From Candidatus Woesearchaeota archaeon (GTDB taxonomy: Archaea > Nanobdellota > Nanobdellia > Woesearchaeales > JAZDKJ01): a DNA stretch of 64,000 nucleotides. The notes under the pieces are model-generated. The model was not told the DNA's origin, did no database searches, and was given only the letters and a program-made list of their open reading frames with translations. Location: the NCBI GenBank assembly GCA_043803105.1, contig JAZDKJ010000006.1, forward strand, positions 64,001 to 128,000, in the 5' to 3' direction. The translations under genes and the position numbers were made by a program. Positions within the stretch are counted from its first letter, which is position 1, and each line of letters begins with the position of its first letter. Of the stretch, positions 1-64,000 are shown in pieces.

Positions 1-13
1 TCATTTTGTTCTT

Positions 14-1060
14 ATGGCAGGAGGCGGTCCTGACACAATGAAGGTGGATGGCCGCAACAAGTGCTTTGCCGTCCTACAAGGCAGACAGGTTTTTGAGTAT
101 GGGCTTGATGCCTTGTTTAGCCTTGGCGCCAAAAATATATCCGTTACCTGTTCAGATGAAGACAGCTCTGACATTACCAGGTACAATGGACACGTCAATA
201 TTCTAGAGAGCAATAAACAAATGAGCCTCGCCGAGCGTCTGCTTCTTCTTGCTGACGGATTTAAGGCGCACGAGCCTGTTGCCTTATTGTATGGTGATCA
301 TCCTTTTGTTTCGGCAAAGTCCTTAACCCATTCCTTGATTGCCGCTGACTTGGCAAAAGCAGATTTGTTCCTTCCAGTGATTCCATCCGAGTTTGAAAGT
401 GTCTTTTCACACTATCAGCCGCATGATTACGTATACTTTAAGGAGTTCAAATGGTATCACAGTCCATTGATAATAGCAAAACCTGCAAACCTTGACCTCA
501 GGCATTTAAGAAAAGTGGCTGGGATGAGAAAGGTCTACCAGAAAGGCACTTACAACTCTGTCAAGACGTATTCAAATATCATTGCGTACGGAAGTTGGCA
601 TCTTGGACCGAGGATCGTGCCTGCAGTGCTTGCTTCTCCAGCCTCAAAAATGCTTGAAAAAGGAGGTTTTGATTCTTTGGCACACTACGTGCGAAGATTA
701 GCTCCTGCCTCTCTTTTTGTTTCCAAGACGCAAAAATTGTTTAACGCACCCTGCTCATTTTTGGTTAGTTGCTACGGTGAACTTGCTTTAGAAATCGACA
801 GGCCATCCCATATTGAACCTTTTAGAGAGCATTTTTTCGAAATTCAAGAGAAAATATCTTCTACTCATGACCTCATCGAAAGTTTTCATCAGAATGCCGA
901 ATTTTTTGCTGAACTCGCAAAATACAATTATGAGGATGCGTCAAACCATCCCAGGGTGCGGGAGATTTTTTCCAATCACAAAGCTCACCCTTTAGTCCGT
1001 TCTCTAAAAATCAATTGGAAAAATGCTCTTGCCAGTCTCAAGACTTACAACTTAGTCTAA
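14..1060 (+). CDS. NTP-transferase (MobA/sugar-nucleotidyltransferase-like, GT-A fold); probably 5'-truncated by the window edge
   Basis: Frame is open back to base 2, giving HFVLMAGGG...NKCF (LAGG-x-K signature); also LLYGDHP. 348 aa. Confidence 0.65.
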   Translation: MAGGGPDTMKVDGRNKCFAVLQGRQVFEYGLDALFSLGAKNISVTCSDEDSSDITRYNGHVNILESNKQMSLAERLLLLADGFKAHEPVALLYGDHPFVSAKSLTHSLIAADLAKADLFLPVIPSEFESVFSHYQPHDYVYFKEFKWYHSPLIIAKPANLDLRHLRKVAGMRKVYQKGTYNSVKTYSNIIAYGSWHLGPRIVPAVLASPASKMLEKGGFDSLAHYVRRLAPASLFVSKTQKLFNAPCSFLVSCYGELALEIDRPSHIEPFREHFFEIQEKISSTHDLIESFHQNAEFFAELAKYNYEDASNHPRVREIFSNHKAHPLVRSLKINWKNALASLKTYNLV

Positions 1061-1093
1061 TATACAAAAAGCTATACCAATACACAAAAACAT

Positions 1094-1111
1094 AACATTT
1101 ATATATTAGTT
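1094..1111 (+). promoter_or_regulatory. Archaeal TATA-box promoter
   Basis: AACATTTATATATTAGT with A-rich BRE, TATA ~23-30 nt upstream of ATG 1128; near-identical element at 25693. Confidence 0.6.
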
Positions 1112-1127
1112 AGTCTTGATATGTCTA

Positions 1128-1535
1128 ATGGTTATTTTGTATGACCGCTTTAACCTCTCTGAGGACATCTTTGAGGTTATCTTTTCCACAGGCTCGCAGA
1201 AGATTGTGGCAAAGGCACTTATCGAGTACTTGAAAGAAAACGAGGGTGAAGTGAACAAGACGCAAATGTCCTTGTTTGCTACAGCACTTCACGAAGGTAA
1301 GTTCCAGACTGTGCTCGACGAAGAACCCTACCGAGGGAAAAAAGTCCAGTTGGCCTACAACAAGAGGCAGTTTTACGACAGGATACTTACCCCTATGAAG
1401 AGTATGGGCATAATAGATTATGACATGTACAAGAAGACCTACAAACTTAGCGATAAGTTCAACAAGGATATGCTGCGCATCGGCTTGATGTGGCTCCAGG
1501 AGCTGAGGAAGCCTGCGCACACCTACAAAAAATGA
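1128..1535 (+). CDS. Conserved hypothetical protein, probable winged-helix fold; paralog of 25737..26141
   Basis: ATG 1128 (MVILYDRFNL) aligns with the paralog start MVVLFDKFNL; both share RQFYDRILTPMKSMG-IDYD-YKKTY. Confidence 0.75.
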   Translation: MVILYDRFNLSEDIFEVIFSTGSQKIVAKALIEYLKENEGEVNKTQMSLFATALHEGKFQTVLDEEPYRGKKVQLAYNKRQFYDRILTPMKSMGIIDYDMYKKTYKLSDKFNKDMLRIGLMWLQELRKPAHTYKK

Positions 1536-1543
1536 CGATCAAA

Positions 1544-1600
1544 AGGCTCCCTGCATAACGCCCTTTCTTCCAAACCACCCCCTCAATTCTCAGGGAGCCT
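1544..1600. repeat. 10-bp perfect inverted repeat (stem-loop), possible terminator or RNA structure
   Basis: AGGCTCCCTG (1544-1553) / CAGGGAGCCT (1591-1600), 37-nt loop, just downstream of stop 1535. Confidence 0.55.
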
Positions 1601-1669
1601 ATCCTAATCACACTGCAATGATATAATTATTAGCAAAATTTATATAATAGCTCTCCAAGTAAAACCCTT

Positions 1670-2377
1670 ATGGACGACATGGGTATGGACAAGAGGTCTA
1701 GGGATAAGGTTCTGAATCAGATAATTGAGGACAAGCAAAGGCCCAGGAAATCCGGTGCTTGGAAATTTATCACCTTAGCTATATTGATTATTGCTGTTCT
1801 TGCAGCGCTTTCCTTCGTCTATTTCAAGCAAGGTGGCAAGATTACCGGCAATGTTATACAGGAGACAAAGACAGCAACTGTGCAGAACACGCAGGCCCAG
1901 GTTGCTGAAAAGCATCTTGCGGAGCCAAGTGAACTAATCGCTTATATTCTCGATTTAAGAGATTATTCAAACTCCGGTGACATTGTCAAGATTGCCGATA
2001 GCGTTTCTTGGCTTAATCAAGAAGTGGAAAACTATGATGCTGCAGAGATAAAGGTTGGCTGGCAGGCCATTGTTGGTTGTGCTTACCAGAAGTGTTCTGA
2101 TGCTGATTACCTGAGCATGATTGATGCTATCTCGATAAAGCAGATAGCCAAGAACAATAATGGGCTCATACATTCCCTGATCGAGACTTTTAACTTATGG
2201 AATGGAAAGAACCAGGTGTATTTTTCAGATTCCTTGAGCACCACCAACGCCCTGATCACAGGCCTGAAGAATGCAAGCGTCACAGCTGCCTGGAATAACT
2301 TGGTCACCTGTAACGGTATCTGTGAGACATTCTCTTCCCAGACACTCGGCTTGATTAAGCTGATTAATTCTGCTTGA
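1670..2377 (+). CDS. Single-pass membrane protein with extracellular Cys-containing helical repeat
   Basis: TM FITLAILIIAVLAALSFVYF followed by KITGNVI; two W..IV.C...C repeats; TTTATATA at 1639-1646. Confidence 0.7.
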   Translation: MDDMGMDKRSRDKVLNQIIEDKQRPRKSGAWKFITLAILIIAVLAALSFVYFKQGGKITGNVIQETKTATVQNTQAQVAEKHLAEPSELIAYILDLRDYSNSGDIVKIADSVSWLNQEVENYDAAEIKVGWQAIVGCAYQKCSDADYLSMIDAISIKQIAKNNNGLIHSLIETFNLWNGKNQVYFSDSLSTTNALITGLKNASVTAAWNNLVTCNGICETFSSQTLGLIKLINSA

Positions 2378-2956
2378 TTACCTTACTATTTTTTTCAGGT
2401 TATGCCACCAATCGTTAGAATTAGTCTTTTCTATTAATGTCAAGAGTCTTTTCCCACTCTCAGTCTTTATAATTTTCCATGTGTTATCTATCCAGTTTTG
2501 AGCATCTTTATAACCAATCTCTATATACTCTTTTGCTTGGCACGCTGTCTCCAGCAAGTCCGCATCTCTCGCAACCTGTGCCTCCTTGCTCTGGTCGTTT
2601 CGTAATTCTTCGAAAAGCTTTAACAGTTCGTCTGAGGCCTCAACAGGAAGGTTTTCATACTGCTCAAGAACAGCTTTGTGCTTTGCTGCATGAGAATCTA
2701 TGTATCTTTGATTGACTTTGTGAAAATCGTTAAGTCTTGTCTCTGCAACATTGTGAAAAAGGCATTCCAGCACTACTTTTTTCGTATCTGCACCTTCCAA
2801 TCTGGCAAGGACATAGCCAATAAGTGCTGTCCTGAATGAATGCTCTGCAACACTCTCCGGGTCTTTTATGTTCACCAGCCACCAGCCGCTTCTCTTTACT
2901 CTTTTGAGCTGGCCCACCTCGAAGAAGAAATCCACAATCTGTTTTTCGTCTTTCAT
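2378..2956 (-). CDS. HD-superfamily hydrolase (YfbR/HDDC2-like); HD dyad reads HN
   Basis: LKRVKRSGW, ESVAEHSFRTA, CLFHNVAETR, ARDADLLE. Confidence 0.85.
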   Translation of the reverse strand: MKDEKQIVDFFFEVGQLKRVKRSGWWLVNIKDPESVAEHSFRTALIGYVLARLEGADTKKVVLECLFHNVAETRLNDFHKVNQRYIDSHAAKHKAVLEQYENLPVEASDELLKLFEELRNDQSKEAQVARDADLLETACQAKEYIEIGYKDAQNWIDNTWKIIKTESGKRLLTLIEKTNSNDWWHNLKKIVR

Positions 2957-2964
2957 CTTCTGTC

Positions 2965-3540
2965 CTACCGCGTTATATTCTTCAAGTCATGCCACCATGA
3001 ACTGGAATCAGTACCTTCAATTATCCTAAGTAGTTTTTTCGCAGACTCTGTTTTGAGTAAGCTACCTGCATTGTGAATCCAATCCAATGAGTCTTTATAA
3101 CCAATATCAAGATATTCCTTGTGCTGCACAACATCTTCCAATAAATCAGCATCTCTGGCGATTATCCCTTCTTTTGTAGAATCTATTCCATATTGCTTGA
3201 AAAGTTCTATTGATTCTGCTGCCATTTCTTTTGGCAGCCGCTGCATCTGTTCTTCAAATGCTTGCTTTTCTGCACCCTTTACCTCAAGGTATCTTTGTCC
3301 TATTTTGTGGATGTCATTTAATCTTGCCTCAGGCAAATCCTGAAGCAGGCACATCATTACAACCTTGTAAGGGTCTGCTTTTTCCAGTTTTGCAAGCACA
3401 TACCCAATCACTGCAGCGCGGAAAGAGTGTTCAGCTACTGTATCAGGGTCCTTTATCTTTGCTATCCAGCAACCGCTCCTTTTAACCCTCTTCAGTTGCC
3501 CTGCCTCAAAAAAGAAGTCTACGATGTCTTTCTCTGTCAA
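2965..3540 (-). CDS. HD-superfamily hydrolase (YfbR/HDDC2-like); HD dyad reads QD; tandem paralog
   Basis: LKRVKRSGC, DTVAEHSFRAA, CLLQDLPEAR, ARDADLLE; TTG start. Confidence 0.85.
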   Translation of the reverse strand: MTEKDIVDFFFEAGQLKRVKRSGCWIAKIKDPDTVAEHSFRAAVIGYVLAKLEKADPYKVVMMCLLQDLPEARLNDIHKIGQRYLEVKGAEKQAFEEQMQRLPKEMAAESIELFKQYGIDSTKEGIIARDADLLEDVVQHKEYLDIGYKDSLDWIHNAGSLLKTESAKKLLRIIEGTDSSSWWHDLKNITR

Positions 3541-3544
3541 GATG

Positions 3545-4105
3545 TTATCCCCTTTTCATTGCCACATCATAAAGCAGGTCGTCTAATCTCTTCAGATTCC
3601 ACTTGATAGAGTCTGCTTTTTTTCTTAGTTCTCCGTTGCGCAGATCGAATTTCAAGAATTCCTCATAGATCTCCTGCACAAGTTCATGTATTTCATTTGC
3701 AGAATTAAAGTCTTTGTTTATCCCGTCCATCACTGCCTTTCGCACAAGTTCTCCTGTTAGGTCGCACAGCCCAAGAAGATAGTTTTCATCCTCTACTCCT
3801 AGCTCTTTCGGCGTGGGTATTTTCTTGTTGGCCACAAATTCATAGAAGCACATTGCCTCAACAAATTCTTGTTTTGCAACGTTCTGGATATTCGCGTCAA
3901 ATTGTTCTTGAGGCAGTTTTTTGACGAGCGCTTTTATCTCTTTTATGAGCCCTTCTGCTTTTTTCCGGTCACTTCTCTGCAATCCGAAGATTATCTGTTT
4001 TGAGAGGTTGATGATTACCCTTGATGTCTGGATTACTGTTTCCCTTTGTTCCTCGAATCTCTTGAATTCCTGTCTTATGCGCTCAAATTGTTTTTTGTCA
4101 AGCAT
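3545..4105 (-). CDS. Translin/Trax family protein (archaeal C3PO-like nuclease)
   Basis: RE-VI--SR, QEFVEA, YLLGLCDLTGELVR, LRKKAD motifs. Confidence 0.85.
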   Translation of the reverse strand: MLDKKQFERIRQEFKRFEEQRETVIQTSRVIINLSKQIIFGLQRSDRKKAEGLIKEIKALVKKLPQEQFDANIQNVAKQEFVEAMCFYEFVANKKIPTPKELGVEDENYLLGLCDLTGELVRKAVMDGINKDFNSANEIHELVQEIYEEFLKFDLRNGELRKKADSIKWNLKRLDDLLYDVAMKRG

Positions 4106-4106
4106 T

Positions 4107-4319
4107 TTATCTGAAAAACGAGGTGATATTATTTAAACCTATTGCTAGCTTTCCGGAGGTTGAATTGCCCTGCCTCACTCTAGTCAACTGGTTCAAGGAG
4201 TTATACTCCCTATACTTACCATCACCAGTGACTAAGTTGCCGTTAGCGTCGTAAACTAAATTGTTTTGGGCACAGTAGAATATCATGATGTTGTGGATGT
4301 ATTCAAATGCACTTTTCAT
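4107..4319 (-). pseudogene. Orphan Rhs fragment (remnant of a second Rhs-core gene)
   Basis: 4152-4262 encodes NLVYDANGNLVTGDGKYREYNSLNQLTRVRQGNSTSG, 31/37 aa identical to 6048-6158. Confidence 0.75.
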
Positions 4320-4350
4320 CTCATGCTGTATTTCTTTCCGATGTTCATTT

Positions 4351-4971
4351 TTAAGAAGCAGTCTTGTTTAGTGGTATATAAACCCACACACAGATTATCA
4401 AAGCGTATAACAGTGCAATAATAAAATGTTCTACAGCAGATACTTTGAAATGACTAAGGTTAAGGTCAAATGTTAAGGGAATAAGGTCAAAAGTGATTGC
4501 CGTGAGACATATTGATGCAATTTTCTTCTTTTCTGACCAGGCACGTTGGGTATAGGCTAGATACTTGTTACTAGAAACTAAAAATAAAATCGAGCTTCCA
4601 GACCAGACCAGACCAATTGCAAAGAGATGAATGTTTGTAAAAATTGAGAATAGTAAACAAATCAAACCTACCAGGAACCCGTACTTAGGCTTGGGTTGTA
4701 TTTGGGTGTTTATCAGTCCTGAGCGACTAATAGAGTAAATATAAACAAATAACCACAAAATGAGGCTGGCGGCAACCAAGGGAGTGAGAGTTACTGGCAC
4801 ACTTTTATTGGTGTCACCTAGTATGGATTTTATAAAGATACTTATACTTGCTATAATCCCTAGTGAACAGAACACATAAAATAAGAAGGATATATGTAAA
4901 TAAATCTTTTTCTTCGCCGAATTTTGTGGATGGCTTTTATTTGTAGAGTTATCTAAGCCTTTGTTTTCCAT
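4351..4971 (-). CDS. Polytopic membrane protein, candidate immunity protein
   Basis: About 6 hydrophobic segments, AT-rich, overlaps the 3' end of the Rhs-core gene by 19 nt. Immunity role inferred from position. Confidence 0.6.
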   Translation of the reverse strand: MENKGLDNSTNKSHPQNSAKKKIYLHISFLFYVFCSLGIIASISIFIKSILGDTNKSVPVTLTPLVAASLILWLFVYIYSISRSGLINTQIQPKPKYGFLVGLICLLFSIFTNIHLFAIGLVWSGSSILFLVSSNKYLAYTQRAWSEKKKIASICLTAITFDLIPLTFDLNLSHFKVSAVEHFIIALLYALIICVWVYIPLNKTAS

Positions 4972-6239
4972 TTAATATTACCTGTATCAGGGTTTATAAA
5001 CCAGATTATATCATTTTGTTCTACTGTTCCAGTACTGCTATGACTTATGTCCTCCCTTATGTTTTTTGCCCTATTTGGATTGCTTACGCTGTATCGGTAC
5101 TCCGATGATTGCACCATTTGGGTCCTGCCGGAAGCGAGTCCGTAGCTGCTAGGTTGAGTATTCACAGTAGATGTCCCTACCATCTTGTTGCTCTCGTCGA
5201 GAGATTTGGAAATGGTTTTTGAACTACACGTGACATAAACTTGTGATTCGCACACTTGATTGTCAAGAGGCCCGTTTCTTAAATCATAAATCGGTTTGGC
5301 ATCATGCATAATCGGTTTTTCCTTAGGTTTGAACGCCTCATTATTGTTAGTGTTAGCTTCATCGGGAGTTCTTGCTGTTGCATAGACGTAAAAAACGAAG
5401 GTCACGATTATTAGTCCAATAGTTACTATCGCTCCGAATTGTCCCATAAATAATGGCCAAGCAGGAGGTATCTGATGTCCCGTTTTATCAATATTTTTAT
5501 AGGGGTTATTTCTTTCAAACGAGTATCTGTTTAGGCTTTGCGGGTCATACACATTCTGTATTACTGTGTCTGGCTGTGTGAATTTTGCCCATTCGGGGTT
5601 GTATTGTCTGAAGTGGAAGTCAAAGTTTGAGGAGAGTGAGTCGAGTTCTTTACCTTCGTAGGTGTACCGAGTTTTTGTTCCTCCTGCAAGGATTTTGCCG
5701 AAGGGCTCGTAGAACGTCTGCTCAATGATGCTTCCGGTGCCGTTGGTCACGACTGCTACACTGCTTTTTTGGTCATTGTGATAGAACAATGTTTTGCCTT
5801 TCGTGAAATTTTTGTCTTTTGCTAATCGGGTGCCGTTGTATTTAATTTCTCCGATGGTTCCTGCGTCGTCTTTTGTGTAGTACGTATCGTTTATTTTTAG
5901 GTAGCCGCTGTTTAGTGCTCCGTATTCTCTGACAAAGTTTTCGTTCACATAAAGGATTATTTTTCTTGGTTCGTTGGTTCCGTCGTAAATTCTTTTAACG
6001 AGAACTCGTTCTTCTGTTGGGTGGTAGATATAGTCTTCCAGGAGGGTTCCTGCGGTTGAATTGCCTTGCCTGACCTTAACGAGCTGGTTGAAGGCGTTGT
6101 ACTCGCGATACTTGCCATCACCAGTAATTAAATTACCGTTCGCATCATAAACTAAGTTCTGCTGCGAAGCAATCGCAACAGGTATGGAAATAACTGTAAG
6201 GCAAAGAAACAAAGCGATGACACTCTTTTTCTTGTTCAT
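4953..6239 (-). CDS. Secreted Rhs repeat-associated core protein with variable C-terminal (putative toxin) domain
   Basis: Signal peptide MNKKKSVIALFLCLTVISIPVAIA; YDANGN, FYHNDQKSSV, YEPFG, YTYEGKELD, FRQYNPEWAKFTQPD, NRYSF-NNPYKNIDKTGH core motifs. Confidence 0.9.
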   Translation of the reverse strand: MNKKKSVIALFLCLTVISIPVAIASQQNLVYDANGNLITGDGKYREYNAFNQLVKVRQGNSTAGTLLEDYIYHPTEERVLVKRIYDGTNEPRKIILYVNENFVREYGALNSGYLKINDTYYTKDDAGTIGEIKYNGTRLAKDKNFTKGKTLFYHNDQKSSVAVVTNGTGSIIEQTFYEPFGKILAGGTKTRYTYEGKELDSLSSNFDFHFRQYNPEWAKFTQPDTVIQNVYDPQSLNRYSFERNNPYKNIDKTGHQIPPAWPLFMGQFGAIVTIGLIIVTFVFYVYATARTPDEANTNNNEAFKPKEKPIMHDAKPIYDLRNGPLDNQVCESQVYVTCSSKTISKSLDESNKMVGTSTVNTQPSSYGLASGRTQMVQSSEYRYSVSNPNRAKNIREDISHSSTGTVEQNDIIWFINPDTGNIKWKTKA

Positions 6240-6250
6240 TTTGATTTAAT

Positions 6251-9200
6251 TCAGGTTATTGTTATTGTGACTAAATTGGACTTGGCTTTGATGCTGTTAT
6301 TGGATATTTTACTGGCGTTGATAAAAAAGAGGTAATCTCTCTTGGTGCCTGTTGCGTTGACTTTCCAGGTTACGTTCTTGCACTCGTTCTGTTGCAAGTC
6401 GACGAGATAGGGGTTAGCGGTTGTGGTGTAGAATGGTGTTTCCCCTTTGGTGGTGGAAACTTTGCCTTTGAGGATGTATGTTATGTTTAGGTATGGCTTG
6501 CTGCCTGTTGAATCTCTGGAATTGAAGTCCACGTCCCCACCTGTAGTAACTAGCTGGCTATTGGTGTAAAGGTAGAAACTTTCATTCATCTTTTTCTGCC
6601 TCACGATGGATGTAACATTCCAGAAAATGTACTGGCTGCTAGTTCCGTGTGCGATGTTAATCTTGTCTGCGGCAGTGTGATTAAATTGGGTTGCGTTGGG
6701 CCTTTTAGCCCACGTGACGCCGGTTTCTGTCCAATTATACGTGTGGTATATGCGGTACACTGAGATGTTAGCACTCGCACCACTGGGAAGGTTATTGGCA
6801 TAGATGTGCAAGTGAAGTCTTGCATTTTCAACTAATGCTTCTCTCGGGATTTGTGAAAGGTTAAACTTAATCAGGGAGTACATCATGGAGGTTGTCGTAT
6901 TCCTGACCATAAGCCTGATGTCAGTACCGTAATTTGTCCGATTATAAGTCGCCTGGCTCCTTATGTAGGCATCACCCAGATTCTTGCTAGAAGTGTCCCG
7001 AATGGTGACTAGGGTAGAATGCTCGCCCCATTTGAATGCTTGTGTCAGCACAGTCTCTGCTGTATCTGAGAGGTCAATCACAGCAGTTTTCTTTTCTTTG
7101 CTAAAGAAATTGACACTGATATCCTTGTTCACGATGTTTCCCGAAGTGTCTCGCGGTAAAGCTGTTGAATTGAACCTGCTGTAAACCCTTAATGGAATGC
7201 CTCTCAAAAGATTCCAGCTTGAAGCTATGCCAACATTCAAAGTGATAGAGGTAAGATTAAAATCAACGACTTCCACAGGAAAGCCAGGGTCCTGTTCAAT
7301 GCTGTATTTTAGTGTGTCTTTCAGACTGTGGGCGGACTCTATTTTTTTCCATGTGCCATCTTCAAGGACAAATCTGGTACCGGAGTAGATCGCTAGGTTG
7401 CAGGAGCTGCCGTCGCAGTGAGTTTCAGTATTGGTTGTGAAGCCTTCTTCGATTGGGTCCAAGGTCAGGTTGATACCCCAACAATCATTCTGTCGGCAGC
7501 AGGCTTGTCCTGTGACGTTGAAGAATCTGAACTGGCTGACAGTTGTGGACTGGTTAGGTTTGATTAATGTTAGCTGGATGGTTGCTGAAGGTCTGGAGAT
7601 TTTGGTTACAACCGAAGGAGTGTGAGGCAGATTACTGTACGAGAAAGTACTGTTATATTTGTCCGAGATAGTCCTTAGCATGTTCCCAATCCTATCGTAC
7701 TGGTAAATGAGTCGCTCGTGCTCCATGCTATTGAAATCAGATATCTTTGTTGTGGTGAGCCTGCTGAGATTGTCGTACTGCATTGAGTACAGTTTATTGT
7801 TCCTAGAGTCATTTATCTGCAGGATATTACCCAGGGAGTCATAACTGTAATTCAAGGCTTGGACTGTGCTTCTTAATCCAGTCGTTCGGCCAAGATTGTC
7901 GAAAGAATATTTTACAGCAATGCCATTGGCAAAAGTTTTGTTGGATTGGCTCCCGAATGCGTTGTAGTTGACGGAATCTAGGAAGCCTTGGGCCTTGGCC
8001 ACTTTACCGATTAGATTGTAACTGTAGTTAAGGTTGGTCTGAGGTAAGTACATCTTTATGACCCTATCGGATGAATCGTAATCGATTGATGTATTAACCC
8101 ACTGCTTGAAGGTGCTTGTAACCGGCATGTAAACAGATTCCTTTATGACCCTTAACCTCTCGCCATAATAATACTTAAAAGAAATCGGCACGGACGGCGA
8201 AGCGTTCAAAGTAATGTTAGATAAAGTTCCTTTGTACTGCACATCATAGAAAAATTTGACTGTGTTGTTAACTACAGACTTCCTAACGACCCTGTTTAAA
8301 GTATCATAGACCAAGGAGATGGTCTTGTTACGACCGTCAGTCTGGTTAATTAGGTTACCATTCAAATCATAGACGTACCTCCATCTGGCCATGTTAGGGT
8401 CCTTGAAACTAGTTTTTCTGCCCAAACTGTCATATTCGAAAACAAATAAGTTACCTTTCGAATCGGTGATGTTCATTAGCAGATCGTCTGCTCGATACCT
8501 ATAGGTAGTATTGTAAATTTCTCTCCCGCCCGTAAAGTTGGTGTTGTACTCCCGAACCTTGATAATCCTGCCGTAGACATCCAGTAAGTAGTCAATTCTG
8601 TTGTGGTTTTCGTCGAATTGACTCACAGTTGTTTTATTGAACAATATAAGGATGGACTTTGCGTTCTGCTTCATTACTTTGGTAGTCCGATCAAGAGCAT
8701 CGTATGTATACGAAATATTGGGACCTGGTAATGGGGTGGCAAGACTGGTCGAATAAGGGTCAAAATAGGGATTTTGTTCAGCCTTAATTCGGAACTTCGA
8801 GTCATAGAAGTAGTTTTTGACGATTTGTTTGGTAGCGGAATATTTGGTTTTGGTTTGTACTACGTTACCGAAGCCATCGTAGATAAAGTAGTCTTCGGAG
8901 TATGAGGTAGCATTGTTCTTGGTTTGCATCCTGATTATTTCCGGTGCTACTCCGTCAAAATAGTATGTGTAGTTCTTTGATGGGCTGATTATGTTGTCAG
9001 GCGGATATATTTCTGTAATCAACCTGTCGCCAACATCATAGTCGAAGTAGTTTATGATGCCGTCGCGTTGTAAGGTAAGCAGGTAGCCAATCGGCAGGTA
9101 GTAATCGTAGAGAGTTTGGTGTCCGAGAGCGTTAAGGTCTTGAGTTTTAAGGGTGCCGGTAGCGTCGTACTGGTAAAAGGTGGGATTGCCTAACGGGTCA

Positions 9201-12046
9201 GTCTTGGAAAGTATGTTTCCGAAGGAATCGTACGTGAATTGTGTCTCTGGATTTGTGCCAAGGCTATTGTAGTTCATTACTTTAGTCAGATCGCCTTTGC
9301 TTACTCCAACTGTCTTGTTGTCATAATAGTAAAATTCTTGTTTAACAATCGTGAGGTTATTCCGGCCTAGTAGGCTGTAGTTTGAAGGTTTGCTGACCAC
9401 AAAGGACGTCAAATTGTAAACATAACCAAAGACTTCAAATTTCTCGTCACCGGTAAATTGTGCGTTTCCCAGATGCATAATTGATACTGGGTTGCTGTAG
9501 TAATCGTAAGAGAAGGATGTATTGATGGTAACTGGTTGCGGGTTACCGTCAAATATGGATGAAGATGTTCGTCTTAAGAAGATAGTGCGGTCATCCGTAT
9601 AGTCAAAGAAATTTGAGTCTTCTTTTAATTTTATGCTTGAATTGTCGTACATGATTGTCTTGTATTCTCGGCCTTTCAAGACCTTGTCTTGGTGGAATAA
9701 GTGAGTTCTGACTGATTTGTCCGGGAGGCTTTCGTTTACTTGGCCGAAGCCCCGGAATTCTTGGTCTTGGTAACTGTATTTTCCTCCAGAATAATAGTAG
9801 GAATTCGTTGAAATGATGGAAAAGGGCTGTCCTAATGAGTTGTTGAGGGTCAGGTTCCCTACTATCCAAAGATTGAATCCTAAGTCCCAACCGTTGTTTG
9901 CCAGGGTTGACTGTGCGTACCCGATGTTGGTTTTTCCGCCGTAAGCGTTAGTTACTTGTTTGAGCAGGAAGGCACTGTCAGCCTTTTTGATGAACGTAAC
10001 ATTTTCGTAGCCGGTGCCCTGGTAGGCAACAACAATATCTGGGTAACCGTCACCGTTGACGTCAGCGATCCTGCGCCCGATATTGTAGCCTGCGGAGGTG
10101 AATCGTACTGGGCTCAGCCAGCCTGCTTTGGAGACCCATCCGGTGCCGTTATTGAGTTTGGTGTTGGTGTTGAAGCTTGCGTTGTAGGAGATGATTGTGC
10201 AGTTCTCAGTACTGTTCTTTAGTTCCATGCAGGTTAGGTTGATTTCTCTCTTCGTGATGTTGCTGAAGAAATTTTGTAGGATGTCCACGAGCTTGTCGCC
10301 GTTGATGTCCATGAATCTTACTCCTAAGTCTGGTCTGTCTCCTGGGTAGTCTGTGAAGGTTAGGTTTGGCCTGAAACCTGTGTTGTTGAGCCAGCCTGAA
10401 CCGTTGTTCAGCCATGCGCTGCCCGGGGTTCCGCCTTTGATTAGGTCGGGGAGGGCGTCGTTGTTAAGGTCCAATATTCTTAAACTGTTGTCCTTGCTGT
10501 CGTTTGTTGTCAAGAAGTCCGGGAGAAGCCATTCGGAAACGTTTTTCCATCCGGTTCCGTTGTTTAGGTAGGTTCTTTTAACATTTGGAGATCTTGCAAC
10601 AGTTATGTCTGTTCGCCCGTCGCCATTAAGGTCTACAAACTGTACTCCGAGGTCTTTTCCTTCGCTGTTAACAAAATATTCGGGAATTGGCCATTGCGTA
10701 GTGGAATTTGTCCACCCTGTGCCATTATTTAGGAATACTGCTTTTCCGGTGTTGTTTTGGGAGATTATGATATCTATTAGTCCGTCAGAGTTTATGTCTT
10801 CAAACCTTGTCCCTTTGTCCTTGCCCTCACTGTCGACAATATTTATACTGGCCGGAACAACCAGCATTGAGCTGTTTGCCCAGCCGTCAATTTTGTTGTT
10901 TATACTAGTTCTGTGGGGACTGCCTGCTTTGGCTTTTATTAAGTCAGGAAAGCCGTCATTGTTTACGTCTAGGAGTCTGACCCCGAAATCCTGGCCTTGA
11001 GCAGAATTTGAGGAAAAGGCAAAGTCTGCCGGGACAACCCATTTGTTTGTGGTGTTGTCAAAACCCTGTATTGAGTCGTAGTACTGGAGCCGGATGGTGT
11101 GTACCCGGGTGTCGCCAAATCCAAGATAGGTTATGTTTGCAAGAGATGATAGTGAATTCCAATCATTGAGGGTTTTGTAACCTAGGGCGTATTTCCTCAC
11201 CGGAGTTTCGTCGTTGTAGATGACAGTGATTTGTTTTAGTCTTCTGCTTGTGTCAACAACGTTTCCTTGCTCGTAGGCCATTCTGCGGTCAGGTCTGGCT
11301 TGACTTTCGTATGTGAAGGTGATGAGTTTTAGACGGTCAGTGTTGTACGTTATATTATCTAGGTATGCTGTTCCTTTGTCTTCCGGAAAGGGATTTTGTT
11401 TGTAGGCATAAAGTATTGTGTTGTTATGCATGTCTTTAACTAAATCCAGGTTCCATCTGACGCTATAGTTTCTTCCGGAGTTGGAGCCAAGTAAGGAGTC
11501 TGCAGTGTAGCCGAACCTGTATTGCATCCCGTTGACTGTTGTTACCAAAAAGTATGTTTTTCCATTGTGACTTAAGTTTTGTATTCTAAGTTGCCGCGGA
11601 TTGATTTCCTTTTTGAAAGCAGTTCCGTTAAAGCCGAACTTGTATCTATTGTTATTGATGTTTAGGATGAAATAGTCGTCTCGGGTGTTGTCTAGACTGT
11701 AGTTTACGTGTCTTAATATAGAATTTTCCGATACGGACCATCCTGCTCCCAGAATTCCTGGTCTTTCGGTTCCTGATTGGCTGTTGTATGTTAGGGAGAG
11801 TGTTGGCTGCATGCCTGCGGCACCGGGCGGGACTTTGATGTCATAAGTGTATGTGCCGGCACCGAGGTATAGTTCGGTGGTAAAAGTTCCGAAGGTGTCT
11901 AGTTTTGGCGTTGAGCCGACGCTTGGCTTGTGAAGGTAAGGCTTGTATTCATCCGCAGCCAAGGCAAGAGAGGATAACAGAATCAGCAAAATGAGAAGTT
12001 TTGCTATTCGAGAAAATGCCTTCCCCGAAAAATAGAACTGTACCAA
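6251..12046 (-). CDS. Secreted SpvB/TcB-like + FG-GAP propeller + YD-repeat protein with C-terminal DNRLRE-like and Ig-like domains (no Rhs core)
   Basis: Signal peptide; VPPGAAGMQPTLSLTYNSQ...GAGW (SpvB-like); repeated DVNNDGFPDL/DLNGDGRTDI; EFRGFGQV; many YD/YDxxG repeats; DAYIR...LIKFNLS...WTETGVTW...PYLNITY. Confidence 0.9.
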   Translation of the reverse strand: MVQFYFSGKAFSRIAKLLILLILLSSLALAADEYKPYLHKPSVGSTPKLDTFGTFTTELYLGAGTYTYDIKVPPGAAGMQPTLSLTYNSQSGTERPGILGAGWSVSENSILRHVNYSLDNTRDDYFILNINNNRYKFGFNGTAFKKEINPRQLRIQNLSHNGKTYFLVTTVNGMQYRFGYTADSLLGSNSGRNYSVRWNLDLVKDMHNNTILYAYKQNPFPEDKGTAYLDNITYNTDRLKLITFTYESQARPDRRMAYEQGNVVDTSRRLKQITVIYNDETPVRKYALGYKTLNDWNSLSSLANITYLGFGDTRVHTIRLQYYDSIQGFDNTTNKWVVPADFAFSSNSAQGQDFGVRLLDVNNDGFPDLIKAKAGSPHRTSINNKIDGWANSSMLVVPASINIVDSEGKDKGTRFEDINSDGLIDIIISQNNTGKAVFLNNGTGWTNSTTQWPIPEYFVNSEGKDLGVQFVDLNGDGRTDITVARSPNVKRTYLNNGTGWKNVSEWLLPDFLTTNDSKDNSLRILDLNNDALPDLIKGGTPGSAWLNNGSGWLNNTGFRPNLTFTDYPGDRPDLGVRFMDINGDKLVDILQNFFSNITKREINLTCMELKNSTENCTIISYNASFNTNTKLNNGTGWVSKAGWLSPVRFTSAGYNIGRRIADVNGDGYPDIVVAYQGTGYENVTFIKKADSAFLLKQVTNAYGGKTNIGYAQSTLANNGWDLGFNLWIVGNLTLNNSLGQPFSIISTNSYYYSGGKYSYQDQEFRGFGQVNESLPDKSVRTHLFHQDKVLKGREYKTIMYDNSSIKLKEDSNFFDYTDDRTIFLRRTSSSIFDGNPQPVTINTSFSYDYYSNPVSIMHLGNAQFTGDEKFEVFGYVYNLTSFVVSKPSNYSLLGRNNLTIVKQEFYYYDNKTVGVSKGDLTKVMNYNSLGTNPETQFTYDSFGNILSKTDPLGNPTFYQYDATGTLKTQDLNALGHQTLYDYYLPIGYLLTLQRDGIINYFDYDVGDRLITEIYPPDNIISPSKNYTYYFDGVAPEIIRMQTKNNATSYSEDYFIYDGFGNVVQTKTKYSATKQIVKNYFYDSKFRIKAEQNPYFDPYSTSLATPLPGPNISYTYDALDRTTKVMKQNAKSILILFNKTTVSQFDENHNRIDYLLDVYGRIIKVREYNTNFTGGREIYNTTYRYRADDLLMNITDSKGNLFVFEYDSLGRKTSFKDPNMARWRYVYDLNGNLINQTDGRNKTISLVYDTLNRVVRKSVVNNTVKFFYDVQYKGTLSNITLNASPSVPISFKYYYGERLRVIKESVYMPVTSTFKQWVNTSIDYDSSDRVIKMYLPQTNLNYSYNLIGKVAKAQGFLDSVNYNAFGSQSNKTFANGIAVKYSFDNLGRTTGLRSTVQALNYSYDSLGNILQINDSRNNKLYSMQYDNLSRLTTTKISDFNSMEHERLIYQYDRIGNMLRTISDKYNSTFSYSNLPHTPSVVTKISRPSATIQLTLIKPNQSTTVSQFRFFNVTGQACCRQNDCWGINLTLDPIEEGFTTNTETHCDGSSCNLAIYSGTRFVLEDGTWKKIESAHSLKDTLKYSIEQDPGFPVEVVDFNLTSITLNVGIASSWNLLRGIPLRVYSRFNSTALPRDTSGNIVNKDISVNFFSKEKKTAVIDLSDTAETVLTQAFKWGEHSTLVTIRDTSSKNLGDAYIRSQATYNRTNYGTDIRLMVRNTTTSMMYSLIKFNLSQIPREALVENARLHLHIYANNLPSGASANISVYRIYHTYNWTETGVTWAKRPNATQFNHTAADKINIAHGTSSQYIFWNVTSIVRQKKMNESFYLYTNSQLVTTGGDVDFNSRDSTGSKPYLNITYILKGKVSTTKGETPFYTTTANPYLVDLQQNECKNVTWKVNATGTKRDYLFFINASKISNNSIKAKSNLVTITIT

Positions 12047-12203
12047 ACAATCCCCCAGAACTACCTTTGAAAAGGCTACTTTAACTAATTATGTAATCAC
12101 ACAAGAATAATATCTGACAAAGCGCCTTGCATTCTTTTCACAAGTTCTTTCTGCAATCATAAACCACTGTGCAAGAAGTAGACCCATTCCCCGTATAGAC
12201 AAG

Positions 12204-12218
12204 CGAAAGTTTTATATA
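12204..12218 (+). promoter_or_regulatory. Archaeal BRE-TATA promoter
   Basis: CGAAAG-TTTTATATA, 25 nt upstream of ATG 12243. Confidence 0.7.
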
Positions 12219-12242
12219 CCAACATTCTCAGTTGCATACTCT

Positions 12243-12812
12243 ATGGTATCGACTTTTAGAGATATACTAATATTTTTCGATAAGATCGGTGTCTATGATG
12301 TTATCCTTCCCTTTCTGCTTGTTTTTACGATTGTCTTTGCAATACTTGAGAAGACAAAAGTCTTCGGCACAGAAGAGGTTGCGGGCAAGAAGCAGACAAG
12401 GAAAAACATCAACGCGATGGTTGCCTTTGTCATCAGTTTCTTTGTTATTGCCTCAAGCAAGCTTGTCGAGGTCATAACAACTGTGTCTTCCTGGATGGTC
12501 ATACTCCTTTTGCTCTCAGTCTTGTTTCTTATACTCATCGGCTCGTTCATGAAAGAAGGAGAGGGTGTTTTCCTACAGGGTGGCTGGCAGACGCTTTTCA
12601 TGATTATAATGTTTGTTGGTGTCGTTGCCATTTTCCTTGAGGCCATCAAGACTGACAAGGGAGAGCCCTGGCTGGAGTTTGTCATCAGGTTTGTTGTCGA
12701 AAACTTCACAAGCACAGCGGTTGCTTCAATTGTGCTTATACTTGTCATCATTTTGTTTATGTGGTTCATCGTGCATGAGCCAAAGCCTAAGGCTGTTGAG
12801 AAAAAAGAATGA
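12243..12812 (+). CDS. Polytopic membrane protein, paralog 1 of 3
   Basis: YDVILPFLLVFTIVFAILEKTKVFG...NINAMVA; ~5 TM helices. Confidence 0.8.
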   Translation: MVSTFRDILIFFDKIGVYDVILPFLLVFTIVFAILEKTKVFGTEEVAGKKQTRKNINAMVAFVISFFVIASSKLVEVITTVSSWMVILLLLSVLFLILIGSFMKEGEGVFLQGGWQTLFMIIMFVGVVAIFLEAIKTDKGEPWLEFVIRFVVENFTSTAVASIVLILVIILFMWFIVHEPKPKAVEKKE

Positions 12813-12823
12813 GGTGTTAGAAC

Positions 12824-13411
12824 ATGGTTATCAGTGGGAGTTTCCAAGAAGCTTTGCAAAACCTGGAGGACCTCGGATTGTCTGATGTACTTCTTCCTTT
12901 CCTTTTGGTCTTCACGATCATCTTTGCTGTGCTGCAGAAGACCAATATTCTTGGCAAGGACAAGCGCAACTGGAACATAATTGTTGCCCTGGTTATTTCA
13001 CTTTCTGTTGTTATTCCGCACGTCACAGGCACTTATCCTGCTGACGGCGACATTGTAACGATAATGAATCACTCTCTGCCTAATGTCTCGATTGTGATAG
13101 TTGCGATCGTGATGTTCCTGATACTGATTGGCCTTCTCGGTGGCGAAGCCAAGTGGATGGGTGGCTCTCTTTCCGGATGGATTGTGATCCTGTCAGCGAT
13201 ACTCGTGTTTTTCATATTCGGCAGGTCTGCTGGCTGGTTTGAGACATTGCCAAATTGGCTTCAGTGGCTGGACAATTCAGAAACGCAAGCCTTGATTATT
13301 GTCATCCTGGTGTTTGGCATAATCATCTGGTTCATCACAAAAGATGACAAGAAGGAAGGCCCGCGCACGAAGTTCATGAGCGACATTGGTGACTTTTTCA
13401 AGGGAAAATAA
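12824..13411 (+). CDS. Polytopic membrane protein, paralog 2 of 3
   Basis: SDVLLPFLLVFTIIFAVLQKTNILG...NIIVAL; GAGGTG RBS upstream. Confidence 0.8.
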   Translation: MVISGSFQEALQNLEDLGLSDVLLPFLLVFTIIFAVLQKTNILGKDKRNWNIIVALVISLSVVIPHVTGTYPADGDIVTIMNHSLPNVSIVIVAIVMFLILIGLLGGEAKWMGGSLSGWIVILSAILVFFIFGRSAGWFETLPNWLQWLDNSETQALIIVILVFGIIIWFITKDDKKEGPRTKFMSDIGDFFKGK

Positions 13412-13969
13412 ATGGCTACTCCAATCGACTTTGGCTTTTTGGCAAAGTTTGGGGACATTTTTCCCTTTTTATTTGTCTTGATTGTTGTCTATGCAGCCTT
13501 GGTTAAGATAAAGGTTTTTGGTGACAACAAGACCCTTAATGTGCTCATCGCTCTTGTTCTTGCACTGATAACAATGCTCTCCCGGACCGCAAAGGATTCT
13601 ATAATGCTCATGGCTCCCTGGTTTGTCTTGTTTTTTTTTCTCTTGGTCTTCCTGTCTATTGCCTATATGATGTTTGGCGCAAAGACTGAGGATTTCTACA
13701 GTGTGCTCAAGAATTACTCTTCTGCAATTTACTGGGTGCTTGCGATTGTCATCATGATATGGCTTGGCTCCATCACCTCAGTTCTCTCGCAGCAGGGTGG
13801 GGTTGGCACAACTACAACAACCACCACAGTCAATGCTTCAGGTTCTGTGATGTCTTCTAATCAGCAGAGCGCTTTCTGGGCTACGCTTACTCATCCAAAG
13901 GTCTTGGGTTTGGCTTTGATATTGTTGATTGCGACCTTTACAATTCAAAGGCTTACCTTAAGCCAATAA
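13412..13969 (+). CDS. Polytopic membrane protein, paralog 3 of 3
   Basis: GDIFPFLFVLIVVYAALVKIKVFG...NVLIAL; abuts the previous stop. Confidence 0.8.
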   Translation: MATPIDFGFLAKFGDIFPFLFVLIVVYAALVKIKVFGDNKTLNVLIALVLALITMLSRTAKDSIMLMAPWFVLFFFLLVFLSIAYMMFGAKTEDFYSVLKNYSSAIYWVLAIVIMIWLGSITSVLSQQGGVGTTTTTTTVNASGSVMSSNQQSAFWATLTHPKVLGLALILLIATFTIQRLTLSQ

Positions 13970-13998
13970 TCGAAGACCAAAAATTATTGAAGAATTAA

Positions 13999-14643
13999 TC
14001 AAGGCCTCTTCTTTATCCCCTTTGTTATCCTTGACAGTTCGCTTACATTCTCTGTGAATGTTGGCAATATTTGCTGGAACACCTTTTCCATTGCCTTTAT
14101 TTCAGTGCCCACGTTGAGAATGTTCTGGTCATATTCAGCTATCTTTCCAATTAGCGCCTTGTGCAATTTGTCAAAGCTCTCCTTTAGGTCTTTCATCTCC
14201 TGCTCGTTCTTGAGTAGTCTTGCCTCTGTCTTGTCTTTCCAATCCACTATCTTGTTGATGTTCTTTATGAGCTCGTCCCATTTTTCATCGATTATGGTCT
14301 CTGCCATCTCTTCGATGCGCTCCCTCTCGCCTCCAAACATTGCCTGGGATGGGTATTGCTGGCCCTGGTCATAGCCTTGCTCTTGTGGCATAGGTTGCTG
14401 CATCTGCATTTCCTGGTATCCCTGCTGTGGAGCTCCTGTTTGCAGGTCAGCCTGGCTTAATGCATCAAAAATCCTTGCAGAATCAAATCCATCCCGTTGA
14501 AGTGTTTGTACTATCTGGTTGTTTGTTAAGCCTTGTTGCCTCATCATCATGACTTGGTCCACAGGCAAGCCGCTCCCTGGTTGCGGATTGTATTGTGCTG
14601 GTGCGCTGCCTTGGCTCTTCTTTCCAAAATTGAATAGGGCCAT
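13999..14643 (-). CDS. Hypothetical protein, Q/P-rich N-terminus and conserved-looking coiled-coil C-terminus
   Basis: 214 aa; IEEMAETIIDEKW...VGTEIKAMEKVFQQILP; GGTGA RBS. Confidence 0.75.
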   Translation of the reverse strand: MALFNFGKKSQGSAPAQYNPQPGSGLPVDQVMMMRQQGLTNNQIVQTLQRDGFDSARIFDALSQADLQTGAPQQGYQEMQMQQPMPQEQGYDQGQQYPSQAMFGGERERIEEMAETIIDEKWDELIKNINKIVDWKDKTEARLLKNEQEMKDLKESFDKLHKALIGKIAEYDQNILNVGTEIKAMEKVFQQILPTFTENVSELSRITKGIKKRP

Positions 14644-14687
14644 CTTTGTTTCACCGCTTTTTAGCTAGAACATGCAGTCGACGATAT

Positions 14688-15161
14688 TTAAACCTTTCGT
14701 TCAGCTAGCATCTCCTCAATTATCTTTTCTACCTCTCTTCTCGTCACAAAATTCACCGGCGCCCACATGTTGATGTATTTCTGCAGCACATTGACCTCTT
14801 CTTTTTTTGCGCAGAGCCTTATCTCCTTGATTATTAACAGCAAATTGTTTTGCATATCATCCAGGATGTGCCTAAGTTCGTTGATATCCATGTTTACCGT
14901 CTTTATCTCTGTGATGTTTTTCTTGTTGTAGCTTAGCATGTTCTGGTCTGTTACCTGCATCTTTCTTCGCAGGTTTGTGTACTGCTCTTCGAGTATCCTG
15001 AGCCTTCGGGTTAGTAAGGTTACCTCGCTTAGTTTCTCATTTTTGTCTTCTGCGAACATGGTTCGCTTCTTGTCGTCAGGGATAAGGCTATCCATGACAA
15101 GTCCCTTCTCTTGGCAGTTTATTAAATTTATGTTCCCATACTGTAGTGGTACATGCACCAT
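14688..15161 (-). CDS. Hypothetical coiled-coil protein (start uncertain)
   Basis: RRLRILEEQYTNLRRK...LQKYINMWAPVNFVTRREV; minus-strand TTTTATAA ~24 nt upstream of 15161. Confidence 0.7.
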   Translation of the reverse strand: MVHVPLQYGNINLINCQEKGLVMDSLIPDDKKRTMFAEDKNEKLSEVTLLTRRLRILEEQYTNLRRKMQVTDQNMLSYNKKNITEIKTVNMDINELRHILDDMQNNLLLIIKEIRLCAKKEEVNVLQKYINMWAPVNFVTRREVEKIIEEMLAERKV

Positions 15162-15233
15162 CGAAAGCTTTATTAAGCACTATATTATAAAATGTACAAA
15201 ATAAATAAAAAAATATAAAATATATTTTATAAT

Positions 15234-15383
15234 ATGAAGCGTCCTATTAGCGCAACGATTGATGAGGGTCTGTTAGATTGGGTTGATTCCCAATTGGCTG
15301 ACACTAAACGGTATAGGAACAAGTCTCATCTAATTGAGATTGCGCTTGAGCTGTTAAAGTCTGAGGTGCAAAAAAAGAGGTAG
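15234..15383 (+). CDS. Ribbon-helix-helix (CopG/Arc) regulator, 49 aa, below the ORF-track cutoff
   Basis: Manual translation MKRPISATIDEGLLDWVDSQLADTKRYRNKSHLIEIALELLKSEVQKKR; stop is 3 nt before the ATPase start. Confidence 0.8.
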   Translation: MKRPISATIDEGLLDWVDSQLADTKRYRNKSHLIEIALELLKSEVQKKR

Positions 15384-15386
15384 ATC

Positions 15387-17669
15387 ATGGCTTTGTTTTC
15401 GTCTGAAAAAGTATGCAGTTACGAGCTCGTTCACCAGGGTGAGGACACGATCCTCCGGGTCAATTGCGAGGAGTGCTCCCGCATCCCTAGTGTTGAGGAT
15501 AATGGTTTGTGCATGGCAAAGACCATTGAGAAGCTTAGCGAGGCTGGCAATGTCACCAAGCTCGTCTTTGCTCAGAAGCGGGATTATGAGTATGATTATG
15601 CCCAGACCCAGATGCTCTTAGAGGTTGCAAGGCTCTACACAAAGCTTGTGAGGCAGAGGATTGTAAGTTATGATGCCCTTTCCCAGAAGCTTCCGAGAAC
15701 TGGCACTGACGATAAGTATGCTGAGATACAGAACATTGTCTATCATCTCTTGAAGAGTGATCCCCTTGGCGCCTATGTTGAGTTGAAGCGCATTCTAAGA
15801 AGGGAGAAGATTGAGCTTGAATCCCTGGCTGATCCAAACATGGTAAACAGCCAGCAAAAGTACATTTCTGTGATATCCTATCTGATCAATGTGCTGGACA
15901 AGACCCGGCTTGTTACTGTCGCCAAGCCCTATCTTGCAGGCTATCAGGTCGGCGACCGCGACATTTACAGACGGCTTTTCTCTCCCACAATCAAGCCCGA
16001 TTTCATGTATACAAAGCTCATGGCTAATTATCCTGTTGATGGTGAGGAGATGGACAGCTACGACGTAAACGGCGCCGAGATCACAATCTTTGGCCTTCCG
16101 GATACGACACAGGTGCTCTATCATGTTCTTCCACCTGAATTCAAGCTTAGCGAGGACAAGTACGACCTGCTTGATATTGCTAGGAAGATCCTCTCAGAGC
16201 ACAAGCCCAACAAGTCTGAGTTCGTAGATCCAGAGCGCATGCGCCATGTTTTTTCTTCAGTTGGTTCGGACCTTCTTGAGGAGCTCTCTGCCAACAGGGG
16301 CATGAGGCTAAGGGATTCTGAACTTCAGGAGTTGACTGAGATCCTTGTTAGGTATACAGTTGGTTTCGGCCTTATCGAAGTTCTGCTAAATGATGAGAAG
16401 GTTCAGGATATTACGATTAATAGCCCGATGGGCCAGATTCCCATGTTTCTTGTTCATTCTGATTATGATGACTGCAAGACAAATATCATCCCCACTATGA
16501 CTGAAGCAGAGTCTTGGGCCTCCAAGATGAGGATGATTTCCGGTCGACCACTTGATGAGGCAAATCCCATCCTAGACACCGAGCTTGTCTTGCCAGGTGC
16601 TAATGCTCGCGTCTGTATCGTTTCACCCCCTTTGAACCCCAGCGGCCTTGCTTATGCCTTCAGGCGCCACAGAGACAAGCCATGGACTTTGCCGCTTTTC
16701 ATTAATAACAGGATGATGAACCCGTTGGCTGCTGGGGTCTTAAGCTTCGTGATTGACGGTTCAAGGACAATACTTGTTGCAGGAACAAGGTCTGCAGGCA
16801 AGAGCTCCCTTCTCGGTAGCATGCTTGTTGAGATTATGCGTAAGTACAGGATAATAACTATTGAGGATACTCTTGAGCTTCCATGTGACCAGCTGCGAAA
16901 GCTCGGTTACAACATCCAGTCCTTGAAGGTTGCCTCAGCCCTGTCAAAGGGCGGTGCCGAGGTGCCTGCTGATGTGGGCATCAGGACCACCTTGAGGATG
17001 GGTGACTCTTGCCTGATTGTCGGTGAGGTGCGTTCAACCGAGGCTCGATCCTTGTATGAGGCTATGCGCGTCGGAGCTTTGGCAAATGTTGTTGCAGGCA
17101 CAATTCACGGTGATTCCCCGTACGGTGTATTCGACCGTGTGGTTAACGATCTCAACGTCCCGAAGACGAGTTTCAAGGCAACTGATATTATTGTTGTTGC
17201 AAACCCTGTGAGAAGCGCTGACGGATTGCACAGGTGGAGGCGCATCACGCAGATAACTGAGGTGCGAAAGCACTGGCAGGATGACCCGATGGCTGAGAAC
17301 GGTTTTGTCGATCTTTTCAAGTACGACGCAAGGACAGACCAGCTTGAGCCTTCAAAAGATTTGATGAATGGTGAGTCAGAGATTCTCAAGTCCATAGCAG
17401 GGAATGTCAAGGAATGGGCTGGCAACTGGGATGCTGTCTGGGAGAACATAATGCTGCGCACCCAGATAAAGCAGGCTATTGTTGATTCTGCCAACACCCT
17501 GCGCATGCCTGACCTGCTTGAGGCAAAATTTGTGATCCAATGCAATGACCAGTTTCACCGGATTACCGAGCAAGTTAAGGAAGAGTTTGGTACTGTCGAC
17601 GCCAAGCGCGTTTTGTTCAACTGGACGAGCTGGTTGAATAGGACAGTCAAAAAAATCAATTTGAGCTAA
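15387..17669 (+). CDS. Type II/IV secretion / type IV pilus assembly ATPase (FlaI/TadA/VirB11 family)
   Basis: Walker A GTRSAGKSS, Asp box TIEDTLEL, Walker B LIVGEVR, His box GTIHG, SGRPLDEANPILD. Confidence 0.92.
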   Translation: MALFSSEKVCSYELVHQGEDTILRVNCEECSRIPSVEDNGLCMAKTIEKLSEAGNVTKLVFAQKRDYEYDYAQTQMLLEVARLYTKLVRQRIVSYDALSQKLPRTGTDDKYAEIQNIVYHLLKSDPLGAYVELKRILRREKIELESLADPNMVNSQQKYISVISYLINVLDKTRLVTVAKPYLAGYQVGDRDIYRRLFSPTIKPDFMYTKLMANYPVDGEEMDSYDVNGAEITIFGLPDTTQVLYHVLPPEFKLSEDKYDLLDIARKILSEHKPNKSEFVDPERMRHVFSSVGSDLLEELSANRGMRLRDSELQELTEILVRYTVGFGLIEVLLNDEKVQDITINSPMGQIPMFLVHSDYDDCKTNIIPTMTEAESWASKMRMISGRPLDEANPILDTELVLPGANARVCIVSPPLNPSGLAYAFRRHRDKPWTLPLFINNRMMNPLAAGVLSFVIDGSRTILVAGTRSAGKSSLLGSMLVEIMRKYRIITIEDTLELPCDQLRKLGYNIQSLKVASALSKGGAEVPADVGIRTTLRMGDSCLIVGEVRSTEARSLYEAMRVGALANVVAGTIHGDSPYGVFDRVVNDLNVPKTSFKATDIIVVANPVRSADGLHRWRRITQITEVRKHWQDDPMAENGFVDLFKYDARTDQLEPSKDLMNGESEILKSIAGNVKEWAGNWDAVWENIMLRTQIKQAIVDSANTLRMPDLLEAKFVIQCNDQFHRITEQVKEEFGTVDAKRVLFNWTSWLNRTVKKINLS

Positions 17670-17672
17670 AAA

Positions 17673-19814
17673 ATGTCAAGTGCTGAAGTCCAGGAGTTGA
17701 TGCGTAAATACAAGGACAAGATAGACTCACAGTTTGGCACTGATGAAAAGGAGCCTCTGCCTGTCGAATCCCGGGAGTATCAAGAATTCAAGAAGGCCAC
17801 CTTGCCGAAGGCGATGACCATATATGAGTCTCTCTGCAACCAGGCTGAGCATCTTCTTAAGATCAAGCCTGATCCCAAGCGCGAGCAGGAGTTGCAGGAA
17901 GCCATTAACATCTGTCATCTCAATGTCACCCCTTCCGGTACAGCGAGCTTTGCGATTGTCTACCCGCTGCTCTTGATGGTTGTGGGTGGAGCCTTCAGCT
18001 ATCTTGCGACTGGCAGCATGTTCTTTGTTGCTTTCTTTCTGATTTCCGGAAGCTTGCTGATGGTTTTCCTTGGAAAGATTCCTCAGTACCTCGCTACTTC
18101 GTGGAGGATGCGCGCAAGCAACCAGATGATTATATGTATTTTTTATGTTGTGACCTATATGAGGCACACGAGCAACCTCGAGAAAGCGATTGCCTTTGCT
18201 GCAGACCACCTTGCACCCCCGCTCTCTCTTGACCTAAAAAAGGTTCTCTGGGATGTGGAGACAGGCAAACGCGAGTCTGTTAAGGAGAGCCTTGAGACAT
18301 ATCTTGAGTCTTGGCGCAAGTGGAACCTTGAGTTCATCGAGGCCTTCCACCTGATTGAGTCATCACTCTACGAAGGCCTGGAGGAGCGAAGGCTTGCATT
18401 GCTCGATAAGAGCCTGGACGTAATCCTCGAAGAGACCTATGAGCGCATGATGCATTATGCGCAGAACTTGAAGAGCCCCATAACGATGCTTCACATGATG
18501 GGCATAATCCTTCCAATCCTTGGCCTTGTTATCCTCCCTCTTGTGGTTAGCTTTATGGAGAACGTGAAATGGTACCATATTGCCACCCTTTACAACATTG
18601 TCCTGCCGATATCTGTTTATTATCTTGGCAAGACCATCCTTTCGACAAGACCTACAGGCTACGGTGACACTGATATCGCTGAAGAGAATCCTGAACTAAA
18701 GAAGTACCGCAACATCGTGGTCAATTTTTTCGGTGCTGAGATCCAGATAAACCCTCTGCCTGTCTCTGTCTTCATAGGTGCTGTCCTCTTTTTCATAGGT
18801 ATAAGCCCCCTCGTGATTCATTTTCTTAGCCCTAGCTTTGACATGCAGATAGTCGAAGGCGTTGAACTTATTGGTTATAGGGAATCTGTCACGACCCCTG
18901 GCTTGATTCTTGGTCCTTATGGCATGGGTGCTGCTGTCTTGAGCCTATTCGTTCCCTTGAGTTTTGGCATAGGTGTAGGCCTTTATTATAGGTTGCGCTC
19001 GCAGAATGTGATAAAGATTCGTGAGCAGGCAAAGCAGCTTGAGGACGAGTTTGCCTCAGCCCTTTTCCAGTTAGGCAACAGGCTTGGAGACAACATTCCT
19101 GCTGAGATCGCCTTTGGTCGTGTAAGCGATGTGATGGAGGGCACAATCTCAGGCAATTTCTTCAGGACTATAAATACCAACATAAAGAAGCTGGGCATGA
19201 GCGTGCCGGACGCAATCTTTGATTCAAAGGTAGGTGCCCTTGTTTATTTTCCAAGTAATGTCATTGCAAGCTCGATGAAGGTTCTCATCCAAAGCATCAA
19301 GAAAGGACCTGTTATTGCAGCCCAGGCCCTGCTTAACATCTCTCGTTACATCAAGGAAATTCACAGGGTGAATGAGCGCTTGAAAGACCTCATGGCTGAC
19401 ATTATCTCATCAATGAAATCCCAGATTAGCTTTCTCACGCCAGTTATCTCTGGCATTGTTATTGGAATCACTTCCATGATAACAAATATAATCGGTAAGC
19501 TCGGCTCCCAGATGAAGACCCTTGGAGGCGAGGCTGGTGGTACTGCTTCAAGCATGGCTGACTTCTTTGGTGATGGGCTTCCAACCTATTATTTCCAGAT
19601 AGTTGTCGGTGTATATGTTGTGCAGATTATTTTCATCCTGACGATTCTTGCAAATGGCATCGAGAATGGCGAGGACAAGCTCCAGGAGCGCTACATGCTC
19701 GGAGTCAATCTGATTAGGAGCACTATCATTTATTGTTTTGTCGCAATGTTTGTCATGGTCGTTTTCAACATCATAGCGATGAACATAATGGGCGTCAATG
19801 TCCCCACGCAGTAA
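17673..19814 (+). CDS. Type IV pilus membrane platform protein (FlaJ/TadB-TadC-like, two T2SSF-type domains)
   Basis: Multiple TMs; EFASALFQLGNRLGDNIPAE; directly follows the ATPase. Confidence 0.8.
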   Translation: MSSAEVQELMRKYKDKIDSQFGTDEKEPLPVESREYQEFKKATLPKAMTIYESLCNQAEHLLKIKPDPKREQELQEAINICHLNVTPSGTASFAIVYPLLLMVVGGAFSYLATGSMFFVAFFLISGSLLMVFLGKIPQYLATSWRMRASNQMIICIFYVVTYMRHTSNLEKAIAFAADHLAPPLSLDLKKVLWDVETGKRESVKESLETYLESWRKWNLEFIEAFHLIESSLYEGLEERRLALLDKSLDVILEETYERMMHYAQNLKSPITMLHMMGIILPILGLVILPLVVSFMENVKWYHIATLYNIVLPISVYYLGKTILSTRPTGYGDTDIAEENPELKKYRNIVVNFFGAEIQINPLPVSVFIGAVLFFIGISPLVIHFLSPSFDMQIVEGVELIGYRESVTTPGLILGPYGMGAAVLSLFVPLSFGIGVGLYYRLRSQNVIKIREQAKQLEDEFASALFQLGNRLGDNIPAEIAFGRVSDVMEGTISGNFFRTINTNIKKLGMSVPDAIFDSKVGALVYFPSNVIASSMKVLIQSIKKGPVIAAQALLNISRYIKEIHRVNERLKDLMADIISSMKSQISFLTPVISGIVIGITSMITNIIGKLGSQMKTLGGEAGGTASSMADFFGDGLPTYYFQIVVGVYVVQIIFILTILANGIENGEDKLQERYMLGVNLIRSTIIYCFVAMFVMVVFNIIAMNIMGVNVPTQ

Positions 19815-19838
19815 ATCGCGATGTGCTAAAAGAATCAA

Positions 19839-19926
19839 TGGGTCTGCCCGGATTTTCGTTCAGCTCTCTCGAACCGGGGACCTTCACCGTGTGAAGGTGA
19901 CGTCATAGCCACTAGACTACAGACCC
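19839..19926 (-). tRNA. tRNA-Val(CAC) with a 15-nt intron in the T-loop
   Basis: Acceptor GGGTCTG/CAGACCC+A, anticodon arm TCACC-TTCACAC-GGTGA, T stem CCCGG/CCGGG; removing 15 nt gives a 73-nt tRNA with loop TTCGAGT; no encoded CCA. Confidence 0.92.
19853..19867 (-). other. Non-canonical tRNA intron at position 59/60
   Basis: AGAGCTGAACGAAAA; 4-bp helix TTCG/CGAA with cuts AG|A and AA|T (relaxed bulge-helix-bulge). Confidence 0.75.
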
Positions 19927-19992
19927 GTATACTTTGTTGTTTCACATGCCTATTTTAATTTATTGGATTCTCAAACTGTCAAGATGAGGCAG

Positions 19993-20652
19993 CTAAGGAG
20001 CAGGTGTGCTAGAAGTCTGTTTTGCCTCAAGTTTCTGCTTTACTTTGTTTGCATACTTGTGGGCAAGTGCCAGCGGCAGAGGTACTTTGTAGGGTTCTTC
20101 TGCGAACTTTTTGACGATCTCGATGCTTGTCTTCAGGCTGATGAGGTGTCCTGGTGAGACCACAACAGGATTGCCGGTTTCCTTTATTTTAACCTTCTTT
20201 CCAACAGCTTCCTTGTCAATATATATAGAGTCGCCCCGTACTATTCCGTATAGGGGTTTTTTCGCTACTCCTATTGTTGGCTTGTTCAAAAGGAGTCCTA
20301 TGTGTGATGCAAGTCCTATTCTTCGCGGATGCAAAATCCCGTTCCCTTTTACTATAAGTATGTCTGGTTTGTTGTTCAGCTTGTTGTATGCCTCGATTAT
20401 TGCCGGCGACTCCCTGTACGCCAGGAATCCTGCCACATACGGGATTTTTGTCTCAAGCACAGCGTATTTTTTCTCCACTATTGCCATTGTCTTGGCGTCT
20501 ATAACCACAATTCCACAAATTATCTGGTTGCCCATCGCTAATTGGTCCACACCAGCTATGGTTGAATAACCTTCAAACTCATCCTTTAGAATTATCTTTA
20601 GGGCGAGCTTTTTTTGCTCTTCCTTTAGCTTTTCCAGGTTTAGATCCACCAC
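19993..20652 (-). CDS. nfi: Endonuclease V family protein
   Basis: IAGVD, PYVAGFLAYRE, GNGILHPRRIGLASHIG, PTIGVAK, VSPGHLIS motifs. Confidence 0.88.
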   Translation of the reverse strand: MVDLNLEKLKEEQKKLALKIILKDEFEGYSTIAGVDQLAMGNQIICGIVVIDAKTMAIVEKKYAVLETKIPYVAGFLAYRESPAIIEAYNKLNNKPDILIVKGNGILHPRRIGLASHIGLLLNKPTIGVAKKPLYGIVRGDSIYIDKEAVGKKVKIKETGNPVVVSPGHLISLKTSIEIVKKFAEEPYKVPLPLALAHKYANKVKQKLEAKQTSSTPAP

Positions 20653-21187
20653 TTTTGATTAACCCCGTCAATTCCGAATGAAGCTGTGCGATTCTGTTCG
20701 CAGCCATAATCCCGAATTTCTTTTTAAAGCTTTCTAGTGTGCTCGAGAGAGTAATACATTCGTCGTTTTGGCCTACCAGTTTGTCAGCATAACAGACAAT
20801 CTTTTCCTCTGTTGTTAACGGCAAGAAGTCTTTTCTTGGCAGCCTAAGCCTTCGTTCGATTATGTCCTCTTTGCGCAGTCCTCCCCCTAAGTGCCTTTCT
20901 GCAATCCTCGCCAGACTGCAGTGCCCTTCAGCCCTCAGTATTTTTGCTCCTTCGATTCCGTGTCTTTCTGAATCTTTCCATGGTGGGCACTTGTATCTTC
21001 CTATGTCATGCAGGAGTGCTCCACACCTGACAAGGTTCAAGTCCGCCTCAGGAATCCTCTGTGCGATTTCCTCTGCGACCTCCCTAACTTTGATTGCGTG
21101 TCGCAGCACTATCCTGAAGGTTCTATCGTCAGGGCTGTATTTCTTGAGGAGCTGAACAGCCTGTTTTTTATTCATAATATCCTTCAC
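20579..21187 (-). CDS. HDIG-type HD-domain phosphohydrolase
   Basis: LRHA, GALLHDIGR, HGIEGAKIL, IAERH, EEKIVCYADKL. Confidence 0.88.
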   Translation of the reverse strand: MKDIMNKKQAVQLLKKYSPDDRTFRIVLRHAIKVREVAEEIAQRIPEADLNLVRCGALLHDIGRYKCPPWKDSERHGIEGAKILRAEGHCSLARIAERHLGGGLRKEDIIERRLRLPRKDFLPLTTEEKIVCYADKLVGQNDECITLSSTLESFKKKFGIMAANRIAQLHSELTGLIKSGGSKPGKAKGRAKKARPKDNSKG

Positions 21188-21221
21188 GAAAGCACTGATT
21201 ATTAAGCTTTGGGGATTAGGC

Positions 21222-22109
21222 GGTTCTGTAGAAAGTCATATTAACCCGAGCAGCCGTTAGGCTGCTTGGGGGTGGGGAGCACGCCCCACCATGAGAAGTA
21301 AAGAGACACTGAAAGAAAAAGCTTACTATTTGTGGAAGAAAGCAGGACTTCCTAAGTTCTTGAATCACTTCGGTCCGAAGAAGACACCTGCATGGAAGGT
21401 CTATCTGTGCTACCTCGAGTACACAGCGCATGCTCCGGCATGGAGAAGGGTGGCTGGATTTATGGAAGATTACCATAGCGAAAAAAGGCATTGGACATCT
21501 TGGCAGAAGGCCATTGCGAAATGGCCTCAGAGCGTCTGGGACGCTCTGAAAGTGGCTAGCATCGAGGCTGACGAATGCAAAGTCGGAGCGATTGACGGCA
21601 CCACACTCACAAGGAGCGACGCCAGCCAACACTACCTGAAGCGCATCGACCGCGAAGACAAAGTAGGCAGGCCAGTTCAAGAGGTGCTCCTGGTAGACAT
21701 TGCCAAGCGTAAGTTCCTGTCGTGGCGCATCCGCGCCACACCCCGAGGAGAGAAATGCGATGTACCTTATCTTATCAGAACATGCCCTGTCCAATTAGAT
21801 GGCGTCGTTATGGACAAAGGATTTGACAGCAATCCCTTGTATGGATTTCTGCGGGACGCAGGAATCTGGAGCGTCGCTCCAGTCAGAAAAGGATGCAAAA
21901 GAGGTCAGTACCGTCGACAGCTAAGAGACTGCTTCGACTGGGCACTCTACTGGCAGAGAAGCATCATCGAAAGCATGATCAGCGCGGTTAAAAGACTATT
22001 TGGCTCGCACGTCCGTGCTCGCACTGCGCGCATGCAGCGCGCAGAACTATCCATGAGACTCATCGCTTACAACATAGGCGCAATAACAATCACGACTTTC
22101 TACTAAGCC
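21222..22109 (+). mobile_element. Complete IS5-family (IS903-like) insertion sequence, 888 bp
   Basis: Terminal IRs GGTTCTGTAGAAAGTC (21222-21237) and GGCTTAGTAGAAAGTC (rc of 22094-22109), 13/16 identical; 9-bp direct repeat GGATTAGGC at 21213-21221 and 22110-22118. Confidence 0.9.
21291..22106 (+). CDS. DDE transposase (IS5/IS4 superfamily)
   Basis: AIDGT, MDKGFDS, Y-QRSIIESMISAVKR catalytic motifs; stop codon lies inside the right IR. Confidence 0.92.
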   Translation: MRSKETLKEKAYYLWKKAGLPKFLNHFGPKKTPAWKVYLCYLEYTAHAPAWRRVAGFMEDYHSEKRHWTSWQKAIAKWPQSVWDALKVASIEADECKVGAIDGTTLTRSDASQHYLKRIDREDKVGRPVQEVLLVDIAKRKFLSWRIRATPRGEKCDVPYLIRTCPVQLDGVVMDKGFDSNPLYGFLRDAGIWSVAPVRKGCKRGQYRRQLRDCFDWALYWQRSIIESMISAVKRLFGSHVRARTARMQRAELSMRLIAYNIGAITITTFY

Positions 22110-22112
22110 GGA

Positions 22113-25100
22113 TTAGGCAGCCTTCTTAAATGGCATAGTTTTATGCTCAGAATTGAATTTTATCACTGGCGTGCCAGCGTACCACCTATCTGCCAACAGT
22201 GTTGCAACATCTTGCCTGTCATTAACATTTGCTTCGTTTGCAGTAGTTGTACCGCAACGCTGCGCTAATTCTAGGGTGTACTCCTCAAAAACACTGTCTA
22301 AGTCCAATTCAGGATAATTGTTGTAGACACCTAGCTGTATTATTTTTCCTTGGTTTGTCATTGCTATCAGCCTTCTGGCCATGATGTCACCTGCTTTATC
22401 AAAACAATAAAGTACCCTCTTGTTAACATCCAAAGCGTTCGTCACAGTAGTCCATGAATTAGAACCGTCTGTGGCAAGACAGCTGCCTCCAACAACATTG
22501 CCCATCTGCAATATTTTTATTGGGTTCTGTTCCGTGTAGACTGTTACTCTTCTTGCATTCTGTATGAACTGTGTCTTGCCTTGCAGTCCTTTGATCGCGT
22601 TCAGATGTCCTGCTATATCCTTGGCTAAGTCCTGCTTATCCTTCAAATCAGTGAGTCTTTTATCAAACTCATCTTCTTTGACTTCTAAACCTGCTTCCCG
22701 AAAATGGCGTACTATTTCTTCCCTGTGTTCTCCGATTATTTTCTCTGTGTTTGCCGAAAAATCAGTTAGGTTTGCTAGGTACTCTTTTTTAAAACCTTCA
22801 ACCCAAATGTTCATGTCTATTCCCCAGCTTTTCATTTTCCCCATGTATTCAATATTTGCCTGTTGGTTGTAAGGATACGCTTGAGGTAATCTCTTGAATG
22901 GATACGTATTCTTGAGGCATATCTCCTGTACAAGCCTTTTGGCCGGCTCTCTATTCTGGCCTGGATGGCACTTGACTGCGATTTGTAGCACATCCGTTAT
23001 GTCCTCCTCATTGTCCAGCTCAGCAGGCAAAGGTACTCCACAATATTTTTCAAAAGCATCCCGCACTTTCTGGCTGGTTAACGCATTAAAGTATTCAATT
23101 GATAGGTCCATCAAGACTTTATTGATGTATTCAAATGCCGACTTCTCGTTTTGTGTATTGAACTTTTCTATGTTCTTCCTCAATTTGTCTAGGTTCTTTG
23201 GCTTCTTTGAGAGTTGTGAGGTTAGGAAAAGATAAACTCTTTCTATGTCTGCTGGATTCAAGCTTTCTTTGTTGCCTTTTGAGACAAAAAGTCTGTAACT
23301 TCTGCAGGCTCTTGCCAGCACAAGCAATTCCCTTGAGATATCCTCATTAAGTATTGTTAGGTGCGCAATATTAAATAATACTCGCATGAAATTTTTGGGA
23401 GATTGCTCCATCAGGTTGATTATGTAGTCACCAAAATGTTCAAAAATACTTGAGCTTATCTTGTCGAGATACTTCATTTGCCGAAGTTTTACCCTGCTGT
23501 GCTCAACCTCTGCAGACATGAACCTGAAGCAACTGTTGAAAATGCGAATCACTTCTGCGTTGGTACTTGGGTCCACCTTTTCAACCATTTTGCTGCAAAG
23601 GTTCAGCAATTCTTCGCGCGGTGATTCATTAAAGTCCTTTAAGGTCTGGACTACCTCTTTTCCACCGTTCTCTATGAAAGTCTGAAAGCTGGCAATATGC
23701 TTGGGTTGCAAGATCTTGAGCACTGAAAACAAGCTGGCAAGAAGGTTTGTGTCAAAATCACCCAATACTTGCCACAGGTAGTCCACCTCATTCAGATTTG
23801 TTAGGAATGGCAAGATCGAGATTAGGTTGCCTTCATAAACGTCAATGTTTGGACCATATTTGCTAACGTTGAATTCAAGGTAGCCCAGTAAAGTCTTATG
23901 TTCCAATGCTGTAGACAATCTCTGTCCAGTCATCTTCATTATACTGCGAAAGAGGAGCTTAGGATATTTTGTAGACCTTGCTGCTTCAATTATCTGAGGA
24001 AGCTGCTGCCTGACCCCTTCTCTTTGCTCCCTTGCCAGGAGCATTTGCAGCAATTCTTCATCAGTAATCTCTTCACAAAGGCTTAGCAATAGGTCGATAT
24101 CTGATTGTTCTAGAAGAGGTTTTGAAAGCCTGGAAATAGGTTGGCAAAAAGAGAAGAAATCCATCTCTGTCCCCGGTTCTGCGAATTGCCATTTCTTGTA
24201 AACTCTAATGAGTCTTTTTAGGTTTTTTTCGGTGAAAGACAAATCACATGCAAATGACCTCCAATCTCGCAAGCAAAGCCATAAGGCATATCCCAGTTCA
24301 TCCACCCTTAGGCCTGCGCTCTTATAGCTCTTCATAACTGCAAAAAGTGTGTCAAATAATTGCCCATGATAATTGTTGAAGAGGTATCCTGAATCTTCAA
24401 AAACCGCAGTCAGCACAAAGCAAGGAGCACGCTCATCAAATAAAAAGAATTTCTCCGCCACTGAACTGATTAGATGCAAGTCTTCTGGGCTTTTTATTTC
24501 TTTCCTTACGCGAGGGATTTGTTCCTGGCAGACAGTCCTGCCAAGGTGTTCTCCGGTTGTTCCTCCTCTTATTATTGTGGCGAGCAAAATTAATGTCTCT
24601 CTTAGCCGAACTACTGTTGCTTCAAGCATCTTCGTTTTCTTTGCTGTCCATTGAACATAAAAGTCTCTCAGATTCTCTTGGAAATATGGGTCCTGGTAGA
24701 CTTCTTCTGGATTTTTGCCATATGCAGAAAATTGGTCCCTAAGGTTTTTTATCTCTTCAGGAGGCACATCCTTGAAAATGATATCCTCAAATGGCACTAG
24801 GCATAACCACACATACCAGTAGTGGTCAGAATAGAACTGCGCAGGGCCAATGATTTTCTTGACTTTCTCAACTAAGTTCCAGTTTTCAAGCAAAATCTTG
24901 GTTAGAAACGGATTAGCAAACTGGTTGTAACCATTTTTCAGGAGCCATTTTCTTCTTTCAAAGTATTGGTCTTTTTTATACATGCTCTGCAATAAATGGA
25001 GCCTTCGGATATTTAAAAGAAAAGCCGAATCTAATTGGCAAACAAGTCTCTGCATTTTTTCTTGAAGTTGTGACTGTGCATCTGTTGATATCGAAGTTGA

Positions 25101-25379
25101 GTTTTTCATTTGTTCTGCTAAAACCCTAAGCGATTTGAGATACTCATCTACATGATTGAACAATTCTTCCAGATTGTTATACTGAAAGTGTCTTTTCCAA
25201 GTGTAACCTGGCATTTTTTTCATTCGCGTTTCAATCAATTTAGATACATCTATCAATGATTGAATCGACTCTTTGTGCCAGAACCAGCTCTTGGGGATCT
25301 TATACTTTGGTGATGTCAACAAATCGTGCAGCTTTTGGATCTCAATAACAGTTTCTTGGATATTTCCATTCGGCGGCAT
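22113..25379 (-). CDS. Large alpha-helical hypothetical protein with conserved-looking C-terminal MG..SCL..N.LD.NK domain
   Basis: 1088-aa open frame; C-terminal ILQMGNVVGGSCLATDGSNSWTTVTNALDVNKRVLY...ARRLIA. Confidence 0.7.
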   Translation of the reverse strand: MPPNGNIQETVIEIQKLHDLLTSPKYKIPKSWFWHKESIQSLIDVSKLIETRMKKMPGYTWKRHFQYNNLEELFNHVDEYLKSLRVLAEQMKNSTSISTDAQSQLQEKMQRLVCQLDSAFLLNIRRLHLLQSMYKKDQYFERRKWLLKNGYNQFANPFLTKILLENWNLVEKVKKIIGPAQFYSDHYWYVWLCLVPFEDIIFKDVPPEEIKNLRDQFSAYGKNPEEVYQDPYFQENLRDFYVQWTAKKTKMLEATVVRLRETLILLATIIRGGTTGEHLGRTVCQEQIPRVRKEIKSPEDLHLISSVAEKFFLFDERAPCFVLTAVFEDSGYLFNNYHGQLFDTLFAVMKSYKSAGLRVDELGYALWLCLRDWRSFACDLSFTEKNLKRLIRVYKKWQFAEPGTEMDFFSFCQPISRLSKPLLEQSDIDLLLSLCEEITDEELLQMLLAREQREGVRQQLPQIIEAARSTKYPKLLFRSIMKMTGQRLSTALEHKTLLGYLEFNVSKYGPNIDVYEGNLISILPFLTNLNEVDYLWQVLGDFDTNLLASLFSVLKILQPKHIASFQTFIENGGKEVVQTLKDFNESPREELLNLCSKMVEKVDPSTNAEVIRIFNSCFRFMSAEVEHSRVKLRQMKYLDKISSSIFEHFGDYIINLMEQSPKNFMRVLFNIAHLTILNEDISRELLVLARACRSYRLFVSKGNKESLNPADIERVYLFLTSQLSKKPKNLDKLRKNIEKFNTQNEKSAFEYINKVLMDLSIEYFNALTSQKVRDAFEKYCGVPLPAELDNEEDITDVLQIAVKCHPGQNREPAKRLVQEICLKNTYPFKRLPQAYPYNQQANIEYMGKMKSWGIDMNIWVEGFKKEYLANLTDFSANTEKIIGEHREEIVRHFREAGLEVKEDEFDKRLTDLKDKQDLAKDIAGHLNAIKGLQGKTQFIQNARRVTVYTEQNPIKILQMGNVVGGSCLATDGSNSWTTVTNALDVNKRVLYCFDKAGDIMARRLIAMTNQGKIIQLGVYNNYPELDLDSVFEEYTLELAQRCGTTTANEANVNDRQDVATLLADRWYAGTPVIKFNSEHKTMPFKKAA

Positions 25380-25736
25380 TCCATTGATAATTCACAACTT
25401 ACTTTATTTAAACATTTGGACAAAATCTTTGCATTCTAAGAAAAATTATGGGTGAACTAAAGTTCACCCACACCATATCGAAAGCTGACTTCATTTATAA
25501 TGCGCTGGTCAAGCGCAGACAGCCAAATTACTGCAAAATAAATTGCTATAATAGTAGACACTTATGTATACTAATATATAAACTTTTTGATTTTTGGCGC
25601 TTTTGTTCTCTATTTTACCTTCAAATCTAGTATTGTTCTACATATACTAACACCAGTTTCCATAGAAAAGATAAACTAAGGTAGTGAAAAACAACATTTA
25701 TATATCAGTTGCTACTATACCTTTATAGGGGATGGC

Positions 25737-26141
25737 ATGGTAGTTTTGTTTGATAAGTTTAATCTTCCTGAGGAAGTTCTGGATGTAATTTTTGCTACAA
25801 AGCAGCAGAAAATCGTAGCTACTGAGCTTATAAAATTCATAGTCAAGAACAAGTGTTCTATCGGTAAGGTTGACATGTCACTTTTTGCCACCCAGCTTCA
25901 TGATGGTACATTTGAGACAACAATAGAGGAGGAGCCCTACAAGGGAAAAAAAGTGAGGATCTCCTACAACCGTCGCCAATTCTATGACAGGATCCTTACC
26001 CCAATGAAAAGCATGGGAATGATCGACTATGACTTGTACAAGAAAACATACAGCATCTCTGAGCATTTCAATGCTGAGATGATAAGGATTGGCATTATGT
26101 GGGTCGCTTACCTAAACAAGTTAAAAGCTCAAACACAATAA
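25737..26141 (+). CDS. Conserved hypothetical protein, paralog of 1128..1535
   Basis: End-to-end similarity; AACATTTATATA at 25693-25704. Confidence 0.78.
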   Translation: MVVLFDKFNLPEEVLDVIFATKQQKIVATELIKFIVKNKCSIGKVDMSLFATQLHDGTFETTIEEEPYKGKKVRISYNRRQFYDRILTPMKSMGMIDYDLYKKTYSISEHFNAEMIRIGIMWVAYLNKLKAQTQ

Positions 26142-26297
26142 GCACTCTTTCTCTGCATTTTTTTGGCAAGTATGTGTCACACAAATATCATACAATGAAT
26201 TACAAAAAAGCAATATTTATCGGTAAGTTTAAATATAACGTATTACAAATATCACATAATATAATACAATTAGCAACTTTAACCGCCTTTTACAGAA

Positions 26298-26450
26298 ATG
26301 ACAGCGATGAAACAGAAAATCTCTGTAGTGAACGTCAGACTTCCAAGCGAGGCTGTTGCCTGGATTGATTCTTTAGTAATTAAGGGGATCTACTCTAGCA
26401 GGTCCGAGGCTATCAGGGCTTTTGTTCGCGAGTATTTACATGAACGGTGA
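26298..26450 (+). CDS. Ribbon-helix-helix regulator, 50 aa, not in the ORF track
   Basis: Manual translation MTAMKQKISVVNVRLPSEAVAWIDSLVIKGIYSSRSEAIRAFVREYLHER (G-Y-SRSEAIR signature). Confidence 0.82.
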   Translation: MTAMKQKISVVNVRLPSEAVAWIDSLVIKGIYSSRSEAIRAFVREYLHER

Positions 26451-26456
26451 CTTTGA

Positions 26457-26672
26457 GTGACTGACAAGCTGGTGAGCTTTCGCGTACCTTTAGCCTTAGT
26501 TCTTGAGTCAAGGAGCCGCGTTGAACAAGAGCATTTCAAGGACCTTTCTGAACTCATCCGGGCTGCTATCAGGAGAAAGTTTGCTGAGTCGCAAAAGCCT
26601 GAGCTTGCCGAACTTACAAAACAGGACATCATCAGGGAACTTCAAACCCTGATTGAGAGGCTGAAAAAATGA
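26457..26672 (+). CDS. Ribbon-helix-helix regulator
   Basis: LVSFRVP...FKDLSELIRAAIRR; ATGA overlap with the next gene. Confidence 0.75.
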   Translation: MTDKLVSFRVPLALVLESRSRVEQEHFKDLSELIRAAIRRKFAESQKPELAELTKQDIIRELQTLIERLKK

Positions 26673-29407
26673 AAAAGCCTCTCTTGACTCTTGTTTGCCT
26701 CCTTGCCACGCTCGCGGCCTTGCAGATTTCGCGTGCCGACGAAACAAATTCTTCTATGTACAATCTCACTTTCAACAAGACCATTTGCCTGCTCTCCAAT
26801 GGAACCAATTTCACTTCTTACGACTGCGATAACGACAGCTTCCCCTATTGGCTCGACTGCAATGATTCCAACCAAAATATTAATCCAAATGCCACAGAGC
26901 TATGCAACCGCCTTGATGACAACTGTAATGGCCTGGTTGACGAAGGCTTTGACCAGGACATTGACGGATTTTATCCTGCCTCTTGCGGGTACGGCACATT
27001 TGACTGCAATGATTCCAACCCATTTGTAAACCCCAACTCAACAGAGGTCTTTGGTAATGGATTGGACGATGATTGCAATGCCTCAACCCCTGACAAGCCC
27101 TATCTTAGGGTTCTCATCACAAAGCCTAGCTATCTCCTGGGTGAGACAGGTGCATTAATAGTCAACGCTACCCAAGGGTCATATGTTTACCTCACAATAA
27201 CCACGCCATCGAGCTCGCACAATTCCATCTTGTCCTTGCACGGGCCCTATCCTGTGGTCCAGATGCTTCCGTACATTAGGAAGGTTGGAACATACATTGT
27301 TGACGCGAGTCTTGATTACATGAATTATGCAAATAGCACCAGAATAACATTCTCTGTTGAGAATACAATCGCCGCCCAGATCATTGGTAGCTCATCAGTC
27401 CCAAGGAACGGGCAGCTCCAATTAAGTGCCACAGCTGCCGGCGGCATAGGTACACTAAGATACTACTGGGATTTTGGGGATTCTACTTTCTCCGTAGGAA
27501 GCTCCCAGACTCACATTTATACGAGTGTTGGCAGGCGCACTATTTGGCTGTATGTAAATGACTCTGAACAAAACCAATGGAGGACATCAAAAGATATTGA
27601 CGTTTATGACAATTACCGCTTGACTGTTGCTGTGCGCAACTCCTCCTTTGGGGTGAAGAACGCTAAGGTGGAGCTAAATAGCGACCAAAAACTCACGAAT
27701 GATTCTGGCCTCGTGCAATTCACTTCTCTTCTGAGGGGTATTTACTATCTTAAGGTCTCGCGCTCAGGTTATGAGCCCTACTTAGAGACAATCAATCTCA
27801 CTGCGAATCTGTCAAGGATTGTGCAGCTCATAGCAACTGAAACTACCCTGCCAGTTGTAACCCTGGTGGCTCCTGCTGATGGTCAGGAGTTTGAACCTGG
27901 CAAGGTACAGTTGCGATTTCATGCCTCTGACAGCAGCAACATGGAATGTGTGCTCTACTTGAGCTTGGACAATTCTTGGTGGAGCAAGGAGGCTGTTTTC
28001 GAAAATGTGGTAAGCAACCAAGAGTACTCGTATGCATTGAACAACCCTCAGCAAACTACCTACTGGTGGAAAGTCCGCTGCCAGGATTCTGACTCCAATG
28101 CGCAGTTTAGTCAGGTGTTTAAGTTCATTGTGAGATCAAAGGAAGCACAGCAAGACGCGTCCCAAGACACGACAATACAACCTGTTGCCACTGATGATGA
28201 GAATGCCGACCTCCTCGCCCAGATTGATACTTACCGTGACTCTCTGGCAAAGCTTCCGTCCGTTGAAGCAGAGGCGGCTCAACTGCTTGGGCTGGACGCT
28301 CAACTGCTTGATGCCAAGAAGAATATCCAGAACTATGGTCGTGATATCTTTAATGTCAAGTTCCGCAAACTCACCGATGCCGAGAAGGCTAATCTTACTT
28401 ATGACCTAACACAGAGGCTGGAGTTTCAAAAAAAGAGCATAATCAAGAACCTGCAGGTGCTTAAGCACAACAACTTTGTCAAGTATAGTTCCAGCGCAGA
28501 CCTCAAGCTCTTGGTCTCGCTGCTCACCAATTCGTCTGTCACAGCCTCTTCCCTCACACCGCTTCAACACCTGCTAACAGTCTCTACAAAGGTCTTTGTG
28601 GTGAGGCTTGAGTTCTTGGGCTTGGAGCCCAAGATCCTTACACTAGTGCAAAAATCAGTGCAAATCTCAAACGCTTCTCAACTGGGTTCTGTTTTGGAGG
28701 TTGTGCCTAAAGAGTTTGCTAGGTCAGCATCTGAATTGAAGGTTCTTGGCGTTTACAAGGTTTTGCAGGATGATCCAGTCCTTGAGTTTGTTCCTAACGA
28801 TTCTCTTGTAATCCAATACAGTGTGGATAAGGAGGTTGATCCGGCGATTGTTGAGTCATCAATCACCGCTGGTCTCCCCACAACTGTTGCGTTGTCAAAT
28901 AAGGTTACCGGATTTGCGGTTGGAAATCTCTCAAAGGGTATAATGGATAATTCCCTTTATATCCTCATAATTGCAGTCCTTGTCAGTGTCATGCTACTTC
29001 TTGCATACAAATGGGAGGACCTTAGCCAAAGTTTTGCTAAAGTCAATACCCCTATGCCTCGAGAGTTTATTGTTTTATCACAGAAGTTGATAGAGCGCCT
29101 GAATAATGACAATCTAACAAGCGCGAGAACTATCTATAGGGAGCTGCAGCAGGAATACGCAAAGTCACCTAAGGAGGTTAAGGCTGCTGTCTCGTTTGAA
29201 GTTCTTCATCTCTTTCATCGGTTGCAGTTCTCTGAGTTGCAGCACACCGCAGCCCGCATAAAAACCTATTGCGAGGATGGCGATCTTGAGCAGGCAAAGC
29301 ACCACTACCATTCAATTAATCAAATGTATTCCAAACTGCCACGGCACCTAAAGGAGCAGGCCTTTGAGACCTGCATCGGGGCTCGCAAGAGGATAGATGA
29401 GAACTAG
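26669..29407 (+). CDS. Type I membrane surface protein: MopE-like Cys/Asp metal-binding repeats, PKD, Ig-like domains, TM, cytoplasmic helical tail
   Basis: Signal peptide; DCNDSN-NINPNATELCNRLDDNCNGLVDE repeats; YYWDFGD (PKD); TM LYILIIAVLVSVMLLLAY. Confidence 0.8.
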   Translation: MKKPLLTLVCLLATLAALQISRADETNSSMYNLTFNKTICLLSNGTNFTSYDCDNDSFPYWLDCNDSNQNINPNATELCNRLDDNCNGLVDEGFDQDIDGFYPASCGYGTFDCNDSNPFVNPNSTEVFGNGLDDDCNASTPDKPYLRVLITKPSYLLGETGALIVNATQGSYVYLTITTPSSSHNSILSLHGPYPVVQMLPYIRKVGTYIVDASLDYMNYANSTRITFSVENTIAAQIIGSSSVPRNGQLQLSATAAGGIGTLRYYWDFGDSTFSVGSSQTHIYTSVGRRTIWLYVNDSEQNQWRTSKDIDVYDNYRLTVAVRNSSFGVKNAKVELNSDQKLTNDSGLVQFTSLLRGIYYLKVSRSGYEPYLETINLTANLSRIVQLIATETTLPVVTLVAPADGQEFEPGKVQLRFHASDSSNMECVLYLSLDNSWWSKEAVFENVVSNQEYSYALNNPQQTTYWWKVRCQDSDSNAQFSQVFKFIVRSKEAQQDASQDTTIQPVATDDENADLLAQIDTYRDSLAKLPSVEAEAAQLLGLDAQLLDAKKNIQNYGRDIFNVKFRKLTDAEKANLTYDLTQRLEFQKKSIIKNLQVLKHNNFVKYSSSADLKLLVSLLTNSSVTASSLTPLQHLLTVSTKVFVVRLEFLGLEPKILTLVQKSVQISNASQLGSVLEVVPKEFARSASELKVLGVYKVLQDDPVLEFVPNDSLVIQYSVDKEVDPAIVESSITAGLPTTVALSNKVTGFAVGNLSKGIMDNSLYILIIAVLVSVMLLLAYKWEDLSQSFAKVNTPMPREFIVLSQKLIERLNNDNLTSARTIYRELQQEYAKSPKEVKAAVSFEVLHLFHRLQFSELQHTAARIKTYCEDGDLEQAKHHYHSINQMYSKLPRHLKEQAFETCIGARKRIDEN

Positions 29408-32400
29408 AAAAAAGAATAGCATTGGAATAAAGTACTTTCTCTCCATAACTGTGCTCTTAATACTTGCAGTCTCTGTCATGGTGTTGGTAAATCGTTTCAT
29501 AGGTTATGTTTACGTTGAAACCGAGCCTGGGACTATCACCCAAATCAACCTTGCTATAAAGGATCCAACAGTTTACTGGCATGGTTTTTATGGTATTATT
29601 ATGATGGTTCCCCAGTTTGACGCCCAGCAGTCTGCTTTAGCACAGAACGGCAAGATTGACCTCATACATTTGTTATTCCCTTGCCTGCAACCCAATATAC
29701 CGCATGAACTCTATGCCTCCTTGACCCAATACCCTCAATGGGAAACTGTTGTTGCCGCCTTGCCAGCAGATGTGGACGCTTTCCTTGGCCTAAATTCTTC
29801 CGCATATTCCTCAGCAAATAATACATTCACCACAAACATCACCGTAAGATTAGGCCCGACAGTCATTTCCAATGTTCCCGGTACATACACAAAACAGCAG
29901 GTTGCCAACCTTTCATCTTTCAATCTGGGAATCTTGAAAGATGGGCTGGGCAATCTGATTTATGTCACGCAGATTGCTGATTACGTTGAAGGTTTTAGCG
30001 GCCTTACCACAAATTATCAAATAATGGTTGCCACCGGAAACAATACAAACCGGAGGTACTACTTTTTTACAGATCCTTATGATGAGTGCCCCAAGGGCAT
30101 CACCTTCGGCCTTTTTGGCCAGCGCGCCAGGTTGTATGGTTGGGTGAAAGACAATGCCACAGGAGCAAGACTGGATACAGTTGCAGTGATGCTCGCTGAC
30201 AACATGACCTTGACAGATTCTCATGGATTCTATAACTTCAGTGTTCTCTCTGGCATCCAGATAATCGCAGCTGCCAAGAATGGTTACAACAATTTCATCG
30301 ATCTCCTCAACATCTCCCCAGATTCTGTCAGGGAGTATAACATTTCCATGTCCCAGACTGCCAAATATACCTATACTTCTACTGGTGTTGGTCCTGGAAT
30401 CGGGCCTGGCCAGTCTGTTGGTCCTGGCGTAGGTCCGGGCGTGTCGTTTAAGCCTGACGTAGGGCCCTATACTGAAGAGCCAAAGAGGTTCGAAGGGCTT
30501 GACATCTGGATTTCCACAACCAACATAGACAAGATTCTTCGCACAGGCACTTTTGCAGAGGATCCTATTTTTATCTTCAATTTCGGGGTTGATCCATTGC
30601 TTATTGAGTTTTCTGTGAGGGGTAACGTGAGTCCTTCCTTAAAGCTGGACCGAACAACGCTTAGGATTCAGCCTAACTCAATGGCTAATTTGACTGCCAC
30701 TTTCTTCGGAAACCAGCCGCTTGGAAACTATTTCGGAAATATTGACCTTGGTGGTGATATCAATTTCTCAATACCACTCAAGGTGAAGATTGTCAGTGAG
30801 GAAATGCTGCCTGTCGAAGCCCTTATTGTTACGGTCACCCCGACAAAGACCCGGCTTACTCCGGATTCTGACCTGAGATACAAGGTGGACTTGAACAATC
30901 TGTTGACTGATCAGGAGTATGAAGTTTACCTCAAGTATTTCATCAAGGACTTGAACAATTCAAAGATTTTTAGTACCGATGAGGACAAGGTTCATTTGCA
31001 GACCAGTTATTCCCTTTTAAAAAGCTATCATATTCCACGGAATGCTTCGCTTGGTGAATACATTATACAGGTTGATGCCCACTACCTTGAGCTTGTTACT
31101 ACAGGAACAGCCATCTTTGATGTTGTCGCGCCTTTCTTCCAGTACATGGTTTTCGGTTTGATTCCTTTGTGGCAGCTTTTTCTTATGATTGTAGCTCTGC
31201 TGTTCATAATATTCGCAGTCTGGTACATCCGTCGTATGATAAGCCAAAAGAAGCGCTTCCACGTCAAGGTGGAGTTTGACCTTCTTCCAAGTCAAGGCCC
31301 GCGGTCAATTTTTGTGGGCAAGGTCGCAGAGACCAACAAGAAGACCTATCTTGACATGGACAATTTGACTGTCCATACAATAGTTGCGGGTTCCACCGGT
31401 GGTGGTAAGACAATCTCAGCCCAGGTTATAGTAGAGGAATGCTTGATGAAGAACGTGGCTGTTGTGGTTTTTGATCCGACTGCCCAGTGGTCTGGCTATT
31501 TGCGTAAGTGCACTGACAAGAAGATGATGACCTTCTATCCAAAGTTCAACCTGAAAAAGTCTGATGCAAGAGCATTTAAGGGTAACATCCGTTATGTCGA
31601 GAACCCCTATGAGATAATTGACTTGAAAAAGTACATGATTCCCGGCAACATACAGGTTTTCACCATGAACAAGCTTGACCCAAAGGACATAGACATTTTT
31701 GTGGCAAACACTGTTCGCGAGGTGTTCCACTTAAATCTTCCTGAAGCGCGCGAGCTCAAACTCCTGCTTGTATACGATGAAGTTCATAGGCTTTTGCCGA
31801 AGTTCGGTGGCTCGGGTGAAGGGTTTATCCAGATAGAAAGGGCATGCAGAGAGTTCAGAAAATGGGGTGTGGGCGTAATGCTCATCTCACAGGTACTTGC
31901 TGACTTCGTTGGCCAGATTAAGGCAAACATCAACACAGAAATCCAGATGAAAACTAGAGATGAAGGCGACCTGAACAGGATAGAGACCAAATTCGGCAAG
32001 GGTTTGATTCAATCCCTTGTTAAGAGCCCGATTGGTTCAGGTATGGTGCAGAACGCTGCCTACAACCGTGGTAATCCCTTCTTCATTGAATTTAGGCCTA
32101 TTCTCCACAGCGTCGAAAGGCTCTCTGACGATGAGCTTGCCCGCTACAACAAGTACAACAACCAGATTGATGATGTGGAGTACCAGATTGACCAGATTGA
32201 GGAGCATGAGATTGATGTCTTTGATATGAGGCTTGAATTAAAGCTTGCAAAGGATAAGTTGCAGAGCGGTAACTTCAATATGGTAGATATTTATCTTGAG
32301 GGCCTTGGCCCTAGGCTGAAGTCAAATTTCGAGAAGTTGGGTGTAACCCCAAAGAAGCGCACCATCAAGATGGTCGACAAGGCAAGCCTTGAGTCTGAGC

Positions 32401-33278
32401 TTAAGGCTGCCAAGGACGCTCGTGCTGAATACGAAAAAGCAAATAAGAAGGACCAGCCTGTTGAGGCAAAGCCTCAAGGACCCTTGAAGTTTGGCGATGA
32501 TGTGCCTCCTGACAAGATCCTCAGGCTGAAGAACGATATGCTTGTTGTCAACCTAAAGGGTTTGATTGACGAGATTGCTGCCTTGAAGCCAGCGTTGTAC
32601 GCACAGCAAGTAAATGAGAAGAAGAATGATTTTGCTGATTGGATCGAAAACGTGATTGGCAACAAGAGGCTCGCCAAAAAGGTTAGGGAAACCTTGGGCC
32701 AGCAGCAGCTTGTTGCGCTGCTTGATGATGCTTACAAGAAAGAGAAGAGTGGCGTTGTAGAGCCTGAGGAAAAGGAGGAGCCCCAGAAAAAGGAAGAACC
32801 TCAAGAGAAAAAGGCAGAGCCTGCAGCGCAAGAGAAAAAGGAGGAGGTCAAGATGCCAGCACAAGCAGTTCTACCTGAGTCAATAAAGGCTCAGATTTCC
32901 AAGACTCAATCGTTTATTGACAAGCACGATGTTGATAATGCAACCATTGCGTACAACGAGCTTACTGCGATGTACAGGCAGTTAAACAAAGAGCAGCAGG
33001 CTTTAGCCTCTCAGATGTGCATGGATCTTAGGAACAACCTACAGGAAATCATACGCTTGAGCAGTATGTTCAAGACAGGTTCACAGCAGATTGCTGAAAT
33101 AAATGACCTGCTTGAAAAGGCAGATGCCTTATTGAAATCAGGCCAGCATGCACAGGCTTTCAACACCTATCAGCAGATAATTGCAGAGTATCAGGCATTG
33201 CCTCCTGACCAAAAGCCTCTCGTATTTCAGAAATGTGTTGACCTACATTCGAAACTGTCTAAAAGGGTGGTAGCATGA
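29397..33278 (+). CDS. Extracellular domains + TM fused to a cytoplasmic HerA/FtsK/VirB4-superfamily ATPase with DUF5752-like domain and helical tail
   Basis: N-terminal hydrophobic segment; GPG repeats; TM ~31145-31230; Walker A AGSTGGGKT, VFDPTAQW, Walker B LVYDEVHR, REFRKWGVGVMLISQ; KKNDFADWIENV. Confidence 0.85.
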   Translation: MRTRKKNSIGIKYFLSITVLLILAVSVMVLVNRFIGYVYVETEPGTITQINLAIKDPTVYWHGFYGIIMMVPQFDAQQSALAQNGKIDLIHLLFPCLQPNIPHELYASLTQYPQWETVVAALPADVDAFLGLNSSAYSSANNTFTTNITVRLGPTVISNVPGTYTKQQVANLSSFNLGILKDGLGNLIYVTQIADYVEGFSGLTTNYQIMVATGNNTNRRYYFFTDPYDECPKGITFGLFGQRARLYGWVKDNATGARLDTVAVMLADNMTLTDSHGFYNFSVLSGIQIIAAAKNGYNNFIDLLNISPDSVREYNISMSQTAKYTYTSTGVGPGIGPGQSVGPGVGPGVSFKPDVGPYTEEPKRFEGLDIWISTTNIDKILRTGTFAEDPIFIFNFGVDPLLIEFSVRGNVSPSLKLDRTTLRIQPNSMANLTATFFGNQPLGNYFGNIDLGGDINFSIPLKVKIVSEEMLPVEALIVTVTPTKTRLTPDSDLRYKVDLNNLLTDQEYEVYLKYFIKDLNNSKIFSTDEDKVHLQTSYSLLKSYHIPRNASLGEYIIQVDAHYLELVTTGTAIFDVVAPFFQYMVFGLIPLWQLFLMIVALLFIIFAVWYIRRMISQKKRFHVKVEFDLLPSQGPRSIFVGKVAETNKKTYLDMDNLTVHTIVAGSTGGGKTISAQVIVEECLMKNVAVVVFDPTAQWSGYLRKCTDKKMMTFYPKFNLKKSDARAFKGNIRYVENPYEIIDLKKYMIPGNIQVFTMNKLDPKDIDIFVANTVREVFHLNLPEARELKLLLVYDEVHRLLPKFGGSGEGFIQIERACREFRKWGVGVMLISQVLADFVGQIKANINTEIQMKTRDEGDLNRIETKFGKGLIQSLVKSPIGSGMVQNAAYNRGNPFFIEFRPILHSVERLSDDELARYNKYNNQIDDVEYQIDQIEEHEIDVFDMRLELKLAKDKLQSGNFNMVDIYLEGLGPRLKSNFEKLGVTPKKRTIKMVDKASLESELKAAKDARAEYEKANKKDQPVEAKPQGPLKFGDDVPPDKILRLKNDMLVVNLKGLIDEIAALKPALYAQQVNEKKNDFADWIENVIGNKRLAKKVRETLGQQQLVALLDDAYKKEKSGVVEPEEKEEPQKKEEPQEKKAEPAAQEKKEEVKMPAQAVLPESIKAQISKTQSFIDKHDVDNATIAYNELTAMYRQLNKEQQALASQMCMDLRNNLQEIIRLSSMFKTGSQQIAEINDLLEKADALLKSGQHAQAFNTYQQIIAEYQALPPDQKPLVFQKCVDLHSKLSKRVVA

Positions 33279-33865
33279 TTGAAGCTGCACAAGCAGACGA
33301 GGTTGCAATCTTAAGGGAGCATTTCCGCTTGTTAAGGGAGCGCTTGAGCCAGAACAGGAAGCTCGGTATGGACACAAAGATAGCCGACCTGAAGCTGATG
33401 TCAGTTGCGCCCAAGATTCAGATGGCTGCTATTACCAGCGAGAGGCGTGACCTTGAGGTTGTGCAGAGGCTTCTTTCTGAGATTGAATCTGAGATGAAGC
33501 AGTTAAGGAAAGAGCAGCGATTTGAGGACGTCCTCTCAAAGGTTGCTGTAGAAGAGCGGGAGCGCCTGGATAAGTCAGAATCCCCTGTTGAGTACTTGAA
33601 ATTGAGCCAGGATGAGATTATCGACAAAACCAATAAATTAATAAATCAGGCAATTGAGTTCTTGGACAAGGCAGAGTTCGAAAAGGTTTATCCAATCTAT
33701 GTGGAAATACAAGGCATCTACAAATATCTGCCAAAAGATTTGAAGCAGGAGGTCTTCACGCAGGCAATCCTCATTTATCGTCGCCTGAGGACAAGTGATA
33801 TCTTCAAGAAAAAGTCACGCCTTCAGCTGTTGGTCAAGAAGGTTAAGTGGAGGTTTGGATTGTGA
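33275..33865 (+). CDS. Hypothetical helical/coiled-coil protein
   Basis: ATGA overlap with the upstream ATPase; contains a Y..I...Y..LP...K module. Confidence 0.75.
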   Translation: MIEAAQADEVAILREHFRLLRERLSQNRKLGMDTKIADLKLMSVAPKIQMAAITSERRDLEVVQRLLSEIESEMKQLRKEQRFEDVLSKVAVEERERLDKSESPVEYLKLSQDEIIDKTNKLINQAIEFLDKAEFEKVYPIYVEIQGIYKYLPKDLKQEVFTQAILIYRRLRTSDIFKKKSRLQLLVKKVKWRFGL

Positions 33866-34911
33866 AGCTCAAGTTTTGGAAGAAGACCGAGGCTGCAGAG
33901 CAGCCAGAGCAGCCAGAGGAGGAAGAACAGGCTGAATCTCAGCCTGATAGCCGGGCTTCCTCAGACCTTCTGGCGGAGTTTAACCGTTTAAGGGTTAAGG
34001 TTGAATCCTTGGATGAGATAAGGAAAGCAAACGCAGAGCGCTTTGCCCACACGAGCGAGCAGATTGGCGAATTGAGAGGCATGATCCTTGACACCAATCG
34101 CACAGTTTCCGGCATCGAGGTCAAGATTACCAAGACAAATGACTTGGTTGAGGCTGTCCAGCCCGACAAGCTGATGGTTGAGGTAAGGAAGACCGATGGC
34201 AAGATCGAGGCTGTGCGGGCAAACATTGAGAGCAATGAGGCATTGTTGAAGACCATGGTTGCTGAACTCAAGGATTTAAGGAACAAGATTTCATTTTTCA
34301 GGGGCCTTGAGCAGATTGTCAAATTGAACGAAGACATAAAGAAAGAGCTGACAGAAATCCAGAAGATAAAGGCCGTGGTTGAGCGTCACGCTGACAAGTC
34401 GGAAACCCTATTCTCAGAGATGCAGAATCGCTTTGCCGACCTTGACAAGTTTTCAGGCCAATTGAAAGACCTAGGTGATAACATCAAGCAGCTTAATGAT
34501 TCAGCAGACAAGCTCAAGGCTCAAACTGCGAAGAAGGCAGAAAAACAGGAGCTCGAACGGCTTGTTAAGAAGTTCAACGAGTTTGAGCTTCATGTTGGAA
34601 ATGTCATTGACCTAATGTCAAAGAAGGCCAAGGAGTTAAATGACCAATTTAAGTCTGACACTGAGAAGTTTCAACAGTTGTTCGATACAGAGCTGAAGCG
34701 CGGCAAGAAGATCATTGACCTTATTGGTGAGCTCTCAAGGGAAAATCCAAATCTTGAGAAAAATCTGCTTGCCGTAGAGGAGATGGAAAAGTCGCAGGAA
34801 GAACAGAAAAAGGCAGAGCAGGTTGTCGCCGATCTGCCTGCAAAAAAGGCATGGTTCACCTGGCCAAAGAAGAAGAAAGAAACAGAAAAGCCAGCGCCCA
34901 AACCTGCTTAA
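33862..34911 (+). CDS. Long coiled-coil protein
   Basis: GTG start overlapping the upstream TGA, GGAGG at 33849-33853; heptad-rich; KFWKK and WFTWPKKKK ends. Confidence 0.75.
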   Translation: MKLKFWKKTEAAEQPEQPEEEEQAESQPDSRASSDLLAEFNRLRVKVESLDEIRKANAERFAHTSEQIGELRGMILDTNRTVSGIEVKITKTNDLVEAVQPDKLMVEVRKTDGKIEAVRANIESNEALLKTMVAELKDLRNKISFFRGLEQIVKLNEDIKKELTEIQKIKAVVERHADKSETLFSEMQNRFADLDKFSGQLKDLGDNIKQLNDSADKLKAQTAKKAEKQELERLVKKFNEFELHVGNVIDLMSKKAKELNDQFKSDTEKFQQLFDTELKRGKKIIDLIGELSRENPNLEKNLLAVEEMEKSQEEQKKAEQVVADLPAKKAWFTWPKKKKETEKPAPKPA

Positions 34912-34932
34912 GCTATTTCTAGAAAGGGTCAC

Positions 34933-34956
34933 TTTTTTTTTCGAAAGATTTATAAA
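34933..34956 (+). promoter_or_regulatory. Oligo-T terminator immediately followed by a BRE-TATA promoter
   Basis: T9 at 34933-34941; CGAAAG-A-TTTATAAA at 34942-34956. Confidence 0.55.
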
Positions 34957-35066
34957 TCAATATACTAAAAAAGATATATAAATATAAAAAAAAAGAATAA
35001 TATAATATCAATTTTAATATAATGGCACATATGGATTAAGGGACGTGCTGATCACAGGGACTAAAA

Positions 35067-35627
35067 GTGGCTGCTAGCAAGCTCGAACAGAGGATAGTTG
35101 GGCTGTTTGTTGACGTCAAATCAGCCTTTAGTATTCTTCAGATTGCAAAGATGATGAACACATCCTATCCTCATGTATATAACGCTGTTCAAGGTTTGAT
35201 CGAGCAGGGCATACTCTCAAAGCTCGTTGTTGGCAATGTTCATCTTTGCCAATTGAACCTTGATAATGATCTTACCATAAGCCTGCTGTCGCTTCTCGCC
35301 TTACAAAAAAGAGAGCCGCTAATTCGCAAGCACAAATCTGTTCACCAGTTCCTCGCAAGCCTAAAGCACTCAAATCTGAGGTTTTCCGTTGACTTCTCAT
35401 TCTTCCTCAAGGGTGAATACTATCTTGTGGTGCACGATGCACATGAATGCAAATGGATACAGCAGTCCTTCGGCACAGCAAAGTGCTTGGACTTGGCTAG
35501 CGGCCTTGATCTCTTGGCATTGCATCACACAGAAGCTACTGTCCTACTGGGCTTCGAGCGCTATTATCAGGCCCTTTTCAGCATTTTCGACAGGCTTCAG
35601 GGACCGCTGGAGTTCAAACATGAATAA
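35067..35627 (+). CDS. Winged-helix transcription regulator (possible degenerate nucleotidyltransferase C-domain)
   Basis: FSILQIAKMMNTSYPHVYNAVQGLIEQGILS...VGNVHLCQLN. Confidence 0.7.
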   Translation: MAASKLEQRIVGLFVDVKSAFSILQIAKMMNTSYPHVYNAVQGLIEQGILSKLVVGNVHLCQLNLDNDLTISLLSLLALQKREPLIRKHKSVHQFLASLKHSNLRFSVDFSFFLKGEYYLVVHDAHECKWIQQSFGTAKCLDLASGLDLLALHHTEATVLLGFERYYQALFSIFDRLQGPLEFKHE

Positions 35628-38600
35628 GGCAATTGTCTTCATTGGTTTGTTTGTAATCCTTGCCGCTCTCTCCTATAGCGAAGAATCCATTTTTACAGAC
35701 AAGTTCGAATATCAAGCTGGAGAAACCGTGAACATCTTTATAGGTGCAAACCTAAGCCCAGCGTTAGAGCTGGACATAATCTTTTCAGGCCAGCTCTTTA
35801 CTTTCAGTAGTACCAACAATTCTCGCTACGCATTTAAGCCCAGGACTGCCGGCGAATATTTTGTTACGCTCGTGAACCTGAGTTCCAACAGGTCTGTTGC
35901 AGTGATCTCATTTAAATTACTTGGTCAATCGCTAAGATGGGTTCGATGCACAGACCATGCGTCCTATAATATTGCTGACCGCGTCTTAATTGCTTTTAAT
36001 TCCTCAATAATAGATCTCAACCTTTCAGTTGGTGATAGAACTTATCAGTTTGCAGGAGACCTGGAAAAGCCTGTAATGTTTCGCCCTTTGTTTCCTGGGG
36101 CCTATTTGGTCCAGGCAACTGATCACACTGGTGAAAGTCTATTCTGCAATTTTTCAGTCTCTGGAAATCAGTCTGTGGTAGGGCCGCAAATTCTGAACAA
36201 TACACATTTTGTTTCCCCACCACGCTTCAAATTGCACGACTCAAGAAAGCATGAGCTTCTTGTACTCAACTATTCGATAAATTCTTCAGAGGCTGTTGTC
36301 TTGCCGCTAAACTCCTTTGCAAAGAAGATTGTTTTTCACGGGCTTCATAACAGCACGAACTTGTCCCTTGGTTTGGATGAGGTGTCTGGTTCCGTGCCCT
36401 CTCCATCAGGTGTTCGTTGGAAGCGCGTTTTTGCCATCGATCCTTCAAATCTAAATTTTACCTCCGCTCTCGTCACGCTCAGGGCACAAGGCAAGGCCCT
36501 ATACAAATGCAGAGAGTGGGACTTCTCTAGACAACAATGCCTAGGTTCATGGGAAAAGGTTAAGGACATAACCCCGGGCATTGACTACAACATTACTCTT
36601 GGTCCAGAAGATCCAGGCTATGCTGAGGCAGAAATCAATATCATAAACGTGCAGAGCTATCCTCAGGTTGGAGGCACATGGACTGTAATGTTCACCACTG
36701 TCGGTTCTGCTGACCTGGTTATTACGCCCATAAATGGAACCACATGGAATGGTCCTGGCCAAGACCTGATGTTTATGGAAATACGGTGTGGCGAATCTCC
36801 GCTTTCTTTTAGCTGGATAAACAACTCAGTTGTTGTCTCAAACTTTTCCTGCAATGATACAGCTTATGAGGTGAGTAAGGTTCTGACTTCAGGCAAGCAC
36901 CTGCTAGAATTTTCTTTTGGTGCCAGCAAGGCTTATGCTAGGAACGCTGCAGGAGATGGTTACCTGATCATGCTCTGGGATAAGGCAACCATTCCAACTA
37001 ACTGGACCTGCATATCCTGTACTTCCACCAGCCCGTTTTATCAGAGGTTGCCACGTGGCAACAGTACCTATGGTGCACCAAGCGGTTCTGCAACTCACAC
37101 CCATGCAGTCTCATTATTGTCTATAAGTTATGCCTCTTCCACTGTTTTTGGTGGCGAGACCAATACGGATGCCACTTCAACAACCCATACTCATGCAGTT
37201 GCATCCCAGACCTCCAGCTCTGCTTCGAGCCTGCCGAGATATCGCAACCTAAAGTTTATTATGTACAACTATAAGGTTCCTAAGACTCTGCCTGCAGGCA
37301 TTATCGGCCTTTTCAACTCTTCTCCACCTGCATTTTGGACTTTGTATTCCAAAGAGGATGGCTACTTTATTATGGGTGAGAACACTACCTCGACAGGAGG
37401 GGCAAACAGCCACAACCACACTGTCTCGTCATTCAGTCTTGACGCGACCGGCGACCTTGCAGGTAGGGTCTGGACAAACCAAGCGGGAGATGATGCTCGC
37501 GCAAATCACCAGCACACTGTAAGTCCTCCAACTTCTCAGAGTGCAAGCACTATGCCACCTTATATTCATGTTATCTTAGCCAATCTTTCAAAGGATTCTC
37601 CTTTGCCAATTGGTTTGATTGGTATGTTTAATGACACCCCATCAGCCTATTGGAGTCTGCTTTCAAGCTTAGGAGGAAAGTTTTCCGGCAAGTTTATTGT
37701 GGGAAATTCCACAGCGTACGGAAAAACCAGTTCTTCGCAATCGCATGCTCATGCAAATTACTTTTTTGCTTCTGGAGCAGCCACAACCAATAGGTTAAGC
37801 AGGTCAAGCGGCACTGTTGTTGCCAGTGATTCTCATACCCACAATGTGACCTTGAGTTTCACTAATGTTACAAATCTGCCGCCATACATCAATGTGATAT
37901 TTTCTTGGTCAAGGGCAGGTTGGGCCTATCCTAACGTGACGCAAATCACACCCGCTCCCGATTATGTGGATTCTGCCACCTCGCCAACAATACAGGTGAA
38001 TTTTACCTGCCGGATTACTGATGACTATGATGCCAAGAACCTTTCCTTGTATCTCACCAACAACAATAACCGGAGCATTAAGCTTAATGAAACATGTCTT
38101 ATCCCTTCTGTTAACGGTAGCTGCTCCTGGATAAAGGGCCTTCGCACAGGTAACTACACCTGGAACTGCGAGGGTTTTGATGAGACTGGTCTTGGCTCCT
38201 TCACCAAGAACAGGACGGTAAGGTTGCTCTGGGCAAACTCAAAGCCGCCCATAATCACAATTACAAGGCCTAAGAACAACACCTTTTCCAAGAATCCGGT
38301 AATCCTGAACCTCACCACTGACGAGGATGCTGTTTGCAGGTACTCAACAACAAGCACGTTTAGCTTTGCCGCAGGCACGCTCTTCTCAAAGACTGGAACA
38401 ACCATTCACGGCACAAACCTTGGAACCCTCTCAAACTCAACAACATATGTCTATTACGTGAAATGTAATGACACAGTCGGAAATGTGAATAATGTCTCAA
38501 ACCAGGCTGCTGTGCAGTTCACTGTGGACAACAAGCCGCCGAGGATTACCCTGAACATTCCTGTAAACGGTTATAACACTACTTCGGAGATAGTCAATTT

Positions 38601-41600
38601 TACCTGGACAACTTATGACGCGCTTGATACGAACATCACCTGCAACCTCACTCTCGACTCTGCTGTCATTTCTGCCTCAAAATACTCTCCAAACAACTCT
38701 AAGACTTCTATCGTCTCCTCTGTGACAGAGAAGATCCATCAATGGAATGTCTCTTGCTGGGATTCTGCAGGTAACCGAAATACAAGCAGCACAAGCATCT
38801 TCACAAGGCGCATTATCAAGGCAGTCCTTAGGGTGCAGACCAGGAACTACACTTACAAGCAGAACAAGGCAGTGAACCTTACCACACGGAAAGTCTATGA
38901 CTCAGGGGACTTGGAGCCATCCACTGTTTTGGTAACTTCATACAACAGGACAGGCACAGTTGAATACAATTTCACAAGTTATTCTGCCAAGGGCCACAGC
39001 GCTTTTTACAGCGATTCCGCAGGCAGCCAGCCTCCTGCTTCCGGTCCTTCAATAAACGGCGAGGCTGTGTTCACAGCAGCAGCTTACAACGCTTTGAATA
39101 AGTCCGATGATTCGCGCGCAGATTTTGGCAACGTGAACGATTTCAGGAGCCATAGGTTTCAATTTCGCATAAATGAAACCTCAGCCATAATGACAAAACT
39201 TGGCTTCTATTACGAGGGCTATGATGCAGGTGGCGATGTCTATCCGCTACAGTTCTTCCTCTGGGATTTTTCACAGCAGAGCTGGGTCTACCTTGGAGAG
39301 CATTTATCCTATACAACAGACGGTATAATCACCGCAACAAAGAGTTCCAGTCTTGCAAGCTATGTAAATTCGAGCCATTACCTGGACATCGCTGTCGTGA
39401 CAGGCAATCCTGGAAGCGCAAAGACTCTCTACACTGATTATGTTTACGTGAACGTTACCAAGCATGACGAGCTGGACGGTGACGCCTCTTCCGGTTTCAC
39501 CAACTACTCAAATGTTATTGCGGGTAACTTTACCAAGTTGCTTGATGCTTATGTGAGGCTCCAGGTTACTGCCTATAACGCATCTGGCTCAAAGAACGCC
39601 TCAAACACATACCCTGATATTGAGATACAGCTTTACGATGGTTCAAAGTTTGGATACTCATACCGCTGCAACCTCACCGGCAGCCTTGGTCTAAGCTCAA
39701 AGCAGCCAACAAACTGCTCAGTGCACGTTGTCAACTCGACTATTGTTACAGCTTGGACAAACTCTTCAAACAGGAGGGTCAGGGTCAGGGCTGTCAACCT
39801 TGACAGTACCACCAAGGCCAGCGACTTGATTAGCTGGAATGGTTTTTTTGTCAGGCTCGAATCTCCATCTGAGCTTCAGAACTACGGAGACCTGAACCTG
39901 ACCGGAAGGCTGATCATTCAAGTCAAGAATTCTACCGGCAGGGTGCTTGGCGTGCTTTATAACCAGTCTATTAAGGTGAGATACAACTCCAGCCTGAATT
40001 TTTCCGGTCTTCCCATATCTTGGAACACTGATTCTTATCCCTTGGGCATGTATAGGGTTTATGCAGGATTGTTCAACGCCTCCAATGGCATGATCCGAAA
40101 CTATGATGGCACCTTTGTCAACGACACCTCACCCTTTGTGATAGATTACCTGAGAATAACTGCGCAGTCCCCAACAAACAGGTCAGTGGTTGATGCAACT
40201 AGCTTTTGGGCAAACTTGACCTTAAGCTACCTGAGCTATAAGAGCGGCGGTTGGTGTGCCTATTCCATGGATAACAAGCCCAATGTTTCCATGCGCAACA
40301 ACTCGGCAACACATTTTTTTAATCGAACCTCAAATATCTCTGTCGGCCAGCACAGCATTCGCTTCTTCTGTAACGATACCCAGAAGGATATCTCCTCATC
40401 ACTGAAGATATATTTCAATGGCACTGACCAGACAGGCCCCCAGGTTCTCCTCACGTCGCCAGCAAATGAAGCCGAGGAGACTGACGGAAACGTTAGCTTC
40501 TTCTACAATGTAACAGACCTTGTGTCAGGGATTAAGAATTGCACCCTGGAATTCAATTTCGCCCCTGAAGCGACAAAGACCAGCATTCAGGAAGCCAAGA
40601 ATCTTAATTTTTCGATGGCAGAGATTCCAAACGGCGGTCCATATTACTGGCGCGTGTACTGCTATGACAATTCTCCCGCCAGAAACATCGGTTACTCATC
40701 ATATAGGAGTTTCATCATTGGAACTGATACAGATAAGCCAGTTGTCACCCTGAGCGACCCTGTGGACGGCTACAACACCTCCAATAATGACTTACCCCTC
40801 ATATACAGGGTGTATGACCCCACCACAGGAATCAAGAACTGCACCCTTGTGCTCAACAACAAGAAGAACGAAACAAGGACAAACATAATCCAGCAGGGCT
40901 TCCCATACAAATACAACAACTTTACTCTCCAGAACCTTGGTGACGGAAATTACACCTGGAGTGTGAACTGCACTGATACATCTTCTGCCCATAACCAGGG
41001 CAATTCCTCAACATGGCGTTTTACCGTGAACCGTGACACAGACTTTCCAATTGTTTACCTGGTCTTGCCAGCGGATAATTATACATCCAGTTCAGGCGCC
41101 ATGGACTTTTATTTTAATGTAACAGACTTTTCATCAGGAATTGCAAACTGCAGCCTGCTGATTAATGGGACAGTCAACTCAACTATCGACAATGTTACCG
41201 AAGGAATCCTGCAGCATTTGTATGTTCCGGGCTTTAAGGACGGAAGCTACGTTTGGCAGGTGAACTGCACTGACGATTCTTATGATACCAACACTAATAC
41301 CTCTGCGCACCTTCACTTCAATGTTGAGCGTCTCATGAATATGCGGCTCATTATGACAGCTTTCATGGCTGAGTACCAAAAAGGTAGCCAATTGAACGAG
41401 ACTGTGAACATTACTGCCCTTCTCTACGACCTTGTGGGTTACCCCCTAAGCGGCATGGTGGATTCTGATTTCATCAAGGCAAATACATCTGTCAAGTGGT
41501 GGAATTCTTCCTGGCAGCGCAGAAAGCCCATATACCTGAACAACTCTGTGCCATACAACAAGCCGAATTATCTCGTTGAAGTGAACATCACAGGCTTATC

Positions 41601-44600
41601 GAGCTTTATCCGTAACTGCACAAAGGAGATAAGGATTGTTGACATACATAATATAGAGGTGCCAAGCCAGGTTATTTCAGGCAATGACCTGACCTGGTGC
41701 TCAGTTGCTTTCAAGGCAAATGTTTCTGCCAGCGCAGTAAATGAGAACAGGTATTTTGCCTACCATAATTACACCTTGGCTACAAAGCCAAGCTACAAGA
41801 CCATTGCCCTGAAGGGTTGGCGAACCTACAACTTTTCCAATCGTGCCGTATTTGGCCACCATGCTTACAACAGCAACAATCCTTCGGATGGTGGCCCGCA
41901 GCCACCGAATATTGGGCCTGCCTTGAACAATGAAGTCGAATTTACCCCTCAGCAGTATTCAGACGTGCAGTTCTCTGACAATTCAAGGGCTACCTCAGGT
42001 ACTGTAAACACTGAGCGCAGCCATCGTTTTGTCTTCAACATCTCAGCCAATGCCTCAGACGCAGATTCCATAACCTTTGTCTGGGAGGGTTATACCACAG
42101 GCTCTGGCCCTAGCGTTGTTCTTTACCTTTGGAATTATTCCAGCTCTGCCTGGGTTCAATTTGGCACTCATAGCATTACCTCTGATAGGAACCTTTCCAA
42201 CTCTCTTAACGGCACTTCCCTTTCTTCTTTCGTGCATAACAATCTTTTGCATATTGCTGCAGTCTCTGATGACCCCTCAAATGCTCAGACCTTGTACACT
42301 GATTTTGTGCAGGCAAAAGTGCTAACAAATACAGTCACGAACAACTCCAAGGTCGGTTCAACTGAAGTATTTGTCGCAAGGCTTGCGAACAGCACAGGTT
42401 CAGATGGCATCCTCAAGATGAACCTCAGCACTGATTTCATGGAACTAGGATTCTTCAGCGTTGTCGGCTTGGCATCAACCTCAAGCTATTTCAACACCAC
42501 AAACCACACGCATTACACGGTTGCGATTGACCACACCAGCCCCCAGGTGTTGCTGAAAAAGCCGATAGACCTTAATATTAGCTACGTAAGCGACATCTCT
42601 CTTTTCTTCAATGTCACAGACCTGCTTTCAGGGATAAAGAACTGCTCTCTTATACTGAACAACAAGGTTAACCTGACCAACACCACAGTCTCTGAAGGCT
42701 CAACAATTGGATTCTCGCTCTATAATCTTGCAAACGGTGATTATAATTGGACTGTCAATTGCACTGATGATTCATCGCTGCAGAACCGAGGTACTGCTGC
42801 AAAGCGCAAGTTCACAATCGCAAAGGATACGGTTGCTCCAATTGCTAGTCTCAAGAATCCAAGCCCTGGTTGGACTGATGCAAACGGCAACATTACGCTT
42901 TTCTTCAATGTTACAGACAACCTGATGCCGACTGCTGATTGTACGCTGTATTTCAACAGCTCAAGAAACGAGACCAAGCAGGGCCTGCAGACCGGTGCGC
43001 ACACGCATAACTTCACCCTGACCGGTTTGAATAACGGCTTTTATTCATGGTTTGTTAACTGTTCCGATACATCATCCCAGCGAAATTATGCCTCTTCCCA
43101 AACCTGGAACTTCTCGGTGACTATTGACTTTGCCACTCCACTCATTAAACTCAGGTTTCCCCACAATGCGACCCAGCTGACAAACGAGAACATAACCTTT
43201 GCTTACAATGTGACTGACGCCCTCTTTAACGTCTCCAACTGCTCGCTTTACCTTAATGGAGAGCTGGACCAGACCAATATTACCATTAAGGAGCTTGCAA
43301 ATAACACCTTCCGTTACTTTTACATGGCTGGCCCATACAACTGGTCTGTCTATTGCATTGACAGTTCAGAGAATGCCAATGCTGTGATGTCTGACATTTG
43401 GGAGTTTCTTGTAGCGCCAGACAACGATGGCCCTCTGGTGAATCCTGTTTTCCCACCTGACAGTATTGAGCTTAGCGAGGGGAACATAACATTCTATTAC
43501 AATGTCTCTGATTTTGCCTCAGATGTTGAGAACTGCAGCCTGTTCATAAATCAAACAGGGATGGCATTCTCTTCAAACATTGCTGAGGGCATAAAGCAGA
43601 ACCTCAGCGTTGTCCTGCAGAACGGCAGCTATTATTGGATTGTTAACTGCACTGACAATTCGGAGAATCACAATACTGGCGCGTCGGCCGCAAGAAAGCT
43701 CACCATCGGCCTTGACCGCACCGGCCCTACTGTAACCTTGTTAAGCCCTGTTCCTCCTTACAATGACACTGATGGCAACGTGCTCTTGCAGTATAGCGTT
43801 ATCGACTATGCCTCAGGGGTAAGGAATTGCAGTCTTTTCATCAACGACAAGGTGAATGCCACCAACTCAACAATAGCTGAATCTGAGAATCTCCATTTCA
43901 GGCTAAGCACGCTCTCAAACGGCTTCTATACATGGCATATGAACTGCACCGACACATCCTCTCTCGCGAACACCGGAAAATCGCTGAAGTGGAATTTTAC
44001 CGTGACCCTGGACAACGAAGGCCCAGCCGTCAACCTTGTCTTGCCTGATGATTATGCTACAGACACTGACGGCAATAGGATTTTCTACTACTCTGTGGAT
44101 GATGTTATATCAGGCATAGTCAATTGCAGTTTAGTCATCAACAATAAACTAAACCTAACCAACAGTTCCCGCATAATCGAAAATGCTTTGTCGAACTTCA
44201 CCATCACTGGCCTCGGTACTGGCCAGTACAATTGGTCTGTGAACTGTACAGACAATTCTGACAATCATAATCGCAAAGGTGCACAGACTCGCCATCTGAC
44301 AGTTGTGGTTGATGCGACAGCACCGGTTGTTGAACTCATTTCGCCTTCAGACCTCACTGCTGACAATGACGGCAATCGCACCTTCTACTTCAATGTGACT
44401 GACTCTTTGACCAATGTCTCTTCCTGCACGCTGCATGTTGGTCCGTATACTTATATCAACACCTCACTGCTCCAAGGGCTAACCCAATCATTCAAGCTCT
44501 CCGCAATGTCTAACGGTGTCTATCGCTGGAACATTTCTTGTGTTGACAGCTCAGAAAACCAAAATAACGGGATTTCAGGGTCGCGTACCTTGACTGTCAG

Positions 44601-47600
44601 GATTGACCTAAGCCCTCCTTTAGTCACATTGAAGCTTCCCTTGAATTATACCCAGAGCTTTAGCAATGATGTTGTCTTCACCTTCAATGTTACCGATGTT
44701 TCGCCCCTAAAGAATTGTAGCCTGATAGCAAACAGTACCATATTGGCCTCAAACTCGACAATTGCGCGCAATGTCACGCAGGATTTTGCTCTCACAGTTC
44801 CAAGCGGCTCTTACCTCTGGAGCATAAACTGCACTGATTCCTCAGAGCACTTTCTCAAGTCCAGCTCAGAGAAGCGCGTCCTTGTTGTCGGCCCTGATGT
44901 GATAGGCCCGACTGTCCGGCTTACAAACCCCCCTAATAATGCTCAGGACACGGACGGAAACGTAATCTTTGAGTTCAATGCCTCAGACTTTGCCTCGGCG
45001 TTGAAGAATTGCAGTCTTATATTGAACGGTCACCTCAACAGGACTAAGGACAATCCCCCTGAGAACACCTACCTGAACTTCACTGTCTACAATCTTGGTA
45101 ACGGGAATTATACCTGGCAGGTAAACTGCACTGATGATTCATCGAATTTCAACACTGCAGCCTCGGAACAACGCCTTTTGGTGGTGGGTGTAGACCAGTC
45201 TCCCCCTGCCATTACTCTCTACTCGCCGGCAAATCTCTCAATCTACAACAGCAAGGACGTGGTTTTTGCCTTTATGGTTTATGACTACTCATCATCTGTG
45301 CCGAACTGCAGTCTCATCTTGAACAGCAGGTTTAACCAGTCAAAGAAGCCAGTTGTTGAGCAAGCCCCTCAGTATTTCTACTTGCAAGACCTTGCAGACG
45401 GCTTTTACAACTGGAGTGTGAACTGCACTGATAACATGTCAAACGTGGGAGCATCATCCACCTGGAAGGTAACAGTTTTCAGGCCGCGCCAACTGATTGC
45501 AGATGTATATGCAAGTGCTCCATCTTATGAGCTTGGCCTGACAGCTATTATTGTTGCAAATGTGACCAACTCCTCAAAAGGTAGTATGAACGCAACTGTC
45601 TTCTCTGATATTATCAGGGGCAATGCCACATCGCCGTGGTGGAGTTCCAGTTGGAAGCATAGGCTGCCTGTAGACATAAATTCCACAAACCTGACCCGCA
45701 AGGATTCGCTTGTCGAGCTGGCAGTCAATTTTACCAAGCTTCTGAAGACGGATATTGGCAACCTCACGGTCAGGTTTGATGCAAATTCAGTCAGGGTGGT
45801 GGAGTGGGCTTCCAACCAGTCAAAGGAGACAGTCTCCCAGTTTGACCAAGGTCCTTCCTTCAACAAGTCAAGAAATGCTATCGGCACAGTTCGCTGGATT
45901 ATGAATGGTACAACCCAGCAGAATACAATTAGAAAGTTCTATGTCTATTTTGACGTAGAGGAGAACGGCGCCAAATCACAGCCAAACTATGCAAAGCCCT
46001 CCTTCACATTCAAAGGCTCAGGCAAGAGTGTCCTTTATGACGGTGCCTCCCAATCAGCTGACCGCTTGACTATAAGGAAGTCTAACAGCTCGTTTACCCT
46101 GCAGTTCGGTAGCGGCCAGTCAAATACAAATCAGCAGAATGTGCACTTTCAGGGCGCCGGAAGCATCTGGAATATTACAGTCAACCGGACGCGGCTGACC
46201 AATTATTTTGACAGCATTGTCCCGATCTCCATTTACAACAGCTACTTCATCAATGCCAACTCATCGTCGGTTGTGCATTCGGGTGCTGTTCTTTCTGCTG
46301 TCAACATTCCAGGCTATATCAACGCAAGCCCTGGCTCTAAGGTGAACTTGAATTATTCTGTGTGGTTTACGAACGACGAAATCCGGCTTCGCGCCAATCT
46401 TGTTGCACAATTCAGCCAGGCAAACAACAACCCTGCAAGCTACTTCAACAACCTCTGGTTTGCCTACATGTTTGATTATTTGTCAAGCTGGAACTCGTTT
46501 GTGCATAGGCTGAACTCTTCAACCTATGGCCAGACCCACAACTATCACTCTCCAACAACGATGCAAGATACCACAAACCAGTTCAATGCCGGCCGCTGGT
46601 ATTCAGAGTATTGGGCTACAGTAGGCTCCCTCAACTTGTATGCAGAAAAATTCCTGCTTAATGGTGCCGCCAACACCGTTGGAGTAGTCACTTATGATGA
46701 TTATTACAATCCTGCCCAGGGAAAGCTGACTGAGTCTGACGCAGCAGGTTTTAACTACAACCAGGACAAGGCGATAGCTGCTCTTGACAAATACAACCTG
46801 ACTGTCTGGCTCGTGTTTTCCAGGAACGGTAGTTATCGTCGCGGCAGTGTATTAAGGTCAGAGCTCACCACTCCGCTCTTGATTCGACAGAGAAATCCTG
46901 AGACTCTGATGAAAAGACAGTCAGGCGTCACAGGCAGCCAGGGCTTTATTTCCTATCAGTGGGCAACCTCTGGCAATAGCCTGGGGTGGTATGCTGCAAC
47001 TATGCTTGCTAACAAGTCATTGTATTATAATGGGGCTGATTACTTCCCTTTCCAGATAACCCAGGACATAACAAAGCCGAATGTAACACTGATTAGTCCT
47101 TCGGGTTGGATCAATTATTCCTCAGTTCTCTTTACTTATAATGTCTCTGAGTCAAATCCGCTTGTTCCGAATTGTTCTCTAATCATTAACGGCAAGCTCA
47201 ATAAGACTAACAAGACAATTACCAACAATGCAAGGAATTATTTCAGGTTGTCCAACTTGGGAAATGCAGACTATAACTGGACCGTGAACTGTACTGATTA
47301 TGCAGGCAATGTTGCATCTGCTCTAACCAAAAAGATAATGATTGACACTGTAAGACCTCCCCTTAACATCTCATTCCCGCCCCAGTCAGCCCTGCTTTCA
47401 AGCACAAAAGTGGATTTCAACTTTACTGTGACTGACAATCGGGCCACCAACCTTACCTGCGAGCTGTTTGTTAATTCTGCCTTGAGGAAGACTGTTGTTG
47501 CTTTTAACAATACAAGAACAAACATGACAACCAATCTCTCTGACGGGACCTACACTTGGTATGTCCGTTGTACTGATTGGGCATCAAATCGGAACACCAG

Positions 47601-50241
47601 TTCTGTAAGGTCGCTCTCGGTTGATACTGGCCCGCCAACCATTCAGCTGATAAGCCCTGCGCCCGGCTCTTATGATAATGATGGCAACTTTGTGCTTGTG
47701 TATAAGCCATACGACACAGGCGGTCTTAAAAATTGTAGTCTAATAATAAACAACAGGTTGAATCGGACAAATCAATCTGCTTTGAAAAACAACCTGAACA
47801 ACAATTTTACGATTTCTGGATTTGGCCAAGCTGCTTACAACTGGAGTATTAACTGTACAGATATTTTTGGACGGGTTGCCAATTCTTCTACCAGAACACT
47901 TTATCTGGATCTGTTCAAGCCTTCAATTTCTCTTCTCAAGCCATTGCCAGGCTCAATCTTTAACATTAGCACTGTGAAATTCAACTTTACTGTGTATGAC
48001 TCATTTGACTGGAACCTAGTCTGCAACCTTACTGTTGATTCTGCCGTCCGCTCTCCAAATATTGCAGTCTCTAATGGTACCATCGGCTCCAGCTCTGTTT
48101 CCGGCCTCGTTGATGCTGTCCATTATTGGAATGTTTCATGTTGGGACCATGCCTCTAACAAGAACACCTCGCGTACGCAGAACTTTACAGTAAGGCAGCC
48201 ACCAATAGTGCGTCAATTGCTTCCGTCAAACAACTCATGGTCCCAAAATCACAACGTCACCTTTTATTTCAACGCAACTGACAATGATGGTATAGAGAAT
48301 TGCTCGCTCTTCTTCGACAACAAGTTGAATCTAACCAAGACGGTAATTGTGAACCGTGTAAAAAGCAACATCACCCTGGTTGATGCCCCACAAGGCCTGC
48401 ATAACTGGAGCATCAGGTGTTTTGACAACAGTTCTCTTTTCAACAACGCTTCAACCCCTGTATGGCTTGTCAAAATTGATTACACTTTGCCTAATGTTTC
48501 TCTCATCTCTCCAGCCACAGGCACTTGGAACCATTCAAGCACAGTCTCGTTTTCCTATTCCTTTGTTGAGGCTAACAAGGATGTTTGCCAATTGTATGCT
48601 AACTTCAGCGGCTCTTGGAAAGGCAATGCTTCAAACAGGACAATGATTTCCGGCCAGGCAAACAAACTCACAACAACCGTGCGTGACGGAAGCTATAAAT
48701 GGAATGTTAGATGCAATGACTCTGCTGCAAACATTGCATTTGCAGGTTCTAACTGGACCATAAGAATAGATGCCACTCCACCCTCGATAAGATTAAAGGC
48801 ACCCGCAATGAATTATTGGGACAATAATGGCCTCGTTGTCTTTAATTTCTCGTTCACAGAAAAGTATCCTGACAAGTGCCAACTGTGGGCCAACTTCTCA
48901 AGCACTTGGAAAATGAATCAGACCATAAACAGTCCTCTGCCAAATGTTGATAACTTGTTTGATCAGCTAAATCTCCCCGAAGGTGCCTATAAGTGGAATG
49001 TTTGGTGCAATGATTCTGCAGGAAACTTTGCGTGGAACTCAACCAACCAGACACTCTTTGTTGACAAGTTTTCGCCTCACCTCTTGCTCATCTCCCCACT
49101 CAATGGCTCGAACGCCTCTGCCGAAGTTTACTTTAATTTCACAGTTTCCGATAATGTGGACTCCAACCTGACCTGCAACCTCACTCTTGATAACAAGGTC
49201 AATAGGAGCAGGCTTAATGCCTTAAGCGGCTCAGTCACCTCTGTTCTGGTTGAGGGTCTTAAGATGGGATATCACAATTGGAGCGTTTTGTGCTGGGACA
49301 ATGCCCTTCATTACAACCAGTCTGCAACACTTTGGTTCAACGTGAGCTTAAGTGATTTGATTGCGCTCTACACCAATTTGCATTTTAGCGACAACACTCC
49401 CGAGGAAGGTGTCAATATTACTGTCAACGCGACTATCCTGAATGACGGTGGTACAGATGCATTCAATATTACTGTAAGGTTCCTTGAGCGGAAGCCTTCT
49501 GGCGCTTTCTCCCAAATAGATGGATTGAAAATAGTAAATATTAGCGTTGGTGCCAATGCCACATTAGCCGTTCCCTGGACACCTAAGATTGGTTTGTATT
49601 ACATTCGTGTTGCGGTCGATCCTGCGAACAAGATAAAAGAGATCAGTGAGTCCAATAATAATGCTACTGCCAACATCACAACCTCGCTCTGGCATACAGT
49701 TAGGGGTAATGCTACCGGCGCCCTTTCAGTAAGTGATACTACCAATAGCTCAATTTACAGTTGGTCTGTATTGAACTCGTCAAGAAGCAATGTCTATGTT
49801 GCAGATTCTGATTCATTGATTTTATGGACCAGGCTTGAACCCCTTACAAGGAACCTTTCACATCACCTTAGGGTTGTTGATATTGAATATCTTGATCGCG
49901 GCTTGGGCTCTGCAAACCTTACCGATTCGCTCAACCGGACCTTTGTCTCTCAAGGTTCAATTCTCGCCACAAGGAATATATCTGTCTACAACAGGCTCCT
50001 GTTGTATGTCCCTGTTGCGAATAGTACCAACAGCTCCGAGTTTGTGACAGGCATTCTATGGGATGCCTCTGACCTGGATCTTGGTTTCTACAACGGGACC
50101 CAGGATGTTGTTTTTGTCACCCAGGTTCGCGCCCCGACCAATTCATATGGTTTTGGTTACGAATTGAGGATTCCTGCTTATCTGAGAAGCTACAAGACAA
50201 ACACTTTAGGGACTGTGACCTTTTACACAGAGCTAAAATGA
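35620..50241 (+). CDS. Giant secreted surface protein (~4873 aa): tail-collar/fibre-like HxH modules, many Ig-like repeats, DUF2341-like and jelly-roll-like domains, CARDB, conserved C-terminal domain
   Basis: Likely true start ATG 35620 (signal peptide MNKAIVFIGLFVILAALSYS), overlapping the wHTH stop; repeated P.V.L..P...F.FNVTD...NC.L...G.Y.W.VNCTD units; very dense N-x-S/T sequons. Confidence 0.88.
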   Translation: MNKAIVFIGLFVILAALSYSEESIFTDKFEYQAGETVNIFIGANLSPALELDIIFSGQLFTFSSTNNSRYAFKPRTAGEYFVTLVNLSSNRSVAVISFKLLGQSLRWVRCTDHASYNIADRVLIAFNSSIIDLNLSVGDRTYQFAGDLEKPVMFRPLFPGAYLVQATDHTGESLFCNFSVSGNQSVVGPQILNNTHFVSPPRFKLHDSRKHELLVLNYSINSSEAVVLPLNSFAKKIVFHGLHNSTNLSLGLDEVSGSVPSPSGVRWKRVFAIDPSNLNFTSALVTLRAQGKALYKCREWDFSRQQCLGSWEKVKDITPGIDYNITLGPEDPGYAEAEINIINVQSYPQVGGTWTVMFTTVGSADLVITPINGTTWNGPGQDLMFMEIRCGESPLSFSWINNSVVVSNFSCNDTAYEVSKVLTSGKHLLEFSFGASKAYARNAAGDGYLIMLWDKATIPTNWTCISCTSTSPFYQRLPRGNSTYGAPSGSATHTHAVSLLSISYASSTVFGGETNTDATSTTHTHAVASQTSSSASSLPRYRNLKFIMYNYKVPKTLPAGIIGLFNSSPPAFWTLYSKEDGYFIMGENTTSTGGANSHNHTVSSFSLDATGDLAGRVWTNQAGDDARANHQHTVSPPTSQSASTMPPYIHVILANLSKDSPLPIGLIGMFNDTPSAYWSLLSSLGGKFSGKFIVGNSTAYGKTSSSQSHAHANYFFASGAATTNRLSRSSGTVVASDSHTHNVTLSFTNVTNLPPYINVIFSWSRAGWAYPNVTQITPAPDYVDSATSPTIQVNFTCRITDDYDAKNLSLYLTNNNNRSIKLNETCLIPSVNGSCSWIKGLRTGNYTWNCEGFDETGLGSFTKNRTVRLLWANSKPPIITITRPKNNTFSKNPVILNLTTDEDAVCRYSTTSTFSFAAGTLFSKTGTTIHGTNLGTLSNSTTYVYYVKCNDTVGNVNNVSNQAAVQFTVDNKPPRITLNIPVNGYNTTSEIVNFTWTTYDALDTNITCNLTLDSAVISASKYSPNNSKTSIVSSVTEKIHQWNVSCWDSAGNRNTSSTSIFTRRIIKAVLRVQTRNYTYKQNKAVNLTTRKVYDSGDLEPSTVLVTSYNRTGTVEYNFTSYSAKGHSAFYSDSAGSQPPASGPSINGEAVFTAAAYNALNKSDDSRADFGNVNDFRSHRFQFRINETSAIMTKLGFYYEGYDAGGDVYPLQFFLWDFSQQSWVYLGEHLSYTTDGIITATKSSSLASYVNSSHYLDIAVVTGNPGSAKTLYTDYVYVNVTKHDELDGDASSGFTNYSNVIAGNFTKLLDAYVRLQVTAYNASGSKNASNTYPDIEIQLYDGSKFGYSYRCNLTGSLGLSSKQPTNCSVHVVNSTIVTAWTNSSNRRVRVRAVNLDSTTKASDLISWNGFFVRLESPSELQNYGDLNLTGRLIIQVKNSTGRVLGVLYNQSIKVRYNSSLNFSGLPISWNTDSYPLGMYRVYAGLFNASNGMIRNYDGTFVNDTSPFVIDYLRITAQSPTNRSVVDATSFWANLTLSYLSYKSGGWCAYSMDNKPNVSMRNNSATHFFNRTSNISVGQHSIRFFCNDTQKDISSSLKIYFNGTDQTGPQVLLTSPANEAEETDGNVSFFYNVTDLVSGIKNCTLEFNFAPEATKTSIQEAKNLNFSMAEIPNGGPYYWRVYCYDNSPARNIGYSSYRSFIIGTDTDKPVVTLSDPVDGYNTSNNDLPLIYRVYDPTTGIKNCTLVLNNKKNETRTNIIQQGFPYKYNNFTLQNLGDGNYTWSVNCTDTSSAHNQGNSSTWRFTVNRDTDFPIVYLVLPADNYTSSSGAMDFYFNVTDFSSGIANCSLLINGTVNSTIDNVTEGILQHLYVPGFKDGSYVWQVNCTDDSYDTNTNTSAHLHFNVERLMNMRLIMTAFMAEYQKGSQLNETVNITALLYDLVGYPLSGMVDSDFIKANTSVKWWNSSWQRRKPIYLNNSVPYNKPNYLVEVNITGLSSFIRNCTKEIRIVDIHNIEVPSQVISGNDLTWCSVAFKANVSASAVNENRYFAYHNYTLATKPSYKTIALKGWRTYNFSNRAVFGHHAYNSNNPSDGGPQPPNIGPALNNEVEFTPQQYSDVQFSDNSRATSGTVNTERSHRFVFNISANASDADSITFVWEGYTTGSGPSVVLYLWNYSSSAWVQFGTHSITSDRNLSNSLNGTSLSSFVHNNLLHIAAVSDDPSNAQTLYTDFVQAKVLTNTVTNNSKVGSTEVFVARLANSTGSDGILKMNLSTDFMELGFFSVVGLASTSSYFNTTNHTHYTVAIDHTSPQVLLKKPIDLNISYVSDISLFFNVTDLLSGIKNCSLILNNKVNLTNTTVSEGSTIGFSLYNLANGDYNWTVNCTDDSSLQNRGTAAKRKFTIAKDTVAPIASLKNPSPGWTDANGNITLFFNVTDNLMPTADCTLYFNSSRNETKQGLQTGAHTHNFTLTGLNNGFYSWFVNCSDTSSQRNYASSQTWNFSVTIDFATPLIKLRFPHNATQLTNENITFAYNVTDALFNVSNCSLYLNGELDQTNITIKELANNTFRYFYMAGPYNWSVYCIDSSENANAVMSDIWEFLVAPDNDGPLVNPVFPPDSIELSEGNITFYYNVSDFASDVENCSLFINQTGMAFSSNIAEGIKQNLSVVLQNGSYYWIVNCTDNSENHNTGASAARKLTIGLDRTGPTVTLLSPVPPYNDTDGNVLLQYSVIDYASGVRNCSLFINDKVNATNSTIAESENLHFRLSTLSNGFYTWHMNCTDTSSLANTGKSLKWNFTVTLDNEGPAVNLVLPDDYATDTDGNRIFYYSVDDVISGIVNCSLVINNKLNLTNSSRIIENALSNFTITGLGTGQYNWSVNCTDNSDNHNRKGAQTRHLTVVVDATAPVVELISPSDLTADNDGNRTFYFNVTDSLTNVSSCTLHVGPYTYINTSLLQGLTQSFKLSAMSNGVYRWNISCVDSSENQNNGISGSRTLTVRIDLSPPLVTLKLPLNYTQSFSNDVVFTFNVTDVSPLKNCSLIANSTILASNSTIARNVTQDFALTVPSGSYLWSINCTDSSEHFLKSSSEKRVLVVGPDVIGPTVRLTNPPNNAQDTDGNVIFEFNASDFASALKNCSLILNGHLNRTKDNPPENTYLNFTVYNLGNGNYTWQVNCTDDSSNFNTAASEQRLLVVGVDQSPPAITLYSPANLSIYNSKDVVFAFMVYDYSSSVPNCSLILNSRFNQSKKPVVEQAPQYFYLQDLADGFYNWSVNCTDNMSNVGASSTWKVTVFRPRQLIADVYASAPSYELGLTAIIVANVTNSSKGSMNATVFSDIIRGNATSPWWSSSWKHRLPVDINSTNLTRKDSLVELAVNFTKLLKTDIGNLTVRFDANSVRVVEWASNQSKETVSQFDQGPSFNKSRNAIGTVRWIMNGTTQQNTIRKFYVYFDVEENGAKSQPNYAKPSFTFKGSGKSVLYDGASQSADRLTIRKSNSSFTLQFGSGQSNTNQQNVHFQGAGSIWNITVNRTRLTNYFDSIVPISIYNSYFINANSSSVVHSGAVLSAVNIPGYINASPGSKVNLNYSVWFTNDEIRLRANLVAQFSQANNNPASYFNNLWFAYMFDYLSSWNSFVHRLNSSTYGQTHNYHSPTTMQDTTNQFNAGRWYSEYWATVGSLNLYAEKFLLNGAANTVGVVTYDDYYNPAQGKLTESDAAGFNYNQDKAIAALDKYNLTVWLVFSRNGSYRRGSVLRSELTTPLLIRQRNPETLMKRQSGVTGSQGFISYQWATSGNSLGWYAATMLANKSLYYNGADYFPFQITQDITKPNVTLISPSGWINYSSVLFTYNVSESNPLVPNCSLIINGKLNKTNKTITNNARNYFRLSNLGNADYNWTVNCTDYAGNVASALTKKIMIDTVRPPLNISFPPQSALLSSTKVDFNFTVTDNRATNLTCELFVNSALRKTVVAFNNTRTNMTTNLSDGTYTWYVRCTDWASNRNTSSVRSLSVDTGPPTIQLISPAPGSYDNDGNFVLVYKPYDTGGLKNCSLIINNRLNRTNQSALKNNLNNNFTISGFGQAAYNWSINCTDIFGRVANSSTRTLYLDLFKPSISLLKPLPGSIFNISTVKFNFTVYDSFDWNLVCNLTVDSAVRSPNIAVSNGTIGSSSVSGLVDAVHYWNVSCWDHASNKNTSRTQNFTVRQPPIVRQLLPSNNSWSQNHNVTFYFNATDNDGIENCSLFFDNKLNLTKTVIVNRVKSNITLVDAPQGLHNWSIRCFDNSSLFNNASTPVWLVKIDYTLPNVSLISPATGTWNHSSTVSFSYSFVEANKDVCQLYANFSGSWKGNASNRTMISGQANKLTTTVRDGSYKWNVRCNDSAANIAFAGSNWTIRIDATPPSIRLKAPAMNYWDNNGLVVFNFSFTEKYPDKCQLWANFSSTWKMNQTINSPLPNVDNLFDQLNLPEGAYKWNVWCNDSAGNFAWNSTNQTLFVDKFSPHLLLISPLNGSNASAEVYFNFTVSDNVDSNLTCNLTLDNKVNRSRLNALSGSVTSVLVEGLKMGYHNWSVLCWDNALHYNQSATLWFNVSLSDLIALYTNLHFSDNTPEEGVNITVNATILNDGGTDAFNITVRFLERKPSGAFSQIDGLKIVNISVGANATLAVPWTPKIGLYYIRVAVDPANKIKEISESNNNATANITTSLWHTVRGNATGALSVSDTTNSSIYSWSVLNSSRSNVYVADSDSLILWTRLEPLTRNLSHHLRVVDIEYLDRGLGSANLTDSLNRTFVSQGSILATRNISVYNRLLLYVPVANSTNSSEFVTGILWDASDLDLGFYNGTQDVVFVTQVRAPTNSYGFGYELRIPAYLRSYKTNTLGTVTFYTELK

Positions 50242-52394
50242 GAAGGTTTTTGATATGGGTGTTGTCATTTCTTGTTCTTATCCAGTTGGTCGCCTCGCCC
50301 CCGCCCCTTCCTCACAGTGTCTCAGGCACGATCTACAACTCAGATGGCATCAACCAGGTTTCGCTCGGAACAAAATATATTCTTAATGACACAACCATTA
50401 ATTCATTTGTTCTCGGCGAGACCAATGTTCCGATTCCTGGCATGTCAGGCATGTATTTTGAGACAATTGATGGTTCCGAATCAGATAGCCTAGCTATTTT
50501 GGCATGGAACTCTACTTACTACGGAAAAATGACTTACATCCTTGTTGGTGATATGGAGAATGTTGACGTTTCTTTGGGCACTTTACGGCCGCCCGAGGTA
50601 AAGGTTGTAATAGTGTCTCCTCTCAACAACACCAATGTGGAGATTAATGCCTCTTTCAACCTTACCGCTAACATCACCTCAATTGGCGGCTCATCAAGCA
50701 TCGGCTGCAATGTGACAATCAATTTCAGCAATCCATTCACAGTGCGCTTGAAGAATTCTGATGCTAGGCATTCGCTTGGCAACCTGCCACTAGCAAGCTC
50801 TGTCTTGACTAACTGGGAGCTTGTTGGTTCAAAGGGCTGGTCTGTGAATCTTACGGTGGCTGCAAAATGCTCTTCTGACTCCCAGAACTTTGACAATCTC
50901 AACCATTATACCGTCTATAATCTTGTTGTGAATGATGATGATCCCCCCATCATTCAGCTATTTGAGCCTTCAAACAATTCTTGGGCCAGGTCCTCACCTA
51001 CAGTATTTGTCTATCAGGTTAGTGACCTTAGTGGAATCGTGAACTGCAGTTTGTTCCTTGATGGAAAACTTAATAAGACAAACTTTTCTGTCTCCGATTC
51101 GATCAAGCAGAATTTCTCTATCCGCCCAACACAAGCCAATCACACCTGGAAGGTTTCCTGTGCAGATAATAGCAGCTGGCATAATCTCGGAACTAGCCTG
51201 ACCTGGTTCATGAGGGTTGATACTGTCGCTCCCAATATCACCTTGGTCGCTCCACCTAATGACACTGCTCGTGCCAACAATACTGTTGCCTTTGTGTATA
51301 ATGTGACAGACTCAAACCAGGTACTGAATTGTTCACTCGTGATAAACAGCTCTTTTTTTTCCTCTTCGTCATCAATCACTAAGGCAGTAAATTCTACAAT
51401 CACCTATACCCTCCGGCACGGCATGTATTTCTGGAGCATTAACTGCACTGATGCCGCAGGCAACATTGGCCATTCATTAAGCAGGGAACTTAACATTACA
51501 GACCCTGACCTTGAAGTTTCCAGTTTGCTGCTGAGTAATCCCAAGCCTGTTGAAGATGAGCTCGTGATTATTAACGCCAGTATCAGCAACATTGGTGATG
51601 AGAACGCTACTGGTATTGTCGTGAAGTTTCTTGAAGGAGACCCTGGTGTGGAATTCTCGAACTCAACAATAAACATTTCAAGGGGTAAAGTTGCTTATGT
51701 TGCTGCAAGCTGGCACGCCAAAGTGGGCCAGAACACGATTTTTGTGCTGGTCGATCCGCCAATTGAGACTAACGGATCAATCATGGAGATCCGAGAGGAC
51801 AATAACCTGGCAAATATTACAGTCTATGTGCCGATGTGGCAAATCTTCTACGGAAGCCTTTATGGTCAGCTCTTATTAGACACTACAGGTGATAGTTCAC
51901 TCGTAAGATGGTCCAATATAACTGACTTTTTTGGCAATGTTTATGTTGCAGATTCTGACTCCAGGGTTTCCTGGTCTTCTCTTTCTGCCTTGAGCCTCAA
52001 TCTGTCCTTTCAAGCGAACCTGTCAGACTTTCAGGTGCTGGATAATGCCTTGAACACCTCTGCATTCAATGATTCAATCAATCGCTCTTTTCTGGGCCGC
52101 CAAGGCTCGCCGGACAGGCGCACCTTTACAGTTTTTGACCTAAACATCACAGGGGTTCCTGTCATCAACAGCACCAATACCTCTAATTTTGTTACAGGCA
52201 TTCTTTGGGACTCGAGCGATTTGGCAATAGGGCATTACAACGGCACCCAGGACATAGTCTTTGTTGGAAACGTTCAGCACGCGCAGGGTTCTCATGGCAT
52301 TTATGATTATGAGGTTCGGATTCCTGCCTACCTGCGTTCTCTGGTGAATCCAAACAACCTTAACACTCTCACTTTTTATGTGGAGATTACCTGA
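50238..52394 (+). CDS. Secreted surface protein with Ig-like repeats, CARDB and the same C-terminal domain as the giant protein
   Basis: Signal peptide; PDLEVS...VLVDPP...IREDNNLA; NVYVADSDS...FVTGILWD...YNGTQD...RIPAYLRS; ATGA overlap. Confidence 0.85.
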   Translation: MRRFLIWVLSFLVLIQLVASPPPLPHSVSGTIYNSDGINQVSLGTKYILNDTTINSFVLGETNVPIPGMSGMYFETIDGSESDSLAILAWNSTYYGKMTYILVGDMENVDVSLGTLRPPEVKVVIVSPLNNTNVEINASFNLTANITSIGGSSSIGCNVTINFSNPFTVRLKNSDARHSLGNLPLASSVLTNWELVGSKGWSVNLTVAAKCSSDSQNFDNLNHYTVYNLVVNDDDPPIIQLFEPSNNSWARSSPTVFVYQVSDLSGIVNCSLFLDGKLNKTNFSVSDSIKQNFSIRPTQANHTWKVSCADNSSWHNLGTSLTWFMRVDTVAPNITLVAPPNDTARANNTVAFVYNVTDSNQVLNCSLVINSSFFSSSSSITKAVNSTITYTLRHGMYFWSINCTDAAGNIGHSLSRELNITDPDLEVSSLLLSNPKPVEDELVIINASISNIGDENATGIVVKFLEGDPGVEFSNSTINISRGKVAYVAASWHAKVGQNTIFVLVDPPIETNGSIMEIREDNNLANITVYVPMWQIFYGSLYGQLLLDTTGDSSLVRWSNITDFFGNVYVADSDSRVSWSSLSALSLNLSFQANLSDFQVLDNALNTSAFNDSINRSFLGRQGSPDRRTFTVFDLNITGVPVINSTNTSNFVTGILWDSSDLAIGHYNGTQDIVFVGNVQHAQGSHGIYDYEVRIPAYLRSLVNPNNLNTLTFYVEIT

Positions 52395-52447
52395 CTTGCA
52401 AAAAGTATTTAAACCATAAGAGCGCATCATTGCCAAAAGAGGTATGA

Positions 52448-53209
52448 ATGACAAATTCTGAACCTGAAAGGATTAGGGTGGGAGTGCCTGGGTTTGATGA
52501 CCTGATTGAAAAAGGCCTGCCTAAAGGCATCAATATACTGATTTCTGGTGGGCCTGGGACAGGCAAGACCACTTTTTGTCTTCAGGCGCTTGCCTATGGT
52601 GCGAAAAATGGCGAGAAATGTTTGTACATGTCATTTGAAGAAAGCAGGGAAAGGTTGTTGCAGCACATGCGAGACTATGGGTTTGACCCAGACAGCCTGC
52701 TAGAAAAAAATCTTCTTATGATAAAGTGCATTGACCCATTCCAGATTTCGCGTTCGGTTGAGGCCTTGCTGGCAAGCGCACGAGGAGAATTGCTGATTGA
52801 TATTAATGAGGTTGCACCGATGCTGCCTGTCGATTTTAAGCCTGACAGGATAATCTTTGATTCTTTATCTGCTGTTGCAGCTGCCTTCGCAGAAAAAGAG
52901 GAAGGCTTTAGGGTTTATATAGAACAGTTATTTCGGGAGTTGGGAAAAGTTGGAGCCACGTCATTTCTTATTTCTGAGGTGGAACAGGGGCTGACCAGAT
53001 ACAGCAAAAGCGGTGTTGAAGAGTTTCTGGCTGATGCAGTGATCGCTTTCTATAACCTGCGGAGGGAAAATCTGAGGCTAAATGCTCTTGAGATCATCAA
53101 GATTCGTGGTGCTGCCCACCAGAAAAAGGTCGTTCCTTTTAGCATGTTGTCTGGGAAAGGAATCGAGGTTTATCCTTTGGAGAACATTTTCACAACAGAC
53201 AAAGACTAG
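52448..53209 (+). CDS. KaiC/RAD55-family RecA-like ATPase (single domain)
   Basis: GVPGFDDLIEKGLP, GGPGTGKTT, YMSFEE, IIFDSLS, EEFLADAVI, IIKIRG. Confidence 0.9.
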   Translation: MTNSEPERIRVGVPGFDDLIEKGLPKGINILISGGPGTGKTTFCLQALAYGAKNGEKCLYMSFEESRERLLQHMRDYGFDPDSLLEKNLLMIKCIDPFQISRSVEALLASARGELLIDINEVAPMLPVDFKPDRIIFDSLSAVAAAFAEKEEGFRVYIEQLFRELGKVGATSFLISEVEQGLTRYSKSGVEEFLADAVIAFYNLRRENLRLNALEIIKIRGAAHQKKVVPFSMLSGKGIEVYPLENIFTTDKD

Positions 53210-53245
53210 ACTTTTTTTTAACATAAAAAGTGCGAGTTCTAGTAT

Positions 53246-53318
53246 CTAATATTAGTAACTAATGATAGAACATTTGTCGAAAGATTTAAATACGAACATT
53301 AGTAATTATCATTAGTAA
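53246..53318 (+). promoter_or_regulatory. BRE-TATA promoter flanked by repeated ATTAGTAA operator-like boxes
   Basis: TTTAAATA 53285-53292; ATTAGTAA at 53251, 53298 and 53311; CTAAT-ATTAG palindrome 53246-53255. Confidence 0.6.
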
Positions 53319-53518
53319 TGAAGACTGGCATAAAAATTCAGAAGGATATACTAGAATTGTTGGCTTTGTATGATAGACCTCTCTCAACTAGGGAGCTTGC
53401 GCTTGACCTTGACCATGCCTGGCATTCTATCCAGAATAACTGCCTTCGCCTGCAGATTGCCGGCAAGGTGCGCGGTTTTAGGGTCGGCAACATGAACCTA
53501 TGGGAATTAAAAAAGTAG
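53318..53518 (+). CDS. Small winged-helix DNA-binding protein
   Basis: ILELL...PLSTRELALDL..AWHSIQNNCLRLQIAGKV...GNMNLW. Confidence 0.78.
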   Translation: MKTGIKIQKDILELLALYDRPLSTRELALDLDHAWHSIQNNCLRLQIAGKVRGFRVGNMNLWELKK

Positions 53519-56500
53519 GGAAAGGCCTTGTACTAGGCTGCGCAGCAATACTTGTTATTCTTATAGTCATTGCCCCGGCAGGCAATGATTGTGGAAGCAA
53601 TTCACCTTGCACTTGTGGGGTTGCCTGCCAAGGCCAGCTTGATCCACAATCCAACGGTTACAATACCATCGACTCCTGCATCGATGGTTCTAATCCAAAG
53701 TATGAGTGGGTTCAGGATATCAACGTTACAGATTTTAACAGCTCCCAGTTTCGCACAGGTCATCGGGTTCAGGTAGATGTCTTATTCAAGTGCGACCTTG
53801 GTGAAGGTGATGAGGTCTCCATTAACTACTATAACGGGTCTGTCTGGCGTGTAATCAATAACGGCTCGTGCAACATCAATGCCTATGTTCACTTCAGGAA
53901 AAACATAACTCTCGATAAGGCTGTTGGCGCCCAGGCGTTTAGGGGAGTGATTGCTTGGGGTGGCATCCCGACAGGAATGATATGCGGTCATGATTATGAT
54001 ATCACCTATTCTGATACTGATGATGTCCTCTTGGATGTCTTGAGCAGTTCTGACACGGTTGGCCCGACAGTTAGTCTGATATATCCGCCCAATGCGGCAT
54101 CAGTAGTGTCCCGATACATGGATTTCAATTTCTCTGTTTCAGATAACAGCTCAGTCCTGAACTGCTCTTTGTGGTTCAACTCCACCGCTGGTTTCAAACT
54201 CAATAAGTCGATGACCTCAGGGCTCAACAATCACTCCCAGACCTACCGCTTCCAGGTTAACCTCTCTGACTCCAGTTATAGATGGAACATCCTTTGTTAT
54301 GATGACTGTGGCAACAGTGCCTGGTCTTCCGCAAATCGAACCTTTGGCCTCGATACCCATCGCCCAAAAGTGTATTACCTTCCCTCCACTCCTTCCGCTC
54401 CCTATCTAAACCTTACCTCTCTTGTCATCAATGTCTCTGCATTCGATAAGAATAATGTCAATCTGACCCTTGAGTTTAACGGAACAAACCAGACTGGTGT
54501 TTTTCAAACGTATGACCACAACATTTCCACTGTGGTCAAGACTGGACTTGCTGGTACATACTCATTCAAGATTTTTGCAAGAGACAGGTATAATAACACA
54601 AATCTTACTCCCAAAAGGACAGTGACGCTGGACAATGCGCCGCCTGCCGCATTTGACATAAACAAGCCTGCCAATAACACGCAAGGCACTCAGCCCATAC
54701 ACCTTATCCCCTTCCTGAACTGGTCTTGGTCCTTTGACCAGAATTTCAAGAATTATACCATCGAAGTTTCATCAAACCCTAGCTTTGCTTATAGGAATTA
54801 CACCTATTCTGTTATAGGTCCCTTTTCCCTGTCACATTATCAAGTCAGCCTTACTTGGACCGACCAGACCATTTGGTACTGGAGAGTCTGGGCTTTTGAC
54901 CTTATAGGAAATGCCAGACGCTCCACAAACTACTTTGTTTTCCGTGCGAATACCAGTTATCCGTCCGTGTTCTTGTCTTCACCTTTACACAATCTGTTTT
55001 CCAATGACGAATCTGTCGTTTTTACTTACACGCCTCGCGATTCAGACCTGGACCAATGCATGCTCTGGCACAATATTTCTGGAGAGTTCATGCCGAACGA
55101 GACAAACAGCTCGCCAGTCAGTTTTCAATTAAACCAGTTCAGCCCTCTCTCATTGCCTGAGGGATCCTTCATGTGGAACGTCCTGTGCAATGACTCTACA
55201 GGCTTGCAGTCCTTCGCAAGTTATGAATTCTTGTTCACAATACACCGCACCCCTCCAACTGTGGATTGTGATTCTTACACTCCAGATGAGGGAGAGACAG
55301 TTACGAACAGGACTTTCCATCTCGGCGCAGAAATTATTGAGAATTATCCAGATAGTTTGCTCATGCAGTTTAATGGCTCAAATCAGTCCTTCATGCTAAA
55401 CAGTTCAAATTTCTCGATTAACAAGACAGTCACCTCTGATGGCTCTTACTCCTTGCGGTTCTTTGCAAATGATTCAGCAGGCAACAAGGGTTCCACAGTT
55501 CAAAGGAACTTTGTTGTGGACACCTCTCCTCCAACAATATCCGACATCCAGGTCACTCCGCAGATTGCTTTGCCATCCAAGGTGTTCAACGTCTCCGCAA
55601 CCCTGTCCGATCTGACTGGCGTTCTTTCTGCTCATTGCGTGCTCACGATGCCTAACAGCACTGTCCATAATTACACAATGTACGGAACTTCAAAAAAGTA
55701 TTATGCTTACTCAGGTGCATCTGTAGGAAACTATTCGGTTGTGGTTTGTGCCACCGATAATAATGGTTTTAGCGGATGCAATTCTACTGCTCTCATTTTC
55801 ACTGTTGACAACTCGACCATCTTAATATCGAATATCTCCACAAAACCAAACTCTAGCGATGCTCTCGACCCTAACGTTGTCATCTACATCAACACCACCA
55901 TTCACTCCGCCAGGTCGCTTGCTTCTGTTTTGTTAAAATACAAAGAGCATAACTCTACTGCTTGGTCATCTTCTAAAAGCAAGGAATACATTGCAGACCA
56001 TTTCGTTTTCAATTTCACTCCAACGCGTGGCAATAATTGGACGTACAAGATATGGGCTAACAACACCTTAGGAAAGAATGTTTCTAGCAGTCTTTCAACT
56101 TTGCAGGTTTGGCTTGACCGTACGTGGACTGCGCAAAAATCCGGCTTGACCAGCATTGCTGCGCCCTACGGCGCAACCAATGTGGATTTGGGTATAATCC
56201 TTGTAAATAACACTGGTGATTCGCAATTGACTTTCAATTTGTCCAGGGTGTCTGGTGAAGTCCAGGTCAGCTTTAACCTTACTGACCTTTTTACCATTGC
56301 CTCAAAATCTTCTCAAGCCATAGCTCTTCACGCCTCCGCCCCGGCCCTGGCAGGCTCTTATCCAATCAGGCTGCGCCTGGATGCCCTGAATTCTATGGCA
56401 CAGCCTTCTGAAACAACCCTTAACATTACTCTTATTTCATATTCTTCAGGACCTTATGTACTGGTTTCTATTGCCGATTATTCCAATGCAGTTTCAGTGG

Positions 56501-58071
56501 GAGAAAATGTCCCTCTGCTCAAGGCTAGCGCCCGTAACATCGGAAACTCATCCTGCAATGATGCCTATCTTGTTTGGTCTCTGCCTCCTGATTGGACTTC
56601 TAGGGATTCATTGAATAATTCGCTCGGAGATATTGAGGTTGGTGCAGTTTTATACAGCAATATTTCTGCTGATGTTCCAGAATCTGCAGATACAGGAACA
56701 TTCTCCCTGTTGGCAAGCCTGGATTGCCAGGATGGTTTCCACTTTGAGGATTCGCGTGCAATCACAGTGTCTTCTAGTGCGCCAGAGCCTCCGCAGCAAA
56801 ATCCTGCTTCTTCATCCAGTGGCCGTGGTGGCGGAAGCATTGTGACTAAGACCATCCGTGCAAAACAACCAAACTTGAACCTGACCGCCCCTTCACAGGT
56901 TTATGCAGCCCTTGGGCATTCAGTTAATTTCACAGTGCTTGTTTCTAATGAGGATTTTGGGATAGACAACGCAACCCTTATTCTCACCGGCTATTACCTT
57001 ACGCATACAATAATCGAGCCTGTGCTGCTGCATCAATTGGCTCCGGCTGCCCAAGGCAAGTTCAAAGTTAATCTGTTTGTCCCAGATTACCTTCCGGTAA
57101 AGTCTTATGACCTCAAATTAATAGTTGAGGCAAAACTCGCAGGACAAAATCATTCAAGTCGCTACTCCAAGGACCTGATTTTGGTTGTAGCGGCTTCTAG
57201 CATGCAGGATGTGGCAAACTCTCTTATGGACGCACAAGATGATCTTTCCTCCCTGTCCAGTTTGGGCATGGACACAACTATTCCAAGAGCATGGCTAAAC
57301 CAGGCAATGTTAAGCTTCAATGAGTCAGATTACAGTTCTGCATCCGAGTTTGCATCGAAAATACATGACCTGCTTGCCAAAGCTAAACAATTTACAGCTT
57401 TGATTGCTGAAGTGCGGTTGCAGCTTGCAGAATCTGCTTCCAAAGGAATAAATCTTTCCCTATCAAATGATTTGATATCAATTGCAGAGCGTGAATTCAG
57501 GTCAGGTAGGGTTGATGATGCACTGCAGACCCTATCCAAAGCCTCTTTTGCAGAGCGTCTGCAGGTTAAGACTGAGCAAGCCAAGCTTGTTAGGAGCCTG
57601 GTCTGGTTTTTGCATGATAACCTTCTTGCACTATCAGTTGTATCTCTCATTGCAGCTGCAGCTTTCCTTCTCTCCTATAGTAAGCTTCATTCAGTTTTTA
57701 TCGCTAAAGGTTTACTGTTAATTAACAAGGGTGAACTTAAAGCCTACGAGGAATTAAGAAAGCTCCAACGGCAGTATTTTGTCGAAAAGATAATCAGCGC
57801 CAGGTTATACGCTAAAAACGTTCAGCGACTGCAGGAAAGGATTGCCAAGCTAAACTACAGGCGCTTCAATCTTACCTCTAAAAGAAAGTATGGCTTCAAA
57901 GATAAGCTGGCAGTTCAGGATGAGATCCAGCAGCTTAACCTGATGCAAAAGGAACTCGCAAACAAGTATTATGTGCTCAAGACCCTTGATAAAGCCTCTT
58001 TCATGCAATTGAAGGTCTTGTGCGAAAATCGTCGTGCAATCCTCGAGGGAGAACTGGTCAAACATGTTTAG
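53500..58071 (+). CDS. Type I membrane surface protein: Cys-rich N-terminus, Ig-like repeats, helical stalk, TM, cytoplasmic tail
   Basis: Signal peptide; Ig-like repeats like those of the giant protein; SSSSGRGGG linker; TM LLALSVVSLIAAAAFLLSY; LQRQYFVEK tail. Confidence 0.82.
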   Translation: MGIKKVGKGLVLGCAAILVILIVIAPAGNDCGSNSPCTCGVACQGQLDPQSNGYNTIDSCIDGSNPKYEWVQDINVTDFNSSQFRTGHRVQVDVLFKCDLGEGDEVSINYYNGSVWRVINNGSCNINAYVHFRKNITLDKAVGAQAFRGVIAWGGIPTGMICGHDYDITYSDTDDVLLDVLSSSDTVGPTVSLIYPPNAASVVSRYMDFNFSVSDNSSVLNCSLWFNSTAGFKLNKSMTSGLNNHSQTYRFQVNLSDSSYRWNILCYDDCGNSAWSSANRTFGLDTHRPKVYYLPSTPSAPYLNLTSLVINVSAFDKNNVNLTLEFNGTNQTGVFQTYDHNISTVVKTGLAGTYSFKIFARDRYNNTNLTPKRTVTLDNAPPAAFDINKPANNTQGTQPIHLIPFLNWSWSFDQNFKNYTIEVSSNPSFAYRNYTYSVIGPFSLSHYQVSLTWTDQTIWYWRVWAFDLIGNARRSTNYFVFRANTSYPSVFLSSPLHNLFSNDESVVFTYTPRDSDLDQCMLWHNISGEFMPNETNSSPVSFQLNQFSPLSLPEGSFMWNVLCNDSTGLQSFASYEFLFTIHRTPPTVDCDSYTPDEGETVTNRTFHLGAEIIENYPDSLLMQFNGSNQSFMLNSSNFSINKTVTSDGSYSLRFFANDSAGNKGSTVQRNFVVDTSPPTISDIQVTPQIALPSKVFNVSATLSDLTGVLSAHCVLTMPNSTVHNYTMYGTSKKYYAYSGASVGNYSVVVCATDNNGFSGCNSTALIFTVDNSTILISNISTKPNSSDALDPNVVIYINTTIHSARSLASVLLKYKEHNSTAWSSSKSKEYIADHFVFNFTPTRGNNWTYKIWANNTLGKNVSSSLSTLQVWLDRTWTAQKSGLTSIAAPYGATNVDLGIILVNNTGDSQLTFNLSRVSGEVQVSFNLTDLFTIASKSSQAIALHASAPALAGSYPIRLRLDALNSMAQPSETTLNITLISYSSGPYVLVSIADYSNAVSVGENVPLLKASARNIGNSSCNDAYLVWSLPPDWTSRDSLNNSLGDIEVGAVLYSNISADVPESADTGTFSLLASLDCQDGFHFEDSRAITVSSSAPEPPQQNPASSSSGRGGGSIVTKTIRAKQPNLNLTAPSQVYAALGHSVNFTVLVSNEDFGIDNATLILTGYYLTHTIIEPVLLHQLAPAAQGKFKVNLFVPDYLPVKSYDLKLIVEAKLAGQNHSSRYSKDLILVVAASSMQDVANSLMDAQDDLSSLSSLGMDTTIPRAWLNQAMLSFNESDYSSASEFASKIHDLLAKAKQFTALIAEVRLQLAESASKGINLSLSNDLISIAEREFRSGRVDDALQTLSKASFAERLQVKTEQAKLVRSLVWFLHDNLLALSVVSLIAAAAFLLSYSKLHSVFIAKGLLLINKGELKAYEELRKLQRQYFVEKIISARLYAKNVQRLQERIAKLNYRRFNLTSKRKYGFKDKLAVQDEIQQLNLMQKELANKYYVLKTLDKASFMQLKVLCENRRAILEGELVKHV

Positions 58072-59449
58072 CAAGTTGATCTTTGCAACCTTGTTTTTAT
58101 TAGTTTTATCCACGATCACCTTTGCTGCCGACAATTCGGCTTATTCCCTTCTGCACAAGGCTGAGTCTGCTGTCAAAATGGTTGAAGCAAACAACATCAG
58201 TTCTGCACGATTGACAGACCAACTTTCCGAAGCAAAATCCCTGTTGGCTCTTGGTGAATTTAATGAGTCAATCAAGGCCAGTAATATGACTATTGTGCTA
58301 GTTAATCTTGTTATCAATATCTCTTCCGAATCCAATCTCTCTCATGAACTCTTGTCCATCTGCGAAAATCTGCAATTCAATGTGACTTCAGAACAACACA
58401 TGTTGGACCTGGCACAGTCTGAATTCTCATCAAACCTCTTCGAGTCAGCAAGAAGGCGTATAGCAGATGCAAAGCAGTCATTAGAGTCAATACTTGAAGT
58501 ATTCAATGCGCAGCAATGCCTAATCTTAAAGAACCTATTGGACCAGGCAGCTTCACTGAACCTGACTTCGCAACATCTTCAAGTGCTTGCTTTTTCTTGT
58601 GCTGCAGGCTACCCCCCTCTTGAAGCTCCTCAGCTCATGAGCGAGGTTACATCACTTAACCTCTCGCTCCGCTGCCTTGGTGAAGTGCAAACGACAATTG
58701 ATATCCTTCAATCTCTGATGGCAACCCCTGCCTTCTCTGGTTTGTACCAGGAGGAACTTGCCCTGGTCAGGTCTGGGCAATTTGATTCTCTTGGTTCATT
58801 GTGCTCACAGCAGGCAATCCTTAAAGAGCAGGCTATCCAGGCATATCAGAGCCTTCAAATGCTGAATCTTCAAATAAATCAGAGCAAGCTTCCTGACTTG
58901 CAGTCTCCCAGGCAAATAGCAGCTACAGCAGAAGAAGAGCTGGCCACGAATCGCTTTGACTCTGCATTTCTCCTTGCAAAGCAAGGTTTGGCAGAGCTCG
59001 ATAGATTAGCAGCGGAAAGGTCGCTCTATGCTGTGGTCTTCAATAGCAAGGTTTCTTTTCATTTGTTTGTGTTCTTAGTCAATTATTGGTTATTGCTTTT
59101 GATCTCAGCATTGCTTCTCTCTGTTTTCAGCTTTGTTTCTTACAGAAGTTTTTCGCGATGGCATACGACAAGTTCAATCAGAAATCTTTCCAGGAATGAG
59201 ACAATAATCCGTAAGCAGATGCAAGATGTGCAAAAAGACTATTTCATTTTCAAAAAGCTCATGAAAGAAGACTATGAATCAAGGATGGATGCTCTTGAGG
59301 CAAACCTCGCAAGAGTCAGGGAAAAGCTTTCATTGTTTGAATTCAAGAAATCCAAGGTACGTGTACCGTGGCTCCGGCCGAAAGTTATCAAAATGTTAAA
59401 ATACTTCCTGGCAAAGCTTATTGAATACGAAGAGGCTCGCAAGCGGTGA
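58064..59449 (+). CDS. Membrane protein with helical ectodomain, related to the C-terminal third of 53500..58071
   Basis: Likely start ATG 58064 (signal MFSKLIFATLFLLVLSTITFA); TM then QKDYFIFKK..KEDYE tail. Confidence 0.75.
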   Translation: MFSKLIFATLFLLVLSTITFAADNSAYSLLHKAESAVKMVEANNISSARLTDQLSEAKSLLALGEFNESIKASNMTIVLVNLVINISSESNLSHELLSICENLQFNVTSEQHMLDLAQSEFSSNLFESARRRIADAKQSLESILEVFNAQQCLILKNLLDQAASLNLTSQHLQVLAFSCAAGYPPLEAPQLMSEVTSLNLSLRCLGEVQTTIDILQSLMATPAFSGLYQEELALVRSGQFDSLGSLCSQQAILKEQAIQAYQSLQMLNLQINQSKLPDLQSPRQIAATAEEELATNRFDSAFLLAKQGLAELDRLAAERSLYAVVFNSKVSFHLFVFLVNYWLLLLISALLLSVFSFVSYRSFSRWHTTSSIRNLSRNETIIRKQMQDVQKDYFIFKKLMKEDYESRMDALEANLARVREKLSLFEFKKSKVRVPWLRPKVIKMLKYFLAKLIEYEEARKR

Positions 59450-59455
59450 AATTTA

Positions 59456-59965
59456 ATGTTTGATACAGAGGTGGAGAAAAATCAAGTAATCTTATGCGTG
59501 AGTTCTGAAGGCAGTTTTTATGTCTCCAGGTCAGAGATATTAAAGGCTTTGAAGCTGACAGGCAACAACATCTGTTATGTTGGTTTCTCAAAGCCATACC
59601 AGGCGTTAAAGAACGAGTTAACGGAGTTTCCCAGCATATTTTACATTGACACCTTGACAATGTCAGTTCAAATGCCCCCTCATGTGGATGACTGTTTCTT
59701 TGTCCAGGCTCCAAATGCTTTGACTGACCTCTCTGTTGCCATCTCCAAGGTTATGTCCGAGAAAGGACCTTCAAACATATTTTTTGACTCCCTTTCAAGT
59801 CTTCTGCTCTATCAGGATAGCCATACTCTGATCAAGTTCCTTCATAACCTTATCAACAAGGTTAGGGTGCTTAACGTGAAAATAGTATTTGTTGTCTTGC
59901 AGAAAGACGCCAAATCTGACCTCGTGAAAGACCTGTGCATGTTTGTTGATATTGTAGTCAACTGA
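59456..59965 (+). CDS. Degenerate KaiC/RecA-like domain protein (no Walker A)
   Basis: CYVGFSKPY, FYIDTLT, PNALTDLS, IFFDSLSSLLLY, FVDIVV. Confidence 0.7.
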   Translation: MFDTEVEKNQVILCVSSEGSFYVSRSEILKALKLTGNNICYVGFSKPYQALKNELTEFPSIFYIDTLTMSVQMPPHVDDCFFVQAPNALTDLSVAISKVMSEKGPSNIFFDSLSSLLLYQDSHTLIKFLHNLINKVRVLNVKIVFVVLQKDAKSDLVKDLCMFVDIVVN

Positions 59966-60090
59966 TTCTCCCTTCCCTTATTGCCTGGTTTCCTGGATAA
60001 AAATCAAACTTTTTTTTCCTTTTTCCTGGTTTATTTACCTAAAAATTAGGATATTTATCCGAAAAATTTATAAAGGTTTAAAAAGTTATC

Positions 60091-60399
60091 ATGTATATGG
60101 CCTCCATACTGAGCTCAAGGGTCAAAGATGATGGAAAAGTGGTTTTTGAAGTCATCGTAGATTATGATGAGGCCATCCAGCTTCAGGGCCACCTTGACAA
60201 CATCCATCTTTTTTCAGAGAATGTGATCAACGTAACTGCAAATCTTTCCCAAAGGGGCAAGAATGAGGCTACAAAGTACTTCCTTGTTCCTCGGGAGCTA
60301 CGGAAGAACCTTAAGATGTCAAGCGAAGTCACCTGCCAAAGGATTGAGACAAAATCAAGGATCTTTTTTGTGTATGTTATGGATAAGCTGAGGCCTTAA
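60091..60399 (+). CDS. Small hypothetical protein, possible AbrB-like swapped-hairpin regulator
   Basis: RGKNEATKYFLVPRELRK; TTTATAAA ~60067. Confidence 0.6.
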   Translation: MYMASILSSRVKDDGKVVFEVIVDYDEAIQLQGHLDNIHLFSENVINVTANLSQRGKNEATKYFLVPRELRKNLKMSSEVTCQRIETKSRIFFVYVMDKLRP

Positions 60400-60400
60400 G

Positions 60401-61099
60401 ATGGAGAAGGTGCGAACAGAGATTCCCGGATTTGACCGCCTGTTGAAGGGAGGTTTTCCAAAGGGTTCGGTCATTTTATTGAGCGGCTCCCCCGCTACTG
60501 GCAAGACAATTCTCTCGCTGCAGTTTCTTGTGAACGGTGCAATAAATGATGAAAAGTGCCTCTTCATCACGTTTGAAGAGAAGATAGGAATGATTATTGA
60601 GCAGGCTAGCCAGTTTGGCTGGGACCTCCCAAAGCTTCAGAAAAAGAACACCCTATTCCTGCAGCATATTCCTTCTGAGGAGATTGACCACAGGACAGTC
60701 GAACGCATCATCGATTCTGTTAAGCGCTTGAACATCTCTCGGCTTGTTATAGACAGTATTAACATTCTTGCGTTAAACATCCCAGACCTTGCAAGCGACT
60801 ACAAGAATATTGGCAAGTATTCTGTAAAGCGTTTTATTTATAGGTTCATCAACTCTCTCAGGGGTCTGAAGGGCGTTACCACTATGCTGATTTCTCAGAC
60901 TGTGAATGAGGGCGCACTCTCTTCAGATGAGGTTTCTGAGTTCCTTTGTGACGGGATAATCCATCTTTCGTACGAGAGCATGGGCGGCAAGTATTCTCGG
61001 AGCCTACTTGTGAGAAAGATGCGCCAGGTAGAGAATGATGAAGACATCCATCCCTTGGAGATATCAAAGAAGGGCCTTGTCGTGCACACGATAAGATAA
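60401..61099 (+). CDS. KaiC/RAD55-family ATPase
   Basis: IPGFDRLLKGGFP, GSPATGKT, FITFEE, LVIDSI, SEFLCDGII, VRKMR. Confidence 0.9.
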   Translation: MEKVRTEIPGFDRLLKGGFPKGSVILLSGSPATGKTILSLQFLVNGAINDEKCLFITFEEKIGMIIEQASQFGWDLPKLQKKNTLFLQHIPSEEIDHRTVERIIDSVKRLNISRLVIDSINILALNIPDLASDYKNIGKYSVKRFIYRFINSLRGLKGVTTMLISQTVNEGALSSDEVSEFLCDGIIHLSYESMGGKYSRSLLVRKMRQVENDEDIHPLEISKKGLVVHTIR

Positions 61100-61101
61100 C
61101 T

Positions 61102-61740
61102 ATGGCAACCCCAAGTATCCTGGAAAAGATAATTCGTTTTCAAGCCTTCAAGTGGAAGGACGGTAAGATCATTCTATGGAATGTTCCTGGTTATCTAAGC
61201 CCCCTCTTCTCCGTTGTTTATCAGCAAAGATTGTTGGAGAAGCTGCATGGCCATAATGAGGCTGCCGAGTTCTTTTACAATGTTGGCAAGTTCCAGGGCC
61301 AGCAAACCTTTCGCGTGATAGCCCGAAACTATGGATACAACAACCTAATCAAGGACAAGAAGAGGCTGCTCGAGTTTCAAACAGGTCAAAGTGCTCTTGT
61401 TGGCGTTGGAGAATACACCTGGGTAAAGTTTGACATGGACAACAAGAAGTTTGTTGTGAGGGGTAGGTCCTCATTTGCAGACGAGTACGTGGCGCTATTC
61501 GGGATTCAAAAAAAACCTGTCTGCCATCTTGTGCGAGGTCTTTGTGCTGGCTTCATTGAAGAGCTTATCAAAGAGCCGTGCCTGTCGATTGAGACGTCAT
61601 GCATTGCATCCTCTAACCCTGTCTGTGAGTTTGTTGTCCGGCCATTGAAGGCCTGGGATAAAACTGATCCTTTGGTAAAATCGCAGTGGGTTCGAAAAAT
61701 CCATGACCTGCGATCCTTGGGAAGCCTGAAATCTCCTTGA
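61102..61740 (+). CDS. V4R (4-vinyl reductase / small-ligand-binding) domain protein
   Basis: PVCHLVRGLCAGF...ETSCIASSNPVCEFVV; G-G motifs. Confidence 0.85.
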   Translation: MATPSILEKIIRFQAFKWKDGKIILWNVPGYLSPLFSVVYQQRLLEKLHGHNEAAEFFYNVGKFQGQQTFRVIARNYGYNNLIKDKKRLLEFQTGQSALVGVGEYTWVKFDMDNKKFVVRGRSSFADEYVALFGIQKKPVCHLVRGLCAGFIEELIKEPCLSIETSCIASSNPVCEFVVRPLKAWDKTDPLVKSQWVRKIHDLRSLGSLKSP

Positions 61741-62350
61741 ATGCTCCTTCTTCGATGATGATGTTATCGCTCCTCTCAAACAAAAGCTTATCGTATGGGT
61801 GCGCAAAACCATTCATTTCTATATGCATCGGCACTGCGCCGTTGTGCATCGGTCCGTAGTACTTTTGTTCTCCTATGACTTTTACCCCAAGTTTTTCGTA
61901 TTCCACCACTCTGGCAGGCGGCACTGTGCAGACAAAGTCAGTAAGCCCGATTTTTCTCGAATACTGGCACATTGCCTTCAGCAGCCCAAAGGTTGCCCTT
62001 GGATGGTTCGGGAGCGTTGCGCGCCTCGTTATTTCCCCTAGCCTTTTCCCCTGCATTCTTATATCCGAGATGTCATACAGCTCTTCTATCGGCAGTCCAA
62101 ACTCGCTGTCTGGGATGATGCGTATGGTTCCCACAACCTGCCCGTCCGCCTTGTTTCTTGCATATATGTTTATTGAGAAGTTGTCGTACATATCGCTCAT
62201 AAGTTGTCCTGGAAAATCCTCGGCTACTATGAATTTTGAATCAAGGTACACAGAATATCTGAGCTTGAACACCTCTCTTTGTTCCTCTTCAGTGCATGCT
62301 ATTCTGAATTCCAGACCCATTGTACAGAAATGAATTGCGCTCTCCGTCAC
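61613..62350 (-). CDS. GNAT-fold acyltransferase of the LuxI/FeeM (N-acyl amino acid / autoinducer synthase) type
   Basis: VFKLRYSVY, SDMYD, VVGTIRII, LPIE, GEITR; GTGA overlap with the radical SAM stop. Confidence 0.75.
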   Translation of the reverse strand: MTESAIHFCTMGLEFRIACTEEEQREVFKLRYSVYLDSKFIVAEDFPGQLMSDMYDNFSINIYARNKADGQVVGTIRIIPDSEFGLPIEELYDISDIRMQGKRLGEITRRATLPNHPRATFGLLKAMCQYSRKIGLTDFVCTVPPARVVEYEKLGVKVIGEQKYYGPMHNGAVPMHIEMNGFAHPYDKLLFERSDNIIIEEGAFKEISGFPRIAGHGFFEPTAILPKDQFYPRPSMAGQQTHRQG

Positions 62351-63867
62351 GAGAGTGTTTGGTTTATTGATTCAATAGTCTTCCTGACCTCTTTGTAGTC
62401 CCCGGTTGCAAGATGCTTTCTCATATTATCCCGAAATGTCCTCGGGTCTGTCCCGCAGCAGCTGGCCATGAGTATTATCTCATCAATCACTTGTGTAAGG
62501 ATTCCGTGCTCCTCAAGACTTTGCGCGAAATCATTGCTTTCCCTTGCCAGTTCCAGGAAGCTCTTTCCATCTACCTGGTAGGACAATCTGTCCCACTGGC
62601 TTGGGGCCAGTAATAGCTTGGGCGTGAAATACATCAATTCCCGGTTGTGTTGCTCAGTTAACCTGATCCCGTATTTTTCTGCCTGGTTGTACCATTTGCT
62701 GTGCGGAGCTATTATTGGGATGCTTACAGGCACAGAGTCTGGCCTTGTCTCAACCAAAAGTTCGAGGGTCTCTTTTTTTGTCTTCTCTGTTTCGCCTGGT
62801 GCAGGCACGATTACGCTTGTGATTACAGTTATCCCTGCTGCCTTGGTGTCTGTCACAACGCGCCTGATTGTTTCTTTCTTCAGCTTCTTGTCTATCGAGT
62901 AGTCGAGTATCTCTTGGCTGCCTGATTCCATCCCGAAGAAAATGCTTGCATATCCCGCCTTTCTCATCGCAGCAAGATGGTCGCTCCTGATGTTGTTCAT
63001 GTGGGTTGTTCCTGCGTATGTGAACCCGTACTCCTGGCTTGCAAGTTTCTCTGCCACGCCCTCAAGCGCAGGTCTGCTCGTGTCAGAGTCTCCGCTCCTG
63101 AACACATGCGCGCCATAGGTTGTTTTGTATGTTTCCAGCTCCTGTACAATTCTTTCAGTGCTTCTGTCCCGCGATACAATTCCGCTTTTTGCCGGATGCA
63201 CGCAGAAATTGCACTGATAAGGGCACCCCCTGGTCCATTCCGTGACCAAGATCCTTATTTTCTCTTCAAAAGCTGGATATACCTTTGTATCATATGTTGG
63301 CACAGGAAGCGCATCAAGGTCTGCTATCCTTTGTTGCTTGTTCTTCTTGACCGCTCCATTTGACATATACATCAGGTTTGGCACCCTGGTGATGTCCTGT
63401 TTTCCTTTAATGAAGTTAGCCAGTTCGACAATTGTTTCCTCTCCCTCGCCTGAGGACAGAAAATCAAAAGAATGTGTTACCTCAAAAACCTCCTCCCCAA
63501 ATATGTCCACATGCGGACCCCCGCCACAAACAGGCAACTTTGGATTGAGTTTTTTCAGCCAGTCTGCTGTAATAGTGGACACCCTGAAGCCTTCACCTGT
63601 CCAAAGCTTCATTCCGACAAGGCTTGGTTGCTGGTCAAGTATGATTTCAGCGATTTCTCTTGAATATTGGTTCTGGTTGTTTTCAAGCTCTTCTGGCGAT
63701 TTTCCGTACAATCTCTTCATGGACTCTGGAGTGTTAAAATCCAGGATTAGTGGTTCATGGCCTGCTTGGATTAGGCAGGCTGCAAGCCCTCCCAGGCCAT
63801 TATCAGGCAGAAACGCGCTCGGTGTTTGTGGATAACCGTTAAAGCTCACAAGGACTATCTTGTCCAT
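62347..63867 (-). CDS. Cobalamin-binding radical SAM protein
   Basis: N-terminal B12-binding-like domain (GGPH, GEGEET), TRGCPYQCNFC, FGMESGSQEIL. Confidence 0.9.
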   Translation of the reverse strand: MDKIVLVSFNGYPQTPSAFLPDNGLGGLAACLIQAGHEPLILDFNTPESMKRLYGKSPEELENNQNQYSREIAEIILDQQPSLVGMKLWTGEGFRVSTITADWLKKLNPKLPVCGGGPHVDIFGEEVFEVTHSFDFLSSGEGEETIVELANFIKGKQDITRVPNLMYMSNGAVKKNKQQRIADLDALPVPTYDTKVYPAFEEKIRILVTEWTRGCPYQCNFCVHPAKSGIVSRDRSTERIVQELETYKTTYGAHVFRSGDSDTSRPALEGVAEKLASQEYGFTYAGTTHMNNIRSDHLAAMRKAGYASIFFGMESGSQEILDYSIDKKLKKETIRRVVTDTKAAGITVITSVIVPAPGETEKTKKETLELLVETRPDSVPVSIPIIAPHSKWYNQAEKYGIRLTEQHNRELMYFTPKLLLAPSQWDRLSYQVDGKSFLELARESNDFAQSLEEHGILTQVIDEIILMASCCGTDPRTFRDNMRKHLATGDYKEVRKTIESINQTLS

Positions 63868-63928
63868 TTTTTGCCCTCTTTTTAACAGTTGTCCAGGATA
63901 ATCAGATATTTAAACCTTATCGGCTAAA

Positions 63929-63958
63929 TTTATCCTAAAAAAGTATTATTAGGATAAA
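63929..63958. promoter_or_regulatory. Inverted repeat, candidate operator upstream of the radical SAM operon
   Basis: TTTATCCTAA-N10-TTAGGATAAA, next to a minus-strand TTTAAATA at ~63907-63914. Confidence 0.5.
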
Positions 63959-64000
63959 AAAATCAAAATATTTACAATAAAATGGCAATATTTATATAAT

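Follow-up and report, generated by a model that had tools for sequence, protein, structure and literature searches.

Can two adjacent genes of an archaeon, each beginning with its own predicted secretion leader, together specify a single YD-repeat shell, and what would such a shell carry? The question is raised by a 64,000-nucleotide stretch (hereafter the window; contig JAZDKJ010000006.1, positions 64,001 to 128,000, assembly GCA_043803105.1) of the genome of a Candidatus Woesearchaeota archaeon, an archaeal assignment that was already made in the original prediction from the sequence and is supported here. That prediction described a split, doubly Sec-secreted Rhs/YD toxin system, and both of its open reading frames (ORFs), at 6251-12046 and 4953-6239 on the minus strand, were recovered exactly as claimed. 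The pair probably represents a two-gene, Sec-exported polymorphic payload system of a DPANN-type archaeon, built around a YD shell of the Rhs/Tc 'BC cocoon' type.

Two gene products and one YD shell

The two genes and their parts are located in the window as follows.

6251..12046 (-): P0001 gene, shell/adhesin chain, 1931 aa (ORF list and translation; Pfam/NCBIfam domains; relatives)
11957..12046 (-): predicted Sec-type leader of P0001, residues 1-30, ...ALA/A (sequence; valid if the TTG at 12046 is the start)
11393..11863 (-): SpvB N-terminal domain of P0001, residues 62-218 (PF03534, E 5.5e-9)
9977..11029 (-): FG-GAP beta-propeller of P0001, residues ~340-690 (PF13517, PF01839; approximate boundaries)
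7595..10081 (-): TcdB-mid-N and YD/RHS shell of P0001, residues 656-1484 (PF12256, PF05593, TIGR01643; alignment to Rhs/Tc/teneurin shells)
6254..7594 (-): C-terminal non-YD extension of P0001, 446 aa, beta-sandwich domains flanking a CBM96/DNRLRE module (Pfam, NCBIfam, AF2)
6476-6982 (-): the CBM96/DNRLRE module, P0001 residues 1689-1857 (PF24517, E 1.9e-24; NF033679)
4953..6239 (-): P0002 gene, candidate payload chain, 428 aa, ATG start (ORF list and translation; relatives)
6168..6239 (-): predicted Sec-type leader of P0002, residues 1-24, ...AIA/S (sequence; modelled helix at 2-26)
5475..6167 (-): terminal YD shell part and Rhs core plug of P0002, residues 25-255 (TIGR03696, conserved columns, Foldseek)
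4956..5474 (-): variable tip of P0002, residues 256-428 (model; family comparison)
5370-5459 (-): hydrophobic helix of the tip, P0002 residues ~261-290 (placed at 269-288 by the model)

P0001, whose family comprises 336 relatives in database searches, starts with a TTG codon at 12046 and ends with a stop codon at 6251-6253. An alternative start 19 codons downstream of the TTG is on record from a gene caller (P0123). FG-GAP repeats are matched by Pfam at about residues 417-680, and positions 277-746 of the large-family profile align in the propeller with TcdB2 327-790 and YenB 338-796. TcdB_toxin_midN occupies residues 656-781, and the best RHS/YD stretches lie at 939-969 and 1205-1238 (Pfam/NCBIfam). 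As predicted, the final YD-type stretch closes with ...YSNLPHTPSVV, at a site where the family consensus is YxYxxxAHAP and H1475 is at least 90% conserved, after which the chain passes into the CBM96/DNRLRE-bearing extension; an Rhs core was absent from P0001 in the Pfam and NCBIfam scan. The extension is modelled by AF2 with a pLDDT of 83.1, and its best Foldseek matches are to CBMs that bind chondroitin sulfate (8wab; E 2.9e-10, TMt 0.75) and alginate (7vbo).

P0002, a member of a family of 476 relatives in database searches, follows on the same strand in a different frame after a spacer of 11 nt. Its basic and hydrophobic leader extends to AIA/S and is succeeded by NLVYDANGNL and YD repeats spanning about 230 aa, with an RHS repeat at 31-61 that falls below the cut-off (Pfam/NCBIfam) and an Rhs_assc_core match (TIGR03696) at 177-255 (E 3.6e-14). 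Residues 28-220 are modelled with pLDDT mostly >85, and Foldseek matches P0002 to TcdB2-TccC3, RhsA, teneurins, and YenC2. The leaders of both chains were called by eye and by hydrophobicity windows only; on that footing each product has its own, and the trait is general, with a hydrophobic N-terminal window in 53 of 58 large-family members and a leader in 93 of the 95 short-family members having at least 18 aa ahead of the first YD motif.

It had been proposed that P0002 resumes at the motif following the one at which P0001 stops, and this can be stated beyond the motif alone because single-chain relatives adjoin both parts. P0217 and P0240 match P0001 from residue 56 to 1480/1484, and their adjoining residue starts the match to P0002 21/30-254/255. 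Judged from these alignments, P0001 and P0002 together equal one YD shell. The single-chain relatives of this family show 25-41% identity; 46 of 121 long relatives carry a core module within the same chain, and none of P0001 and P0123-P0164 does so. Pairing was counted for 59 full-length unfused core genes in 76 fetched loci and the window: a shell gene lies directly upstream of 27 (overlapping by 4 nt in 20 of those) and at most 900 nt downstream of 11, and 21 lack a neighbouring shell gene (5 of these in loci that extend at least 6 kb to both sides). The closest relatives that share the extension (loci L007, L008, L009, and L024) have the order core then shell, opposite to that in the window. 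The survey for the same split and leaders suggested in the original prediction shows the pair recurring in numerous genomes of DPANN-type archaea and in a small number of bacteria. Several bacterial loci have a leader-bearing short core gene adjoining a large shell gene; the two-gene architecture is not purely archaeal.

A complex model, likewise suggested as a check of the two-chain shell, favours docking of the two products, with a score of 0.89 in three runs against 0.00 for the best of three controls; of 80 solved complexes 58 reach the mark applied to this score, as do 2 of 110 mismatched pairs. Agreement between the runs is at least 97% of contacts, partner pLDDT is at least 88, and the modelled interface is formed by P0001 1153-1482 and P0002 25-248, with the small chain sitting on the shell end. 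Because solved Rhs and Tc shells exist, this result may mirror likeness to them rather than binding of P0001 to P0002.

Core, variable tip, and neighbouring genes

The small-chain family is conserved over about its first 60% (38-57% identity). P0002 25-255 contains R211, D224, and D251, the residues of the aspartyl autoprotease, together with the motif PxxxxDxxG-H; among 113 family sequences R211 and D251 do not vary, and conservation of D224 is at least 90%. The region aligns to the TccC3 core ...SSDP...LLDPDG, the stretch bearing D651 and D674, residues of a type whose roles in autoproteolysis are treated in the literature (PMC7861908 and PMC9935623, both in excerpt). An autoproteolytic cut is predicted after H255; of 115 family members, 60 have H and 38 have K immediately before this predicted site.

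Beyond this point the family is hypervariable, 114 tips falling into 68 clusters, which together with the arrays and truncated copies in relatives upholds the claim that the small chain is exchangeable. The P0002 tip continues from its helix into a polar tail, with pLDDT <50 for residues 293-408 of the model. No Pfam family matches it at E ≤0.001 (a below-threshold match only, E 0.17), and database searches found no relatives of it. Across 113 short-family members a Pfam scan found no known toxin domain in the tips, the matches being TEN_YD-shell in 20, RHS in 6, and nothing else. A TM-like segment is present in 75 of the 114 tips, beginning within 30 residues past the core in 65 of these 75, and is lacking in 39. 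Charge bias across the tip helix (n = 46) carries no topology signal: K+R after the helix is higher in 15 cases, equal in 9, and lower in 22.

Two further features lie directly beyond P0002.

4351..4971 (-): P0003, multi-pass membrane protein, 206 aa, candidate immunity protein (four TM-like segments and position)
4146..4289 (-): 5' remnant of another payload gene, like P0002 residues 19-66, 71% identity (sequence comparison)

P0003 overlaps the P0002 stop by 19 nt and has no match in Pfam, NCBIfam, or PADLOC. In the relatives' loci a small ORF stands directly after 45 of 57 full core genes, and at least two TM-like segments are found in 35 of those 45, compared with 287 of 2143 background ORFs; downstream genes of this kind may be immunity genes. 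The remnant lacks a leader and start and stops beyond the first repeats; its DNA resembles that of P0002 over ~115 nt at ~80% identity, with differences mainly at third codon positions. The window holds just this 5' remnant, while relatives carry truncated core cassettes. In the latter, 35 5'-truncated core ORFs are internal to the loci, at least two core-bearing ORFs occur in 33 of 77 sources, and loci L011, L016, L026, and L028 have core-gene arrays.

Relation to known YD-shell proteins

The original prediction started from the premise that SpvB-FG-GAP-YD proteins always run on into the core. This is contradicted by the Tc toxins, whose TcB and TcC are distinct subunits, with B-C fusions known from nature as well (PMC7861908, in excerpt). 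A two-chain cocoon as such is therefore already described, and the original interpretation holds in part. As read from the sequences, what sets the pair apart from Tc is the break point, a leader on each chain, and a domain extension at the break. Like the Tc BC cocoon (TcdB2-TccC3 of Photorhabdus; YenB-YenC2 of Yersinia entomophaga), the pair distributes SpvB, an FG-GAP propeller, TcdB-mid-N, and a YD shell across two polypeptides, and like TcC, P0002 has a core with an Arg and two Asp, PxxxxDxxG, and a variable C-terminal part after the cut (PMC7861908, in excerpt). Unlike in Tc, the break comes about 450 residues further on, inside the TcC-equivalent part. P0001 reaches TcC 263-435, and P0002, whose family profile aligns to YenC2 589-761, corresponds to about the last 230 residues only, approximately the last third of the TcC shell part. 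By arithmetic from the profile alignments, the post-propeller shell is in total some 400 residues shorter than in Tc. Also unlike Tc, both chains have leaders, the 446-aa CBM-bearing extension stands at the break, and no TcA was found. Neither a T6SS nor a TcA had been seen in the window, and the same holds for the 96.5%-complete genome, in which T6SS sheath and PAAR families have no match and TcA families PF18276 and PF03538 have 0 matches, the latter count being shared by 14 control genomes and thus without a positive control.

Single-chain TcdB/TcaC-type polymorphic toxins, also reported from Euryarchaeota, consist of a signal peptide, SpvB, propeller, RHS, and a C-terminal toxin (Zhang et al., 2012; PMC3482391, in excerpt). 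These and the B-C fusions share with the pair the same modules in the same order and a signal peptide, whereas the pair is a divided chain with a leader on either part and the extension closing the first part, and 0 of 113 tips match a Pfam toxin family. The wall-associated WapA of Gram-positive bacteria is similar in its N-terminal Sec signal, a shell folding outside the membrane, and a surface-binding DNRLRE (PMC12704120, in excerpt; NF033679), but WapA is a single chain with N-terminal DNRLRE/LysM and no SpvB or propeller, while here there are two chains and DNRLRE comes after the shell; the toxins delivered by B. subtilis WapA proteins are tRNases.

The best solved match of the small-chain family profile is SGS1 of mosquito (PDB 8fjp, E 3.1e-14), with an alignment that runs through the core motif into the hydrophobic stretch; the predicted TM helices of SGS1 lie right behind the autoprotease site, inside a Tc-like shell (PMC9935623, in excerpt). 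SGS1 differs in that it is a single eukaryotic polypeptide (3364 aa), lacks a classical signal peptide, and has six predicted TM helices and other receptor domains. T6SS Rhs effectors with membrane-active tips likewise have a YD cocoon and core autoprotease, with structural matches to Tse5, described as a Rhs pore-forming toxin (PMC10684867, in excerpt), RhsA, Tse15, and RhsP; unlike the pair, they are single chains that assemble in the cytoplasm and are fired by the T6SS via PAAR/VgrG. Two traits of Rhs/YD polymorphic toxins are found in the present families, namely hypervariable tips that follow the core motif of a conserved delivery part, and truncated orphan cassettes (the 35 internal core ORFs in relatives).

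Candidate mechanism and alternative readings

As a payload system, the pair would work through export of both chains and their assembly outside the cell. The large chain would give the SpvB domain, the propeller gate, and most of the shell, with CBM96/DNRLRE as an outward glycan-binding arm joined where the shell part of P0001 stops, and the small chain would give the final ~230 shell residues and the core plug with its aspartyl autoprotease. Self-cleavage after H255 would leave the variable tip within the shell, where a tip with a hydrophobic helix would be a membrane-inserting cargo, held soluble as in SGS1 and presumably toxic to its target, and the overlapping downstream membrane-protein gene would protect the producer. 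A very hydrophobic helix after a Sec-exported domain normally stops transfer and remains in the membrane of the producer, and for that reason entry of the tip into an externally folding shell is hard to explain. Further points against the payload reading are the 0 of 113 family members with a known toxin domain in the tip, the lack of relatives and low pLDDT of the P0002 tip, the 21 of 59 core genes with no shell gene beside them, and the reversed gene order in L007, L008, L009, and L024. A bolder version is offered tentatively: DPANN-type archaea, having Sec export only and no injection machine, might build the cocoon outside the cell from two exported chains, the constant shell, with its polysaccharide-binding arm, docking on the surface of another cell and the swappable plug carrying a self-inserting membrane peptide.

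Leader, exported domain, and hydrophobic helix are, by Sec stop-transfer, the classical make-up of type I membrane proteins, and P0002 could be such a protein of the archaeon itself, its YD/core part docking on P0001, its helix anchoring shell and glycan-binding arm, and its tail cytoplasmic, in a teneurin-like attachment organ for host or partner cells rather than a toxin carrier. The frequency of TM-like segments (75 of 114 tips) and their closeness to the core in 65 of 75, the 0 of 113 members with a known toxin domain, and the binding of acidic polysaccharides by the nearest solved relatives of the P0001 CBM would all suit an anchor. We nevertheless consider it unlikely, since it leaves unexplained the 68 clusters among 114 tips, the truncated spare copies, and the small membrane-protein gene behind most copies; moreover, cleavage by the conserved autoprotease residues would sever the anchor, 39 tips have no TM-like segment, the charge bias (15 higher, 9 equal, and 22 lower) gives no topology signal, and the comparable helices of SGS1 are located inside the shell (PMC9935623, in excerpt).

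Much the same modules would be expected if the genes were TcB and TcC of an ordinary Tc (ABC) toxin with its TcA translocator encoded elsewhere: P0001 has SpvB, propeller, TcdB-mid-N, and RHS, P0002 has the Rhs core, and the best profile matches are TcdB2-TccC3 (E 2e-42) and YenB (E 8e-25). This is very improbable given a chain break off the TcB/TcC boundary (profile positions 1315-1436 align to TccC2 263-418 and YenC2 277-435) and leaders on both chains, whereas Tc toxins of Yersinia entomophaga are released through lysis (PMC10847048, in excerpt); the missing TcA matches add weakly to this, the 14 control genomes also having none. Least credible of all, to the point of being nearly negligible, is decay or an assembly artefact, in which a frameshift, stop, or misassembly disrupted a single Rhs gene and left the small ORF as a pseudogene fragment. 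Adjacent ORFs on one strand in different frames and a truncated copy close downstream would fit such an event, but 446 residues of folded non-YD domains and a leader separate the shell parts, dozens of genomes show this arrangement, complete with a separate start and leader, and there are 476 short and 336 long relatives.

If the bolder form of the payload reading is true, the pair would be a minimal, machine-free means to breach or kill neighbour or host cells and a distinct, independently derived mode of splitting a YD shell. The system would show that the YD cocoon is divisible at a second site and is perhaps assembled after export, which bears on shell folding and cargo loading. More than 60 unrelated short sequences without a known family make up the pool of tips, which, if active, would be new membrane-acting peptides. 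DPANN archaea are believed to live in attachment to other microbes, with few details known of their action on these partners; a secreted shell that is widespread, diversifies fast, and has membrane-seeking tips offers a concrete candidate for DPANN-partner contact.

Two genes for one shell

The shell of this system is divided between two neighbouring genes, the second of which opens its reading frame eleven bases past the stop codon of the first and in a different frame. These genes, the gene that follows them and the domains of their products are set out below.

Features of the locus (domains from Pfam and NCBIfam)
6251-12046, minus strand: P0001, the large chain; open reading frame of 1931 codons, TTG start
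P0001 62-218: SpvB
P0001 about 417-680: FG-GAP repeats
P0001 656-781: TcdB_toxin_midN
P0001: RHS/YD repeats
P0001 1689-1857: CBM96/DNRLRE
4953-6239, minus strand: P0002, the small chain; open reading frame of 428 codons, ATG start
P0002 31-61: single, weak RHS repeat
P0002 177-255: Rhs-associated core (TIGR03696, NCBIfam)
4351-4971, minus strand: P0003, 206 aa, about four hydrophobic segments; overlaps the P0002 stop by 19 nt

The Rhs core is absent from P0001 in both Pfam and NCBIfam, P0003 has no match in either, and neither P0002 nor P0003 has a PADLOC match. P0001 is the one large shell gene in its own genome. The N-termini of both chains read as predicted leaders, basic residues first, then a hydrophobic segment and a small-residue site (ALA followed by A in P0001, AIA followed by S in P0002), as assessed solely by eye and with hydrophobicity windows.

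A core HMM built from the conserved part of 114 short relatives of P0002 matches 46 of 121 long relatives within the same chain as the shell, and has no match in P0001 or its 42 closest relatives (P0123-P0164). BLAST coordinates in single-chain relatives locate the division: P0217 matches P0001 56-1480 up to its residue 1642 and P0002 21-254 from 1639 onward, and P0240 matches P0001 56-1484 up to 1542 and P0002 30-255 from 1544 onward. Four further proteins (P0178, P0190, P0191 and P0196) carry a spacer of 75-110 residues at the junction point between the large and small parts. The junction is thus the true continuation point of the single-chain architecture. The original prediction, that one shell is divided between two genes and that the second resumes (YDANGN) where the first stops (YSNLPHTPSVV), is borne out by this collinearity, and its observation is correct, the split being far beyond chance. 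The family consensus at the shell end of the large chain is YxYxxxAHAP, in which H1475 is at least 90% conserved; other large relatives stop at the break (P0188, 1478 aa) or bear different extensions.

A second single-chain type (P0165-P0176 and P0189; 1624-1863 aa, 35-41% identical) joins P0001 position ~1255, in some members up to ~1424, directly to P0002 position ~35, and so is without about 240 shell residues. The possibility that the C-terminal 240 shell residues of P0001 (1240-1484) are a degenerate core of their own was rejected, because the core HMM has no match in P0001 at E up to 1e-3 and because the stretch is retained ahead of the core in long single-chain relatives.

Conservation, pairing and history

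Searches at E up to 0.001 returned 476 relatives of P0002 among 4818 candidates, and 336 relatives of P0001 were found among 7998 candidates. Among the 120 short relatives listed of the 476, most are 390-490 aa long with the first ~60% conserved, and 115 carry the core motif; at the position just before the predicted cut, 60 of these 115 have H and 38 have K. Across the short family R211 and D251 are invariant and D224 nearly so. A strongly hydrophobic leader window is present in 93 of the 95 short relatives whose first YD motif is preceded by 18 residues or more and in 53 of 58 aligned large relatives, in agreement with the proposal that both chains carry leaders.

Pairing was surveyed in 76 loci from species-representative genomes together with the window, which yielded 59 full-length core genes unfused to a shell. 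A shell-bearing gene lies immediately upstream of 27 of these, with a 4-nt overlap in 20 cases, and the split described here recurs in dozens of genomes. In a further 11 the shell gene lies no more than 900 nt downstream, and 21 have no shell gene on either side; the latter are mostly second or third array copies or stand near contig ends, but five have at least 6 kb on both sides. The core-then-shell order is found in the relatives nearest to the window that also have its extension, the non-YD C-terminal part of P0001 (L007, L008, L009 and L024), unlike the window itself, which is arranged shell-then-core, and also in bacterial loci (L058, L064, L065, L069, L070 and L073). Leaders occur on bacterial short proteins as well, so the layout is not restricted to archaea; the description of an archaeal architecture holds for the window and its many archaeal-titled relatives, and fails as an exclusive label.

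A FastTree of 115 shell segments was drawn with a midpoint root, which serves for drawing only and does not establish the root. As drawn, the deep branches are all single-chain, and an 85-row clade comprises 70 rows without the core and 15 with it, the latter nested at several places. The tree requires a minimum of 11 state changes, at least seven of them forced by well-supported branches. With the root so placed, this pattern suggests that the division is old in the 85-row clade and was reversed several times. Some loci hold further copies: genes of 702-735 aa at L025 7884-9992, L026 7797-10004 and L048 9405-11588 consist of the last shell third (like P0001 ~1225-1480) plus an extension, each immediately before a core gene and downstream of a complete single-chain gene, and thus spare copies of the shell end plus arm exist too. 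In the P0002 relatives P0098, P0104 and P0112, laminin-G-type domains (PF13385) are inserted in, or precede, the core module, whose loops appear to tolerate whole-domain insertions.

The host genome (1.56 Mb in 13 contigs, 43% G+C, 96.5% complete by marker genes) contains archaeal small- and large-subunit rRNA genes. The nearest relatives of P0001 and P0002 come from assemblies titled Pacearchaeota, Woesearchaeota, Nanoarchaeota/Nanoarchaeia and Aenigmatarchaeota, with many titled 'uncultured Methanosarcinales archaeon'; the label DPANN-type is applied to the host because of these titles and the small genome. For the small-subunit rRNA gene the match extends over 1598 nt against 1478 model positions (L001 1501-3098, equivalent to G000:C8:150105-151702), which suggests an insertion inside the gene.

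Relics of payload genes are also present. Downstream of P0003, a piece at 4146-4289 (minus strand) is 71% identical to P0002 residues 19-66, has neither leader nor start, and breaks off early. At the DNA level it shares ~115 nt with the P0002 gene at ~80% identity, mostly with third-position differences, which marks it as the relic of a different allele rather than the product of a recent duplication. A different contig carries, at L004 1402-1650 (minus strand; G000:C2 around 118942-119067), an 82-aa open reading frame with 48% identity to P0002 residues 45-86, far from any shell gene.

Several neighbouring genes may be recorded here. Divergent from the P0001 gene, three successive genes at 12243-13969 (plus strand) encode multi-pass membrane proteins of 185-195 aa, with no family above cut-off. 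At 15387-19814 (plus strand), ~3 kb from the shell gene, a T2SSE-type secretion ATPase (760 aa, PF00437) is followed by a 713-aa polytopic membrane protein; the two look like a pair that assembles a type IV pilus or an archaellum-type structure. Immediately past the downstream end of the system are two tandem paralogous HD-domain (YfbR-like) genes (2378-2956 and 2965-3540, both minus strand), with a translin-family gene beside them at 3545-4105. A 24-kb stretch that could be an island is flanked by a pair of small paralogues (1116-1535 and 25737-26141, both plus strand) that share 60% identity across 128 aa and belong to no known family; the stretch holds the shell system and the following two genes.

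21291-22106: DDE transposase gene (PF01609)
22113-25379: 1088-aa protein, no family

Relation to Tc toxins and a docking model

Queried against the PDB as single sequences, P0001 and P0002 failed to retrieve the Tc chains, and family profiles were required. Over the propeller region the large-family profile matches TcdB2-TccC3 (E 2.2e-42) and YenB (8.4e-25), and its 1315-1436 portion matches inside TcC chains (TccC2 263-418, YenC2 277-435). The profile of the short family aligns with YenC2 589-761 and with the end of TccC3. The archaeal break therefore falls inside the TcC-supplied part of a Tc toxin, ~450 residues in; by arithmetic from the profile alignments, the Tc shell past the propeller is about 400 residues longer overall than the archaeal one. 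In the HMMER alignment the aspartates of the family's QPD and VDxxG motifs fall on two Asp of TccC3 (SSDP and LLDPDG) that are 23 residues apart, as are D651 and D674, two residues of TccC3 named in PMC7861908. According to the same paper, TcB and TcC are separate subunits and natural B-C fusions exist, which contradicts the earlier statement that known shells are never divided.

In the AlphaFold model of P0002, residues 28-220 mostly exceed a pLDDT of 85, and the model superposes on the last part of the TcdB2-TccC3 shell (E 5e-8), and on RhsA, Tse15, teneurins and YenC2. A complex of P0001 745-1495 with P0002 25-258, each supplied with its family alignment, was modelled in three runs and scored 0.89, the best of three controls scoring 0.00; 58 of 80 solved complexes attain the score mark, as do 2 of 110 mismatched pairs. 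At least 97% of contacts were common to the runs, with partner pLDDT of at least 88, and the modelled contacts extend along P0001 1153-1482, the last shell residues included, and P0002 25-248. Among the tightest modelled pairs are P0001 1237-1239 with P0002 33-34, near which the short single-chain relatives would seem to be joined; it looks as though they had lost a single turn of the spiral. The model supports, rather than shows, binding of P0001 to P0002: in it the small chain is placed on the shell end, as the original prediction would have it, and the pass may reflect likeness, because single-chain and TcB/TcC shells have already been solved.

In earlier surveys, a class with signal peptide, SpvB, propeller and RHS repeats is tabulated with Euryarchaeota included (PMC3482391), and a screen for TcC that covered 1,966 archaeal genomes mentions archaea only in its methods (PMC7861908). 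PMC9723730 and PMC6393860 do not mention the family, and no description of it came up in searches of the literature on DPANN or archaeal Rhs, YD-repeat, SpvB, Tc or polymorphic toxins.

Tips, extension and proposed function

The tips, the variable parts past the predicted cut (P0002 256-428), are highly diverse: the 114 of at least 40 residues form 68 similarity clusters, the largest with 16 members, which agrees with the proposal that the small chain is exchangeable. The window's tip is alone in its cluster, and neither a word-index search nor a full HMMER search of 1.84 billion representatives found any relative but itself. Against Pfam at E up to 1 it matched only NEDD4_Bsd2, below threshold; no Atlas look-alike scored above 0.79, and no structural TM-score exceeded 0.31. 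No Pfam toxin family occurs in any of 113 short-family members. One or two TM-like segments are present in 75 of the 114 tips, the first starting within 30 residues of the cut in 65 of these, and 39 of the 114 have at least two cysteines in the last 40 residues. In P0002 a helix is modelled at 269-288, with residues 293-408 mostly below pLDDT 50. Counted over 46 members of the family, charge bias across the helix gave no topology signal.

A small same-strand open reading frame follows 45 of 57 full core genes, and at least two TM-like segments are found in 35 of these 45, against 287 of 2143 mechanical open reading frames of similar size. At least two core-bearing frames occur in 33 of 77 sources, and 35 5'-truncated core copies lie inside loci.

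The 446-residue extension of P0001, modelled with 21 relatives, is all-beta (pLDDT 83.1). The module at its centre matches two CBMs, one that binds chondroitin sulfate (8wab, E 2.9e-10, TMt 0.75) and one that binds alginate (7vbo), consistent with the CBM96/DNRLRE assignments. A DNRLRE domain is likewise part of the wall-binding fragment of WapA, a Sec-exported toxin of Streptococcus suis (PMC12704120). Just upstream of the shell gene, 14 loci of Woesearchaeota type have a separate, conserved secreted gene (341-702 aa), accompanied in 10 by a second conserved upstream gene. From its sequence the secreted product looks laminin-G/concanavalin-like, and it may correspond, as a free-standing protein, to the extension that is fused to the shell in the window.

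Loci with the upstream secreted gene: L017 (2839-4230), L019, L020, L021, L023, L025, L030, L039, L040, L041, L043, L045, L051, L074

What is shown extends no further than the architecture, its conservation and the predicted fit; export, assembly, cleavage, toxicity, protection and target are inferred and may be pictured as follows. Sec would export both chains, and outside the membrane the small chain would complete the shell of the large one. The core would cut after H255, the hydrophobic tip being held inside until the glycan-binding arm docks on another cell, into whose membrane the tip would then insert; P0003 would protect the producer. This reading, of a Sec-exported two-chain shell with a membrane-inserting tip and a protective P0003, is the one we favour and think somewhat probable.

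Its main difficulty is that a hydrophobic tip helix would be expected to halt Sec transfer, which lends some weight to the alternative that the helix is a plain membrane anchor of a surface attachment complex, an explanation we regard as rather unlikely. A precedent for hydrophobic cargo is offered by mosquito SGS1, the best solved match of the short-family profile (E 3.1e-14), in which the alignment runs on into the hydrophobic stretch; according to PMC9935623, the predicted TM helices of SGS1 follow directly on the autoprotease site and are folded inside a Tc-like shell. An ordinary Tc toxin fits poorly and seems very improbable despite the profile matches. In the own genome the TcA families had no match, in a search run without a positive control, and the T6SS sheath and PAAR motif had none there either. 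Gene decay, by which the two genes would be fragments of one, also fits poorly and is barely credible beside the recurrent split. The system, which would act as an exported two-chain shell with a membrane-inserting tip, holds real interest for the biology of DPANN archaea and for the construction of YD shells.

Follow-up and report, generated by a model that had tools for sequence, protein, structure and literature searches.

A compact SPEARE-type surface protein with a cytoplasmic HerA/VirB4-branch ATPase and its conserved gene module in a DPANN archaeon

The 64,000-nucleotide window analysed here comes from the genome of a tiny DPANN (Woesearchaeota-type) archaeon and contains, as read from the ORF list and the translation, a gene at 29397..33278 (+) for a membrane protein of SPEARE type whose cytoplasmic ATPase belongs to the HerA/VirB4 branch. 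The frame starts with ATG, encodes 1293 aa, and shares 11 nt with the ORF before it and 4 nt with the ORF after it; all features given below lie on the same (+) strand. The protein opens with a membrane helix. The extracellular part that follows is built of a head, a transthyretin-like domain, the Gly-Pro hinge, and a pair of Ig-like domains; it leads into another membrane helix, the ATPase, a helical domain, and a variable tail composed of a sub-threshold DUF5752-like module, an acidic linker, and TPR-like hairpins. The initial annotation described this frame as an ectodomain joined through one membrane segment to a motor, and the observation as a whole is confirmed; the extracellular region stands, while its length is about 545 rather than ~580 aa and the hydrophobic segments are two, not one.

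These two segments were found by hydropathy. TM1, or signal anchor (residues ~13-33; 29433..29495), coincides with model helix 6-34 and is preceded by MRTRKKNSIGIK with a net charge of +5, and TM2 (residues ~586-618; 31152..31250), which lies in a hydrophobic stretch of about 581-618 (581-616 by hydropathy) and is supported also by model helices and homologs, is followed by RRMISQKKRFHVK. A basic cluster lies past TM2, the outer flanks of both segments are net -2, and 15 of the 17 N-x-S/T sequons fall within residues 35-580 (binomial P 1.2e-4); among long homologs the sequon density is greater in the outer part in 90 of 90 (median 1.96 versus 0.30 per 100 aa). Because of these charges and N-glycosylation sequons the two halves are placed on opposite sides of the membrane, and the topology is a hairpin (N-in, C-in), or type I should the first segment be removed by cleavage. 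TM1 and TM2 are the least conserved of the structured parts, with a median identity to homologs of 20% and 32% against 69% for the motor, and they are wholly hydrophobic with W592 as the only conserved polar residue, which is unexpected for a conserved pore.

The extracellular stalk begins with D1, a beta-rich head (residues 45-232; 29529..30092) modelled at pLDDT mostly >90, in which C96 and C231 are invariant columns of alignment A2; no fold match is listed for it in searches that barely covered this domain. D2 (residues 244-322; 30126..30362) is a transthyretin-like/carboxypeptidase-regulatory beta-sandwich that VIA-align superposes on 5aq0_B (Z 14.0, rmsd 1.3, 79 residues aligned), and the presence of PF13620/PF13715 in homologs supports the assignment. 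The Gly-Pro hinge (residues 323-367; 30363..30497) is a low-confidence stretch of about 45 residues (pLDDT <50 at 324-366) with folded domains on either side; the GPG repeat pointed out earlier, GVGPGIGPGQSVGPGVGPG, is real and forms its core (residues 330-348, nt 30384-30440). Such a hinge, 31-61 aa long and with a median G+P fraction of 0.36, was found in 82/82 aligned long forms. The membrane-proximal stalk (30498..31133) consists of the Ig-like D3 (residues 368-468, PapD/MSP-like) and D4 (residues 475-579), which VIA-align matches to Ig-like sandwiches at Z 11-13.5; both are retained in short forms of ~780 aa, whose alignment begins right past the hinge.

The RecA-like ATPase core (residues 619-910; 31251..32126) is defined by Pfam, motifs, and fold match. 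It carries Walker A GSTGGGKT (residues 665-672; 31389-31412), separated from TM2 by a fixed linker of ~45 residues, Walker B LLLVYDEVH (residues 789-797; 31761-31787), the Arg-finger motif CREFRKWG (residues 817-824; 31845-31868), and the sensor ISQ (residues 830-832; within 31878-31895). The key Walker A/B residues, the R-x-x-R-K-W-G motif, and S-Q are invariant across the 94 sequences of alignment A1, which bears out the earlier description of the motor as intact. Its designation as HerA/VirB4-type is likewise upheld by Pfam DUF87 (44.4 bits, cut-off 23.2) and HerA_C (25.3 bits, also above cut-off), and by VIA-align comparison of the motor model (pLDDT 89.5), where Z reached 25.4 for HerA (4d2i_A; 253 residues aligned, rmsd 2.9), 23.8 for DndH-C, 23.6 for VirB4 (4ag6), 19.2 for TrwB, 17.6 for FtsK, and 16.5 for EssC. 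The source genome holds one copy of the motor and two other DUF87 proteins, similar to it at motif level only (E about 5e-5). Weak ResIII/DEAD matches were also obtained from the 1293-aa protein; matches of this type would account for the first annotation of SPEARE as a type III restriction enzyme.

Past the core lies a conserved helical domain (residues 911-1005; 32127..32411) with long model helices at high pLDDT, many invariant residues, and a median identity of 55% to homologs. The DUF5752-like module (residues 1053-1118; 32553..32750) with its KNDFADW motif (32622-32642) scores 17.8 bits against the Pfam cut-off of 23 (E 0.0022, 26 residues), and the homolog P0008 passes this cut-off with 36.7 bits at the same aligned place, so "-like", as first proposed, is the fitting word; the module also occurs in four further ORFs of the genome. 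The acidic linker and the two hairpins beyond it were absent from the initial annotation. The hairpins form a TPR-like tail of model helices (residues 1161-1292; 32877..33272) with two copies of a motif, A-x3-Y-x2-[ILVM]-x3-Y-x2-L-[PN]-x3-[KQ], that as a regular expression matches 4 of the 5562 ORFs of the genome. Pfam TPR families are found at this position in many homologs, and the median identity of the tail is just 10%.

Upstream is encoded a 912-aa type-I surface protein (26669..29407), characterized by Pfam, hydropathy, and the hairpin motif, which has a signal peptide, a MopE/PKD/Big_7 ectodomain, a TM at 757-783, and a 129-aa cytoplasmic tail in which the motor tail's motif occurs twice. 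Among 20 loci chosen by us, its homolog is directly upstream of the motor in 18, and the hairpin is detected at the C-end of these upstream orthologs in 13/18 at domain E<=1e-3 and in 16/18 at E<=0.03. The next gene downstream encodes a 196-aa soluble protein with one motif copy (33275..33865), for which partial homologs exist in 7/20 chosen loci; in L037, L038, L039, and L053 it matches the C-terminal part of 224-338-aa proteins, and the DUF5752-like module starts the L038 protein and the same-position proteins of L036 and L054. It is followed by a 354-aa protein with basic-aromatic ends (33847..34911), assigned as coiled-coil by weak matches only, whose homologs (E<=1e-48, 40-47% identity) are present in 16/20 chosen loci with one more weak match, and whose nearest Atlas clusters are unnamed Woesearchaeota/Nanobdellota proteins. 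Further on, a giant 4950-aa Ig-rich secreted protein and a 718-aa protein (35389..52394; Pfam Big_13, Big_3_3, CARDB, Big_7) have in common a C-terminal region of ~490 aa at 35% identity, and their relatives are downstream in 11/20 chosen loci, several loci being cut by contig ends. Since the giant neighbours possess their own signal-peptide-like N-terminal hydrophobic segment, a special exporter is probably not needed. The hairpin motif is common to three adjacent genes (912-aa surface protein, motor, and 196-aa protein), and TPR-like tail motifs also occur in another two type-I surface proteins that the genome encodes. No polytopic membrane protein, nuclease, or pilin was found in the module, and neither CagE_TrbE_VirB (PF03135, VirB4 N-domain) nor TrbL/VirB6 (PF04610) had a match in the genome, which is 96.5% complete.

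The homology search gave 881 homologs at E<=1e-3 among 3497 candidates and 364 cluster representatives at E<=1e-30. Within the phylum the motor is present in 54 of 301 genomes sampled: the source genome (G000), 48 others of the same order, and 5 from other orders of the class. In 119/120 close homologs, and likewise in 131/142 and 79/85 homologs, Walker A is preceded at a distance of 35-75 aa by a membrane segment, the outer parts spanning 115 to 5527 aa; the ectodomain-motor fusion, whose presence in homologs had been named as a point to verify, is real and old. The motor is also 46-63% identical to C-terminal modules of giant proteins of 2,308-4,973 aa, three of them labelled Nanohaloarchaea or Ca. 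Nanosalina (61, 53, and 49% motor identity) and others Aenigmat- and Micrarchaeota. According to the passages on SPEARE in Hamm 2019 (PMC6642349), most of each protein is extracytoplasmic, a TM is found close to the C-terminus, the intracellular part is conserved and has relatives in Woesearchaeota, and all SPEARE ectodomains contain a laminin-G domain; none was found in the 1293-aa protein. In section 11 of Reva 2023 (PMC10266531), the cytoplasmic part is re-annotated as an ATPase similar to VirB4/TraG, with a coiled coil after it. Our link to SPEARE is based on other nanohaloarchaeal giants and on the descriptions in these papers, not on the type SPEARE proteins (NAR1_1133, Ca. Nanopetramus SG9). 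The initial annotation considered the design new, on the view that pumps of this kind are as a rule soluble or have just a short anchor; its reading of the architecture holds, and the premise of novelty falls, as the relevant parts of both papers already present the same design for the giant SPEARE proteins of Nanohaloarchaeota (PMC6642349, PMC10266531). This analysis adds the conserved module, in which the motor is grouped with a type-I surface protein bearing a tail, a small protein, a coiled-coil protein, and giant proteins rich in Ig domains, together with the TPR-like cytoplasmic tail motif in three adjacent genes and the weakly conserved membrane helices.

The gene very probably encodes a small representative of the SPEARE-type surface proteins of DPANN archaea, and this identity includes a glycosylated ~545-aa stalk with an elastin-like Gly-Pro hinge, a ring ATPase that is catalytically intact and belongs to the HerA/VirB4 branch within the FtsK-HerA superfamily, and a central place in a conserved, tightly packed module that has four partners besides. 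Combined with the mechanism outlined here it makes the best explanation of the locus, with nearly even chances of being right. The mechanism as a whole, polymer translocation at contact sites, is tentative and takes as its models those characterised members that are anchored in the membrane: FtsK/SpoIIIE, type IV coupling proteins, CedB/CedD, and EssC. Six motor copies, a hexamer being suggested by homology only, would form a ring beneath the membrane, and this ATP-driven ring would pass a polymer through the membrane where two cells touch, a contact made by the protein's own stalk and partner adhesins. Nucleic acid is the more likely cargo, though a questionable one, and protein is less likely and rather improbable. 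The weakly conserved membrane helices would act as anchors and force-transmitting links and not as a pore, so that any translocation path would need another component or the target cell's membrane. The trans-envelope conduit initially proposed is somewhat weakened by the weak TM conservation, the lack of a polytopic partner in the module, and the lack of TrbL/VirB6 in the genome; with the missing VirB4 N-domain these observations argue against a self-sufficient conduit and a canonical type IV secretion system (T4SS).

For the giant forms, section 11 of Reva et al. 2023 (PMC10266531) has already proposed a type IV secretion "straw", where the ATPase is the VirB4/TraG equivalent and the protein either forms or supplies a channel for the injection of effectors into the host cell. 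VirB4 is structurally nearly as close as HerA (4ag6 Z 23.6 versus 4d2i Z 25.4), the hairpin topology resembles that of type IV coupling proteins, some homologs have TrwB_AAD_bind, T4SS-DNA_transf, or FtsK_SpoIIIE matches, and short and long forms adjoin in other genomes, among them G215, G024, G045, G077, and G070, which recalls paired T4SS ATPases. Nevertheless, the straw is improbable for the present protein: besides the unmatched PF03135 and PF04610, the conserved module without pilin or polytopic protein, and the single motor copy in the source genome, AAA_10 stays at 18.3 bits (cut-off 27.5), the TraD/TraC models of NCBIfam score far below their cut-offs, phage records have no match, and plasmid records yield no more than 10, all of them weak (23-29% identity) and 9 from replicons of haloarchaea.

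An inside-out mechanical device is another unlikely, somewhat less remote, explanation, in which the ring ATPase moves no cargo across the membrane and instead pulls or remodels the cytoplasmic tails and coiled-coil scaffold, altering adhesin clustering, extension, or grip via the membrane helices and the elastic Gly-Pro hinge. It agrees with the constant union of the motor in one chain with an adhesin-like ectodomain of any size (115-5527 aa), with membrane helices that are weakly conserved anchors, with the conserved G-P-G-rich hinge and coiled-coil partner, and with TPR-like tail motifs common to the motor, the co-transcribed surface protein, the soluble protein, and two further type-I surface proteins; however, the core conservation of 69% suits a universal substrate such as DNA better than lineage-specific tails of ~10% identity. 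No FtsK-HerA member is known to work in this way, the characterised ones being nucleic-acid or protein translocases. An ordinary HerA DNA-repair helicase anchored in the membrane by chance is very improbable despite HerA giving the best Pfam and fold matches, as the ~45 aa from TM2 to Walker A are too few to hold the N-terminal HAS-barrel, which is also absent from the model, the HerA models of NCBIfam reach 21.6-28.8 bits where their cut-offs lie at 800-970, the operon has no nuclease, and the two other DUF87 proteins of the genome match only at motif level. The probability of an assembly chimera or mis-called ORF joining an unrelated surface protein to an ATPase is negligible: 119/120 close homologs show the same part order in numerous separate assemblies, with contigs >500 kb among them, and both halves are conserved in one frame.

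Among known systems, HerA of Sulfolobus solfataricus (4d2i) and HerA-NurA of T. kodakarensis (9x1m) have the same RecA-like core and motif set and are the best fold matches (Z 25.4 and 24.7, 253-256 residues, rmsd 2.8-2.9), with only about 19% sequence identity in the structural alignment; in contrast to them, the 1293-aa protein lacks the HAS-barrel N-domain and NurA partner, sits in the membrane, and carries an ectodomain. VirB4 and type IV coupling proteins are membrane-associated ring ATPases of the same superfamily (Z 23.6 for T. pseudethanolicus VirB4 4ag6, 19.2 for TrwB 1e9s, 16.6 for TcpA 6o1w). In type IV coupling proteins two N-terminal TM helices precede the motor, but their inter-helix loop is short and here it consists of ~545 aa of folded domains, and the VirB4 N-domain, an all-alpha domain match, and T4SS partner genes are missing here. 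CedB/CedD are TM-anchored archaeal HerA/VirB4-like ATPases of DNA transfer between attached cells, as the portion of PMC11868833 on them describes. The NCBIfam row that fits the 1293-aa protein best is CedD, which belongs to the Ced system for DNA import in crenarchaea, with 32.3 bits against a cut-off of 600 and in the Walker A region only; the present module has no CedA-like polytopic partner, and Ced proteins have no large ectodomain. From SPEARE proteins, as depicted in the sections of the two papers concerned with them, our protein differs in its small size, its fixed four-domain stalk with a Gly-Pro hinge, and the absence of laminin-G, protease-like, and toxin-like regions, and its operon differs too: the surface protein with the tail is encoded upstream of the motor, the coiled-coil protein downstream, and no further VirB4-like ATPase is found on the downstream side. 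With the same SPEARE proteins it shares the N-terminal export signal, the adhesin-like extracellular bulk, one TM before the conserved cytoplasmic ATPase, and helical or coiled-coil tail parts after it.

The ORF 29397-33278 (+) of the window (contig C6, 64001-128000) starts with ATG and runs through 1293 open codons in a source genome of 1.56 Mb (13 contigs, completeness estimate 96.5%), and the closest protein relatives of its product carry the NCBI labels Candidatus Woesearchaeota, Pacearchaeota or Nanoarchaeota. Its first 11 nt are shared with the upstream ORF, which ends at 29407, and its last 4 nt with the downstream ORF, which starts at 33275; since the following ORF overlaps too, the genes of the 26669-34911 stretch are packed in an operon-like manner. 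By Kyte-Doolittle hydropathy the protein has only two hydrophobic segments (~13-33, TM1, and ~581-618, TM2), both being long helices in the models, instead of the single one counted in the initial annotation. The N-terminal 12 residues have a net charge of +5, the outer flanks of both TM helices are net -2, and the stretch directly after TM2 is RRMISQKKRFHVK. Most of the N-x-S/T sequons (15/17) lie between the two helices (binomial P 1.2e-4), the sequon density is higher in the inter-helix part in 90/90 long homologs (median 1.96 vs 0.30 per 100 aa), and C96 and C231 of the outer part are invariant in 82 sequences. According to these charges, sequons and invariant cysteines the inter-helix loop is placed outside, and the N-terminus and the ATPase inside, in agreement with the two-sided topology proposed at first.

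In the model of the N-terminal half (residues 1-640, pLDDT 84.8) the outer part is composed of a beta-rich head (D1, residues 45-232), a transthyretin-like domain (D2, 244-322; match 5aq0_B, Z 14.0, rmsd 1.3, 79 residues aligned), a disordered Gly-Pro stretch (324-366, pLDDT <50), and two Ig-like sandwiches, the PapD/MSP-like D3 (368-468) and D4 (475-579), which both gave Z of ~11-13.5. Foldseek and VIA-align searches with the 640-residue model matched only the Ig-like and transthyretin-like parts and barely probed the D1 fold; the D1 region had no usable Atlas match (residues 40-240) and nothing in Pfam. The Gly-Pro hinge noticed earlier is real and conserved, being found in 82/82 aligned long forms with a length of 31-61 residues and a median G+P fraction of 0.36, mostly as x-G-P-G units, and at the DNA level it is only a 1.9-copy, 12-nt repeat.

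In the model of the C-terminal half (residues 575-1293, pLDDT 89.5) TM2 and a short linker are followed by a RecA-like core (~619-910), three to four long conserved helices (911-1005), a disordered linker with a small helical module (1053-1118), an acidic disordered stretch (1126-1154), and TPR-like helices (1161-1292). The core contains Walker A (665-672), Walker B with D-E (789-797), the arginine finger (817-824), and the sensor glutamine (830-832). Walker A, Walker B, R-x-x-R-K-W-G and S-Q are invariant in 94 aligned sequences, by which the enzyme looks catalytically active, and the initial reading of an intact HerA/VirB4-type motor is borne out. In 119/120, 131/142, and 79/85 homologs of three sets the distance from the end of the last membrane segment to Walker A is 35-75 residues, too short for a HAS-barrel or a VirB4 N-domain to fit in between. 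A helix at this fixed distance anchors the intact ring-type ATPase beneath the membrane.

Above the Pfam cut-offs only DUF87 (44.4 bits, cut-off 23.2) and HerA_C (25.3, cut-off 22) were obtained, while DEAD, ResIII, and AAA_10 (18.3 bits vs 27.5) were below them and the NCBIfam matches (CedD, HerA, TraD) were all far under their cut-offs. In the PDB sequence search the sole matches were antiphage HerA chains (2e-6 and weaker), aligned along the Walker B-to-sensor stretch. In structure comparison the fold superposes on HerA, VirB4, TrwB, and FtsK over 217-256 aligned residues, with Z of 25.4 for HerA 4d2i, 24.7 for HerA-NurA 9x1m, 23.8 for DndH-C 7es4, 23.6 for VirB4 4ag6, 19.2 for TrwB 1e9s, 17.6 for FtsK 2iut, 16.6 for TcpA 6o1y, and 16.5 for EssC 4lya. 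The core belongs to the HerA/VirB4 branch of the FtsK-HerA superfamily, within which profile scores and structural Z do not separate HerA from VirB4, the top rows being within 2 Z. By analogy with this superfamily the motor would assemble into a hexamer around a central pore. Only a single copy of it was found in the source genome, where two other DUF87 proteins resemble it only at motif level.

The word-based search gave 881 homologs at E<=1e-3 among 3497 candidates, and when the 50%-identity representatives were searched exhaustively, the counts were 1198 (E<=1e-3), 519 (<=1e-10), and 364 (<=1e-30). Three forms can be distinguished: the long form of ~1300 aa, like the 1293-aa protein; the short form of ~780 aa, whose alignment starts just after the hinge and which thus keeps only D3-D4, TM2, and the motor; and giants of up to 6253 aa among the representatives and up to 9416 aa as open frames in genomes. 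Short and long forms are adjacent in several sampled genomes (G215, G024, G045, G077, G070). Among 301 genomes sampled from the phylum the motor was detected at E<=1e-20 in 54, namely, the source genome (G000), 48 more from its order, and 5 from different orders within the class, and its spread by family is patchy. Median identity is 69% in the ATPase core, 55% in the helical domain, 31-36% in the outer domains, 32% in TM2, 20% in TM1, and 10% in the TPR-like tail. As for a link to mobile elements, the motor had no match in phage records, and plasmid records contained only 10 weak matches (23-29% identity), 9/10 of them on haloarchaeal replicons.

The search for longer forms yielded 186 proteins of 2,264-5,000 aa at E<=1e-3 among 1429 candidates, of which 120 were listed, with motor identity of 46-63%. 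Among those listed are proteins labelled Nanohaloarchaea (61%) and Ca. Nanosalina (53%, 49%), many labelled Aenigmat- and Micrarchaeota, and two giants (P0325 and P0334) labelled Candidatus Hadarchaeales. Hadarchaeales are outside DPANN. If this binning is right, the motor family is not restricted to DPANN.

The neighbourhood was studied by comparison of all ORFs in +-10 kb round the motor in 20 other, hand-chosen genomes, comprising 14 loci with long forms and 6 with the short form (5 of those 6 next to a larger one). The upstream 912-aa protein (26669-29407) carries a signal-peptide-like hydrophobic segment at its N-terminus, MopE/PKD/Big_7 domains, a TM helix (757-783), and a cytoplasmic tail of 129 aa, and its homolog stands directly upstream of the motor in 18/20 loci. 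Downstream homologs of the 354-aa coiled-coil protein (33847-34911), whose Atlas matches are limited to unnamed clusters from its own lineage, were found in 16/20 loci at E<=1e-48 (40-47% identity) together with one weak match. Parts of the 196-aa protein (33275-33865) recur in 7/20 loci: its match is the C-terminal part of 224-338-aa proteins in loci L037, L038, L039, and L053, and a DUF5752-like module starts the L038 protein and the same-position proteins of L036 and L054. Relatives of the 4950-aa Ig-rich protein follow the motor in 11/20 loci, several of them cut by contig ends, and KaiC-like ATPase genes recur near the motor in 4-5/20 loci. The ATPase is encoded in an operon with further adhesins and cytoplasmic helical partners. 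Neither this module nor the shared tail motif described below was found in print in the literature on DPANN/Woesearchaeota HerA, DUF87, DUF5752, and giant surface proteins; the Hamm 2019 supplements may overlap with both, and close relatives of the motor gene may already be included in them.

The type IV pilus-like ATPase pair (15387-19814), the HD/translin/EndoV genes, and the Tc-like gene were also considered as parts of the system, but are not counted in it because they have no counterpart within +-10 kb in any of the 20 loci (0/20). The 1931-aa ORF at 6251-12046 (-), with Pfam SpvB, TcdB_toxin_midN, RHS-repeat, FG-GAP, and CBM96, encodes a cocoon-like protein of Tc/RHS type, here in a DPANN genome of small size, likewise without a counterpart near the motor in the 20 other loci. 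Three ORFs of ~190 aa without Pfam match (12243-13969, +) lie just upstream of a 760-aa T2SSE-type (type IV pilus/archaellum-like) ATPase (15387-17669, +), which is followed by a 713-aa ORF without Pfam match; this 12243-19814 (+) stretch may be a pilus locus and is not conserved beside the motor in other loci.

Further observations concern the surface-protein genes of the window. The ORFs 35389-50241 (4950 aa) and 50238-52394 (718 aa), both (+), overlap, share a C-terminal region of ~490 aa with 35% identity, and neither has a membrane anchor at its end; the former probably starts downstream of the listed TTG, because a signal-peptide-like hydrophobic segment is present at residues 76-99. Two KaiC-like ATPases (Pfam "ATPase", 5.6e-47 and 5e-53) and a DUF7504 protein are encoded among surface-protein genes at 52448-53209, 59456-59965, and 60401-61099 (+), and after the KaiC-like/DUF7504 genes comes a V4R-domain protein (61102-61740, +). 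The 134-aa ORF 25737-26141 (+) without Pfam match is 62-69% identical to ORFs in 4/20 loci, an unusually high conservation for the motor neighbourhood.

A helical hairpin with the motif A-x3-Y-x2-[ILVM]-x3-Y-x2-L-P-x3-K and a second helix is present in three adjacent genes: the motor tail has two copies (at 1182 and 1254), as has the upstream surface protein in its tail (819 and 876), and the 196-aa protein has one (138). The corresponding regular expression matches 4/5562 ORFs of the source genome, and the HMM built from eight instances added one more protein; beyond the three adjacent genes the motif was found in two type-I surface proteins of 723 and 836 aa, in their cytoplasmic tails, and in a soluble 342-aa protein. 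At the C-end of the upstream-protein orthologs the HMM was positive in 13/18 loci at domain E<=1e-3 and in 16/18 at E<=0.03, and in other genomes the place of the hairpin in the motor tail is taken by classical TPR repeats (Pfam) or by a second DUF5752-like module. Such cytoplasmic adaptor modules may tie surface proteins and soluble partners to the motor. The complex test of motor residues 618-1293 with the upstream tail (residues 784-912) speaks neither for nor against binding (score 0.00, mark 0.32).

The type-I surface proteins carrying the TPR-like hairpin of the motor lie outside the window, at C6:236507-238678 (-) and C6:175750-178260 (+). Within it a 1523-aa type-I surface protein (53500-58071, +) has a helical tail without significant match to the hairpin motif, and the cytoplasmic tails of these further type-I surface proteins (one in the window, two outside) are ~100-210 aa long. 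The DUF5752-like module of the motor tail occurs in four other ORFs of the source genome, two of them on contig C8; carriers include C8:86475-87277 (-), C6:28501-28812 (-), which is above the Pfam DUF5752 cut-off with 30 bits, and C6:159604-160365 (+). In the C8 stretch 2 TGA and 1 TAA codons were read through in the genome search.

The characterised membrane-anchored members of the superfamily, FtsK/SpoIIIE, the coupling proteins, and EssC, are the basis of the analogy with a polymer-translocating hexamer. CedB/CedD (PMC11868833) are its further basis. By this relationship a hexamer of the motor would move a polymer across a membrane, a possibility placed somewhat short of even; nucleic acid as its cargo is doubtful, and protein, ranked behind it, is distinctly less probable. 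The initial interpretation is supported only in part; the observation of ectodomain, membrane helix, and motor was confirmed with small corrections. The TM helices are the least conserved structured parts of the protein and have no conserved polar residue except W592, the conserved module contains no polytopic membrane partner, and neither the VirB4 N-domain CagE_TrbE_VirB (PF03135), also without match in the motor protein, nor VirB6/TrbL (PF04610) was matched in the source genome, all of which argues against a self-sufficient conduit. The type IV secretion reading, published for the giants, is weakened for the compact form by the same points and is here an improbable one; the lack of T4SS partner genes in the source genome bears on that published "secretion straw" proposal. 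The ATPase is in one chain with an adhesin-like, glycosylated stalk and an elastic-looking hinge, and a mechanical, inside-out role of the motor, if rather unlikely, is a serious rival.

Two further explanations are nearly excluded. An ordinary HerA, as the top structural match would have it, is very improbable: the N-terminal HAS-barrel of HerA proper is absent, the ~45 residues from TM2 to Walker A forming only a helix and a short linker in the model, and the equivalog scores fall short of the cut-offs (NF040937, 28.8 bits vs 800; NF040819, 21.6 vs 970). An assembly chimera of outer part and motor has even less probability; in the homologs the motor is always toward the C-terminal end, and the outer part between the two membrane segments varies from 115 to 5527 residues. 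A joint reading, speculative and on the whole unlikely, is that the motor and its four neighbours (the tailed type-I surface protein, the small hairpin/DUF5752 protein, the coiled-coil protein, and the giant Ig-rich proteins) would be a self-contained, previously undescribed cell-contact machine of Woesearchaeota-type archaea and not a T4SS, where the shared TPR-like tail motif would serve as a docking code gathering several adhesins on one ring ATPase, which would drive uptake of host nucleic acid or export of a polymer via the contact held by the elastic Gly-Pro-hinged stalk. If so, the 1293-aa form would be the SPEARE giants reduced to a minimum, in a size that lends itself to experiment.

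The main candidates from genome data for DPANN attachment to other cells and for uptake of what DPANN cannot make are the SPEARE-type proteins, and at 3,000-9,400 aa they are hard to study. The 1293-aa form retains the whole conserved core, that is, two membrane-proximal Ig domains, the membrane helix, the motor, and the helical domain; this complete core, the compact operon with defined partners, and the confident cytoplasmic model make it a practical entry point for tests of motor binding and transport. Its value is this tractability, together with the module and the tail motif.

Among known systems the type IV coupling proteins (VirD4/TraD/TrwB) are similar in having TM1 (~13-33) and TM2 (~586-618) followed by a motor, but differ by the 545-aa loop between the two TM helices of the motor protein and by profile scores (TIGR03743, 27.4 bits vs cut-off 366; TIGR03754, 17.4 vs 647), with no row for TrwB_AAD_bind or T4SS-DNA_transf at E<=0.01; the difference from CedB/CedD is similar (NF053655, 32.3 bits vs cut-off 600, residues 639-704 only). 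The closest published counterpart is SPEARE. In Hamm 2019 (PMC6642349) SPEARE are nanohaloarchaeal proteins of great length whose bulk is extracytoplasmic, with a TM near the C-terminal end, a cytoplasmic C-terminal region, and at least one laminin-G domain in the ectodomain; a SPEARE protein was detected by proteomics, and versions of 655 and 717 aa are listed as well. In Reva 2023 (PMC10266531) this protein was reanalysed with two giants of 8,880 and 9,409 aa, the intracellular portion was assigned to a VirB4/TraG-like ATPase followed by a coiled coil, and the giants were proposed as type IV secretion "straws". The motor protein likewise is extracytoplasmic in its bulk, with a TM toward the C-terminus and a cytoplasmic C-terminal region (by hydropathy, models, and charges/sequons), and its motor is 49-61% identical to those of giants labelled Nanohaloarchaea/Nanosalina, the type proteins NAR1_1133 and SG9 being compared by description only. 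Laminin-G has no Pfam row in it. It gives weak matches to ResIII and DEAD, and matches of this type would account for SPEARE having at first been annotated as a restriction enzyme. With 1293 aa it is not a giant, but size alone does not exclude SPEARE membership, given the 655- and 717-aa versions listed in PMC6642349. With this likely fit to the published SPEARE, the initial premise of a fusion uncommon in the superfamily is out of date, the design being already published. According to the fit of description, taxa, and identity, the motor protein is likely SPEARE-type; the kind itself is known already, and what appears new from its sequence is a compact 1293-aa member.
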